Of a stretch of DNA of 64,000 nt, positions 1 to 64,000 are shown in pieces. The stretch spans positions 13,991 through 77,990 of the forward strand of contig NW_021833807.1 in assembly GCF_006345805.1 (NCBI RefSeq), written 5' to 3'. The translations under genes were made by a program, and so were the position numbers. How positions within the stretch are numbered: position 1 is the stretch's first letter; each line of letters begins with the position of its first letter. The stretch comes from Octopus sinensis. Its lineage: Eukaryota. The notes under the pieces were generated by a model. That model made no database searches. It was given only the letters and a program-made list of their open reading frames with translations, and was not told where the DNA came from.

Positions 1-178
1 AATCAGGACTATTTATCCTGAAATTGATTCTCTTATTGCATCAATTCAAGCGGCAATAACAAAAAATAACAAGAGAAAACGACTATTTAATGAAATTGGA
101 ATTCCACCTCATGTAGTTTTAACTAGATGGGGTACTTGGCTAACTGCTGCATTTTATTATGCAAAAAATTTAATACAT

Positions 179-779
179 GTGATAAACATTTTCAAAACAA
201 TTCCTGATGATGGAATCATTGTTCAGGCTGCAAAAAATAGCCTAAGAGATGAATCTCTAGTAAAAAGCTTAAGTTCTATTGTTAGAAATTATTCGACAAT
301 TCCAGGTAAAACTAGTTTAATAATAGCAGAATTATTGTGCAATTTTGAAAGTTCTCACTCCTCAATAGAGTTAGCTTACAATGAGCTAAAGAATTTAAAA
401 TTTGACGACGAATCAGATATAATTGAAAAATATTTGAATGAACGATTACAAAAAAATGATTTATGTCAAATTATAAGAATGACAAATTCATCAATTTCTC
501 CTGAAGAATATTGTATGCTTTTAAAGTGTCAGCCTTCATCCTCTTCCATAGAACGATGCTTCTCTCAAATTAAAAACTTTATGAGGGATAACAGAAATTT
601 TAATATTGAAAATATAGAGAATTATGTTATATGTTTGTATAATAAATGATTCTTAAGTTAAAATTTGTTAGGTTAAAATTTTTGTTTTATAGGTTAAAAT
701 TTGGTTATTTTTAGGTTAAAAAGTTAAAATTTTTAGGTTAAAAAATCGAAGTTTTTAGGTTAAAAAAAAAATTGCCCTA
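179..779 (+). mobile_element. hAT-type transposase 3' remnant with subterminal tandem repeats
   Basis: ORF 179-649 ends with hAT dimerisation-like CQPSSSSIERCFSQIK. It is followed by about 5 copies of (T)nAGGTTAAAA at 660-770 and a probable end at ...TTGCCCTAG. Confidence 0.6.
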
Positions 780-784
780 GACAT

Positions 785-1500
785 TACAAATGAATCATAC
801 ATTTCTCGTATGGAAAGAAATAGTTCACTCCAAAATTGCCAAATCGAAAATTTTAAAGTTAGAGATCACGTACTATTAAAAAAAGATTTTGAAAAGAATC
901 AAAAAACTTTTTTTTTTTTAAGACAAAAATTACAGATAGCTAAGATAGTTAAAGGCCTCACGAGACACCCGACCAGCCGCGCGAATGGCGAAGACGTTCC
1001 CTCGGATCACAGCAATCGACAGACGTTCCAGGAGCCAAGAAAACTCCCTTGGATCGTGACTAGTCCTTGAAATCCGTCGACCGAGCGAGCGAAGGAAGCG
1101 GAGTGTCTTGGGACCGAAGATCCCGGAGGACTCCAAGGCAATTGGAGTAAAGAGCAGCGAGTTGGACAGGTGGCCGTACTTGAGAATCTTTCGCTCCTCG
1201 GCCTGCCTGGAAGCGTGCCCAGGATTGGCGGCGGACAGCGCGAGATTTCCCAGCGAGAACGTGTCCGAGCAGGTAGAATCCCAAATAAGGGATTTCCCCT
1301 AGAACTAAAAAAAGGAAATTAGAATCAAAAAACTAAAAAAAGGAAATTAGAATCTTTATTCTTCGAAAAAACTTTTACTATCAAAGAATTAATTTCCCAA
1401 AATAGAATAATGATAGAAAATGAAGATGGAAACGAAAAAATGATGAGATCCATTAAAACCTTCGAGGCAAAAATCTCACGTATTAAGAATATCCTTGATG
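785..1500 (+). mobile_element. Ginger-like integrase C-terminal remnant, interrupted by a CRE insertion
   Basis: RDHVLLKKDFEKNQKT joins KKRKLESLFFEKTFTIKEL once 909-1322 is removed. Similar C-terminal segments occur at about 35760, 43340 and 52360. Confidence 0.5.
909..1322 (-). mobile_element. CRE-like non-LTR 3' fragment (family A)
   Basis: PIAVESSGIFGPKTLRFL...WLLERLSIAVIRGN endonuclease C-terminus; poly(A) at 909-919; 12-bp TSD AATCAAAAAACT at 897-908 and 1323-1334. Confidence 0.85.
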
Positions 1501-2279
1501 AAAACGACAGCGAGAATATTAACAATGATGAACTCCCAATTATTCGCGATAAAGAAATTCAATTCATCCTATGATTTTCTCTTTAAAATTAAATGCATAT
1601 ATCATTATCGACCATAAATCAAAATTAAAGCTATTATCATATTTGACTTTGACAGAATGTGCAATTACAGATTGCACGACCTTGAATAGAATGTGCAATT
1701 AACAGATTTTGAAAAACACTTTGATAGTTGAAACCACATTAGCACAATCATTAACACAATTTACCACCAATTGACAGCGCAATCAGAAGAATTTGCGTAA
1801 AAATATTAACTATTTAGTTAAGTTTTTCGTAAAGATAGAATTTATTTTCGGTATGCCTCTTTTCCTAAACTTTTTTATTATTCAAAAATAATTTTTTCAA
1901 TAGATAACCGAAGGAGGAAAAACGAAGCTGAAGAAAAAACGGTCAGCTTAAGGTAATTAATTAAATCTTTTTTGTGTGTCACTTTTTTGGCTGCTGCTAC
2001 TCTTTCTGCCGCATTTCCGCCTGCCCCATTTCCGCCAGTGGTTTGTCTAATCAAGGTCACTAAGCTAAATCTCCGGACTATAAAGGCTCTTAAGCATTAT
2101 CTTAATTGGCTGTTAAAAAAATTAGACAGGTTGTTGCCGTGGCGGCAGAGATTTTTTTTGTTTATACTATTTTACAAATTTTTAAAGTTTTTTTTTGTTT
2201 TTTTTATTTTTTTTGTTATTTTCTAAAAATTCAACCGGATTGAATTTTTAAACTCCTTAGATCCCTCTGGAATGCCGAA

Positions 2280-2906
2280 TCATCTTTTAAAGTTAAAGAA
2301 GGAAAAGAAAATGAAATAACAGTTGACAACAGGTGGGTGGTGCCTTATAATCCACTGTTATGTAAGATTTTGATGCTCATATTAATGTTGAATTTTGTAA
2401 TTCTATTAGATCAATTAAATATAGAACAGAGGGAACATATAAAACAAAAAAATTTTAAAAATAAAAAAAGAAATAAATAAAAATTAAAATAAAAAAAACA
2501 AAAAAAATTAAAATAAAAAAACAAAAAAAAATACAGATAAAGAAATTAAAAAAATAAAAAAACACAAAAAAATTAAACATATTAAGTTAAAGAATAAAAA
2601 AAAGAAAATAAAACACAAAAAAAAGAAAAAAAATCAAAAAATAAAACAAAAAAATTTAAAAAAATAAAAAAAAGAAAATAACAAAAAAAAGTTTAAAAAT
2701 TTGTTCTGCCGCCGTATTAAGATAAGAAAATTTATTCATATATGCCAAGGAAGGACGGACGACAAACATCGTTTATCAACAGGCGATAGAATAGGGTTAC
2801 ATTAAACCAGGTAGTTTTATACATCTACATAAACTTATAGTTGTTTGATGAAACAGGCCCTCCGCAGGAGCTAGGTCGCGGTGAGCGAAGCGAGCTGCCG
2901 AGCTAG
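2280..2906 (+). mobile_element. Internally deleted Helitron remnant with intact 3' end
   Basis: Rep motif VDNRWVVPYNPLLC...AHINVEFCNSIRSIKY at about 2310-2425; helicase end NLFIYAKEGRTTNIVYQQAI at about 2725-2790; GC hairpin with GCGAAGC followed by CTAG|T at 2903-2907. Confidence 0.75.
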
Positions 2907-3297
2907 TATGAAAATAAAAATAGATGAAAAAACCCCAACATGTCACAATGACCTAAAAAAGGAAATTATCCAAATTTGGAGATCAATCCCGATAGAGTTC
3001 ATACAAAAACTAATTTTATCAATGAAGGATAAAAGCTACGCAGTGTATAATACCAAAGGAGGCAATTCTAGATACTAATTTTTGATTATTTTTATCTGTC
3101 CGGTTTCTTTTGTCGCACCTCGTAATTATTTATGCTTTAAATTTAATGTACAAATTGAAAAAAAGATTAAATTAAAAATGTAAAAAATTGTTTTTCGTGT
3201 AAATTAATGTACAAAGGGTGATTTATGTGAAAAAAATTTTAAAATGACTTAATAATGGAAATTTTGGCTTGTCCGGTTACTTTTGTCGTGCACTGTA
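2907..3297 (+). mobile_element. Tc1-like transposase 3' remnant with IR/DR-type right end
   Basis: LKKEIIQIWRSIP...KGGNSRY; repeated TGTCCGGTT.CTTTTGTCG at about 3097 and 3270; ends CACTG+TA. Confidence 0.7.
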
Positions 3298-3599
3298 CAT
3301 TATATGTTGTTCATTAGATGTTGTTTCCTTGCTTTTTTTAAATTTTTTTTTGCTTTTTTATTTCAAAGTTTTGTTAATTGCTAATCAAGGTCATTACGCG
3401 GTTTTCTCAAGGTCAAAATGTTACACGTCTGACGCCCGTTTCAGTTATGGCGCGCCACAATAATTACTGTGACAGGCACTATGATAAATTGACATCACAT
3501 ATAGACTATTTGATTAATGAAACAATAAATACAATTGAAAAATTAATAAAAATGCAATATAACAAAAATAGGGATAAATAAGATAAAAATTACAAAGAA

Positions 3600-3830
3600 A
3601 ATAATAGTAATTCAGAAATTTCAAAGTATTTAACATAAAACAGATCAAGGAAATAAAATAGGACAATATCACAAAAAGGATGGAATTTCAGATAACTTAA
3701 TCATTAAAAGAAATTACATCACGAATTATTCCCTTTAAATCCAAATTAAATATAAATATAAAAAACGACTAAATAGTGAAAAACGCACAACATGGTAAAC
3801 CCACAAGTGCTTAACGTGGCTTAATTTATT
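3600..3830 (-). repeat. Unclassified interspersed repeat, copy 1 (others at about 11950-12250 and 46490-46880)
   Basis: Reverse complement aligns by eye with the other copies (AAGCCACGT.. core; GATGTA.TTTC..TAATG.TTAA.TTAT.TGAAA.TTCATC.TTTTTGTGATAT). Confidence 0.6.
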
Positions 3831-3937
3831 ATATTTTTTATTTATAATTAAGATTAATTAAACAATTATTAATAAAAAAACGTTATTTTAATTAAAACGA
3901 TTTTAATGATAGGACCCAAATATTTTTTTTATTAATA

Positions 3938-4198
3938 CAGTCTTACCCAGGGGTGGGCACCAAAGTGCCCCAGAAAGCGGAGGTGTCTTTCCAAACAGGG
4001 GTTTGGTTCAAACTATTGAATTATAGTTCATTAAATTTAAATTTTGGTTTACTTGCGAACAAAGAAAGTGCCCTATAGTGGGGTTTTGATAATTTCCAAA
4101 TTTGGAAATTATTTATGAAAAATGTACTAAAAAATAAAATCGCCCCAAAAAGCGAAGGTGCCCCAAGGCGGGGTTGTTGTTGGGGCGGGGTTCGACTG
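3938..4198. mobile_element. Tigger/pogo-type MITE
   Basis: TA-CAGT...ACTG-TA ends; subterminal GCCCCAAAAAGCG..GGTGCCCCA motifs shared with the Tigger at 61283-62873. Confidence 0.6.
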
Positions 4199-4204
4199 TA
4201 ATGT

Positions 4205-4560
4205 GATTTATAAAAGTAAAAAGATAGCTAAGCTAATTAATGGCCTCACGAGACACCCGGCCAGTTTTGTGAATGGCGAAGCCGTTCCCTCGGATCACAG
4301 CAATCGACAGACGTTCGAGGAGCCAAGAATACTCTCTTGGATCGTGGCTTGTCCTTGAAATCCGTCGACCGAGCGAGCGAAGGAAGCGGAGTGTCTTGGG
4401 GCCGAAGATCCCGGAAGACTCCACGGCAATTGGAGTAAAGAACAGCGAGTTGAAGAGGTGGCCGTACTTGAGAATTTTTCGGTCCTCGGCCTGCCTCGAA
4501 GCGTGCCCAGGATTGGCGGCGGACAGAGCGAGATTTCCTGCTTGGTTATCAAGCAATGGA
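4205..4560 (-). mobile_element. CRE-like 3' fragment (family A)
   Basis: Near-identical to 930-1300 and 47805-48200; ORF 4233-4577 carries endonuclease C-terminal motifs. Confidence 0.85.
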
Positions 4561-4579
4561 AATTCCGATTCTTGCATGC

Positions 4580-5881
4580 TTTAAAAAAGCATATGAAGTT
4601 TATCTAAGTCCAGTAGTTTTAATAATTGACAATGCTCCATGTCATACAGACATTTTTTTTAACACTAATTAATTTATTTCAAATTAAAAGAGAAATAGTC
4701 ATTGGCAGATAGCCAGAGTATTGCCTCTGATTATGGCTATAGATATTCTTTCGATTAAATACCGGTGCTCACACGGGTCGCCGGTAACCCTTTCGATTAA
4801 TGAGGCAATACGCTGGAGTAGGGTCCGAGTAGAAGGCCCCTGTATTCCTGACGTCTCAACAACCAGGGGGACAAACACTCTCCCGTTCCCAATTCCAGCG
4901 TATTTCTCAGCTTTTCTTTTCTCAGCCCGTTCAGACGGGGCTCCAGGATTCTCGATGCATAATTTGATGTTCTGTTTAGAAAAGGAGTTCACACACGTGA
5001 CGTCCCAAACCAGACACTTTCCCCTCTGGAATGGAAATGTGGTCATCCCATCGGGTCTTCTGCCGTCCTCTACGAAAATCCCTGCAGGTTCCAATTGTGT
5101 GTGGAATCCAGCAGTTCGAAGAGATCGACAGATGATCTGGTTCAGTTCGGAATGCCGTGAGGAACGTCCAATTCCGTTTCGACAGGAGAGGGAGTGATAT
5201 CCAAACTCGTCAGTCCACACGCCGCACCGGCATTGGTGTTTTTCATAAACGCGTAGACCGAGGCGCAGACAAACTCCAATTCTTACGGCTTCATCATTAA
5301 GAAGGCAGCCAGTTGTATTACAAGGGTAACAGTTTAGCCACGCGCCGCTTAGGGGCTGGCTGCCCGCTTGTAAACAAGCCAACCTTCTCTGGTCCATGGT
5401 TTCCTTTAGGCATGAAAAAGTATTGGCGTGAACTTTCGACGTCCACTCCGATTGGCAGGTCACATCAGATGGCAATGGCAATCCCAGCTTTTTCCATACA
5501 GCGACGCAATCATCCACAGCAAATGATTTCCTCTGTTCGCTTATTTGAGAAAGAACAGACATTGAAAAAATACTTGAAGAAAATGAATTCACAGAAAACA
5601 AAATACTTCGACATGCACCTTACAGTCCAATGTTAAATCCAATCGAACAAATATGGTCTAAAATGAAAGCTTTTGTAAAAAGAAAAATGGCTGAAAATCT
5701 TGGGAATATCTTAGATGGAAATGAACCTGACTTGTCAAAAACAGAATTTCGGAAACAGAGATTGGAGGATTTAATTAAACAATCTATAGACGAAGATACT
5801 CCAAAGATTTGTGCTAAGTTAATAGCCAGAATCCAAGGACTATTGCCCTCTTTATTAAATTACAAGGACGTAACATTTTAA
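4580..5881 (+). mobile_element. IS630/Tc1-like DDE transposase remnant split by a CRE insertion
   Basis: VLIIDNAPCHTD (4615-4654) continues as IEKILEENEF...HAPYSPMLNPIEQIWSKMK after 5554. Confidence 0.75.
4655..5554 (-). mobile_element. 5'-truncated CRE-like retrotransposon (family D)
   Basis: ORF with CRCG..D..GYHSLSC, RHSELN, RRPDG, VWDVTC; poly(A) tail; 9-bp TSD ACAGACATT at 4646-4654 and 5555-5563. Confidence 0.9.
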
Positions 5882-5996
5882 TTTTTTCGTTTGATATAAA
5901 TGAGTCATGATTTTTTTCAAATATTTTAAAATTAACTTGGAAATCCCATATTGAATTTGGAAATTCCCATATTGAACTTGGAAAGGTATAGATCGT

Positions 5997-6359
5997 TTGA
6001 CCACGGTGGAAGTGGAAAAGAAGCGTAAGTACGACCTTCTTGCAAACGAGCTTGGGTTGATGCACAGATGTCAGGTCCTTGTCATTCCTTGCGTGATGAC
6101 ATGGGAAGGAATTGTATCTAAGTACCACAAGGGTTATCTCAGGCAGTTGGGAGTCGATAGGTACATTCAGGCCTATATGCAGTCCACTGTCCTGAAGAGA
6201 ACTCTAGAGAGTGCATCTGTTGATGCGCGCAGATCCAGCCCCCTAATGCCACATGGGCAGAATTATCGGCTGGAAAATGCTTTCACAGAGCTATTCCTTC
6301 GACCAGAAGCAGAAGAGGCTGGTCTCCAGACTTCAGATGCGGACGGGTCGTCGGATTAG
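5997..6359 (+). mobile_element. RLE-type non-LTR (NeSL/R4/HERO-like) C-terminal fragment
   Basis: EVEKKRKYDLLANELGL...IP.VMTWEGIV.KYH resembles the C-terminus of RLE retrotransposon ORFs; clade assignment is from recall. Confidence 0.55.
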
Positions 6360-8074
6360 TTTAGTTAACTATTTTATCTCGGGGTTTTTTGTTTTCTGGA
6401 AGATTTATCTGAATTAATGAATGTGACCGGTTGAATACGAGCCATTATTGATATTTATAAAAATTTACACCTCAAAAATTGATATAGACTTCTTTCCCTT
6501 TTAAAGAATATATAATCATTAATAAAAAATTAACTTTATTTTAATTACAAGCGAGCAGAGCAATAAAACTTCGCAGGAACACAGAGAACCTTTTTGTGGA
6601 GGAGGTGAAAGGTTTTTGAAATATTTAAGTAGTTGTGAATCTGTTTCTTTGCAAGCATTTATAACTATGATTGCAGATAGTCCCCATTTGTAAAGATCAC
6701 TGGTAACATTTTTGGACAGTCATTTGACCAAGTTTGTTTATTAGATAATTTCACAGAAATCAAACCAATGAGAAACCCTGAAAATCGAGAAAAATTGTCT
6801 TTACCAACTTGTGGTCTACGATAAGATCTCTATCTTTGGTACATTTTGAAGGCCTAGGACTTGGGAAATTAATTAGTTAGTTAATTTCTTTTTATTGATA
6901 AAGTTTATTTGTAAAGTAGAAAAAAAAGTAAAGACAAATGTACCCCATCGTGTACTACGTTTGGTGCTAACTTGAAATAATATGTCACAGTCCGAATAAA
7001 ATACACGCCGAATAATTACATTCTTTAATTTTACTAAAATTAAAAATTTGCACAACAAAATGTTTAATTATTATTAAAAATATGATTTTTAATGTAAAAT
7101 TCATTAATTTTTTTACGAATACAGAAATGGGTGGATTGAAAGAATAACTGTCAACAGATTGAGGTTTATAATTTAACGATCTTAGAAGAACGTATTAAAA
7201 CATTAATTCTCAAACTTTTTTGGTTCGTTTATTTGTTAGCATCAAATCATTTTTCGCGTACCCTTTATCGATTTTTAGAAAATTAAAGAACAAAAAATAT
7301 TTAATTAGTGATATGGATGGTGTTTATTAACGACCAATCTTTCTATTTCTGGATTCTTTAACAAAAGATACACTCAAAAACTGATTTTAAATTAAACAAT
7401 AATAAAAATTCTTTTCGTCGAGATATGTAGTTACTTACATGACTCGCATCTAATTTTGTTCTTGAACTTTCGTTTACTTAGTTATTAATGAACAAATTTC
7501 AAATTAATTAATTTTCTGACACTGTCTCTAACGGATTGACCGACAATTTTTTTTGAAGACGGCAAAAAATCCTTTCGAATTAAAACGATTATTTCTGAAA
7601 TGTTAATGGGAAAACAATTAAGCGCGAAAATGCTGATGTGGGGAATGGCAAAGTTTTCGTTCCTGTAACAGTCGAGACTTCATAAATACATGGGCCTTCC
7701 TCTCGTAGTCTGTTCGAAGTTGCCGAAGTTGCAAATTGGTACTTTCTATATAAAATTTTCTGATTTAATTGAAAATAATACTAAAAACCACTATACACTC
7801 AAATTCGCTAGATGCTACAATGTATTATGTCATCACAGTTCAGGAGGATTTATATCTTCTAGAAAACGATAAAGGAAACAATTTAACCGGCGTACATATT
7901 TCGAGGCTGAAAAGCTTAATTGATTTTGTTTTTGACATTTTTTGTTTTTAATGTAACTTTTAAAATCTTATAAGCTTTTAAAATTAGGGCTTTGTAAAAG
8001 CAAAAGCTTTATAGGCGTTTTTCTCGAGTTAGGGTTAGGCTTTAAAAATAAGGTTTAGTAAAAGTGAATTATTA

Positions 8075-8266
8075 TTGCACATGTCATTTTCGTTACGTCG
8101 TGATCTTACACTTTCTCAAAAATTGGAAATAATCAATTTGTTTATTCAAGGAGGCCAAACTCAGGCAACTCTATCTGCAAGAATCAACTGTTCTCAGTCT
8201 CAAGTTTCACGGATTTTGAAGAATAGAGAAGAAATTATGTTATTGGCTGAATCAAAAAATTATTGA
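8075..8266 (+). mobile_element. Tigger/pogo N-terminal HTH remnant
   Basis: RRDLTLSQKLEII...TQATLS...SQSQVSRILKNREEI (CENP-B/psq-type HTH). Confidence 0.65.
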
Positions 8267-8317
8267 TTTTTTTCAATATCGGATAATTGCATATATCGGT
8301 TAATTCCATAAGTTTTT

Positions 8318-10382
8318 CATATTTTCAATGTTTATTTTTCAATGAGTACAAAATGTCACTGAAAAGTATTATAAATCGTCACGCTCCGGCAGCCAGTATC
8401 GCGTGCGTGTTGCCACGAAGAACTGCAATTCCGATACGTTGGCGAAGCCAATACCCCTCGCGACTGTCCCTCCTTCGTTTAGCCAGCATCGCCCCAATTT
8501 CCTTGAGAAATTCCGCGGTTTTGGATCCCACTACACCAGACGTCTCTATCGAGATTGGGACAAAACGGAAAAGTTTTCCGATCTCCAAATACTTAGATAT
8601 CTTCGCCTTTTCTGCTGCATTAGCAGCCCAACCGGGCGAATGAATATTCCGAAGAATCGTGGACTGGGAGAACGTGTCTACGCACGTCGCATCCCATGCG
8701 AGTGATTTTCCCTGGGAGTACGGGAAAAGAGTTATCCCATCGGGCCTTCTGCCATCTCCCCGGTCAAGCCCGACGGGTTCCAGGTGTGCTGGAAATCCTG
8801 CGCTCTCGAGGGCCCGTCGTATTATGTCGTTGAGTGCGGCATGGCGGGGAGCGCGACCTGCACTCCTCTTGCAAGACAAAGGGTGTAGTCCTTTGGAATC
8901 GACTATTCCTCCACACCGGCATCTGTGTTCCTGACAGACGTCAAGACCCAAGCGTTGCGCAACACCGATTCTCACACAATCGTCGTCCATAAGCGTACCG
9001 AATGAACTGCATGGAAATGCGTGGAGCCATGCACCACTCCCGTGCTGTGCCCCGGATAGCAAACAGACGAGCCGGTGTTGGTTCAACTCCCGCTTCAGGT
9101 CATCAACGACAGCCTTGCATGATATTGCGTCCCAACAATTCTGTCTCGAGACATCATCTGGGATTGAAAGTCCGGCTTCCTTCCATTGCAAGCAAGCCTT
9201 GTCAAATACTGTGTCCAAGGAGAGTCCAGTAGTGTTACGTAGGATTTCCTGGACGAGATGACTGCAGCTTGAAAGCGATGACAGATATGCCGGGAAAGCG
9301 AAATCCAGCGCCGACCTGAGACCCGTTCCTCCAATGCGTGTAGGAAGCTTGCATTGATTCCAACCAGGTTCGTCAAAGTAGATGTTCAAGAGCGATTCAG
9401 CTGAACTTCTCAAAGTCCTATCCAGTGTCTGTAGAATGTCTCGATGTTCCAAGCAGGGAAAACAACGGAGAGCGTATTGGAGTTTAGGCAAGCCAATGCT
9501 ATTTTTCAAAAGGAAGAATGCAGTATGAGCATTGAGTAAGGAGAGTTTCTCCGTAACTCTAGAAAGACCCTTGTTTTTTTCCAGCAGATGGCACCGCAGT
9601 TCCTTTTCGCCAAGTGGGCACCCAAGAAAGTATGCCCTCTCCCGAGGTAAGACAGTAATCCCGGGTAATATCGATTCGAAAGACTTGACCACGTTGATAA
9701 AATCACTTTCCGAGTATGTGATATTTATCAGCTCCGATTTCTTTATATTTATATCAAGTCCGAGTTTTCGTAGTACAGGCACGGCTTGTGACAGAACGTC
9801 AAAAACTTTTCCCCACGGCCCTCCAATCGTGGCATCATCAAGATACCAGAGGTTCAGTTCCGCGCTGATGGAACGTACAGTTTCGTCGATTGCCAACGCA
9901 AAGAGAAGTGGACCAAGCGGGTCCCCTTGCTGGACTCCAGTCTCCGAATAGATAATCTTGTCCGCAAAGACGAGTGAAGACTTGGTTCCGTAGGCCAGGT
10001 AGACGAGTGGAATGAGTTCCGGGGCTCGTTTGCTTACAGTCTCGAAAATTTGATCCCTCCGCAGTGAATTAAAGGCATTGCGGATGTCAAGCTTGACTCC
10101 CATTTTTGGATTTTGTTCGTTTTTCTGTGTGAAAAAGCACCTTGCGGCATGCACCGCCGCCTCACATCCGTTCTTTACCCCAACTCCGAGTTGGAAGGGG
10201 GAGAATTCTTCAGATATTCTCGGACAGACAAGACTGCATGCAATTTTAGCTGTTAGCCTTCTGAAGTAGTTCCCGACCGCGATAGGGCGGGCCCCACCTT
10301 CGGGTTTTTTGAAGCCAAGTAGGTGTGCGCTGAAAAGAAGCTCCCTTGCGAGAGGAGGGATATCCCCGTTCAAAATACGCAT
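8318..10382 (-). mobile_element. 5'-truncated CRE-like retrotransposon (family B), open 667-aa RT-Zn-RLE ORF
   Basis: RPIAVG..FRRL, DIRNAFNS, GVQQGDPLGPLLF, WYLDD, CRCG..H..C, RHAALND, RRPDG, WDATC. Possible 8-bp TSD CATATTTT (weak). Confidence 0.9.
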
Positions 10383-12271
10383 ATTTTATATGGATAGAAT
10401 TAATGAAAATGACATTTTGATATTGTTTCATTTAAAGGCGTGGTCCGTTCAGCGGACGGTGACATTTAATAAATTTACATTTCCCCGCGTGCCTCATAAA
10501 GTTAAAACTTCTTTTTTCATGGACGTAACTCGATTTTCTAGGTATTTTTTCGTATTGATTTCCTTATTGCAAATAATTTTATTTTAAAGCTTTTAAATTT
10601 TGTTGTCGGCCACTGCAGATGCCCCAAATTCAAATAATTGTATCTCCAATTAATTAATGTATTTGGCTGCTTTTTTTAATAAATCCGATTTCATCATGTC
10701 CAAAAGATGTTCTATACGTTAATGTTTCTTTGGTATAGCGATTAACTGGTTGCATATCAAACAATGTATGTTTGCATCGATCGTTGTCAAAAATAAAGAA
10801 TTTCTCATTTTTTGAAACACTCTTTTTTCATTTTTCTGACACCGTTTTTTGGTTTAAGAAGAAAAATATTTACAATAAACTAATTATTGTTGCAGATATT
10901 TCGGAACAAACTCGAGTTATCATTCTGAGTTTAAATAATTTAAATTTCCATTGGAAACATGAAGGAGAGCGTAGAAAATACATAAGCCTAGTCAGAAATA
11001 TATACTTTTTAAAAGGAACAGTTCGTCGTGTGCGTCCAGTAAAACAAGAAGATTTTTTCCTACAGAATTTTAATATTGGTGATCACAGCATTTATAGATC
11101 TTCCTTTCAAGTTATTTTAACGTCATAATGGTGTGTCCATGCTCATTTATGATAAACCTCAAATCAGCTTGACTAGGGTTCAAATTAGTGATCTCACATT
11201 TTGCAGATTAATTTCGAGGCCAACTTTTTCAACGATTAAATCTTTCTCGCATATTCTATTCCTGAGGTTTGCTCCGGAGGTTGAACAAGTGTTTGTACGT
11301 ATGTGCCTAAGATTTTGCATGTGCCAGCCACACAGTTTTGCAAGAACAAGAGAGAGAACGAGTATGCTAGTAAATCTAATTAATCCGGAATGAATGAAGG
11401 TTCTCATTCTTTTTAAATTCTTTTATTTTTATTCATTGGCGTTCGGCTGTTTCTTAGACTAGGATTTCAACACGTTCCATCTGAGATTCATCTAGTACTT
11501 AGAATCATGGCGGCGTCACTCGTCAAGATCGAGTTTCCAGTAGAGGCAACCTTTCAACTACGGCGGTGAATCACGTAACGATTATTTCAATGGATATTGA
11601 GGAAATTAATGAGCGACTGAGTGAGAAAGTAGCCACCAAGAGACATCAGTGAAACCTGTAGAGTACACAGACGCTGTATTCCAGCCATGAGCCTGGCAGA
11701 AATTGGCGGATAAAAAGCCAAGGGGAGATAGCTGGAATCAATATCAATTACATTTTTATTTGGATTTAAATATTTTTGGTAGGATTAAGTGGCGAATTAT
11801 AGTCTTTTTATTTGAATTTTTTTTCTTGGGATCAGAAACTTGTTCGAGACTTTATTTTTATGTAATGCATGAGAACTAATGATATTTAAAATTGTGTTGT
11901 AATTAAAATATAGTTCATTTTTAATTAAATATTGTTTAATTATTTAATTTTCAATGGCAAACCTAATGAATTAAGCCACGTGTGACCACGCTGTTGATCC
12001 ATTATGTAGCGCTGTTGTCTTTATTTGGTTTACCTTTATTTATATATTTAATTGGATTCAAAGGAATATTTCGGGATGTAGTTTCTTTTAATGGTTAAAT
12101 TATTTGAAATTTCATCATTTTTGTGATATTTTCCGATTTTATTTCTTTAATCGTTTTTTTACTTATTTTGAATTTTTTAAAACACAATTATTTTCTTTTT
12201 CATTTTTATTCATTCAGGTTTCTCTGATTTTTAAAAAATGAATTGCCAGTTTATTGAGATAATTCATTATC

Positions 12272-12820
12272 CAGTGGGTCAAATTAGTCTTGCGACACTT
12301 GTATATTTTTAATAAAATTTTCTTTTCTTAAACATACCTGTTTTTATCTCATTTTTTCCAAAGGCTAAAAAATTAAACAAAGTTTTTTACATAATAAAAC
12401 ATTTAAAAATAATCCAAAGAAAATTTTATTTTAAAAAAATTTTGACATTTTAAACAAACAGTCACAAAATCAAATGCTAATTAGTCTTGGGACAAATTAC
12501 TTAATACTTTGTAAAGTATCCGTTATTCTCCAAAACTGCATTTAAGCGATTTTTATAATTGTTAACAAGCTTTTTACAAGTTTCAACAGGAATTTTATTC
12601 CATTCTTCAAAACAAAATGATTTTAATTCCGCGATATTTTTTGGATTATGCGGCCATACTTTTGCTTTTAATTCCTTCCAAAGGTTTCCAATCGGATTAA
12701 GATCTGGGGACTGACTTGGCCATTCAAGGGTATCAATCAAATGTTCTTCTAGCCATTTTTGAGTTTTTTTGCGGTGTGCTTTGGATCATTGTCTTGTTGA
12801 AATGTCCAATTTCCTGCAAT
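12272..12820 (-). mobile_element. Tc1-like transposase 3' part with IR/DR end (5' part at 17415-17590)
   Basis: FQQDNDPKH...WPSQSPDLNPI.NLW...GYFTKY; repeated AATTAGTCTTG.GACA at about 12280 and 12480. Confidence 0.8.
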
Positions 12821-15800
12821 CATTGAGCGACAACTCGTCTATGAAGAAAAATATTTTAAGGGTAAATAAAATAAAATTTTAAAACAATTACTTTTTATTC
12901 TGAACTTTTAAAGCAAATCAAACCATCAATTAGCTTAAAATAGCAATCTACTTCAAATTCATGAAAATTTTCACATGCTATTCTCAGTTCAAGTTCCTTT
13001 TTGCAGTCTGTCGCAGACACTTCAAGATACCTTCCTGACTTAATTTGTGTCATTTTCACAAAGTCTTTGTTCTTCCCTGCCCAAAACATTGACAAAAGCT
13101 GCCAAATTTGTGTGCGCTCTGTTAAAAGAACTGTTCAACAGCTTATGCCAACCTTCCAATGAATTGGTCGTCCTGGGCATTGACTTTAATACCCGATGAA
13201 AACAACTCCAAAAACTGATCTCATAAGATGGGTCAGCAATAAATTGTTTTTTAAAATAAATCAAAAAATTCATTATTTGTTGGTTGTTTTCTTTTCCTGT
13301 CGCATCAAGAGAAAATTTTTCAAATTCCAATAAAACATTTTCCACAGGGATGAAAGCTAAATGGTAGCATTTCCTCAATAATTTTCGTTCCGACGATGAA
13401 ACGTCTTTGTAGGCTCCCACAAGACCAAGACATTTTATTTTCCGCCATATGATTTGGCCGAAATGGAAATTGCAGCCAAATACATTAGACGACAAAAAAC
13501 TGATTTTGTGGAGTTAATTAACCCCTTTTCAAAATCAATTAAAATACTCATCAAAATTTTTTCCGTTGCCTGACCGTGGAGAGGAGAGCCGAGAATAATA
13601 AGGTCTTCCTTTTGGGTTATTCTGATTTCAGGAATGAGTGAGGTAAAGTTTCTGTGGATTTCATCGAAAGAGGCCACGTTAGTTTCTGTGGATTGGGTTG
13701 GAAACAATTTCTTGTTGTGGTGGTATCAATCAATTTTTCTTATCGTACATTCTTGTTGTGGTATCGATCTCATTCCATATCAATCTCTTTCCTTATATAA
13801 TCTTTTTTCTTTTCTGTCTTTTTTTTCACTGTTTAATTTTTGATTATTGTAAATTCTTTCATCCTATACGTTTAATGAGTTCTCTATGCTACTCGTGCAA
13901 CTGTACCAATTCGCGCAAGAGGGGAAGGGTATGCTCCTCCTGCGGCAATTTTTACCACCTATCGTGTGTAGGTCTATCTAAGGCCTCATCTTCTCGTATT
14001 TCTCTATGGAGATGTCTCAATTGTCTAGAGGGTGTTGTTTTATCTAACACTTGCCTAATCGACCCTCCTAAGCCTACTCCCAGCACTCCTGCTGACGATT
14101 CCTCGTTCAATAGTTATACATCTGTTGTCATTTTGCAATTTCTTTCGAATTTCCGCCTCTTAAAGAAGATCCCCATCAGACTGCCAAAAGGCTCACGTGC
14201 TACAGCCGCTGAATCCCTATGCACATTGATCCGTAAAGCCATAAATACCAACCAAAACGAGGACTGGGCCAAACTTTTCTGTTTCCCCGTATTCGCCCTG
14301 AACCTACACACTAGCAAAGGCTCTTCCGAATCCCTGACTTCGAGGCTTAAGAACTCCATCCTCTTATATCGGAATCATACTATTTCCTTTTTTCTTTCCC
14401 AGAAATATGTTTTTCCCAAAACATCGAATAACACCTTCGAATGCAATTTCAGTAAAGAATCCATTCCAAACTATTGGAAGGTGACTTCACTGCCGCTCTA
14501 AGAATTCTTTGCAGTAACGACTCATTTGCCTCTATTGGGACAGGACTCTCGAGCTGTTAAGGAAAAACATCCCGACGTTAAAAATGATCTAGAATTCCTT
14601 TCTCGTCCTCATTTTACCGAAGTTAAAAAAGTGAGCAAAGAAGAGCTCCTTTATAATCTCAAATCATTCCGACCCTCCAGTAGTGGGGGGTTAGACGGCC
14701 TTTGTCCCGGTCACATTCGCGACCTTTTATCACTCAATTCGTCTGATGCAGGTGTGAACCTAATTGATTCATTATGCGACCTGATAACCCTTTTCATCAG
14801 TGGCCATATCTTTGATTTCGCACGTTCTCTCTTCATGTCTGGAAGCCTCACCGCCCTTAATAAAAAGGACGGCGGAATTAGACCGATTTCTGTTGGGTGC
14901 ACTTTTAGACGCCTTGCAGCCAAAATATTATGCAGTCGTAGCTCCCATTCCTACCCGAGCATCTTTAAAAACATCCAATTGGGTGTCGGTGTCAGAGGAG
15001 GTTGTGAAGCATCAGCCTATTCAGTCAGAGAGTTTATTGCTTCCAAGAATGTGTCTGACAATTGTGTCATCTTGAAAATTGACATGCGAAATGCGTTCAA
15101 TTCGATCGACCGTTCCTGTTTCCTTGGAGAGTGTATGACTCAGTTACCTGAAATCATGCCGTTCGCTAAACTTTGTTACGAGCACAGTTCCAGCCTCCTT
15201 TTCGAGGGTTCAAGTATCCTCTCGTCCACCGGGGTACAACAGGGTGATCCTCTCGGACCACTCCTTTTCGCATTGGGTATCAACCCTATAGCAATGTCAG
15301 TCAAATCTCCCCTAAACATTTGGTACTTGGACGATGTCACAATCGGTGGCCCGGCAGATCAGGTTCTCAAAGACGCCCTTATGATATCCTCTTGGCTCGG
15401 CCACATCGGGTTATCCTTGGATCCGTCAAAGTGTGAGCTGACTAATCTTAACGTGGCCTCTTTTGATGAAATCCACAGAAACTTTACCTCACTCATTCCT
15501 GAAATCAGAATAACCCAAAAGGAAGACCTTATTATTCTCGGCTCTCCTCTCCACGGTCAGGCAACGGAAAAAATTTTGATGGAAAAGACATCAAATATGG
15601 AACAAGCAGCGAGTCGGTTATCCCAGCTAGATGCACATGAAGGCTTGTTCCTCTTGAAGAATTTTTTATCCATTCCAAAAATTCTGTATATCCTCCGTTC
15701 ATCTCCATGTTTCCTTCATCCTAAACATCTTGGGTCAATAGACTCTATCATTCGTCGTCATGCCGAACTTATTTGTAATGTGCAACTTGATGATCTCGCA

Positions 15801-17414
15801 TGGAAACAAGCTTCCCTACCTATTCGTATGGGAGGTATCGGTCTCCGTTCACCTACCGACTTGGCTCTTCCAGCCTATTTGGCCTCACGATCATTTTGTG
15901 GTCCCCTCATCGGCGTCATTCTCAAGTCTTTAAATGAATGTACCCCGTGTCGGTGGATGCAAAACGGCCTCGAGTCTTGGAGCAGTCATGGTCTGAGATT
16001 CCCCGAAGTGGAATCTTTACAGAGACATTGGGACGAAATCTGGTGTAGGGAGACTTACAGAGTTATCGAACTGTGCATGGACCAAGAACGGATCATATGT
16101 CTCAGATCGGGTGCACAACCCACTTCTGGCTCCTGGATAAGCGCTTGTCCTATTGAGTCTACCGGTTGTAAACTGGACGACGATACCATTAGGATCGGCC
16201 TATGTCTACGTCTCGGCTTACCGATGTGCACCCCACACCCCTGCAAATGTGGAAAGAGGATTGGTCCATTGGGAAGGCACCCACTTTCTTGCACTCGTAG
16301 CGCCGGTCGTTTTCCCCGACATTCCGCCGCCAATGACATCATCAAAAGGGCCATGGACGCTGCCGGATTCCACTCTCAACTCGAACCAGCTGGTCTCGAT
16401 AGAGGGGATGGCAAACGCCCAGACGGCGTAACCATCTACCCGTAAACGAGAGGGAAAGCACTTGTTTGGGATTTTACCTGCCCTGACACGTTTGGACCTT
16501 CTTCATTCGGAAGTTCGGCATTCTTTCCTGGCTCTGCTGCAAAACGTTCTGAAGAGTTGAAGAAAAAGAAATACTCTTTCCCGGCAGACAAATATCTTTT
16601 CCAGCCGATCGCTGTGGAGACTTCCGGAGTCTTTGGATCAGAGAGTTTTTCGTTCATTCGAAGATTGGGTGGTCTAATCACCAAAAAAACAGGTGATCCG
16701 CGGGAGACGTCGTGGCTCTTCCAAAGGATTTCGTGTGCAATTGTCCGCGGAAATTCACACGCTATCCTAGGGTCATTCTAAAATAATTGATTAAAACAAT
16801 TTTGACATGTTACAAAAAATTAAAATACTTGCTGGTGAAGTAACAAGTGTCTTTATTTCTTCAAATAATGCACAGTAGGGATTTTCTGTTTTGTTGAGCA
16901 AAAGAGCGTGCGAAAGAGGCCAGAATTTACCTAAGTATTTTCCTTGTATTGTAATCATTTGTTCGAATTGATTAGGCACGCTTTTAAAGGTACCATCGAT
17001 AACCCAGACATCTGATTTTCTTAAAATGTCAACCTGATAATCCGAACAAAAAATGACGTAACGATTTACATCATTAATTCCAGAATCCTTGCGATAAAAA
17101 ATTTCGTCCCGATCATTATACCACAAACTTTCAGGAATTTCAGGAATGGTCGCAACAAAATTTGGTATCAGTGTTTCTCTATCCCGTTGAACGAGACGAG
17201 TCAATGAACGTTTTTTTGGCAAGATTTTAATGACGTCAACATTGGCGCCAATGAGGCTTATTGACACCACATTCATAGTTCTGTCTTCTGTTTCAGGTCA
17301 GAAACTAGTTTCATGCTTTTTATCTCATGATCCTCAAATTTTAATTAATTTAGACTTAATCTGGTAAAAATAAAATTTTTTATTTATTTTAAGTAGGCGA
17401 GTTGTCGCATAGCC
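12821..17414 (-). mobile_element. MULE/Mutator-like element interrupted by a CRE
   Basis: WVIDGTFKSVP..F.QMITI (16791-17276) joins IDFEKGL...GCNFHFGQIIW...PRTTNSLEGWH (13040-13548). Inverted GCGACAACTCG(T/C)CTA at 12827-12841 and 17394-17408. Confidence 0.85.
13549..16817 (+). mobile_element. Apparently full-length CRE-like retrotransposon (family C): PHD-RT-Zn-RLE, one frameshift and one premature stop
   Basis: PHD C4HC3 at about 13885-14025; RT ORF 14526-16445; RLE continues past TAA 16443 to 16781; 12-bp TSD AATTAAAATACT at 13537-13548 and 16818-16829. Confidence 0.9.
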
Positions 17415-17590
17415 GTTCTTCTAGCCATTTTTGATTTTTTTGCGGTGTGCTTTGGATCATTGTCTTGTTGAAATGTCCAATTTCCTGCAATACCACATTT
17501 CTCAATTGACGAAAATAGATTTTTTTCCAAAATATCACAGTATTTAGAAGCATTCAATATTCCGTCAATCACATGAAGTTCTCCAACGCC
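17415..17590 (-). mobile_element. Tc1-like transposase middle fragment
   Basis: GELHVIDGILNASKYCDILEKNL...WTFQQDNDPKHTAK. Confidence 0.8.
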
Positions 17591-17614
17591 CCAAGAAGAA
17601 AAACACCTGTTTCA

Positions 17615-17900
17615 TCAAACAACTATAAGTTTAGGTAAATATATTAAACTATCTGGTTTGTTGTAACCCAATTCTAACGCCTGTTGATAAACGATTTTTG
17701 TTGTCCGTTTGTCCTTGGCATATATTGAATAAATTTTCTTTTTCTGCCTACCTTTGAACATCCCACATACAGCTGTCCTTTGAAAAAGCACTCGCTCTGT
17801 AAAATAAGTCAAAATTCGTAAGATATAAACATCCTCAACTCTATACTTACCTGTTAATATCGTCGTTTCTATTACGTTAGCCATCAAATTTTTGACAACT
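17615..17900 (-). mobile_element. Helitron helicase C-terminal remnant
   Basis: Frameshifted CFFKGQLYVGCSKVG...IYAKDKRTTKIVYQQAL; homologous to 2725-2850. Confidence 0.7.
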
Positions 17901-19099
17901 AACCTCGTTCCGTTGCATAATTTAGGCGGCGCATGATTTTTTATTTTTTGAGTTTTCTTTTTTAGATTTTGTCGTATCTTCTTTCCTGTTTAGTTTTTAT
18001 TTTGTTATTGCTGAACAGTAAAAGTTTTTGATAGACAAATACATTGATAAAATTATTTTTGAATAATTAAGAAGATTAAGAAAAGAGGAATACCGAAAAT
18101 AAATTCTATCTTAACGAAAAACTTAACTTTTCAAATTAAAAAGTAGATAAAATATGATCAAGTAAAATAAAAATTTCAATTTGAACACAAAATAAACATG
18201 CTCCCCTATTTAACAAACCCTAACGTAATTATCTCGTTAGTAAATTTTAGGGATCTCCTGAACTATATGAATTATGTTCAGTTATTGTTCAGTAAGGCTA
18301 TTCTAATATCAAAGGGCATTACATTTGTTATGTAATGTCCGAAACTGGTGAATGGCTAATTATTAATGACCATCGAGTTTTATTTATAATATTTTTCTAA
18401 CTGATACAAATAACAACGCTGAGTGCCGTGTTAGAGTCTTGTCTATATTTGCTATTTTACAAAAGAATAGAAAAGCCAATGGCTGATGATGACGAAACTG
18501 AGGTAACGCTGCTTCTCCAATTTTCGAACAAACTGAATTCTTGATCAAACTTTTGTCAGGGAAAAGAAAGATTAAATGTGAAAGCGCTAGGGGATGCAAA
18601 GTTCATATTAGAGTGATATAAACCTCACTTTTGTTCAGAATTTTTTTGTTTTGAATTCTATTTTTTGTGTTGATTTATTTTTATCAGTTTAATAAAATTT
18701 ATTCCTGTTAATTAGAGCGTAACTTAAGCCATTATTAATGCATTTTATTAAAAAGTATTTAGAGAACATTGTTCTACTTTACGCCTTTTATTCAATTTAT
18801 TGAATAGTTTATAACAAGAAATTTCATCTAAAATATCTGCCTAATCGGAAAATTGTCATCTCCGTAACTTTAACCTATCAAAATAAGCTGTAATTTTCAT
18901 TTTTTAATAAAACACTGTTATCAAAATGATGATTGCTGTCTCTAACAAATAATTTTTTATTACGTACAGTAGGACTTCGGTTTGAGAGATAAAATAGGTT
19001 TACTTTCGCAAAGAGATACCGGACATAAAGTAAAGGGCCAGTAGGAGGCCTACACACTAAGTTGTCCATGGCTATTTCCTTCTAGCTAATCTCCTCGTT

Positions 19100-19700
19100 T
19101 TTACAGCAGTTTAATAATTCTTGCCTTAGAAGGGGACAAGATCCATCCTTCCAGCCCATACATCACTACTGGAAGAATATCTACCCGGAAAATGAATAGC
19201 ACTGTCTCAGGGGGTAGGCGAAATTTGATTAGGCACATGATCATTTTTTTACACCGTTTTTTCCTCACACTTTCCATTTTCAAATAATTGGACTTCTAGG
19301 TACAAAAACATTTGCCGAGATGCACAAAGGTTTTGGAACGTCTGCTAAATACACGTTAAACAATCATGGGCTGAGTACTGAGTTTTGAGATAGTCTCCTT
19401 TTTGGAGAATGGCTTTCGAATCTTGACCAAGATACTTGACAAAAGAGATCCTTCCTTTCAGAAAACTCGCTACCCATCCAAAGGTTTCTGCTTCAATGTC
19501 AGAATTTTCCAGCAAGACGGAGTGGAAGACACTCGACACATCCAGACAGACAATACTGGTCGACAAGCCAGAATCTCGTGCCTTAGATACTATCGAATTC
19601 AGTAGAGTCAGCACAGGATCGGTCCGGACAAAAACCCCACTGATCGTGAAAAAGCCAGTGATTCTTTTCCATATGCAGTACTAGCCTATGCAGTATCACC
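19100..19700 (-). mobile_element. Degenerate CR1/Jockey-type RT remnant
   Basis: Fragments SIVCLDVSSVF.SV, GWVASFLKGR and P.V.Y.LEGW spread across frames. Confidence 0.55.
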
Positions 19701-19915
19701 GTCGCATTGATTCAGGAACGTAAATTTTTGTACAAGCATCGATACCCATTCCTTATTAAAATTGTCAAGTGCATTTCAAATTTGGCTGATCATCATCTCA
19801 GACCGTTTGATTTTTGGAGATGGCTTGCTTATCTAAATAAATTCGATTTTAATTTGTAAAACTAGAATAACGAATGACATCTGACTAGTAATACTAGGTG
19901 GCTTGTATGGGTTTA

Positions 19916-20953
19916 TTAAAACAAAGAAAGTTTGGCGAGAGTGGTGAAGGACTGAGAGGAAACAAGTGGGATTTGACTGCTGCGTCCGGCAAGGAAGATA
20001 GAGTGTGGGAGGAGATGAGCAAAGTTGTAGATAACAGGAAGAGGAGTGCAAGAAGAGAGGAGTTTTCCAGCCATATCCCATACATTGAGGGCAGTGCCGG
20101 CCGAATAAACCCAAATGTGAGTGAGAAAGTACTTTTCCGTCTTCTGTAATGTTAAGAGCGAAGATTTGGTGGTCGGTGTGATAGGTTTGGGCGTGCTTCC
20201 AGAAGCGGGTGCTCCACAAGGAAGGGGGAGTGTCTCCCGCAAAGACAAGCCAGTGGTTGGAGGGGTGTAGGGCGACAGAAGTCAGGGTGGATGACTGTTG
20301 GAAGAGATGGACACACTGGCCGGTCTTGTAGTCTGTGAATGAGAGGAGTGGGTAACCCCACATTGCAGCCTGGCCATCCTGGAGACGGAGACGGCAAAGT
20401 CTGGAGAGACAGCAATATCCATGACAGGCCCAGAATGGAAGGAGAGAGTATTCTAGGATTGAGGGCAGCCAAGTACGAGAAAGGAGGCTGTGTGGAGGTC
20501 CATGATATGAATGGAGTGGTCTCGGCAGCCAATAAAGAGTAGATTGTCATTCTAAAACACTACACTCAATTCTGAACTGTGGTCATGCTCACTATGTCCT
20601 TCTCCTTTCGGCAATATCTACATATCTCCTACACACTCACGTGGATGACTCAATCTGTCTTTCCCAGTCCTTCCTCCCATCACTCCACAAGTGCGCCATC
20701 ACTCGATCACCAGCTCCACTGACAGTCACTCCACATATTACATCAACACATGTCGCTCAGTGCATGCCAGCCCTGATATTCCCTCTTCCCACGCTGCTTG
20801 TCATTCCACACAGTCACCTTGGATGACCACTCCACTCTCTCCCACTCGCGATATCCCCAATTGCCCGTAGTTGTTCGACGCGGCCATGTATTCCCCGCAC
20901 GGGGATATTGACACAGCCAATATTGTCATAAACTTGCACGCCTCCACCTTCAT
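19916..20953 (-). CDS. THOC6: THO complex subunit 6 (WD40), 7 tiny introns of 21-26 nt
   Basis: Spliced N-terminus MTILAVSISPCGEYMAASNNYGQLGI matches animal THOC6 ([26 protein letters not shown], from recall); later WD repeats are collinear. One 1-nt frameshift near 20385 and one GT-GG intron. Confidence 0.85.
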
Positions 20954-21059
20954 CACTTAATATTTAGTACAATTATTCACACTATTTATATTTTTTATAC
21001 TTCCTTATTACATAATTAATCTCTCATGGTCCAACCGCCTTAAAATTGAGACTACACTA

Positions 21060-21375
21060 TGCCGAGCTGCGGCTAACATAATGCAAATTTCCAATTTGAA
21101 CAATATTAAGTCCGCTTGACCACCTAATTAAGAAAGATAGAAAGGGCTTCTTAGCATTTTAACAGAACCAACTGTCAAAAGACCATCATATGTCAATTAG
21201 CAACCAAAAGCACATCATCCCGATTCAATTCCTTTCGAAAACAGTTCCCCACCCGTTCCGCACTTGCGTTGGGTCCAGAGTTCAATATCGGGAAAAGCTG
21301 AGAAAGATTTTCAGGATTGTTGGAATCACTTAATTAATTACTCTAATTAACTGTTGGTGATTTTTGGGTTAAAAA
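21060..21375 (+). mobile_element. LINE 3'-end fragment
   Basis: 21238-21365 is homologous to the reverse complement of 45555-45690 and similar to 59930-60030. Confidence 0.6.
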
Positions 21376-22599
21376 AACATATTCCCCCTTCGATAAAATC
21401 AAACAAGCTTCCCTACTCCCCTCTCACCATCCCAGTTTACTCACCACATTGGTCCTGTGAGGTCATCCTTTTGAGGCAACTGCCTGCTTTTTGGATGAAT
21501 CTTTGAAAATCCGAGTCTGCCGCGGGCTACCCCTTTCGGCCAAATCAAATGTACGGACCGACGAGTTTGGCTATCTCTCCGTCGCATTTTCACGAAATTA
21601 GACGTTCCGAACTAAACGGATTATCCGTTGGTCTCTCAGAACTGCTGGATTTTACTTTCTATTGGAACCTGCAAGGATTTTTAGCGAAAGATGGCCAGAT
21701 GGGATCAACTTTCCTTTTTAGGAGAGAAAGTGTCTGGTTTGGGACGTCCATGCATGAATCTTTTTTGCAATCTTTTTTGCAAGAAATGTAGATCAAAAAT
21801 CCTGTACTTTTATCTGAACGTTCCGAACAAAAAAATCTGAGAAATAAGCTGGAATTCAGAATTGCAAAGTATTGTACCCTGTGAGCTGAAACGTCAAACA
21901 TATCGGGACCTTCTAATCGAAATCTGCATCGACATATTAGGTCACTTATGGAGGAGGTTACATGTCTCTCATCTGAGCACATAACCGAACATAAAATTAT
22001 TGTTAATCTTCTCGTCTTCCTTTAAAAAATTATAATTATTATAAAATCAGAAAAATTACAAATAAAATTCCATAATGTGGTATTTCGTTCTTGCTTGGTT
22101 GCTTACTTACTGATTAATTGATATACATATTTTCTATTACTTACACTAATGATGGCATACAATTCAATTGATTCTATTAAGTTCCTTATTAATATCAGTT
22201 TATTTTTAAAATAATTTTTTATGATGACTAACGATGGTCTACTTATGATAATGATGACCTATAATTGTACTGAAATTATTAAGTATTATTTTTTCAATAA
22301 TTTAAATACTTGACATTGTGAAAATACTGTAAGTGAATTAGTGTTAAATCAAATTTGAAATCAGTTTTTGTAAAATTATAAAGTTTTACTATATGTTTCT
22401 GGACTGTCCTTATCGTCTGGTTTCGTTGATTTAGCAAGGTTATGCACCTTCTGTGTTTGTTAAAGCTGTAAAGAGTTTGTAGAGTAGATTAGTATTTTGC
22501 AGATATAGCTTTCTGTCAATAAGAATGAAATTTTCAGCTTTCTTTTTTAGTCAGAAGTTTTTAACTTTTGAGATATTTACGTTTTACTCTTCAACTTTA

Positions 22600-23380
22600 C
22601 TATTAGCATATTAAATGATGTACAGTAAAGCCTATCGAATCTACTTATTTTAATTAAAAATTTGAAGATTGGCAAATTATGATAAAAAATCTATTGCTGA
22701 TTTTAATGACAAAATCAGTTTAAAAATCGAAAAATATGGATTGAACAATGTTTATAATGCAGATAAAACCGGTGTTTTTACATGGAGATTTCTTCTAAAT
22801 GTGTACACTAAATTAAGGAGTGGAATAAAATTATAGGGATAGATTTTTTTTACTATTATGCGCAAATTGTTCCGGTCAAATAAAAGAAGATCGGCAATAA
22901 TAAAAAGATTCGAAATTCCAAGGTGTTTTAAAAATTTTAACATTGAAAATTAAGTTACCTACACCCATTTCAATAAACCATAGATGAACCGTAAATTATT
23001 AATAAATGGCTAGGTGATTTTGATTGCGAATTTGCAAAGACAAATTATACTTGAAAAAGATCAATGCACATCTCATCAAATTATTATCACGTTAAATTTT
23101 ATTGAAATTATTTTTGTCTCTTTTTGACGGTTAAAAAAGTTCAATAAGTTATTGATTTAATTAAATATAAAACTTGGGATTATGGCGAAGGAATCGAATG
23201 AGAAAAGAGTTAATCTTTCAAAAGCTTTCAGAGCTCTAGAGATTATTAAAACTTATGCTTTTTAGGAAAATGGAGATATAGATGATTACGAAAATATTAT
23301 GAAAATAGGGAAAATGTTAACAAATCAAATTAAAAACATAAAATTTATGATTTTTATCAATAAAAATAATTTTTTGACCA
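22600..23380 (+). mobile_element. Degenerate Tigger/pogo DDE remnant
   Basis: YNADKTGVF...LLLCANCSG...PRCFKNF; homologous to 56230-57550. Confidence 0.7.
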
Positions 23381-24859
23381 CTCATGTCTAAAACGGAAAA
23401 ATATAGAACGATTCGCGATCCCATGTATTTTTTATTATATTACCTTATTGTGTTTTAAAACTGCAACATTCGTGCACATGGTCGAGATTGTCTATACTTA
23501 GAATGTGATTAATATTTGTATCGATAAATATAAAAGGATATTTAATGTGAGCATCACGAATTTTTGAAAAATTTACGCTTGCAATCCGAGCAGATGCCGG
23601 GTCCAGTCAAAAACCGGTCACAGAAAATAATAAAAGTCTTGATAATATGATGATTTGATGGTACCTGCTTTACATTTACCTTGCCGAGTTCCTCGATGGC
23701 TTATCGTGTCCATTAATAGACTCAGAGTGCTTGAACACACTGAAAAATGATTGAAACATTTTTTTAGTTTTTTATGGATATTAAACTCTTTTTAAAAAAC
23801 TCAACTGATTGGCCCTACAAATTCCTCTATGCGGCCTTCGCTAAAATGCTTCGTTTTAGTTAGAAAAATCAGTATTTTTTATTTAGATAATCTTGATATT
23901 TGTATATTTATGAGTTCTTTCTTAGTTTCTTTATGTTTGACAGAATAGAAATGATCATTTTATTAGGTAATGATATATGTTTTCGAGATATTCCGTCATA
24001 TAATGAGAACTTTCTGTTATTTGCATGGATGTCGTTTTTTAATATTATTGAGTCTTCCACATTATTTTTTCGTCATATTTTATCTTTTTATTTTGGTCAT
24101 TTTTTTCAAGCATTTTGAGATTTTCAATAACTTTATAATATATCTCCGCGTTCTTGCCATCCCCTTTGAATTGATTAAGTGCTTCAATTTGATCTGCACT
24201 TTTTAAATCATTATGTCCAACTAGCATAAAAATTTCAGAAGGTATTTGTCGAGTTGTTTCATGTACGGCCATGTTATAGTCGGAACATTTTTTTTCAATA
24301 TTTTAAGATAGTGTTTAAAGTGATTGTTTTATTCGCTAGTGGAGTATATCCATCTCTTAATGGATTGGTTGAATCTTTGAAATTAAATAAGTAGCTTTCG
24401 AGTTGATCTTGCTGCTTGGTTGGTTGCTTGGTTTGGTTTTGAACAGTTCACAAAAAGAGGAGTAAATACAATAATGATCTGTAAATTAATCAAATTATTT
24501 TACATTACACGGAATCAAAAATAAATTACCTTTTTTAAAAGAGATATTCGGAACGAAGAAGAGCTAACAGATATCGACAATTATCTCAAGTGGTTTAGGG
24601 AAAATATGATATAGCAAAAGAAAATGCCATTGTATACTCTAACGTCGTCAATCAAAAAATGTTAAAAAAGCAAATCTGAAATAATGACATTCCAATTTTT
24701 AAAATTGGAGACTAAGTTATTAGAAGGAAACAATAAAAAAACACGTACGGGTGCTTTAAATTAACGTTTGAACGTTCAAATTGATCGCATTATTGAAATA
24801 TTACCCAATGGAATGATTTCTATTGGAGGAGATGACTATACAGGATATATAGTCTAGAT

Positions 24860-25720
24860 CAGTGGTTCTCAATGGTGGGCGTTTCGCCTTCAAAGGCGAT
24901 TTATTCTGTCAGGGGGGCGATAGTTGATTGCTAATATTTAAAAAATCAAAATCCTATATTAAAAGTCGATAATCTTTAAAAAATAAAGATCTATAATCGA
25001 TTCAAATAATTTTTATTAATAATATGATATTTTTATTATATTGTATCTTCTTCGGACTCGCACAGTTGGATTTACTGGATTTGTTAGCTCTCTCTTTCTA
25101 AATAAAGTGCGTTTCCGGCCTAATGGAGAAATTTGGTAATGGTAACATTGCCAAGTCAATCCACAAAAGGCTCTTAATAATAATAATTTCTAGTCATCTT
25201 TATGGGTCGCGTTCAAAAAAGTCGCGAGGGGTATTGTCTTTGTCAAAAAAGGTCAGAATGTATTAAGATGAATATATTTCTCTTAGATTTATTTAAGATT
25301 CCCAAGATCCTAATAAACCACTTTTTCTTCAATGTGGTACAATCTTTTCGAATGAGGCAATGAAACCGTTTCGTTTGATTAAACATTTAAAGCGAAAACA
25401 TCATAGTACAATTGGAAAAATTGTCGCAAAACTGGTTGCATTACTATTTTAAATTATAGGTAGTGGCCATTTGATTGCAGAAAATTTTATCCGTGCTTTT
25501 TTAAATTTATTCATAAACGATATCTTATAAAAAGATTTTTTAAATATTATAAAGACTATTCCATTAAGCAACGACACTATATGAAAAAGAATTGATGAAA
25601 TTTACAATGAAATTGAACAATCATTAATTTTAGTTGTCAGAGAACGCAAATTTTCAGTTCAACTTGACGAATCAGTTGTCGTTAATAACCACTCAATTAT
25701 GATGGCATATGTAAGGGCTA
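24860..25720 (+). mobile_element. hAT (Charlie/Buster) left end and transposase remnant
   Basis: CAGTGGTTCTCAA terminus preceded by gtcTAgat; CLQCG.IFSNEAMKP.RL.KHLKRKH; FSVQLDES. Confidence 0.7.
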
Positions 25721-25769
25721 TCTGACAAGCCCCTTCAACACGGATTTAAAAAAGGAAGATCTATTTTGA

Positions 25770-25960
25770 GTCCCGTGGTTGACAGAGTCCCTACACATTC
25801 CTCCACCACATGATCATCAGCTCTCGTCAGTGTCTTATAAACTGGACACACGTACAAGAGGTTGTCATAATTTTTATTTTCTGTCGGAATCAGCCAGATT
25901 GAAGGCATTTCCACATTCAGTTCCTTTGTTATCGACTCCACCAGACGTCCCCCATCTTAT
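25770..25960 (-). pseudogene. Axonemal dynein heavy chain C-terminal fragment (DNAH1-like)
   Basis: RLVES.TKELNVEMPSIWLIP...YVCPVYKTLTRA[27-nt insert]GTLSTTG; homology ends on both sides within about 200 bp. Confidence 0.7.
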
Positions 25961-26064
25961 CAACCCCCTTACGACTTTTAGCATTAAATATAAGAAAAAT
26001 TAAATTTTCAACAAATTGATTAACAGATTTTTGGGAATGTGTAATATCTAAGTATTTGAAGATC

Positions 26065-26260
26065 GGAAAACTTTCTGTTTTGTCCCAATTTCGATAGAGA
26101 CATCTGATGTAGTTAAATCAAAAACTGGGGAATTTCTTAAGAAAATTTGGGCGATTCTGGCTAAACGAAGGAGGGACAGTCGCGAGGGGTATTGGTTTCG
26201 TCGACGTATTGGAATTGCAGTTCTTCGTGGCAACACCCACGCGATACTTGCTGCCAGACC
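26065..26260 (+). mobile_element. CRE-like 3' fragment (family B)
   Basis: High similarity to the reverse complement of 8385-8580. Confidence 0.85.
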
Positions 26261-26559
26261 GTGATTATTTGTATGTTATATTCAATTCAAATAATGGTCT
26301 GATCTAAAAAAATAATAGTACAATTGATTAACATTTTTGGTATGACATTGTAGCTCAGCAGTCACAGTCAATTTTAGGCAATTGCCATCTTCTTACTATT
26401 TGTTACTTTTTATATTTTTTTCGTATGCAGTCTTTTCATTGGTTTACATTCCTTTTCGCATGATGTAGTGTGATGTCGTGTTCGATCTGTGGTCCTCCCT
26501 TATAAATCTACTCTCTCGGTATCAAAAAATTCAGTTACCAACATAAAACGATTTTAAAA

Positions 26560-27700
26560 ATGTCGAATACTATCAAGGATTTTTAACTGGTAAATGAGAA
26601 TTGAAAATAAGCGTTTGGAAAGTTCTAGAGAGCACTGGGGATTAGGTAATATTTGACTGGACGTTATTGAGTGCATGCCGGTCCTTGACAATTTACAGTT
26701 TGTAAGTGAAGTACCACTTTAGACATTAAATTAGTATTACTTCGATTTTTCTGGCAATCAAGATTATTTTTGTCGGACGGTAAGAGACAACTCGGCCAAA
26801 AAAATATTAATATTTAATGATAATTTATTCATTTGATTTTAAGATCATAGTTCGATTAAATTTTGAAAAAGCAACCAAATAGTCAGTTTTTAATCAAACT
26901 TATAAAAATGAATTTCTTTTTAAAGTTTAAACTAGCAACTTCAAATACCAAATTTTTGTACTTCTCTGCATATAATTTGTGAATAGTAAAAATTACACCC
27001 GGTGATGTGTACTAATAGATATGGTTTTTGTGAAAAATGAAGTAAGATTTTCTCAAAATCAATAATATATTTCTGGACTGGAGTTGACAATATTTTTAAT
27101 TTATAAAAAAAATTGGTCCTGTTTAGTAAAAGTGTTTATACACAAACTTAAAATTTTCTAAAAAAACTTTCACATAATGATTACTAATGGATTAAAACCA
27201 CGTGGAACGCTGTTAAAAAATCCACGAATATCTACGTTTCAGATTTGTGCAGAACTGGCAATTGAAAATCTAATGAAAACCGATTTTTATTTTATATAGT
27301 AGAATCTTTAAGTAAAAATGTTGTCCAAATATTTAATGTTTAGTAGTTTAATAAAGTTGTGGTTTTAAACAAATAACTATAATAGATTTCTGTTAATTTG
27401 GATCGGAGACTAAAATGTGTAACCTAAATCTGATTTGACAATCTACGACTGGGACAACGTAGACAATAAACTAAAATTCAAGAACATTAAACCATCCGAC
27501 GATTCTCTGACATCTCTCAATAAGGAACTAAAATATTTTACTACAAAGACAAACTGTTTGCTTTAAAAAGAAAAAACTGTCTGCAAAAATACACTTTTTA
27601 TTACAAAATCAGAAATGATGATGATTTAATCAAACAATGTCATATTATCAAGAAAAATTCGCGCCTTTATAAGATTTTTAATTCTGTTATTCTATCTAAT
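26560..27700 (+). CDS. Probable intron-rich gene of unknown function (weak WD40-like segment)
   Basis: Exon-like stretches separated by GT-AG segments of about 21 nt (e.g. TLLSACRSLTIYSL; DLTIYDWDNVDNKLKF). No complete model could be built. Confidence 0.3.
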
Positions 27701-27767
27701 TGCCCTTTTTGAAACAATTAGATATCTAAAAATACAAAAATAATGGAGAATTTAATTTATAAATAAA

Positions 27768-29384
27768 TCAGCGTTGTTTAGACATGGCAAGACGTCGTTT
27801 CTTTTCAACCATTTTAGCATTATATTTATCACCCATTATTTCTAATATTTTTAATCTGCCCAATTTTTTAGTTTGTGGTCGCAGCTTTTCTCCAATATCA
27901 CAAACAAGTGATGGATTCTCAACATAAGCAAACATTTCCTCCAATCTGATCATTTCATCAAGTCGATTCATCACTTCCAACTTTTTTTCCATCGTCTTTC
28001 TTTTATTTTCCTGCAAACTCTAAAACATCCCCAAACCTCAAATAACAAATTAGCGTCTCTTTCTTCTCCCCAACGAACAAATGTCTCATTCATTGAAAGG
28101 ATTTCCTCTTTCTCATGCTTCCAAATACGGGATGTGACGTAATCTTCTACCTGATTTTCCAAACTAACAGTTGATATTTTATTTTTAAAATTATCCTCAA
28201 GTGTCTTCAAATTAAAGGATAACTCAAAAAACCGTCAGAATATTCAAAAATTCATCCCGACGAGCAGGAGTAATGAATCTCTTTTGTGCATAAATTGGAA
28301 TTCCCTCTTTGTAGTCATCACGGACGTGAGCATTGTTAAGACATATCCTCACCAGTCCAAACTTTTGAATATAAAAAACAAATTAAACAAAATCTGACGG
28401 AAAAGTGTCCTCCATCTTTGAAATCGATTCAAAAAACGTTTCAAAATGTTCATAACAGGCTAATCCGACAAGCCTAAGGACAGAACAGACGGAATCATCA
28501 CTCTCCAAATTGTCAGTCACATACAAAAGTGTCTTTCCACATGCAAGACGGGGATTTTTTACATCAAAATGATCATCGTAGAATTCATTTTCCATAAATT
28601 TGACCCTTTCATAAACTACTGGCTCCTCCTCTTCTATCACATCTTTCTCAGTAAGAGAAAGTTTAAAAAATGGAATAAATTTGACACAGGCAAGTAGTGT
28701 CAAAAGTTGTACGACAGGAGAAGTCATGTCTTCTTGAAGCATTCCTTCGACGGCAACATCAAAAGCATCTTCATTGTTTTTTAAAACGACATACCTTTGA
28801 TATTTCCTTCGACCAAGTGATGATCAATAAGAAGAGCCATTCCCCATTGATCGGGGAATATTCCAAATTCTATTTTCTGGACACACATGTCAGTAAGGGA
28901 AAAAGATTTCGATAATTTTAGAAGTGACCTCACTACGGCATGATGGAGAGATGGAAGTTGAATTTGACCGACAGTGGACTTTCGGTGTCTGGAAATAACT
29001 TATTTCGAGGTACCGTTTGAGAATATCCACAAAAAGATCAAATACCTTCATATCTTTAAGGAAGTACATTTTGCAGGCTAACTAAGACAGTAATGATAGT
29101 CACAAACAATACTAGTTCTAATGTATGGATACTATAAGGCTCATTCTTCTCCATACATTCTTGTATTTGGACTGACAATTCCTCTTTAAGGTTTACTTAG
29201 ATATTAAACCAGCAGATTTGTTTGGGACGTTAGGATAGTTGAGACTTCGTAACCAAGATTGGTCATCCTTGTATTCGTTGGTAAGGTAAAGTCGAGTTGG
29301 GCACTCTTTAAAACTGTATTAAAAAGATTTACTTAAATAATGAAATATATTATAAGAAAATGAGCAGAGTCGTGATCTATACAT
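27768..29384 (-). CDS. MRPS27: Mitochondrial small ribosomal subunit protein S27-like (PPR), multi-exon
   Basis: Spliced ...RSLLKL...IEFGIFPDQWGMALLIDHHLVEGNIKDAFDVAVEGMLQED resembles MRPS27 (VQYGIFPDNFTFNLLMDSF...KDALSVVFEVMMQE). Start MYRSRLCSF is basic, like a presequence. Introns 26-31 nt; one homopolymer frameshift. Confidence 0.75.
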
Positions 29385-29391
29385 GTGACTA

Positions 29392-32300
29392 TTATTATTA
29401 GCACTGTCATAGGAACATAATGTAATTTAAACTAATTAAGTTCCCACATGTGCCACATATGAGACTATCTTTTCGGTCATAATTTCCATGATGTGCGGTT
29501 GTATGCTATACTCCTGAGAGTATCTAGGTCGTCTCCATTTTTCAGTTGTCTTTTAACGCGTTGTAGTTCTTTTGAGATTACAATAGGTAATGTATTTCGT
29601 GGGCGTCCTCGGGACGCAGATCTTTCGTCCTTTGCGTAATATGATTCCATTGCCCAGTTAGCATAAACATCCTGGTCGAGTCTTAGAATGTGGCCCAATA
29701 GGCGCCAACGTGCTTCGGTAATGTCCACACTGACGGGTCTGCTGTTGCAGATATTGTATAGGGTGGAGTTCTTGATTTTCTTTGGCCAGTTGATGCCAAT
29801 AAGAATTCTTAACTGTCTTCTATGGAATGCATCAAGAGATTTTGATTCAGACTCAGATATTCCCCATGTTCCTCCGTTGTACAAAAGTATGGGTTTAATA
29901 AAAGCATTGTATAATTTGGCACGTAAGGCCGTTCCAACCTCGCGGTTTCGTAGCCAAGTGGTCCGCAGTTTGTTAAGTGCAACAGTCGATAGCATCTTTC
30001 TCCTCATAATGTCTTCACTATCTCCTAAAAGAGTTCCAACTTTTTTCGAGTTTCGCCATTTTTCGTCTGTTCTATTTGCCTCCCGGTTGATTGTTACATA
30101 TTCGGTTTTTTCTATGTTCACTTTTAAGAACCATTTTTCCAGTGCCTGAGGAGCAATGTTCAGCAGTTCTTCGAGAGTCGACTTATCATGAGACAAAAAG
30201 TCTACATCGTCGGCATATATCACTTCAGTTATTGAAGTAGACTTCACTAGTTTTCTCAGATCTCTTAGTGCCGCTTCAAGATAGACAATGAATAGTACAG
30301 GTGATATTGAATCACCTTGGGGCGTTCCAATGCTTGTTTTGAAAGATCTTGATTGTACGGGTCCGATCTTCACCGTTAACTCGGTGTCTATAAGTAGTGC
30401 TCGAACCATTCTGATCGAGTCATTGTCAAGAATAGTTTTGAGGATCTCCATTAGCTTGTCTCTGCGGATTGTATCAAATGCCCTGCTCATATCAATGCCC
30501 AATATTGTGGTCGCCATTTTAAATTTCTGAGATATGGCACAGATCCATCTATGTCCCCATACTACATCTGCAGTTGATCGCCCAGGCCTGAATCCACTTT
30601 GGCTAGCCGACAGATATTCATTAACAGGGTCCTTAATACGTTCCAGTGTTACGAGCGAGAAGATTTTCCTTATTGTGTTCAAGAGTATGATTGGGCGAAT
30701 GTTGTTAAGAGGACCTTGCGGCTTGTTGGGTTTTTGGAGAGGAATTAGCGTTCCTTTCCCAATAGGCGGTATGGTATTTCCATGGAACATCTCGTTCAGG
30801 AGATTTGTGATTATAGTTGAGATCTCCATTGGGGAGTACTTTATCAATTCACCGTTGATGTTGTCTGGACCCGCCGCACGGTTGTTTTTTATTTTTTTAT
30901 AGCCTTCAAAACTTCAAGGTGTGTTATTTGTTGTTTAGATAACGTTCTTCACCCTCATCGAGAGCATCGGCCCTGCCATTGAATAGTATTTCGAAGTGGT
31001 CGGCGATTGTATTTACCATTTCGATTGGGTTTCCAATTGTTTTCCCATGTTCATCGTGCACAACCAGTTTTGTTTTCTGTTGTCGTCGGCGTAGTAGTCT
31101 GATGGCTGCGTACATTTGCGCACCATCCTTTAAGTCTTCAACTTCTGATATTCGAGAGTTTAATAAAGCTTTCACGTATTTAAGATTTTCCTTCTTGATT
31201 GTTCTCGATATTTTCCTACGTTCTCTTTTGAGTTTTTCCTTTGCCTCCTTGTCGTTGGTGTTTTCAATTTTCAGTTGGATGGCTTTTGTTTTGTTGCCAT
31301 TTCGGCAACATTTGGATTCAATGGGTTTGAGTGGTTTCTGAATGCAGTCGTTCCAATGTTTCCGTTGCAGCTTTGTGAATAAGTTTTTCTAATATCCCAG
31401 CTTTTGTTTGGGTCTTTTACCGTTTCTGTTACTTTTAGGTTTTCGATGATTGCCTGGGAGTATTTTTCCTTGGTAACATCTGATGTAATCAGTTTTTCCA
31501 CTGAGTATCTAATTCGGTTTGATTCATTTTCTTTTGAAAGAGGCGATCCAAAAATTCTTTTCAGTCTCAATCGTGCCACAATGACTTTGTGATCGCTCAG
31601 TGTAAGTGCCCCGCCATATGACCTGGCATCCAGCAATCGATGTTTTTCTTCTTGTCTACAGATGATATAATCGATTTGATTATAGATGTTGACGTACTCC
31701 CCATTTTTGTTTCTTCTAGTCCCGGTCCACGTGGTTTTATGACGTGCCGCATGAGGAAAGACCGTATTGCATAGCAGTAGCTTGAATATGCTGCAGAAGT
31801 TCACAAGCATTTCACCTGGTGCATTTCTTATCCCCCGTCCGTGTCTGCCCATGAACACTTCTTCACCACGGCCTTTGCCTGCCTTAGCATTCCAATCACC
31901 GGCAATTAGTATAAGGAAGGATGTTTTTATACTCGTGTAGGTCTTTGATAGCATGTGATAGAAAGAGTCTAGTTCATCCACGTTCTTCTTCAGTCTTCCA
32001 CTTTGTGGGGCGTAGACATTTATAATGCTGATTATTCGATCCGTGTTGGTCAAAGTTTTTTGTCTCAGTTGTAGTACACATATGCGGTCGTTCACACGGT
32101 AGTATTTGTGAATTGAATTCCCCTGCCCATAATGACGTGATTCTGATGGAAGGAGAATGATTCGATACTCGTTGTGTATCTCATCTAGCCCGCCTTTGAC
32201 CTTCGTTTCTTGAAAGCATCCGATAGTTGCACCATATGCATTCAGATCCCGGCATAGGATTTTTCGCTTGGATAGGTCAGATAGTCCTCTGACATTGAAT

Positions 32301-32419
32301 GATAGCAAAGTAAAATCTCTTTGTAGCCTCATATGTGATTAAGACTTTGTGCAATAGAGTTGCGTCACTAACTCAACCAGAAAACTGAACGTGCGTGGGT
32401 TTCAACCCACGTTTGGTAA
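29392..32419 (-). mobile_element. Near full-length RTE-clade LINE (APE + RT) with (TAA)3 tail
   Basis: SFNVRGL, QET, AGDWNA, NQIDY, SDH endonuclease motifs; QSGFRPGRS, GTPQGDSISP, YADD RT motifs; about 950 codons broken by frameshifts; 9-bp TSD ATGTGACTA at 29383-29391 and 32420-32428. Confidence 0.9.
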
Positions 32420-32510
32420 ATGTGACTAAATTTAAATTATTACATCAAATAATAAATATTTATATCATTTAATTAAATATATTTATATAGTTTTTTGAGT
32501 GAATGTTGTA

Positions 32511-33271
32511 ATGCGACTAGAAAACATATATTTTCAAGAATTACAACAAAATGAACGAAATATAAAGACCCTAGTGAAGGTGGCTTTAATCCACGAGAGT
32601 TATAGCAAATATCAACTCAGAATATAAGCCGAGAAGAGCTAAATAACATCAACACTGAGGTAACCCGATTATTATGCTCAAGTAATGAAATAATAAATGT
32701 ATTTCAACTTATTTACAATTGCAGGGCCTCAAAAACACAATTCCAGTTCACGTCGATTTAAAAAGTGATAAAAATGATAAATTAAAAATCTTTTCAGAAA
32801 CTTTAAAAATGTATAAATATATCACAATTCTAGTCTCTCTGGACATTTCAGAAAAGCAAATTTTGACTACAACCGAGAAACACAGTCGGGGACAAGGAAG
32901 GAGGTGCCCGATGACGTCGCCGTACGAATGAGGAGGTATAAGTTATTGGTGAACAGGGAAGGATAAGGGAGATACCTGAACGGAAGAGTACAGTGAGAAT
33001 AATTGATAATTTAAATAATCTAAAATCGCTTATTTCTACACGTGTTGAGCAAAATGACAAAATAAACGAAATTTTATTGTCGACTTCGAATTTGCTTGAT
33101 AAAAATGTCACTTTATTGGAACAGATTGGCCACAGAGTTACTATAGCCAGAAGATTGGTCTATAAATATATTCTCAGAGACAGGACTCTCGTTGTCCTAC
33201 TTATTTTCGGATATATTTCATTTTTCCTGTCAGTATTTTACGTTCTTAAAGTTCGATTGTCTAAATTGTAA
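32511..33271 (+). CDS. BNIP1: SEC20/BNIP1-like SNARE, tiny introns
   Basis: C-terminal ARRLVYKYILRDRTLVVLLIFGYISFFLSVFYVLKVRL matches the Sec20 SNARE end plus TM. In-frame splicing from ATG 32511 with 21-26-nt introns. Confidence 0.65.
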
Positions 33272-33374
33272 ATTGAATTATAATTAAAATTTATTGAATA
33301 AAAATATTACTTTAATTAAATAGTCACGTTTTTTACTTGTGGTGATTTTTGTGTTATTTAAAAATTAATAAGAA

Positions 33375-33695
33375 ATGGGACGGAAGAAGGTTGGAGCAGA
33401 TAATACAAATGCTAATCTTGCTATGGCTGTGAGAAGTGGTAAGTGCTCTCTTGGTCGACGGCAAACACTTCGGTTGATGACGGCAGGAAAGGCCAAATTG
33501 GTTGTGATTGCAAACAATGCTGATCATCTACACAAATCAGAGTTAGAATACAATGGATTCATGGGGAAAATTCCAATTCTTCATTATAAGGGGAATAATA
33601 ACGAGTTGGGGACTGCTTGCGGAAAGAGATTTAAAGTCACCATTATGGCCATCCAAGATCCCGGAGATTCGGATATTATTAAATCCAAGTCTTAA
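33375..33695 (+). CDS. RPL30: 60S ribosomal protein L30 (eL30), intronless
   Basis: LAMAVRSGK.SLG..QTL...GKAKLVVIANN...HYKGNNNELGTACGK.FKV..MAI.DPGDSDII. Confidence 0.95.
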   Translation: MGRKKVGADNTNANLAMAVRSGKCSLGRRQTLRLMTAGKAKLVVIANNADHLHKSELEYNGFMGKIPILHYKGNNNELGTACGKRFKVTIMAIQDPGDSDIIKSKS

Positions 33696-33821
33696 TTTTG
33701 TGTCTCGTTCTATACTTTAATTTGTTGATTAGCACATATTTTTTGTTTGATTTAACTTTCCTTGGATAATCATTCTCTGAACATCCCTTTTCACTTTCCT
33801 TCTGTAAAATATAAATTAGGT

Positions 33822-34383
33822 CAGGGGTGGCCGAGCATTCGATCGCAGCGTATTTTTTTGTTGTTGAAAATTTTAGCTATTTTCAAACATTGAAGATGAA
33901 TTCTTAAAACAACTTGCCGATAAAAATCATTATCTTAATGAAACCAAAATGTTTCAAAATTTAGAAAGATTTTTAACACTGAACCAAGAAAAATTGAAAT
34001 AGAAATTATGAATCTAAAAAATATCGCATTTTAAAATCATATTCAAATGTGAACATGTGGAGATTTATGTATCCAGAAAAATATCGAATTTTTATTGATT
34101 CGTATAAACGATTTCTTTCATGCTTAGGAAGAAAAAATTGTTGTCCGAAACATCATTTTAAAGCATGAAAATGATAAAGGCTCAATACAGGACCCGTTTA
34201 ACGGATGACCATCATGGGGTTTGTATGAGAATAGCAATAAGTTTATACGAGCTAGAATTTGAAATAATCGCAAGAGAATTACAATCCTAAAAATCCCATT
34301 AACTTTTAATTACAAATAAATTTTTCTTATTAAGTCGATTGATAAAAATCGCAATCGCCGGTAAAAAAAGTTGGCCACCCCTG
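33822..34383. mobile_element. hAT (Buster-type) MITE
   Basis: TIR CAGGGGTGGCC.A; degenerate 8-bp TSD aatTAggt / aacTAggg. Confidence 0.75.
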
Positions 34384-34628
34384 AACTAGGGTTTTGAGTT
34401 CTATTCAACTCTTCCATCATTTTTTATCTACTGAATTCACTACTTCGTACTTGTATTCAACAGCCATATTTTTAAAGTTTGTATTTATGCTCTCAAAAAG
34501 ACTTTATAAAAGGCTTTTTATTCCCGACATTCCTACTTTAATTTTGACTTTTAAAGAAATTATATACCACTGGAAAATATGAGCTCAAAATGATTTGTAA
34601 GAATTACCAAATTGACTACTTTAATTCA

Positions 34629-36247
34629 TGTCACCGGCTGGATAATGCCCTGGTTGGATAATGCCCTCTCAACATTATTTTAAAAAATAAATATTTTTCA
34701 AATTAATTTTGATTAGATTTTTTAATTTTCTTAATTATTTTAGTAATTATCAAAGTTTTTTTTCAAATTAATCTAGCGTGAAAATTTGTTTTGGTTATTT
34801 AAGTTTTCAAATTTGAAAAATAATAAGTATATTCGATCAAATCTATATTTCAGAAATGGTTTTACTCAACCTTACAAAGATGAACTTGAAGTAATCAAAA
34901 ATATTCAAATAGATGTTTATATATTGACCGATTTCAGAAATCTGAAAAAAAAGATACAGAAAATTCAGAACAGTTAATTTTTGAGGAGGAAGGGATAGTA
35001 TACATAAAATACAAAAACCAGAGGTTACGCTTTTTTCCCAAGAAGAAAAGGAACTTAAACTAAAAACTATCGAGGTGATCGTGATCGTTACATAATTATT
35101 ATAGATTGAACATATGAGGACACATTTTGGAAGAGATAGTTTTTTCGATATTGAGAAAGGAAATTTATGCAGTAAACCGAGACGAAATTACTGCTGTGAT
35201 CTCAAAATGCGTTCACTGTCAGGTGCATATGTATTGAATTATTTTTAGTCAAAAAAGTTGATGGCGACTAAGCCAACAATCACTCCTATTATTGCAAGAG
35301 GGCCTCAAGATCGCTATATTGCAGATTTAGTGGATTTAGAAGGTATGCTAGCCTTAATAGCGAGAATGGATGGGTATTTTTTTGTATAAATTGTAGTTGG
35401 TTGTGGGTATAGACTCATTTTCTAATTCGCAGTTGTAAAACTTGCCAGCGGAAATCAGCGAGGAAATTACTAGAAATTAAAGAACATTTTTTACTTGCCA
35501 GGCGGAAAATCAGTCGAAGCATGAAACGACCAAGAGGACACCTTTCGAAATTTTTATGCGAGGAAATCATTTAATCTCGGAGGAAATTAGATTGCGTTGT
35601 TGTCTTTGATGGAAATGAAGCGGTTGAATCAAGTCAATCGGAGATAATTGGATTCGATTATTTGGAAAACGAGGACGATTGTTTGAATCAACAAAGTGTG
35701 TAGAAAGCCATGTTCTCGCCGGAGAAAAAATGAAAAGGAGGCGGAAATGGAAATTGATGAAGATTTAGCAGTAGGAGATAATGTCCTGCTGAGACATGAT
35801 ATTGATGCGAATCCAAATAACCGAAAATACCCCCTATACGATCAGATGATTCCACTATATATGAAACATCGGAGGTTGATAAGACCAGTGCGTACTTAAA
35901 GATCTTAATGACGAATCATCAAAATATGTACACAAAAGTCGTATAAAAAAATATGACTCTTATAAAAAAAATTTTATATAATAAAAATTCATGAATTTTA
36001 ATATTTATTTTTAATGGTAGACCTAAAAAATTGTATAATTATAATAAAATACGTTATTGATTCGGAAAAATTGGTGATGCCGGTTTTTTCCGACTCTTTG
36101 AAAAATTCTTTCAATCAAAAAATTGAATAAATCGACTTAATTCCATTATCAAGTTATTTTTAATTAATTATCAGGTTATTTTCGTTTGATTTAAAAAAAA
36201 TTTTAAGGGGGTATTATCCAACCCAGGGCATTATCCAGCCTGTGACA
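34629..36247 (+). mobile_element. Ginger-like integrase DNA transposon (defective)
   Basis: About 38-bp TIR starting TGTCAC with an internal GGATAATGCCC repeat; 5-bp TSD ATTCA; HHCC zinc motif and PIIARGPQDRYIADLVD integrase start; introns 35075-35104 and 35223-35248. Confidence 0.85.
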
Positions 36248-36259
36248 ATTCATATTCGT

Positions 36260-36856
36260 AATTTGAGGTTACGAAATAACAAAATCAAGAAGGGATTTAG
36301 TAGATCAAAAGTATTATTACGACGATTAGCAAGGATCTTTACTTTGCCTCTCTCCATACTCATGCAACATTTGATGTATAAATGCTTTTGTGTATAAATA
36401 AATCTACTGCCTTCAGATAGAAAATGAATTTTAACTATAAATTTTTGCCAAAATGTTTTTAAAGTATGCAGGAACTTGTTTCTAATAATTTATAATCTTA
36501 TCGAAATTTATGATACGAATTTTGAGAAAACTACATTGAAATTAATTATTTGGGAATACAAAATTACAGGAACGGTAATATGGTACAAAACTGACATGGG
36601 ATATGAATTCATAACAAAGTTTTTTTTATTATCAGAAAAATTTAGATAAAATAATCACCTAAATGTGCTTGTAGATTATGTATTTTTACTCATATTATAA
36701 GTTAAAGAATTCAATACGTTTTCCCATCAAGACTAATATAAGATCGTTAGCTGATGATGAACGTTGCCAGTTTGTTGTAAGAAAATTTCTAAAGGGATTT
36801 CAAGCTCCTAAAGTGACAGGAGTCAGTGGGAAAACATTAAAAGGACGTCATTGCTA
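36260..36856 (+). CDS. 3' part of an unidentified multi-exon gene convergent with chordin
   Basis: Open exon-like segments ending RFPIKTNIRSLADDERCQFVVRKFLKGFQAPK...RHC*; AT-rich GT-AG interruptions. Confidence 0.3.
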
Positions 36857-36926
36857 AATTAAGAAGGACTAAGTAATTTACAATTAAATAGTTATTTACA
36901 ATAAGGATTCAACTTTACTTAATTTT

Positions 36927-39832
36927 CTAGTCAACTTTGCCTATATAAATTCAGCACCGAACCAATTTTTAGAACAAATGAAAATCACATACATGTCTTC
37001 TTAGCACATTCAACTTTTTTGTACTTCTGCGAATTTAGATTACTATCCCAACTTTACAAAGACATTCTATACATTCCCTCACTGCCAAAATCTTGTATTC
37101 GTAGATCCATTTATCATTCAGATTATAATATTTGCCATCATGAAAACATCCTTCAAAACTGATGTCATCGTCGATTACGTAATCTTTTTATTATTAACAA
37201 AACATTTAAACTTCTTATAGAGATACAGCATCCTCTCTTTATAAAGCTCGGATCGTTTGGCTCGTACCCCTCCGGACAGGGCTTATTTGTACAATAAAAG
37301 TCATAAGGACTCTAATAATTAGAAAGAAAAAAGATACCGTGCAATAACAGAGAATACATGGTTTATACCCTTCTCCGAATATATAGGGATGCCAAGCACT
37401 CCCAATTGAGTACATCCTCCTGTCTCCGTCATAATAACACATCCCTCGATAAATATGAACTATAAAACATTTGAAGGGTAATAGAGGACAACCAGGGCAT
37501 TCGGGACAACACCGTTCGTCAGATTGGCGATATGACTGGCAGGAGGGGCATAGAATTTTATCACATTTCGCTTTGCCTCTCTAAAATTAAGGGATAAATT
37601 AATGTCATTACGTCACACGAGCAGGTTTTACATGAAATTGTCCAAATATCTCCATCATTGTGAACTATTCCTCGGTTAAAGTCATAGCATTTGTCTCGTT
37701 CCACTAATTGGTTGATGTCTGGGATGACAAAATCATCTTGTGCTATGAAAGTTACCGCGTGGCAAATAATATTCAACATAATCTACAAATTTAAAATTAT
37801 ATTAAGAACAGGACGACTTGAGATTTGATTTGATTTTTTTGAAAGAATAAACACGACTTTCCCTTGGCTTAGTTTGAGAGCGAAATCAGGAGTTATCTGT
37901 GAAAATACCCCCTTTTAGCTTTATATTTTATTTGATCACTTGGGAAAATGTCTGCAGTTCAAATTTTAATAATTGTCGAAGACTTATGTTATTGTCAATT
38001 TCTTTCATTTCAATTTCAATCTTGCTTATTTTTTGGTTTATTATGTTTGGAAAATGAACCAGAAAGTCTATTTGACATTCTTTGGAAAGCTTGATATAAA
38101 TAACACATAAAAATTGGTTTTTAGTATATTTTTCACGGTCATATACAATGATCGGACTTTTAGCTGAATTTTAGAATTTTATAATACAAATACATAAATA
38201 TCCTGTTATTGGTACTGATTCAACCATGCCGGTGATAGAACCACTCATCCCAGTTAGGGATAATACAATCTCTTCATCAGCAATTGCCTGAGCTAAGGGA
38301 ATGTCGATTGGAAGGTTGGAGCATTCAATCTGACTGTTCATAAAAGTCGTTTTACTTTGCAGTGAAGACGACAATGATCTGTACATTCATTCTTCAAGTT
38401 GTACTCTAATCCTAAAATTCCATAATATAAATGAATTCTTATTATTTCATCTTTTAAAAAATAGGCTTTAATCTATTGATTTAAAAATTGTTTTTACGTA
38501 GAAATCTATTTCCGTAGGACCAACGTTGAGCGTGACTACTCCAACATCCCCAGGTCTGCTTCGAGACTCAAGTACTCCACTAAAGCCTAAAAACTATTCA
38601 ATTGAGTTAACTTTGACAAGTCGGCTTCAATTTTAAAGAACCAGTAAACACAAGCCCGTCTTGATCGACAAACTTTAAATGGAGACTGAATAAAAGTAAA
38701 TTTATGACAGGAAGAGTTAATGTCCCATTTATAGTGTTAGACTGTTTGATGTATAAAGAGAAATCGAATTATACTTTGTTATTGACTAATTGGCTGTCAT
38801 TTGCTATTAAGTGAAAATTTTCGTACAGAAATATGTCACATTTTGTTTCTGTTTTTTCTTCTATTAATGATTAAAATATTTATTAAACCTTTAAATTGAA
38901 TGGAATATACTAATTTATTATCAATTAATTCAAATAAGCAGAATATATGGTCACTTTTATTTCTTAAAACAGAAAAAAGAGAAACTAAACTATATAAAAA
39001 TAAATAACCTTGACGAATGTTTAAAGACTTTATAAGTTGTCCAGTAAATGTCTTTTCATTCTCAATCATGTGAATTACAATCGAGGCTGATTGATTTAAA
39101 CTCAAAGTTGATTCAGAAGAAACACAAAACAATAATTATTTATTAATAGTAATACAATATTCGAAGTATTCTGAAATTTAGCTGCAGGCTTTTCAAATAA
39201 AATCTCGTCGCCGTATACGAGAGATGTAATAATCTGATCATTTTCAAGATCAGCGAAATCTCTAACAGTAATCTTCAAAAATTACTCTGAAAAATATATT
39301 GACAAGATTGTAGTTTTATTCAATATTCGAATATTAACTACTCCATAAATATCACCCGTCTGGTCTTTAATCAACGAATACAATTCATTTTTAGGGGTAC
39401 CATCCTTTTTTCTACTTTGTTTCTGTATTGAGTAATCCATTTGTAGTGAGTCTGTGGTAATATTTTAAAATTTATGTTGTTTACCATTGTCGTAAACGTC
39501 AATCTCATCAATACAAACCTTACAACACTTTCCTGTATCATATTTCACCTTCTGACAGTTAAGAGGCTCACATTTGAGATGCAAATAGTCACAAATTATG
39601 TCACCGAGCGAAGAGCACTCGCACAAAAGACAATAGTTTTTGTTCAAGTCTTCAGATTTAGGATAAAATTTTTCTCCAATACCAATAAATTCCCCATCAT
39701 ATACACAGCCTATGGAAGATATATTATCTTAATAATACCTCCCTCCACCGGATAACTTATAGACTTTCCATCTTGAAAGGGTAAAAAGTGAGTCGGAAAA
39801 ATATTACTAATATATAAAAGTATTCCAATCAT
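36927..39832 (-). CDS. CHRD: Chordin-like secreted BMP antagonist: signal peptide, VWC1, long middle region, three C-terminal VWC
   Basis: GCVYDGEFIGIGEKFYP...YCLLCEC...CCKVC (CR1); CYYDGDRRMYSIGSAWHPYIFGEGYKPCILCYC closely resembles chordin CR3; CR2 and CR4 also present; introns about 24-33 nt. The exact 3' end is uncertain. Confidence 0.75.
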
Positions 39833-40010
39833 TGTGTTTGTTTGCGTAAAATAGTTTATTTATTTACATAATAAATTAACACTCTTGGTTAATTGTCTAG
39901 AAATTAGAATTTAATAAAAATTATAAAAATAAAAACAATTCTTTTGTTAATTTTTAGATATATTAATTAGAATTTTAATATATATAGCGCTTTTCGACAA
40001 TTGCTGTGTG

Positions 40011-41190
40011 ATGGTTTGTAACAATATATAATGAGTATTACAGGACGATAGTAGTTCAAGTGATTTTTCTATTGAAGAAATTGATGAATATTTTCGTAAT
40101 TATCAAGAAGACGATGTAATAACTTCCAATGTAGATCAGTTTAAGGAAATGTTGCAATCCACTAATCAACAAATTCAGGCGTATTTTCTTCATTTGTTAA
40201 AATTTAAGTATTACTGGAAAGCCCCATAAAATCTATTATGAAAGTATACTTACAACTCCAGCTAAACACTCGTAAGAAAAATTCTATATAAAACACACAG
40301 AATCTCAAAAACTGACAAGAATTCTTCTAAATCCAAAATAATGGCAATTGGGACTTATCAGGACTCAGTTAATTACCAGAAAGTCTCATCTCCTGATTTG
40401 TTTGTAGAACAGAACACTGTAGAAGAGGTAGGTCATTTGTCTTATTGTCAGTCAATGACTTCGAAGGCAGTTCCCGGCAAGCTTTTGAATCCGATTTTTT
40501 CAACTCCTACTCAAAAAATAATAGTTTTCGTTATATTATCTTAAAATAGAATCGAGAGTGTTTTTCGACTAATAAGCAGAATTCAAAACTGACTAAAATT
40601 GTTAAAGCCGTCAAATCTGTAACTAAAAAACAAGAATTTAGTCACAAAAAAGTACAAAATATTTAAAATATGAAAGGCATGGCAGCAGTTTGACAACAAA
40701 CCAGTGGAGACTGATAGACATTTGGAGAAACGTAAGGCAGAACTAGAAAGAAAGGTGTTGGAGATGAAAAAGAGTCGAGAATTGAGACAAAAGTTGGTTC
40801 AGGAAAGAAGAAATGAAATACAAGCAAAAATCAATAAAAAGGAAATTACAAAAACGCCGGCAAAAAAGCATGTTGAAGTGATCCAGGTCCAAGAAAAGCG
40901 CGAAGAAAGTTATGACATTAGCAATTTAAAGGAGGATTATTTTGATGATGAGACTTGTCCTGAGAATGAGATCCCTGAATGGGCCCGATCCAGTTGTGAA
41001 CTGTAAGTTATGTGTAGAGGAGCTAATTTTGGAGCAATGTCGTCACCAATTGAAGGAAAATATAGACCCTGTCCGTATTTTTGGAAAATTGGATCTGTCA
41101 AAGGTCAATGAGATGTTTGCATCGTTCGGAGTTCAAGATTATGGACACGACGATACAGTGTGGGACAAAGAACCAGTTTGTCAAAGCTGA
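40011..41190 (+). CDS. INCENP: INCENP-like protein (coiled coil + Aurora-B-binding IN-box)
   Basis: YDISNLKEDYFDDETCPENEIPEWARSKELILEQCRHQL...RIFG...VWDKEP after a 25-nt intron. The ATG is followed directly by a 30-nt intron. Confidence 0.65.
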
Positions 41191-41356
41191 AGAATATTTG
41201 ACAGATAACAAAAATATGTTGTTTTCTATGCTATATTATATACAAAATAGTGAGAAGTAACAATCAAATAATTTTTCTAAGGATTAATTAGTTTTAGCAT
41301 TCTTTTGTGGAATTTTCAATTCTGCTTTATCCAAAATATCATCGTCACATTCTTGT

Positions 41357-41738
41357 ATTAGTTCAAGCTTTTTTGTGCCTGATTTTTGTGATTTTGACAC
41401 TGCATTATTGCTACAATTCATTTACCTGAATATTGATAAACCCTACTTCCTCTGGCTTTTTTCAATATTTTTTCTGAATATTCAGAACTCCTTTCTACTT
41501 CTATATTAAATCCACTTTCACATGTCATAATGAGTTTACAGATATCTTTGTAACTTTTATTTTTAAAATTTATATTGTTGATTTTTAAAATGACGTCGTT
41601 AACTTGTAAACCAGCTCTTTCAGCAGGCGAATTGGGGATTATCTCATTTATTATGTGAGTTTTTTGACCCGGAATCGAATCCAAGACCATTCCGTATATA
41701 CAGTCTGGGCGTTTCAATATTATTCTGCGTTCATTCAT
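41357..41738 (-). CDS. PDZ-domain protein (partial model)
   Basis: YGMVL...INEIIPNSPAERAGLQVNDVILKINN; 5' exons probably extend to about 42050. Confidence 0.7.
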
Positions 41739-42614
41739 TAGAGCACAAAGGTTAAAATTTATTCATAGACTTAAAAAAATAACTTTAAATTTATTGTGTT
41801 AATTAATAAAAATAATAAATTATCTCGAATTTACAAAAATTATCAATTTATAATCAGTCAAACTGAGGCTTTTACTTGGTAAAGAATTCATTTCAACAAA
41901 TCCGTCTGAAACAACATAATTCATACTAGTTTGGGTCTTTGGCTTCCTTACACTGATCGACAAATCAACTTCCAGCGATTTCTGCATAATACTTAACCGC
42001 TACGAGCATCAAAAAAGTGTTTGCACTAGTAAAGATATTTCACAATAATTTTTATCGTGTATTTGTTTTGCATGACTTCTTAAATTTTGTTCTACAATAA
42101 ATGGATCATTGTAATTCTACTAACATCGACAGCAAATCAATTCATAATCCATTCTAGATTGCATTTTTTACTCTCTCTATTTAGATATCAAAAAGAAGAA
42201 CGAAAAAAATTTGGAATTCAAAGCTTTGATTACTTGGAAATGAAAACTATGCTCTGTCATATTTTTAATTCTTTTTTGATTTGGTAAACAGTTTGAATAA
42301 AAAATTATAGGATTTTTTATGTTCTGTTAATAATGGTAGAACTTTAGTACAACATTATGATTAAAAACAGAAATCAGTCATATGAATTATTCTAATGTAT
42401 TAGTGTTGCTTATATCCAGTCAATCGTGATCAAGAGAACATTAGAAAGCATGCGCCTGGAGTATAAACTCTTTTCTACAGCGGCGAAGCATGCAATTAAA
42501 TCGGACTCGAGAACTACTACAAAAGTGGCCTGCCCTGTAAAATGGATAAGTGTACCCGTCGAAGACATTTGTTCGGGCTCGAAGAGGAGAATCGACTGAA
42601 AGCAGACACAATAA

Positions 42615-43080
42615 TTAAAAATCAATTTTATCTGGACTTTTCGAATTATAAAACAGCCAGCGAGATCCTCTGAATAAGGAATATAAACTCCCTCGTATCT
42701 CTGCGCGATAGGTGCACAGACAATCAAGTTTCTTAAGATGAGCAAGCGTCTTGGCCCCAAAAACACAGGAAGTCTCGACGGCAATTGTCCAAAAGCAAAA
42801 TCGATTGCGTAAATCCTCGTATTTCGTTAGTTTCGCAAATTCGGCCTTCTCGGCCAACGAACCGGGTCGACAAGCCGTGGAATTCAAGGCTCCATTGGCG
42901 AAAGAGTCAGCACAGGTGACGTCCCAAACAAGCTGGTTCTCGGATTCAAAAGCGAAAAGCGTATAGCCGTCAAGACGTTTTGCATCTTCAAGGTCGAGGC
43001 CCGTCGGTTCCAGAACTGAAGGGAAACCAGCTCTTTCCAGAGCTTTTTGAATCTTTCCAGAGTCTATAAGGCGGAGAGAG
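42615..43080 (-). mobile_element. Degenerate CRE-like 3' fragment (family G)
   Basis: RAGFPSVLEPTGLD...KRLDG...VWDVTCADS...IAVETS. Confidence 0.8.
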
Positions 43081-43502
43081 ATTATACAGAAGGTGGTGTA
43101 TATATACAACATAACTTGTCATCGCGCAACTGGAGAGTCATCATTTTGGTTAGTCTCTTTATTTACTCACTCTATTGTACGGAATAACAAGTTTTAATAT
43201 TTTGACACGTGGAGCCGCAGAAGAAGAGATTAACTCAGAATCGAAAGAAACGGAATTATCCTTAGAAGTAAAAATTCATAATGAAAAGTATAAAAGCAAA
43301 GTTACAGAAGACGCAAATGAAAATTGTCAAAAAAGATATCAAAATTGGAAATAATGTTACAATTAAAATTGATTTCAATAAAAAATGACGAACTTATTGT
43401 TAATAAACGAAAAGAGTTAAAATGCGCAGCGAATCGACTGGCAATTCCCGCGCAATAAAAATATAAAAACAAGAAAATGTAGTTATGTGTGGTTATAGAT
43501 TC

Positions 43503-43776
43503 TGTGACAGGTAAGAGGCGGAACCACGCCGGAGGCGGAACCTGGAGGCGGAATTTTTAATAAACAATAATTTTTTGATTTAATTTTCATTGGAAAAGCA
43601 TTTAGGGTTAGGGTTAGTTTTTCACTTGGGGAAAAAGTGAAATAAAGTTGAGCAAAAAATGTATATTTGAGTGTTTTAATAAATATTTTAGTGTACAATT
43701 TTAATTTTAAAAAAAATTTGAAAAATTCCGCCTCCAGGTTCCGCCTCCGGCGTGGTTCCGTCTCTTACCTGTGACA
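43503..43776. mobile_element. 274-bp MITE of the TGTCAC (Ginger-like) type
   Basis: About 55-bp TIRs with 3x GGCGGAA; ends TGT(G/C)AC; 5-bp TSD GATTC at 43498-43502 and 43777-43781. Confidence 0.85.
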
Positions 43777-44039
43777 GATTCATTTTCAAAATTCGCAGCC
43801 GTAAAATTAGCTATACGGAAATCCGCGGCGAAAATTACGAAAAAATTAATGAATGTTTTTATGATGATTGACCCCCCATTCATTCTACATATGTTTTTAA
43901 ACGGAGAACCTGAAAAATGTAGAATGTAACAAAATACGTTATTGATTAAAAAAATTGATGATGTGGATTTTTCCCAAGTCTTGGTTTCAAATATCCGAAC
44001 TATGATGTCAAATATCCACATTGCGATATTAATGTAAAA

Positions 44040-44470
44040 ATTAAGTATTTAAAAAATATAAATGGATTTTTGTTCGTTCGGAATGAATACTTTTGTTAAA
44101 ACTATGAATACTTCTTCAAACAAGGGACAAAATATTCACATAATTGGAGCCATTAATGAGAACAAATTAATATATTTGGAACGAAAACGCAAACATTTTA
44201 AAAAAGAGGATTGTCAGTAAAGGTTCAGAAATATGATCAAAAGTACAAATGAAAAATATTCAGAAATTGGTATTGATAGACAACGCACTGGCACATTCAC
44301 AGTTAGAGAAAATGATAGAAGAATTTCGAGATATTGAAATTATAAGATTGGGACCTTACAGTAGACCATTAAATCCAATAGAGGAATGCTGAAGCGTGCA
44401 TACGAGTGAACTAAAAAGAAAAATGGCGATTAACTACATTCAACTTTGAGCAGGGAAAAACTCTTATATG
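44040..44470 (+). mobile_element. IS630/Tc1-like transposase remnant
   Basis: GQNIHIIGAI...LVLIDNA..H...LGPYSRPLNPIEE. Confidence 0.65.
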
Positions 44471-45329
44471 GGATTCTACATGCTGTGACACATTCTCCAG
44501 CGGGAACCTAGCCATGTCGGCCGTCAACCCAGACTTTGCTTCCAATCGCGCTGAACATATCTAAATAATCACAAAAATTGTTCCGCGTAGCCCCTGGATC
44601 TTTACGCGTACCCCTAGGCACATGTACCCCCGGTTAAGAAACCCTGCTGTAGAGCCAAATGTATGATCGGAAAATTTTCTGGAGTTTTGTTAAAAATAAA
44701 CACATGGGTCCAAATTGTACTAGTAATCGTTGTATTCTTTCACTGCCATTCTCTGATGTCAAAGAATCCTTTTTGGTTATAATGAAATTAAATTTTCAAT
44801 AATTTAATTGAAAGTTCTCATCAGAAAAAAATTAAAATAAAAGGGTTTCGCACCACTTTAATGTTGGGAGCTGCTGCTTTAAAATATTGAATTTTAAAAG
44901 AAACTTTGAAAAATAAATTTCCGAGAGATTTTTTAGGCAAGTTAAATATAGACCCAAAGCTTGTCATTACTTTGGTAGCCCCTGAATCTAGACTGCGCGT
45001 TGACATGAATCTGCCCATCCATGCACTATACGTGGGCCCTAAGAGGTTGAGGTTGATGGAGTAAAACAATACAAATAACGAAAACGGAAATTGAATAACT
45101 AACATGTTCTTTCCAGAGTTAAACTTTATTGCAAATATAGTTACTTTTTACTTATTTTCCGAGGCGTGGTGACAACAATATTTTTTTAGATTAAATAGTA
45201 TAAATTTTTTCAAGATAAAACCATAAATTTGAAATAGCAATGACGACTGAAATCACTTGCACCGCAAAAGATAAATTGACTGCTAATTCTGGTAGTTGTG
45301 TCACCAGGGAGGATTGATATACAAAGAAT

Positions 45330-45451
45330 GAATTGACGATTTCGGACTCGCAACCGTTGGCGATCCCCACCCGGAGTAGGTAAGGTGCAAATTCTGAGAT
45401 GAGGCGGGAACATACACTTCTCGCTGCCAATTTAGCGAAAGTAGTTTCCAA
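45330..45451 (-). mobile_element. Short CRE RT fragment
   Basis: TFAKLAARSVC...FAPY.LRVGIANGCES. Confidence 0.55.
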
Positions 45452-45539
45452 TTGCTATAACCAAGATTAATTGATTTAAAATCACCTTTTCAATAATCTG
45501 GCTATTATTGGATACTTGCTCTCTGAAAAAGTAGGAATT

Positions 45540-46130
45540 ACTGACATTTTTTTAATTTAACTCAAGAATCACTAACAGTTAATTAGGGTAATTAATTAGG
45601 TGATTCCAACAATCCTTAAGATTTTTCTCAGCTTTTCCCAATGTTAAACTCTGGACCCAATGCAAGTGCGGAACGGAAGGGGAACAGTTTTAGTAAGGAT
45701 TTGAATCGGGGTAATGTGCTTCAGACATTTCTGATACGCCGTCTTGAATTGTTGCCTTGAAATCATCCGTGGAGTCCGTATGGTGCAAACCGTTTTTGAT
45801 AATGAACAGAAGGCCCCCGCCAAGTCGGTTAAACCGGCCTAAGCGGATACAGTTATATCCCGGAAATGAGGGAGTAATAGAGGAAGGTGTTAATCTGGTT
45901 TCTTGCAAGGCAGCTACATAGATGTTATGTTTTTTGAGGGATGTCCGTAATTCAAGAACTTTCCCTCTTATTCCATTGATGTTTTGTTGGAGTATGATTA
46001 GATAGGGTCTCGATTTTCCTCCACATCGCCCGAAAGCAGAATGCTCAGGCCTTTCGTCCATCGGGGGCTGAGATCATGGGATTTTCGTCTGGATAATTCC
46101 AGCTGGGAAGAGTGCTTTCTCGAATTCTGT
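45540..46130 (-). mobile_element. Internally deleted APE-type LINE (endonuclease start fused to 3' end)
   Basis: ILQQNINGI...AALQET...GGGLLFII, then an abrupt switch at about 45690 to the 3'-end sequence shared with 21238-21365. Confidence 0.75.
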
Positions 46131-46143
46131 GCGCCTTCAGAGT

Positions 46144-46354
46144 TGTTGTTGTTGTTGCATAACCCCGGTCTCACATTAGGGTATGAGACCGGCGGCTAGC
46201 AGAAACAACAGCGCCTTCGCGGGTTGTTTGTCGATGTGGGTCACCTTCTCGTGGTGGCAAATGATAGTTTCTCATGGAATTAACTACCAAAAGACCCACA
46301 ACCTCCCCCCTGTCGGATCGGATACCTTCCGTGACGTTGGTGGCAGCAGAGCAG
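46144..46354 (-). mobile_element. 211-bp retroposed SINE-like or truncated LINE insertion with (CAA)n tail
   Basis: 13-bp TSD GCGCCTTCAGAGT at 46131-46143 and 46355-46367; 9-bp stem CCGGTCTCA/TGAGACCGG near the tail. Confidence 0.8.
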
Positions 46355-46927
46355 GCGCCTTCAGAGTCGTAACAACTGGTGAACTACATGATGCAACGTG
46401 ACAAAATTACTATAATTACTGACATTCAAAACTGGTTTGTAATAAAAAATGAAGTTTTTTTCATTAATTTTTGTCAATTATCTTAATTTTTAATGGCAAA
46501 CCTAATACCTAATAAAATAAGCCACATGTGAACACGCTGTTGATTTACTTTGTGGTGCTCTCTCAATTATTTGCTACACTTTATTTTTTTATCTGGATTC
46601 AGAAGGAATAATTCAAGATGTATTTTCCTTTAATGATTTAATTATCTGAAAGTTCATCATTTTTGTGATATTTTCGATTTTATTCCTTTAATCTACTTTT
46701 TTACTTATTTATACTTTTTGTGATATTTTTCTTTAATATCTATTTTTACTTTTTTTTTTATTTTATTTCTATTTTTACTTATTTCTTATTTATAATTTTT
46801 GTGGTATTTTTTGATTTTGTTCTTTTAATCTCCTTTTTTACTTATTTATACTTTTTGTGATATTTTTATAAAAAAATAATTTTAATATATTTTTTTTTAG
46901 AAATCAATGTAATTAAATGTGATAAAG

Positions 46928-47495
46928 TTAGTTAGAGGACTTCCCCGCTTCGTAGATGGAGAAACAGTTTCCTCGTACGATGGCAAGGGAAATCTTCTGA
47001 AGGAGCCAGCCCGTCTCGCGTGTGTCATTTCTCTTCAGAGAGATCAGACGTCCGAGCTTATAGAGGAAAGTCAAAGACTTTTCCCCAATGACCCCTGAAG
47101 TCTCGACAGCAACAGGGGCGAATAGATATCGCTCCGAGAGTTCTCTATATTTCGCAATCTTAAGCTTTTCTGTTCTAAGGGACACCGAACCGGCTGCGAC
47201 GGCTGACAAGGGAAGATTAGGTTCAGAGAAAGTATCTGAGCATGTCGCGTCCCAAATCAGCGACTTGCCGAACTCAAAGGGGAAGGTGGATAGACCGTCA
47301 GGTCTTTTTCCGTCTCCCCTAGCAAGCCCAGCCGGTTCTAGGATTGATGGAATACCGGCAGCATTGAGACCCCTCAAGACAACGTCATTTAAGCCTGTGT
47401 GGCGTGGTGCCCGCCCAGCACTGCGTCTGCAGGAAAGAGGGTGTAGACCGTACTGGTCGATCATGGCCCCACAGCGGCACAGTATTTTAATGTTG
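46928..47495 (-). mobile_element. CRE-like 3' fragment (family E)
   Basis: GLHPLSCRRSAGRAPRH...GKRPDG...WDATC...AVETSG...LAIVRGN. Confidence 0.85.
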
Positions 47496-47804
47496 CAAAT
47501 TTATTATGTCGCGAGCCGACCGAGCGCTAGACGCGACCAATCAAATTTACTCAATGTCAATCAATGTCAAAATAACCTATTTTATTGATAGATCAAGGAC
47601 AATTATTATTTCTGACTGTTATCTAACTTCTTGAGTCGTTTGGCATGTACTTTCATTACTGATCCATCACTATTTTCCACATTGACAAAATTGTTAGACA
47701 GTTTTGCAACAATAGTGAATGGATCCCCGTATGGATGTTCAAACCTGGTTAATCTCAAGGAAGGATTCGTCCCATAATCTTTTTGAATGCGAACCTTTTA
47801 AGAA

Positions 47805-48527
47805 GTAAAAGTAAAAAGATAGCCAAGCTAATTAAAGGCCTCACGAGACACCCGGCCAGCCTCGCCAATCCGTTCCCTCGGATCACAGAAATCGACAGAC
47901 GTTCCAGGAGCCAAGAATACTCTCTTGGATCGTGGCTAGTCCTTGAAATCCGTCGAGCGAGCGAAGGAAGCGGAGTGTCTTGGGGCCGAAGATCCCGGAG
48001 GACTCCACGGCAATTGGAGTAAAGAACAGCGATTTGGAGAGGTGGCCGTACTTGAGAATCTTTCGCTCCTCGGCCTGCCTCGAAGCGTGCCCAGGATAGG
48101 CGGCGGACAGAGCGAGATTTCCCAGCGAGAACGTGTCCGAACAGGTAGAATCCCAAATAAGGGATTTCCCCTGCTCGTATGGGAAGGTGGACATGCCGTC
48201 TGGGCGTTTGCCATCCCCTCTATCCAATCCAACAGGTTCAAGGATTGACGCGATGCCAGCTGAAGCGAGGGCTCTCTGTATGATCGAGTTGAGTTCACTG
48301 TGACGGGGGGCACGACCGGCACTCCGCCGGCAAGCGAGGGGATGCAAACCGTATTCGTCAACAATTCCCCCACAACGGCATTTGTGCGTCTGGCAGATTT
48401 TCAGCCCGACACGGAGGGAGATTGCAATTCTTAGGCATTCCTTGTCCACCAGGTTCCCGATGGAAGGGAGAGCCTTTAACCAGACACCGCTGCCTTCGCA
48501 GCGACCTGCACGGAGGCAAGCGATATA
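47805..48527 (-). mobile_element. CRE-like 3' fragment (family A, longest copy)
   Basis: CRCGGIVDEYGLHPLAC...RHSELN...KRPDG; shares 3' UTR with 930 and 4210. Confidence 0.9.
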
Positions 48528-49330
48528 TTTCCGGTGTTTCTTTTCGGTTGATATATATTTCCTCCAGTGCTGAAAACTCTTTCGCTTTCTACAGACGAAG
48601 CAGGAGCTGTTAAATATTTCAACGCCATTTTACTTAAGCGGGGAAATATATTCGTGAAGTTCTTCCACCACGTAAATATATTATCAGTTCGTGGTATTAA
48701 ATCTAGCTCTAAATAATTTTGAAGTTCCGTCAAATAGCAATGTTGGTAATTTTTCTCCATAGACATAATTCGGTTAGAAGATGAAATTTGAGAAAATATT
48801 TCTTCAAATGTTAATGTTTCCGAATTTTGTATTTTTGTCAAAGAAATGGCATTTTCAGATAACTTCGTGTCAGGAGAATTACTATCCTTCATATATTTAA
48901 CAATCAATTTTTTAATTCTTTCAATCATACAAGTCTTATGAAATCTTGTTTTAAATCTGGGATCCAATGTTGTTGTAATACATAGTGATTCGTTTTCAAA
49001 ATAAAAGGTAAATCTTTTATCAATAGAGGACATTAATTTTTCAATTGTTTCTTTGATTTCATAAAATTCACAAGATTCTTTTGCCTTTTCAAGAAATAAG
49101 AGAATTGTTTTGATTGAAGGAATAATCATGGAAGCAGTAGCACTCCTTTTGCTCGCTTCAATTGTTATTTCCTCAAATGGTTTCAAAATTTTAACAATTT
49201 TTTCTGCTGTTATTCACTGTATATCTGATAATATTGAAAGATTATTATCAATTGCAAATGTTACGAGAGCTTTTCGTTGTTCGATCACTCTCGATAACAT
49301 GTAATAAGTAGAATTCCATCTGATATTAAT
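48528..49330 (-). mobile_element. hAT (ZBED1/4-like) transposase C-terminal remnant; second copy 53187-53990
   Basis: RWNSTYYMLERV.EQRKAL...LDPRFK...WWK...FPRL.KMALKYLTAPASSVESERVFS. Confidence 0.85.
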
Positions 49331-49420
49331 ATCTCGAGTAGAATTCCATCGAAAATTTCCATACAACGCTCGAAATGTTAAACAAAATATTTAATTACAT
49401 TTTTAATAAAATAAATTATA

Positions 49421-50296
49421 TGTCACAGTCCAGACGTGCGTCACGCCGGACGTGAGTCACTTGTTAAAAATTTATAAAAATAAATAAAAAATAACTAAAT
49501 AGATATACCTTACTCCAATTATACCACATTAGTGTTTTTTATGTCTTTTTTTGGATAAAAGTTCATATTATTCACCCACAAAAAACAAACATAACGCATT
49601 TTTGACCCGACATAACGTTTTATCGATTAACTTGAATTTTTTTTATTTAAAAAAAATTTTAAAATATTAAAAATTATTTTTATCTCTTGGGCCTCTTGCA
49701 ATAATAGGAGTGATAACCGGCCTTGTAGCTAGCAATTTTTTGGACTGAAATCGAATAATTTAACTAATACCTGACAATAAGCACATTTTTCAATTATTTT
49801 GCTAATCTCTTCACGAGTTGCACCATATATCTTTCCCTTAAGCATAGAAAACATTTTATCTCTTCCAAAATGTACATAATTGTGTTCACACTAATCATAA
49901 TTAAATAAATTGATACTTCTATATATTTCAGCTTTAACTCTTGTTCTTCTATGCAGAATAATCTGACTTTTTTATTCTTTTGGTATATGTAGGCTATATT
50001 TTCCTCAATAAGTATTCGGTTAGCAATCCTACGTAATCTAAAACGTTCTCTTCTACTGATTCCGTCATCAAATGATCCAAATTGTTTAAAAGTTTTTATT
50101 TTCAATAAATCCTCTTGTGATAGTGTAATTAGAAACATTTGATAACGTGCAAAATTTAAAAATAAAATACAATAATATATAATATTAATTAAGAAATTGT
50201 GATTTTTGAATGATTTTATTATATAGAAAATATAAAAATATCCAAAATCTGACCAAGTGACTCACGTCCGGCGTGACTCACGTCTGGACTGTGACA
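49421..50296 (-). mobile_element. Ginger-like non-autonomous element; second copy 54072-54943
   Basis: 43-bp TIR TGTCACAGTCCAGACGTG(C/A)GTCACGCCGGACGTGAGTCACTTG; spliced HNYVHFGRDK...CAYCQ...PIIARGPRD; 26-nt introns 49891-49916 and 49745-49770; no clean TSD. Confidence 0.85.
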
Positions 50297-50402
50297 TTTA
50301 ATTATTTTTATTTTATATATTTTATCGTTTATTTCAAAGAATTTTTTCCTTGTCACGTTGTTATCTTTGTTGAAGTATTTTCCACTGTTCTATGTTTTCT
50401 AG

Positions 50403-51150
50403 ATGCCTAAAATGAAAATTGATCACGAAAAAAAACTCGAAATAGCCCAATATATTAAACGGAACCAGCTTTCAGAGCGCAGAATTGCGGAAAATTTCAA
50501 AGTTAGCAGGGGGCTACAATTTCACGTATAAAAAAAGAATTTCTATTTTCTTGAATGGAACTATTTATTCTGATTTATCCGAGCAAACTAGTGATTCCGA
50601 AAAGCTTAAAAATTTCGATCTTAAAGTTTTCGAAATTTTTCACAAATTGCGACTTGAAAAAGTTTCCTTATCTGGACCGACCATTAAGAAAATTGGGTCG
50701 ATGGTCGCTTCAAAATTATCATTGAATAATTTCAAATCGTCTAATGGTTGGCTTCAAAGATTCATGAAACGACATAATTTTACAATATAAAACATTGTGT
50801 GGTGAAAAGGGTTCCGCAGATACATCCATGCTCCCTCATTTTTTCCAAGAACTAGATACAAAAGTTGTTTATTATGGTAAAGAAAATGTATTTAATTGCG
50901 ACGAAACTGCACTTTATTTCTAAAATACACCAACTAAGTCATTTGTACAATGTGGTGAAAATTCGTTTGGTTTTAAGCAGCACAAGGAAAGGGTTAGCCT
51001 GCTTCTATGCTGCAGTTATCTTGGAGAGAAACTCGAGCCTTTAATTATCGGCAAATATCGAAACCCTCGGTGCTTAAAACAATTCAATCCTGATGTTTTT
51101 AACGTCATGTTCTTTTCTTCTAAAAATTCGTGGATGACAACTGAAATTTT
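50403..51150 (+). mobile_element. Tigger/pogo transposase remnant; second copy from 55050
   Basis: EKKLEIA...FKVSRATISRIK; FKSSNGWLQRFMKRH; FNCDETALYF. Confidence 0.8.
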
Positions 51151-51164
51151 TAACAGAAAGTAAT

Positions 51165-51510
51165 ATTGACAAAAGAATGACTTTCTCTTTAACGGTATCT
51201 GGATTTAGAACCAGAAACTTGTTATTTCTGGATGAATTCGGATTTAATTTGCATACCTCAACAAATTATGAATATGCAGAAGTAAATCATGATCCGATTC
51301 TATATCAACCTGTATCAAAGGGAAAAATATATCGTTGTGTTCAATAATATCCATAATGGGAATAGAACTTTCTAAAATAATTGATGGTGCGTACAACACA
51401 ATTATTTTTTCTGAGTTTATCAATGAATGTTTTACAAAAGGAATTTTCACTGATGATTCTGTGATAATTTTAGATAATGTTAAATTTCATCATTCTTCAA
51501 ATGAGGATAT
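51165..51510 (+). mobile_element. IS630/Tc1-like DDE fragment; second copy about 55810-56160
   Basis: FLDEFGFNL...KGKNISL...VIILDNVKFHH. Confidence 0.7.
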
Positions 51511-51878
51511 ATTAATGAAATACCCTGTAAGAAAATTTCATGGAGACAGTGGATCAGTAAATCATGATGAAAAATATATTGCTGATTTTAATTAAACAAT
51601 TAGTTTAAAAATTGAACAATATGGATTGGACAATGCTTATAATGCAGATAAAACCGGTGAAATTTTTAACAAGTGGTCAGTAATTTTGATTGTGAACTTG
51701 CGAAGAAAAAAAAAAATTTACTTGGAATAGATCAATGCCCATCTCATAAAATTATTGTCACGTTAAACTCTATTGAAATTCTTTTTTGCCTCCTAGAACT
51801 TCCTTGTCTTGCAACCAATGGATCAAGGAATTATAAAATGCTTTAAAGCCGAATTTACCAATTTGAAAATAAATAATA

Positions 51879-53028
51879 TGTCACCGTCCAGACGGCCGGG
51901 GCGCCAGATCGGTCAGGTCAATTATTAAATACAAAACAAATATTTTTCCTACAAAACATTTCATTGCAAAAAAATATTGATAATAAAAAAAAAATCTTAT
52001 TAATAAAAAAGTTCTAAAAAGTTGAAAAGATTAGCATTAATCAATGGTTTTAGTTGAATTAACTCGAGACACCCTCGAAAAAATTAGGGAGTATGGAATC
52101 AGGCCACCTTGATGATTTCTTGAGTTCGGAAGAAAGGGCACGAATACGGAGATATGCCAAAAAATTTAGTTTCAAGGAGAACAACACCTACATTTCTAAA
52201 AATGGCTCAAAGTTGCGTTTTTTTTGTATTGAAGACACTGAACTTAAGTTAAAATTTATTGAAGTAGTGTATTTGTTTATTTAAATTAGGCTCCACGAGT
52301 GCATCAAATGGAAATTTTGATGCTATAAAACATGCGTGAAGAAAATAGCAATGACGAAGTTGAAAGTGGCGATGAAATTTTAATACGCCATGATGGGGAT
52401 GCAAACCGGGTTATAGAAAATACCCATTATACGACGAGATATCTTCACAAAAATATATTGTGAAAAATAGGGATCGAGAACTCGTAACGATAATTAATGA
52501 AGAGGATGAAAAAGATCAAAGGATACATATTAACAGAGTAAAAATAAATTTAACTGCAAATATTCATGGGGTTCGTTCTGTGTTTTTCTCGTGTCATATT
52601 ACTTAATTGTGAAATATTGTGCCATTGTTACAAATTCGACGCGGCCGAAGCGCCGCATAGGAAAAAATATTCACATTGAATCATCCGGCCGTAGGCCGGA
52701 TTGTATTTTAGAGTTTTAATGATAAAAATAGAAATTTACAACATTTTTAAAAATTAAAAATGGATTTTTCTAATAAACTTTATTGTTGAGAATTGTTTGG
52801 CTAACCTTGGTTAAAGCGTTTTTAAATAAAATGCAAAATCAATACGGTAATTATCCGGAAATGACTGGATGTTGGTTTTTATGAATTCAGTAACTTCAAT
52901 ATTTTGGCAAAAATAATATTAAAATCAACAAAAGAATGAACAAAAAAGAAAATAACTTTCGAAAGGTAGTTTTTATTAAAAATTTTATACATAACCGATC
53001 TGGCGCCCCGACCTATCTGGACGTGACA
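51879..53028 (+). mobile_element. Ginger-like non-autonomous element
   Basis: TGTCAC..TCCAGA...GGGGCGCCAGATCGG TIRs; 5-bp TSD TAATA; empty site with a single TAATA at 57563-57567; N-terminus homologous to the other Ginger ORFs. Confidence 0.9.
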
Positions 53029-56000
53029 TAATATAATCGAAAAGGTTGAGACAGGGGAAAATTGACAGAAAAGTTTCGGAAACACTTGTTTAAAGTAAAG
53101 ATTTCGAGAAGGACAATTAACGATATTCCGAAGATGCGTGAAAGGATTTTCGCACAATATAAAATCGTCAATTTCTCTACAAAAACTTTCCGGTGTTTCT
53201 TTTCGGTTGATATATATTCCTCCAGTGCTGAAAACTCTTTCGCTTTCTACAGACGAAGCAGGAGCTGTTAAATATTTCAACGCCATTTTACTTAAGCGGG
53301 GAAATATATTTGTGAAGTTCTTCCACCACGTAAAATATTATCAGTTCGTGGTATTAAATCTAGCTCTAAATAATTTTGAAGTTCCGTCAAATAGCAATGT
53401 TAGTAATTTTTCTCCATAGACATAATTCGGTTAGAAGATGAATTTGAGAAAATATTTCTTCAAATGTAATGTTTCCGAATTTTGTATTTTTGTCAAAGAA
53501 ATGGCATTTTCAGATAACTTCGTGTCAGGAGAATTACTATCCTTCATATATTTAACAATCAATTTTTAATTCTTTCAATCATACAAGTCTTATGAAATCT
53601 TGTTTTAAATCTGGGATCCAATGTTGTTGTAATACATAGTGATTCGTTTTCAAAATAAAAGGTAAATCTTTTATCAATAGAGGACATTAATTTTTCAATT
53701 GTTTCTTTGATTTCATAAAATTCACAAGATTCTTTTGCCTTTTCAAGAAATAAGAGAATTGTTTTGATTGAAGGAATAATCATGGAAGCAGTAGCACTCC
53801 TTTTGCTCGCTTCAATTGTTATTTCCTCAAATGGTTTCAAAATTTTAACAATTTTTTCTGCTGTTATTCACTGTATATCTGATAATATTGAAAGATTATT
53901 ATCAATTGCAAATGTTACGAGAGCTTTTCGTTGTTCGATCACTCTCGATAACATGTAATAAGTAGAATTCCATCTGATATTAATATCTCGAGTAGAATTC
54001 CATCGAAAATTCCATACAACGCTCGAAATGTTAAACAAAATATTTAATTACATTTTAATAAATAAATTATATGTCACAGTCCAGACGTGCGTCACGCCGG
54101 ACGTGAGTCACTTGTTAAAAATTTATAAAAATAAATAAAAAATAACTAAATAGATATACCTTACTCCAATTATACCACATTAGTGTTTTTTATGTCTTTT
54201 TTTGGATAAAAGTTCATATTATTCACCCACAAAAAACAAACATAACGCATTTTTGACCCGACATAACGTTTTTATCGATTAACTTGAATTTTTTTTATTT
54301 AAAAAAAATTTTAAAATATTAAAAATTATTTTTATCTCTTGGACCTCTTGCAATAATAGGAGTGATAACCGGCCTTGTAGCTAGCAATTTTTTGGACTGA
54401 AATCGAATAATTTAACTAATACCTGACAATAAGCACATTTTTCAATTATTTTGCTAATCTCTTCACGAGTTGCACCATATATCTTTCCCTTAAGCATAGA
54501 AAACATTATCTCTTCCAAAATGTACATAATGTGTTCACACTAATCATAATTAAATAAATTGATACTTCTATATATTTCAGCTTTACTCTTGTTCTTCTAT
54601 GCAGAATAATCTGACTTTTTTATTCTTTTGGTATATGTAGGCTATATTTTCCTCAATAAGTATTCGTTAGCAATCCTACGTGGTCTAAAACGTTCTCTTC
54701 TACTGATTCCGTCATCAAATGATCCAAATTGTTTAAAAGTTTTTATTTTCAATAAATCCTCTTGTGATAGTGTAATTAGAAACATTTGATAACGTGCAAA
54801 ATTTAAAAATAAAATACAATAATATATAATATTAATTAAGAAATTGTGATTTTTGAATGATTTTATTATATAGAAAATATAAAAATATCCAAAATCTGAC
54901 CAAGTGACTCACGTCCGGCGTGACTCACGTCTGGACTGTGACATTTAATTATTTTTATTTTATATATTTTATCGTTTATTTCAAAGAATTTTTTCCTTGT
55001 CACGTTGTTATCTTTGTTGAAGTATTTTCCACTGTTCTATGTTTTCTAGATGCCTAAAATGAAAATTGATCACGAAAAAAAACTCGAAATAGCCCAATAT
55101 ATTAAACGGAACCAGCTTTCAGAGCGCAGAATTGCGGAAAATTTCAAAGTTAGCAGGGCTACAATTTCACGTATAAAAAAAGATTTCTATTTTCTTGATA
55201 ATGGAACTATTTATTCTGATTTATCCGAGCAAACTAGTGATTCCGAAAAGCTTAAAAATTTCGATCTTAAAGTTTTCGAAATTTTTCACAAATTGCGACT
55301 TGAAAAAGTTTCCTTATCTGGACCGACCATTAAGAAAATTGGGTCGATGGTCGCTTCAAAATTATCATTGAATAATTTCAAATCGTCTAATGGTTGGCTT
55401 CAAAGATTCATGAAACGACATAATTTTACAATACAAAACATTGTGTGGTGAAAAGGGTTCCGCAGATACATCCATGCTCCCTCATTTTTTCCAAGAACTA
55501 GATACAAAAGTTGTTTATATGGTAAAGAAAATGTATTTAATTGCGACGAAACTGCACTTTATTTCTAAAATACACCAACTAAGTCATTTGTACAATGTGG
55601 TGAAAATTCGTTTGGTTTTAAGAAGCACAAGGAAAGGATTAGCCTGCTTCTATGCTGCAGTTAACTTGGAGAGAACTCGAGCCTTAATTATCGGCAAATA
55701 TCGAAACCCTCGGTGCTTAAACAATTCAATCCTGATGTTTTTAACGTCATGTTCTTTTCTTCTAAAAATTCGTGGATGACACACTGAAATTTTTAACAGA
55801 AAGTAATATTGACAAAAGAATGACTTTCTCTTTAACGGTATCTGGATTTAGAACCAGAAACTTGTTATTTCTGGATGAATTCGGATTTAATTTGCATACC
55901 TCAACAAATTATGAATATGCAGAAGTAAATTATGATCCGATTCTATATCAACCTTTATCAAAGGGAAAAAATATATCGTTGTGTTCAATAATATCCATAA

Positions 56001-56493
56001 TGGGAATAGAACTTTCTAAAATAATTGATGGTGCGTACAACACAATTATTTTTTCTGAGTTTATCAATGAATGTTTTACAAAAGGAATTTTCACTGATGA
56101 TTCTGTGATAATTTTAGATAATGTTAAATTTCATCATTCTTCAAATGAGGATATATTAATGAAATACCCTGTAAGAAAATTTCATGGAGACAGTGGATCA
56201 GTAAATCATGATGAAAAATATATTGCTGATTTTAATTAAACAATTAGTTTAAAAATTGAACAATATGGATTGGACAATGCTTATAATGCAGATAAAACCG
56301 GTGTTTTTACAAGGCGATTCCTTCTAAAATGTGTGCACTAAATCACGGCCTGGAATAAAGTTGTCGAAGGATCGATTTTCTTTACTATTATGCGCAAATT
56401 GTTCTGGTTCCGATAAAAGAAGGCCTAAAAGTCCAAAGTTTTTTAAAATTTTCAACATTGGAAAATATGTTACCTACACCAATTCCAATAAGG

Positions 56494-57319
56494 CAGTGGT
56501 TCCCAACCTGGGGTTCCGCGGAGCCAGTTTTGGGGTTCCGCGAAATTTATTATATTTATTTAATAATAGTTTTTAATTATTAAAATATATTAAACATCCA
56601 CGCTTATATCTTGTTTCTCTTTTGAGTTAGTTGGTCAATTTTATAAGATTTTTAATGAGAAACAATAATTGCATAGGAGATTCCAAAAAATATTCAAAAA
56701 AGGTTTTTCTTATAATTATAATTTAGAAAAGAAAATATGATGAAATACAGTTCTTCAGGACATCAAAGATCATTTGATGATTTTGGACGATAACATTGCG
56801 AAATATTTTCCGGGTAAATTTGATGACGATTGGGTTCAAAACCCATTCAAAGTTAAAGTAATACCAGCAAATCTAACATCAATTGAATATGAACATCTTA
56901 TTGATTTGACATCAGAATCAGCGTCATATCAGTTATATAAAAATGAATCCCTTTTTAATTTTTGGAGGGGATACATTTCAAAATATCCAGATATCTCAGA
57001 AAAGGCTATACGTAAACTATTACCTTTTCCAACGACTTACTTATGCGAGTCTGGGTTTTCAATATATACTTCCACCAAAACAAAATATAGAAATAAACTT
57101 AATGCTTCCGCTGATATGAGGATACAGTTGTCAACAATAACTCCTAACGTTACACAACTATGCTATGATAAAAAATTACCTCGATGTTCACATTAAAATT
57201 GTTTTTGGTTATTACTATTATGTTTTAAGTGAAATTATAATAATTGAATTGGAGGGGTTCCGCAAAAAATTAATTAGCCCAAAAGGGTTCCGCGAGCACC
57301 TTAAGGTTGGGAACCACTG
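56494..57319 (+). mobile_element. Non-autonomous hAT (Buster/Charlie) element
   Basis: 16-bp TIR CAGTGGTTCCCAACCT; perfect 8-bp TSD CAATAAGG; ORF 56774-57196 with LLPFPTTYLCESGFS dimerisation motif. Confidence 0.95.
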
Positions 57320-57822
57320 CAATAAGGCATTGATGAACCATGAAATTTTTAACAAGTGGCTCAGTAATTTTGATTGTGAACTTGCAAAGAAAAAAAGAAA
57401 AATTCTACTAGGAATAGATCAATGCCCATCTCATCAAATTATTGTCACGTTAAACTCTATTGAAATTCTTTTTTTGCCTCCTAGAACTTCCTCTGTCTTG
57501 CAACCAATGGATCAAGGAATTATAAAATGCTTTAAAGCCGAATTTACCAATTTGAAAATAAATAATATAATCGAAAAGGTTGAGACAGGGGAAAATTGAC
57601 AGAAAAGTTTTGGAAACACTTGTTTAAAGTAAAGATTTCGAGAAGGACAATTAACGATATTCCGAAGATGTGTGAAAGGATTTTCGCACAATATAAAATC
57701 GTCAATTTTTCTACAAAAACTTTAAAACAGCTGAAATATCCGGAACTTGATGAAAAGCTCGTCGAGTGGATGGATCTTATGGAATCGAAAGGTATTTTTA
57801 ATATTTTAAAGTTTTAAGGTGC

Positions 57823-58786
57823 TATACCTCGATGAAGTTTAAAACCGACACTGGCGTACCTCAGGGCGACTCGTTATCTCCGGTTCTATTCATAATCTAC
57901 CTGGAGGCAGCCCTAAGACCTCTTCGGAGGAATAAATGCTTCACCAACGTGATGGAAGTAATTTACGCCGACGATATTGATTTCGTCTCCCGAGATCAGG
58001 ACTCACTGGAAAACTTATTAAAAGTGATCCCTCATTCGTTGAAGGACTGGTCCCTTGTAATAAACCCGGACAAAACGGAAAAAACTACCATATCCCGCCT
58101 GGGGACGAGAAACGAGGAGAAGTGGAGAACATGCAAGAAAGTTGGATCTCTCCTTGGGGACTCGGAGGACGTTATTCGAAGGAAAGTGCTGGCTGTTGCA
58201 TCCTTCAAAAAAATGTGGACGATCTGGATGAGGCGCAAGTACATAGGAACCCGCCTTCAAATTCGGCTGTACAACTCCTTTGTCGAACCAATCTTGCTTT
58301 ACAACGCGGGGACCTGGGGCCTAACCGCTAAAGAACTGGAGCAGCCTAACTCTTTCCACAGAAAACAATTACGACTACTCCTGGGAATTCACTGGCCAAA
58401 AAAGATGACCAATAATGAACTCAACAGAATCACCCATACATCCGAGATTGCAAAGAGAGTGATGTCCACGAAGTGGATGCTCTTTGGACATGTCCTAAGA
58501 GCCTCGGAAATGACGCCGGCCAATCAGAACATGGAATCCTACTTCTGCTCATTAAATAAAACGGCATATAGGAACCGACAAAGAACAACATTACCGACTC
58601 GCTCGACCATGATCTCACGTCGATTGGAAGGAAACTGAAATCGGCCGATGATCTGGACGAACTGAGATACCTCGCACGTAACAGGGGAGCGTGGATACGA
58701 CTGACAGAGCGTATCCTGAGTCGGATGGCAAAAGTGGAATCTTAATTAACTTTTTGATTCCGCGAGATTGCTTTAATAATAATAAA
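57823..58786 (+). mobile_element. 5'-truncated RTE-clade LINE
   Basis: GVPQGDSLSP, YADD, KKVGSLLGD; (TAA)n tail; 8-bp TSD TAAGGTGC at 57815-57822 and 58787-58794; related to 29392-32419. Confidence 0.9.
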
Positions 58787-58975
58787 TAAGGTGCATTACC
58801 AAATGATGCCTTATTATCCACCAAGGCCGAAATTGTTGGTCGAGATCTTTCTCTCGATAATTTTACAAACTCTCCGGATTCTTGTTAAAGTTTAAAAAAA
58901 GACATGAATTCGGTCTGAGAAAATTGCATGGTTAGATGAAAACTGATAAAAAATTTTACATCGAAGGATTTTAAA

Positions 58976-59400
58976 GGCCGGGTCGTGCAGTGCTCGAAGA
59001 ATTTGGCAGTTTCGCGAAGCTCTGGGTTCGAATCTCACTGCAACCATTCAGGCCGAAGGTTTCATGCATATTACATGCACCCCGGATTGACGAGTAACGC
59101 CGTCATCAGTGATTTCACTGAGGAACCGGATGTCTACATCGGCCACAGCACGAGAGAAAAATAGATGCGGGGGGACAGTTCGTCTGGTTTCGTTCGTTTG
59201 GATTAGTTAGTTCCTAATAACATGTTCTCTCTTTCTATCTTGATCTTATGTGGCTGGCCAGTGCGAGATTTCAACATTAAGTTGCGATCTCGCGGAACGG
59301 CTGTATTGATTGATTATTGATTGTTTCTTTCATATTTAAGCATCGTTGCTCCGACAGCCTTGATTTTTTGTATTTTTGAAATTTGTTTAAAATGTTTGAT
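58976..59400 (+). mobile_element. tRNA-derived SINE-like head with structured GC-rich body
   Basis: A-box-like TCGTGCAGTGCT at +8 and B-box GGTTCGAATC (59025-59034) at tRNA spacing; acceptor stem does not pair; 3' boundary unknown. Confidence 0.6.
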
Positions 59401-59649
59401 GTTAAATTATATTTTTAATGAGGAAATTGTAATTAATTAGATTAATTTTCCCTGCTGAATTGATTGATTACATGTCTAGACAATATTTTTTGAGTTGGGA
59501 CCAGTATAATGTGACTCCCAGATAAAGCACGTTAATTAATTTACTCGGTCGATTAATTCATATTACATTTCAAAAAGGGTTTGGATGACTGGTCAAATTT
59601 CTAGTAAATGGCTGATTAATTAATATTAAAAATTTATTGTTTATTTTGT

Positions 59650-60058
59650 AAAAGCCTTCCTTTGGAACTGTGGGAGAACTTATCCGCCAGGGGTAGAGAC
59701 CCTTTACAAGCAGTATATCGAGCCAAAAATAGGCTATGCATGTGCTGCTTGGGGCTGTAACCTGGCGGCAACAAACCGGCTAAAAATCGAAAAAATTCAA
59801 GAAAGATCTATCAACCTACTGAAGGACCATACCGATAGGGAAATTGTCCATAGAACACTGGAGTCTCTCGTAGAGGCAAATGGGGGGGATCGTGGAAATG
59901 GACCACAAACCATTCACCGTACATACAGAAAGTGTGTGGGGTGACAGTCGAAACATCGTGAAAAGATGGCTCGAATGTTGAGAAGTGTCGGAATCACCTG
60001 AACGTGTTAGTTAATTGGTTAAGACGGTGATTTTGTTTGGTTTAAATAATAATAATAA
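59650..60058 (+). mobile_element. LINE RT C-terminal/3' fragment with (TAA)n tail
   Basis: LYKQYIEPKIGYACAAW...IEKIQERS; 3' end similar to 21290-21365. Confidence 0.7.
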
Positions 60059-60633
60059 TGAACGATAACAACAAAAACAAACGACAAAATACCAAAAAAG
60101 ATCAAAATAAACAATAATGTACTAAAAAAATAATTTTAAAATCTATATGAATGAAGATTAAATAATTGATGAAATGAATATAAATACACTTGCAAAATAA
60201 ACTTTATTCAAGATATTTTACTAGTAATCAATTTAATTAATCTTTAAACAAATAAAAAACGAAAATATTTAAAAATAAAACATTGATAGCAAGTAGAATT
60301 AAATAAGAATTAGCAACATAACACACAACACAAGAAAATAATATAACGTGGACTTCATGTAAATAATTTGTTGCATTTAATTCGATAAATTAAAAACATT
60401 TAAAAAATTAAATAAATAACATTAAATTTCACCGTCTATTAATGGACCACGCAGTTGAATGGACCGACTACTTTGTATTAAAATAAAAATGTACTTTTTA
60501 TAAATAAATGACGATCGAATTATTTTAAAAATCCGGGATTTTCCGAACAAAAAATTTTCACAGTAAAACAAGAAAATATCTTTAGTTAAAATGATGACAC
60601 ATTTCTTTAAATGTAATTGTTATTTACTAGAAG

Positions 60634-61166
60634 TTAACAAAGCCATCTATCCGAAGTGGACCCCGCCAACATAATTGACGTTGTGTTGCCTCTCAAAATT
60701 GTCAAGCGAGCTCTGGAGTCTCCAAGATACCCAGCCATACTTGAACCGGTCGGGCTTGACCTAGGAGATGGAAAACGTCCTAATGGGATCACAATTTTCC
60801 CATTTGAAGAGGGGAAACCCCTAGTCTGGGACGCAATCTGTATGGACACTCTCTGCCCGTCTAACATTGCCGGGAGCGCAGTGGACAGACTGTATGCCGC
60901 GAAAAAAACGATGAGGGCAAAGGAGAGAAAATATGAAGCGCTGCGAGACCGATTCGTCTTCTGTCCGATTGTGGTCGAGACAACTGGAGGAATAAGTGGG
61001 AAATCGCTTCGCTTCCTAAAGAAGCTTGGACGCTTAGCCACATTAAAAAGCCACGAAACACGTGAGACCCGGTGGCTTCTCCAGTTGATCTCCGTTGCTA
61101 TCTTGAGAGGCAACGCAACGTCAATTATGTTGGCGGGGTCCACTTCGGATAGATGGCTTTAGTTAA
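60634..61166 (+). mobile_element. CRE-like 3' fragment (family F) with an inverted copy of its own 3' end at the 5' side
   Basis: KRPNG...VWDAIC...VETTGG...AILRGN; 60634-60696 is the reverse complement of 61103-61166. Confidence 0.85.
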
Positions 61167-61282
61167 AATTATATAAGAAATTGGATTATATTTTTAAACT
61201 GAATGAACTTCATTTAGAAACTTTCGATTATTTTTGATTTTTTCGATGCACGGAATGTCAATGTTCAATTTTAAACTCAATA

Positions 61283-62873
61283 CAGTACGACCCCGGTTTG
61301 GGGCAGCATTTTTATCATAGTGCCCCAAAAAGCGGGGGTGCCCCAAATGCGAGGGTAAAGATTTTTTGCTTTTATTTTCTCCTCAATAGATTTTTATTGC
61401 ATTTTAGACTATAAATTAAAATTATTTAATATAATAAAAATTCTAACATAGTCCTTTCTTAATAAAATTTAAAAATTTTAATAAATTCAACAAAAAATAC
61501 TATTAAAAGTAATCAGTAATTTTCTCACCGAATTGGTTTTTTTTCAGTTCTCCTGATAGGTTTTTTCTAAATTCGTAGTAGATTTTCAAAATTGTGGACA
61601 TGTACTGAAAATATATCTTCTAGAGAATTCACGATGTTTATGATTTCTTTAATTGATGATTTTTTAGATTCATATCCATCATAAGTAATTTTGTCCTCAA
61701 TAATATCTGTCGAATCCATTGAAATAACATCTGAAATCACGTCATCTATTATTCTTCGTCCAACTGTACATTATCCGAATTTTTGATCTGTTTTCATTTA
61801 TTTTCTGCCAGCAATTAATTATCGTTGTCTCTGACATCATTTTCCATGCCTCCCCGACAACTGTAATGACTTGTCTAAGATTGACATTATTCAAATTCAA
61901 ATCAGAAGCTGTTCTTTTTCAAATATAAGAGTAAAATCAATCAGTTTATTGAAATAGAGGGACTTGAAGGATTTTATTATTCCCATATCTAGGGGTTGAA
62001 TTAAAGCGGTCGTATTTTGGGAAGAAAAAGTAAATAAACATTGGAATAATCTGTATTTCTGTGACAGCTCGCATTATCCAGTATTAAGACAATTTTTCTC
62101 TTTTCATTGATCATATCTTGATTTACTTTCCATGACCATTTCCCAAAAATATCACTAGTCATCCACGAATTTTTTGATGCAGCATATAGTACTCCGTGAT
62201 CCTCAGCGTTAAAATTTTTTAAACACCTAGGAGATTTGAATTTTCCAATTAATAGAGGTTTTAACTTTTCACCAAGTGCATTACAACAAAGGAGAAGGGT
62301 AACTTTCTCTTTGCTCTTTTTTGCAATCAGTTTTAAGATAGTTCCAGAAATTGGAAGAAATTCATCTCTCAGACGTAGAAAAGTTTCAAAACTAATCTAT
62401 CTAATTCATTATTTGGATCATGTGATTCCTTGATTCTATCGGATTCAGTTAATCCCGCGTCAAAATAATAAACAAAATTTTGTTTAATGCGAGAAATAGT
62501 ACCTGTAATTAATAATTAGTTAAAAAAGATACCTTTGCTCGTTTTATACTTTTTAGCAAGATCTCTTTCTGAAAATTGACCATGTTTTATATCTTTAGCG
62601 ATTTAATTTTTGTTTCATAATTAATCTTTGAATTCTTTTTACGAACCATACTAAAGTCAAAATAAACACGTGAAATAATAGTATTAATTAAATTAATAAA
62701 TAAACTAACATTTTGTAATTAAATAAATAAATAAGTGCCCCAAACCGGGTCATCAAAAATAAATAATAGAATGAAAAATTTACTGTTTTCAAAAACTGCC
62801 CCTAAAAGCGGGGGTGCCCCAAAACCCGAGGGTGCCCCACCCATGGGGTCTGCCCCAAACCGGGGTCGTACTG
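61283..62873 (-). mobile_element. Tigger/pogo element with intact TIRs, internally deleted
   Basis: Perfect 24-bp TIR CAGTACGACCCCGGTTTGGGGCAG; TA TSD; KSPRCLK...SWMTSDIF...LILDNASCH...IQPLDMGII. Confidence 0.9.
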
Positions 62874-63240
62874 TAGTGATTTGAAGGTTTCTTCTTTTAT
62901 TCGATCCAATAGAATTCATAATTGAAAATATTTTTTCTACAGGAGCAGTAGTGCCGGGTAAGCATAAAACATATTCGATAATTTTAACAAAATTTGGAAT
63001 TTGAATACTTTTCTCATTAAAATATTTACAAACATGCATCCAATTTAATTCGTAATTATCATGATTAGTTTTTCATTCCTTATTTTTTGCTGCCCAGAAC
63101 GATTTAACATTAACAAATTCATCAAATGAATCGTCGACATTTATATCTTTGAATAGAATAGATTATGTTTTTCCAAATTAGAATATAACTTCTGAGGTTT
63201 CACAAAAAGTGAACAAAAATCAAGAAGTTGAACCTTTACA
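62874..63240 (-). mobile_element. hAT C-terminal remnant
   Basis: YVLCLPGTTAPVEKIFSIMN. Confidence 0.6.
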
Positions 63241-63359
63241 AAACAATTTCTAAAGAACTAGCTTTATTAAATTTCAAAAAATTAATATTATTTTCATAAT
63301 TGTATAATTTTTATAATTTTATAGTTGATCACAATCCCACATTACTAAATAATAATACA

Positions 63360-63600
63360 TATGATACTCCAGGACAAGGCCCCATTATCCGAGACGGATC
63401 TTAAGCCTAGTTATTCCCGATGTTGATCTGTTATACATCAGGACCGAAACAACAAACGTGTTATGGACCTTGCTTGGAAGACCGCTTAATGCTATATGGA
63501 CGATCAGATGAAGAAATGAAGACAAGGCCCTCACGACCACTACGCGCTTGCGCGGGTACTTGTGAAGAAAATAGGGCAAAAATGAGGTCTCTTCATGCTT
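63360..63600 (+). mobile_element. Possible LINE endonuclease remnant
   Basis: GC-richer island; one frame reads VMDLAW...HDHYAL, similar to an APE C-terminus; several stops. Confidence 0.3.
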
Positions 63601-64000
63601 GTCAAGATCACGAAACGTTGCATGTTTTGTTTTTCGTGTTCCTAATAAAAAATTGTTATGTTATAACAAGATATGCCTACTCTCAGAAAAGCAGAAAGCC
63701 CTGAAACTACGAATACAAAACTCCAGTAATCCTGAAGTCGTTTAGTGAAACTGGAGATAGACTTTGCACCTTCTGCTGTGGGTTCGAGATCTTTTGCTGA
63801 TTTGTTTAGGCCAGATATGATCCCCAGTCACCATATCATAACTAATGGAGGGCTCGACATATTGTTTGTATATAGTGTTAAACCAGGGTTGTTTACTTCT
63901 GTACATTAACCAAAAAAGCCTTTAAGAACTTTAATTTTCTCGATAGTTTAGTTGTAAGATTTACAATATGCATGGAAGATGAGAATTGGGTATCAAAGGA

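What the first reader, a model, noticed from the sequence alone, without database searches (positions are those of the whole stretch)
29382..32513. Near full-length RTE inserted at the MRPS27 start codon, splitting a roughly 90-bp head-to-head promoter
Seen: the 9-bp TSD (minus strand TAGTCACAT) includes the A and T of the inferred MRPS27 ATG (29384-29382), and the RTE's (TAA)3 tail abuts it. Removing the element leaves MRPS27 and SEC20/BNIP1 ATGs about 90 bp apart, divergently oriented. Inference: a housekeeping mitoribosomal gene is separated from its promoter by 3 kb of sense LINE. The RTE 3' UTR supplies an acceptor-like TTCCTATGACAG 19 nt before the ATG, so cis- or SL-trans-splicing, or an RTE-derived promoter, could rescue expression. 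It could equally be a heterozygous deleterious allele.
Basis: partly seen in the sequence, partly recalled or inferred. Interest (0 to 1): 0.75.

Follow-up and report, generated by a model that had tools for sequence, protein, structure and literature searches.

The report
Young RTE insertion at MRPS27 start codon
A very recently inserted 3-kb jumping gene (an RTE-type LINE) sits directly against the start codon of a mitochondrial ribosomal protein gene in what is almost certainly a dicyemid parasite contig inside an octopus genome assembly. The insertion is real, but it is an ordinary kind of event and its effect on the gene cannot be read from the sequence.

Summary
A 3,028-bp LINE on the minus strand (29392-32419) has an N-terminal endonuclease, a reverse transcriptase and a (TAA)3 tail. 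It is flanked by a perfect 9-bp duplication, TAGTCACAT, that occurs nowhere else in the window. The copy next to MRPS27 supplies the A and T of its ATG (29384). Without the element, the MRPS27 and SEC20-like ATGs are 89 nt apart and divergent.

My spliced MRPS27 model (9 exons, 466 aa, introns 25-31 nt) is intact and collinear with mS27 from its N-terminus, so the start codon is credible.

New context:
- The contig belongs to the Octopus sinensis assembly, but its ultra-short introns mark it as dicyemid parasite DNA.
- The LINE family is very young. Thirteen copies are 98-99.7% identical, and this one has no private substitutions.
- The family prefers TTAGTC / TAG(T/A)CACAT targets, which explains the position.

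The insertion is therefore too recent for the intact MRPS27 to show that it is tolerated. The most likely reading is a new, probably polymorphic or heterozygous allele with reduced or lost MRPS27 expression. A new start site in the last 25 nt is the main rival. Rescue by cis-splicing or SL trans-splicing has no support.

The parts
29383..29391 (-). Target-site duplication, copy next to MRPS27 (minus strand TAGTCACAT). Its last two bases are the A and T of the MRPS27 ATG.
   Evidence: Exact 9/9 match to 32420-32428 and unique in the window. Family duplications are 8-16 bp.
29392..32419 (-). RTE-type non-LTR retrotransposon, 3,028 bp, the longest of 13 copies seen.
29392..29400 (-). (TAA)3 tail of the element.
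   Evidence: Sequence. Other copies carry (TAA)3-7.
29401..29476 (-). Element 3' UTR as assembled. It holds the acceptor-like TTCCTATGACAG (29415-29404) and upstream ATGs at 29458, 29449, 29418 and 29410. The 29410 uORF (25 codons) overlaps the MRPS27 ATG out of frame.
   Evidence: The 3' end is conserved in all copies. In the other copies one extra A (element position 2934) extends the ORF by about 14 codons.
29480..30913 (-). Open segment of 478 codons with the reverse-transcriptase domain.
   Evidence: Pfam RVT_1 E 1.4e-31. 99% identical to P0001, about 50% to the next relatives.
30927..31388 (-). Linker segment of 154 codons, open in a different frame from the endonuclease and RT.
   Evidence: Private deletions at element positions 1024 (2 nt), 1061, 1132, 1490 and 1528.
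31274..32332 (-). Endonuclease (APE-type) part of the ORF, ATG at 32332-32330. It carries a private in-frame 24-nt deletion at element position 298.
   Evidence: Pfam Exo_endo_phos E 1.9e-6. Relatives are named 'craniofacial development protein 2-like'. Deletion.
32333..32419 (-). Element 5' UTR (87 nt). The first 33-40 nt, with the hairpin GTGGGTTGAAACCCAC, are seen only in this copy.
32420..32428 (-). Target-site duplication, copy at the element's 5' end.
32429..32510 (.). Remaining 82 nt of the AT-rich divergent spacer. It now lies between the element's 5' end and the SEC20-like ATG. The former MRPS27 upstream DNA now points into the LINE.
   Evidence: Sequence. GC of the 100 nt on this side is 0.16.
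27768..29384 (-). MRPS27 (mS27) gene, 466 aa, intact. Nine exons: 29384-29333, 29305-29210, 29183-29113, 29081-29014, 28988-28795, 28768-28389, 28361-28233, 28204-28037, 28010-27768. Eight GT-AG introns of 25-31 nt.
32511..33271 (+). SEC20/BNIP1-like gene, tentative 224-aa model with introns at 32580-32605, 32746-32765 and 32922-32961. It has a C-terminal membrane anchor.
   Evidence: Pfam Sec20 only 18.7-21.9 bits, below the gathering score of 27. No PDB match.
33375..33695 (+). RPL30, a single exon 103 nt downstream of the SEC20-like gene. It was used to identify the contig.
   Evidence: Pfam Ribosomal_L7Ae E 8e-18. Exact look-up gives VCDQ01006093.1 of GCA_006345805.1.

Best explanation
A member of a young, currently active RTE-type LINE family of a dicyemid parasite inserted by target-primed reverse transcription into the 89-nt AT-rich spacer between the divergent MRPS27 and SEC20-like genes.

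How the site was chosen and what the insertion did:
- The site was chosen by sequence. The first nick fell just before TAGTCACAT, a word the family prefers.
- The staggered second nick fell between the T and the G of the MRPS27 ATG.
- The 9-bp duplication therefore rebuilt the start codon next to the (TAA)3 tail.
- MRPS27 keeps only 7 native upstream bases. Its former upstream DNA now drives into the LINE.

The event is so recent that it is most likely still polymorphic or heterozygous in the partly clonal parasite population that was sequenced along with the octopus.

On this allele MRPS27 output is predicted to be lost or strongly reduced. Transcripts coming through the LINE carry a roughly 950-codon ORF and four upstream ATGs in the last 75 nt. 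The other allele would cover the function.

Shown: the structure, the duplication, the family, its youth, the target preference and the intact gene. Inferred: the polymorphism and the loss of expression.
For: Structure and duplication.

Family: 13 copies at 98-99.7% identity with a shared 3' end, 5' truncations, two 5' inversions and duplications of 8-16 bp.

Youth: 0 private substitutions in 3,028 nt. At the 0.44% divergence of the allelic contig pair L002/L003, about 6.7 would be expected.

Target preference:
- TTAGTC in sense orientation occurs in 4 of 12 independent target sites against 0.03 expected.
- L014 was nicked before TAGACACAT, 8 of 9 bases identical to this site and in the same register.
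- Most sites are AT-rich.

Start codon and intact gene.

Upstream ATGs at 29458, 29449, 29418 and 29410, with the last uORF overlapping the ATG.

Parasite origin:
- The contig belongs to the O. sinensis assembly.
- Introns are 25-31 nt. Among animals, introns that short are reported only in dicyemids and myxobolids.
- D. japonicum is collected from O. sinensis and has 1.24% heterozygosity and 49% repeats.
Against: - No empty allele was found. The neighbouring RPL30 is the only member of its 90% cluster and sits on one contig, so the assembly shows no annotated second haplotype for this locus.
- No reads or transcripts could be examined, so neither zygosity nor expression is measured.
- Two other insertion loci (L002/L003 and L011/L012) carry the element on both allelic contigs, so some family members are not heterozygous.
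- With only 89 nt between the two start codons, the native 5' UTR must have been very short. A proximal start site could therefore survive the insertion.
Confidence: 0.5

Rival explanations
1. The insertion is tolerated because transcription of MRPS27 now starts in the last 25 nt or so before the ATG (29385-29409: AGTGC, the (TAA)3 tail and the duplicated TAGTCAC). The promoter would be either a cryptic AT-rich one in the LINE 3' UTR or tail, or a start-site word carried in the duplication itself. The result would be a very short leader free of upstream ATGs.
For: - The native leader must already have been short, since 89 nt are shared by two divergent genes and the nearest native upstream ATG is at -24.
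- Only 5' ends within 29385-29409 avoid the overlapping uORF.
- TAGTCACGT lies 46 nt upstream of the RPL30 ATG, and TAGTCAC lies 30 nt upstream of the first ATG of an INCENP-like gene. Both are in gene orientation and set in AT-rich DNA.
- The LINE 5' UTR carries the similar TTAGTGAC 8-14 nt downstream of where three near-full-length copies begin.
Against: - TAGTCAC is not significantly enriched in the window: 8 against 3.85 expected, with 5 of 100 shuffles reaching 8.
- AGTCAC occurs 12 times against 6.8 expected in AT-rich segments.
- Occurrences in other loci are not in promoter-like settings.
- The insertion is too young for the intact gene to argue for tolerance.
- There are no transcript data.
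Confidence: 0.33
2. Expression is rescued by splicing to the AG at 29405-29404. This would be either cis-splicing from a donor in the old 5' UTR, removing the whole LINE as a 3-kb intron, or addition of a spliced leader in trans.
For: An AG with a short pyrimidine stretch (TTCCTATGACAG) lies 19 nt before the ATG, and a 5' end there would be free of upstream ATGs.
Against: - All 8 MRPS27 introns are 25-31 nt. Dicyemid introns are 24.9 +/- 2.5 nt or have a median of 27 nt. A 3,000-nt intron is far outside that range.
- There is no usable GT donor context in the 7-nt native leader.
- The library holds no report of SL trans-splicing in dicyemids.
- The AG is part of the conserved 3' end of all 13 copies, so it was not selected at this locus.
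Confidence: 0.05
3. MRPS27 is translated from a long read-through LINE-MRPS27 transcript by reinitiation or leaky scanning. The transcript would be driven by the old MRPS27 promoter or by the LINE's internal promoter.
For: - The orientation is sense.
- No canonical AATAAA lies at the LINE 3' end.
- The old upstream DNA now abuts the LINE 5' end.
Against: A roughly 950-codon ORF followed by four upstream ATGs, one of them opening a uORF that overlaps the MRPS27 ATG, makes reinitiation at 29384 very inefficient by established scanning rules.
Confidence: 0.04
4. The junction is an assembly artefact, such as a chimeric long read or a collapsed repeat, and no such allele exists.
For: The contig is low-coverage contaminant DNA with many 1-nt deletions.
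Against: A perfect 9-bp duplication abuts both independently defined element ends, and the start codon is rebuilt exactly. That is the signature of a real insertion, not of misjoining.
Confidence: 0.03

Closest known systems
RTE-clade non-LTR retrotransposons (C. elegans RTE-1; Schistosoma SR2, SR3 and Perere-3; BovB)
   Same: - One long ORF with an N-terminal APE-type endonuclease and an RT, and no room for an ORF1.
- About 3 kb long, against 3.2-3.9 kb for the known elements.
- A short 3' UTR ending in an AT-rich trimer repeat.
- Duplications around 10 bp and frequent 5' truncation.
The family description is in PMC1291365.
   Different: - It is somewhat shorter (3,028 bp as assembled, about 3,060 with the private deletions restored).
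- The host is a dicyemid. None of the dicyemid papers opened here mentions RTE elements; no literature search for dicyemid RTEs was made.
- It shows a TTAGTC / TAG(T/A)CACAT target preference.
- Its place in an RT tree was not tested.
LINE insertions into promoters or 5' UTRs that cut a gene off from its promoter (for example mutagenic L1 or Drosophila LINE insertions; from general knowledge)
   Same: A sense-oriented LINE between promoter and coding sequence, with the expected outcome a hypomorphic or null allele, or use of a cryptic promoter.
   Different: Here the junction lies inside the start codon and the duplication rebuilds the ATG. The genome is ultra-compact, so the whole promoter region was only 89 nt and was shared with a divergent gene.
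Genes with very short 5' UTRs (mammalian TISU genes, enriched for mitochondrial functions; from general knowledge)
   Same: A mitochondrial housekeeping gene whose leader must be very short, with start-site and start-codon signals close together.
   Different: There is no TISU sequence here, and the actual transcription start is unknown.
L1 twin priming and 5' inversion
   Same: Two family members (L010, L013) have an inverted 5' segment joined to a normal 3' segment.
   Different: This was seen in an RTE-type element of a dicyemid, and it does not apply to the window copy.

Membership tests
[quoted passage not shown] | A single long ORF (about 920-1,070 aa) with an N-terminal APE-type endonuclease followed by an RT, and no gag-like ORF1. 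| tested here: met
   Exo_endo_phos and RVT_1 lie on one strand and are collinear, with only 87 nt before the ATG. In this copy the ORF is interrupted by private 1-2-nt deletions that the other copies lack.
[quoted passage not shown] | A short 3' UTR ending in AT-rich tri-, tetra- or pentamer repeats (PMC1291365). | tested here: met
   A 76-nt UTR as assembled, about 34 nt with the consensus reading, followed by (TAA)3-7 in all 13 copies.
[quoted passage not shown] | Overall length about 3.2-3.9 kb, with target-site duplications of about 10 bp. | tested here: met
   3,028 bp, slightly below the range. The duplication is 9 bp here and 8-16 bp in the family.
[quoted passage not shown] | RT and endonuclease fall inside the RTE clade in a phylogeny with reference elements. 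| not tested
   No reference sequences could be fetched. The only evidence is at the level of names: endonuclease relatives are called 'craniofacial development protein 2-like'. [quoted passage not shown] The C-terminal GRPR and NRTSW motifs recall BovB from memory only.
mS27 / MRPS27 | Full-length match to Pfam MRP-S27 above the gathering score, collinear from the N-terminus. | tested here: met
   160.6 bits against a cut-off of 25.9, E 7.5e-47, residues 19-400 matching profile positions 23-388 of 393. Matches solved mS27 chains at E 1e-8, with model residue 112 aligned to chain residue 110.
Sec20 / BNIP1 | Pfam Sec20 domain above the gathering score, with a C-terminal membrane anchor. | tested here: inconclusive
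   18.7-21.9 bits against a cut-off of 27, and no PDB match. A hydrophobic C-terminal stretch is present in the model.
Head-to-head (bidirectional) promoter pair | Two divergent genes whose starts lie less than 1 kb apart. | tested here: met
   The ATGs are 89 nt apart once the element and one duplication copy are removed. The transcription start sites themselves are unknown.
Dicyemid genome (origin of the contig) | Spliceosomal introns mostly under 30 nt. Among animals this is reported only for dicyemids and myxobolid myxozoans. The host is a cephalopod. | tested here: met
   The eight MRPS27 introns are 25-31 nt. The contig comes from the O. sinensis assembly. The species was not determined.
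5' self-cleaving ribozyme of non-LTR elements (HDV-like or twister variants) | A match to a ribozyme family at the element's 5' end. | tested here: not met
   There is no ribozyme match in Rfam at E up to 5 over 29200-32700. Only a simple hairpin is present.

The most novel reading that the evidence does not exclude
The word this LINE family prefers as a target (TTAGTC / TAG(T/A)CACAT) may also be a start-site-proximal promoter word of dicyemid housekeeping genes. It also lies upstream of RPL30 and of an INCENP-like gene, and a near copy sits in the LINE's own 5' UTR.

The family would then home to core promoters. Its target-site duplication would leave one copy of the word, and here the start codon too, with the host gene. 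The LINE itself would land behind a constitutive promoter. Both would stay expressed, which would be a way for a LINE to live in an ultra-compact genome.
Probability: 0.1. Interest if true: 0.55.

Novelty: new member of a known kind. Interest (0 to 1): 0.3.

Why it matters
For the gene, this is a natural promoter-displacement allele of an essential mitoribosomal gene in an animal with one of the most compact genomes known. If the filled allele is expressed, it would show how little upstream DNA a dicyemid promoter needs.

For the element, it documents an RTE-type LINE family in a dicyemid whose copies are nearly identical, so it was active very recently, and which shows a sequence preference at its target.

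For databases, it shows that contigs of up to 854 kb in the Octopus sinensis reference assembly carry this LINE family. Their proteins, named as octopus proteins in NCBI and UniRef, are probably parasite sequences. That matters for anyone using the assembly for comparative work.

Tried and rejected
- **MRPS27 protein search.** The 466-aa model against 5.8 billion proteins gave no hit at E <= 0.001. No orthologue, transcript-derived protein or second copy could be fetched.
- **Second haplotype.** I looked for one through the neighbouring RPL30. It is the only member of its cluster and sits on one contig.
- **N-terminal fragment search.** I judged a search for partial transcript ORFs futile, because even the highly expressed RPL30 of this organism is absent from every other data set. 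The last search went on the endonuclease instead.
- **Ribozyme or tRNA origin of the extra 5' 35 nt.** No Rfam match and no tRNA.
- **TAGTCAC as a general promoter motif.** The counts do not support it. It is kept only as a lead.
- **A 29-nt intron-like GTTTAAATTACATTATGTTCCTATGACAG in the LINE 3' UTR (29432-29404).** Splicing it would remove two upstream ATGs but create a new ATG at the junction, with another overlapping uORF. It is no rescue.
- **The L005 gene model (Sec1 plus RVT_1).** I found no clear Sec1 exons next to the insertion and did not pursue it.
- **SEC20 identity through solved structures.** Nothing was found.
- **Full annotation of the window's host genes to collect more promoters.** I abandoned this because the window is mostly transposons.

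Full report
**What is in the sequence**

The minus strand between 29392 and 32419 carries a 3,028-bp non-LTR retrotransposon.
- An 87-nt 5' UTR is followed by an ATG at 32332.
- Next comes an Exo_endo_phos (APE-type) endonuclease (Pfam E 1.9e-6), then a linker, then an RVT_1 reverse transcriptase (E 1.4e-31).
- A 76-nt 3' UTR and a (TAA)3 tail at 29392-29400 close the element.
- It is flanked by an exact 9-bp direct repeat, minus-strand TAGTCACAT, at 29383-29391 and 32420-32428. This repeat occurs nowhere else in the 64 kb on either strand.

**The element's ends are confirmed by other copies**

The RT segment is 99% identical to a cluster of nine proteins, all annotated as Octopus sinensis. 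Fetching their loci, plus two endonuclease relatives, gave twelve more copies on other contigs of the same assembly.
- All are 98-99.7% identical to the window copy.
- All run to the same 3' end, ...GACAGTGC(TAA)3-7.
- They are 5'-truncated at different points, and two (L010, L013) have an inverted 5' part.
- Each has its own duplication of 8-16 bp.
- The window copy is the longest. Three others begin at element positions 34-41.

"Near full-length" is therefore right, and the 9-bp repeat sits exactly at ends defined without reference to it.

**State of the ORF**

The endonuclease (element 82-1146) and the RT (1507-2940) share a frame, but the 154-codon linker (1032-1493) is open in another frame. 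Alignment of eleven copies shows why. The window copy has private deletions:
- 24 nt (in frame) at position 298;
- 2 nt at position 1024;
- 1 nt each at positions 1061, 1132, 1490 and 2934;
- 1 nt at position 1528, shared with L009.

It has no private substitution. Its only two differences from the majority are shared with L009 and L005. Every other copy also has its own 1-nt deletions but almost no substitutions. That ratio is the reverse of what real mutation gives, and several of the deletions fall in A-rich or short-repeat stretches. I read them as long-read consensus errors in low-coverage DNA. This is an inference.

**Family assignment**

The architecture matches the published description of the RTE clade (PMC1291365). 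That description covers one ORF with endonuclease and RT and no ORF1, a length of about 3.2-3.9 kb, a short 3' UTR ending in AT-rich short repeats, and duplications of 10-12 bp.

NCBI names the endonuclease relatives "craniofacial development protein 2-like". [quoted passage not shown]

I could not build a tree with reference elements, so clade membership rests on architecture and names. The next relatives outside this assembly are only about 45-50% identical. They come from Elysia, Sycon, Phytophthora and unnamed environmental contigs.

**MRPS27 and its start codon**

The exon at 28386-28823 hits Pfam MRP-S27 at E 2e-20. Joining the open segments at GT-AG sites gave nine exons, eight introns of 25-31 nt and an intact 466-aa protein.
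- The model scores 160.6 bits (E 7.5e-47), with residues 19-400 matching profile positions 23-388 of 393.
- Its residue 112 aligns with residue 110 of mammalian mS27, so the N-terminus is in register.
- Exon 2 has no ATG and is preceded by an in-frame TAA.
- The only ATG that can reach exon 2 is at 29384, through a 27-nt intron (29332-29306).
- The first 18 residues (MYRSRLCSFSYNIFHYLK) are basic and have no acidic residue, as expected for a mitochondrial presequence.
- Upstream in frame there is a stop at 29429 and no ATG.

The start codon is as secure as sequence alone allows.

**The divergent neighbour**

A model starting at ATG 32511 and ending at 33271 gives 224 aa with a hydrophobic C-terminal anchor. 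The Sec20 domain hit is below Pfam's threshold (18.7-21.9 bits against 27), and there is no match among solved structures. "SEC20-like" is therefore probable, not proven.

With the element and one repeat copy removed, 7 + 82 = 89 nt separate the two ATGs. RPL30 follows 103 nt after the SEC20-like stop, as a single exon.

**Whose genome this is**

An exact look-up of RPL30 places the window on VCDQ01006093.1 (77,990 bp) of GCA_006345805.1, which papers cite as an octopus assembly. But genes packed this tightly with 25-31-nt introns are not octopus-like.
- Among animals, introns under 30 nt are reported only in myxobolid myxozoans and in Dicyema (PMC13644364).
- Dicyema sp. has a median intron of 27 nt (PMC6543705). 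D. acuticephalum has 24.9 +/- 2.5 nt (PMC2483917).
- D. japonicum is collected from the renal sac of Octopus sinensis. Its genome has 36.7% GC, 49% repeats and 1.24% heterozygosity (PMC6736024). The window has about 35% GC and is mostly transposons.

I conclude that the contig, and probably the other contigs carrying this LINE family (up to 854 kb), are dicyemid DNA in the octopus assembly. The species is not determined.

**Why the insertion is exactly there**

I lined up the twelve independent target sites at the junction with the tail.
- TTAGTC occurs in sense orientation within or at the edge of the duplication in four of them (window, L006, L011, L013). The background rate predicts 0.03 (Poisson P about 5e-8 before any correction for choosing the word afterwards).
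- L014 was nicked just before TAGACACAT, which is 8 of 9 bases identical to the window's TAGTCACAT and in the same register.
- Most sites lie in DNA of 14-26% GC.
- Several duplications start with TA or TAA, which fits pairing of the (UAA)n RNA tail with the nicked strand.

The position at the start codon is thus explained by the sequence TTTAGTCACAT in an AT-rich spacer. No functional reason is needed.

**Age and what it implies**

The copy has zero private substitutions in 3,028 nt. The allelic contig pair L002/L003 differs by 57 substitutions in 13.1 kb, or 0.44%. At half that per lineage, about 6.7 changes would be expected, or about 19 at the published heterozygosity of 1.24%. The insertion is therefore much younger than typical allele divergence.

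Two consequences follow.
- The intact MRPS27 gene carries no information about whether the insertion is tolerated.
- A non-fixed, possibly heterozygous allele is the default expectation. Dicyemids multiply asexually inside one host, so a clone carrying a recessive defect can dominate a sample. This is general knowledge of the life cycle.

**Consequences for expression (inferred)**

MRPS27 keeps 7 native bases upstream of its ATG. The displaced upstream DNA now points into the LINE 5' end.

Any RNA that enters from the LINE carries the long ORF and then upstream ATGs at 29458, 29449, 29418 and 29410. The last opens a 25-codon uORF that overlaps the MRPS27 ATG out of frame. Only an mRNA 5' end between 29409 and 29385 gives a clean leader.

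Such an end could arise in two ways.
- **A new transcription start.** This is possible. The native leader must have been very short, and the region is AT-rich.
- **Splicing to the AG at 29404.** This is unlikely. A 3-kb intron is out of scale for this genome, and I found no report of spliced-leader trans-splicing in dicyemids. The AG also belongs to the conserved 3' end of every copy.

I put 0.5 on a recent, probably polymorphic allele with reduced or lost MRPS27 output. I put 0.33 on tolerance through a proximal start site, and the rest on splicing, read-through translation or artefact.

**A lead that stays a lead**

TAGTCACGT lies 46 nt upstream of the RPL30 ATG. TAGTCAC lies 30 nt upstream of the first ATG of an INCENP-like gene. 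Both are in gene orientation and set in AT-rich DNA. The LINE 5' UTR has TTAGTGAC just downstream of where three copies begin.

This suggests a start-site word that the duplication would preserve for MRPS27. The counts are not significant, however: 8 against 3.85 expected in the window, and AGTCAC 12 against 6.8 in AT-rich segments. Sites in other loci do not look like promoters.

**Verdict**

The thing itself is an ordinary though very neat event: a fresh insertion of an active RTE-type LINE, directed by target sequence, into a tiny divergent promoter of a parasite genome. Whether the gene still works from this allele cannot be decided without reads or transcripts, and none were reachable with these tools.

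Noticed in passing
whole window; loci L001-L014: The window is part of VCDQ01006093.1 of the Octopus sinensis assembly GCA_006345805.1, but it has dicyemid hallmarks: 25-31-nt introns and tightly packed genes. Contigs of up to 854 kb carry the same LINE family. Their products are named as Octopus sinensis proteins in NCBI and UniRef, for example LOC115230848 and 'craniofacial development protein 2-like'. Parasite DNA therefore appears to be annotated as octopus.
   Followed up: partly
window 29383-29391; L006, L011, L013, L014 target sites: The LINE family has a target preference. TTAGTC in sense orientation is in 4 of 12 independent target sites against 0.03 expected. Two insertions were nicked just before TAG(T/A)CACAT.
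   Followed up: yes
window 33320-33329, 40639-40645, 12459-12465: TAGTCACGT lies 46 nt upstream of the RPL30 ATG. TAGTCAC lies 30 nt upstream of the first ATG of an INCENP-like gene. CAGTCACA sits in another AT-rich stretch. These may mark a promoter word, reminiscent from memory of the fission-yeast HomolD box CAGTCACA, but the word is not statistically enriched here.
   Followed up: partly
window 29392-32419 compared with L004, L006, L008, L009, L011: Copies differ mainly by private 1-nt deletions, several of them in A-rich or short-repeat stretches, and hardly at all by substitutions. This points to uncorrected long-read errors in these low-coverage contigs. Frameshifts in them should not be read as decay.
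   Followed up: partly
window 32385-32419 (minus strand): The first 35 nt or so of this copy (TTACCAAACGTGGGTTGAAACCCACGCACGTTCAG, with a 7-bp hairpin) are absent from the three other near-full-length copies. They could be the true 5' end or captured sequence. There is no Rfam or tRNA match.
   Followed up: partly
L010 2935-5605; L013 3021-6034: Two family members have an inverted 5' segment joined to a normal 3' segment, as in L1 twin priming.
   Followed up: no
L013 insertion site; window 12430-12520: The DNA flanking the L013 insertion is homologous to window 12430-12520, which lacks the LINE. That insertion lies inside another repeated element, and the window holds an unfilled paralogue.
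   Followed up: no
L005 5001-11625: The annotated 536-aa product combines Sec1 and RVT_1 hits. This is probably a gene model that fuses a host gene with a truncated LINE copy.
   Followed up: partly
L002 vs L003; L011 vs L012: Pairs of contigs cover the same locus at about 99.2% identity, and both members carry the same LINE insertion with no difference inside the element. They are either haplotigs or contigs from different parasite genotypes.
   Followed up: partly
window 8379-10382 (-), 13698-16445 (+), 57832-58638 (+), 48476-49186 (-), 55772-56239 (+), 49569 / 54220 and 50350 / 54997: The window holds many other mobile elements. Three more RT-bearing LINEs are present, one of them 49% identical in RT to the element studied. 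There is also a hAT transposase, a DDE_3 transposase and a duplicated segment of about 4.6 kb.
   Followed up: no
window 29432-29404 (minus strand): The LINE 3' UTR contains GTTTAAATTACATTATGTTCCTATGACAG. At 29 nt it has the size and the GTTTAA...AG shape of this genome's introns. Splicing it would not clear the leader of upstream ATGs.
   Followed up: partly
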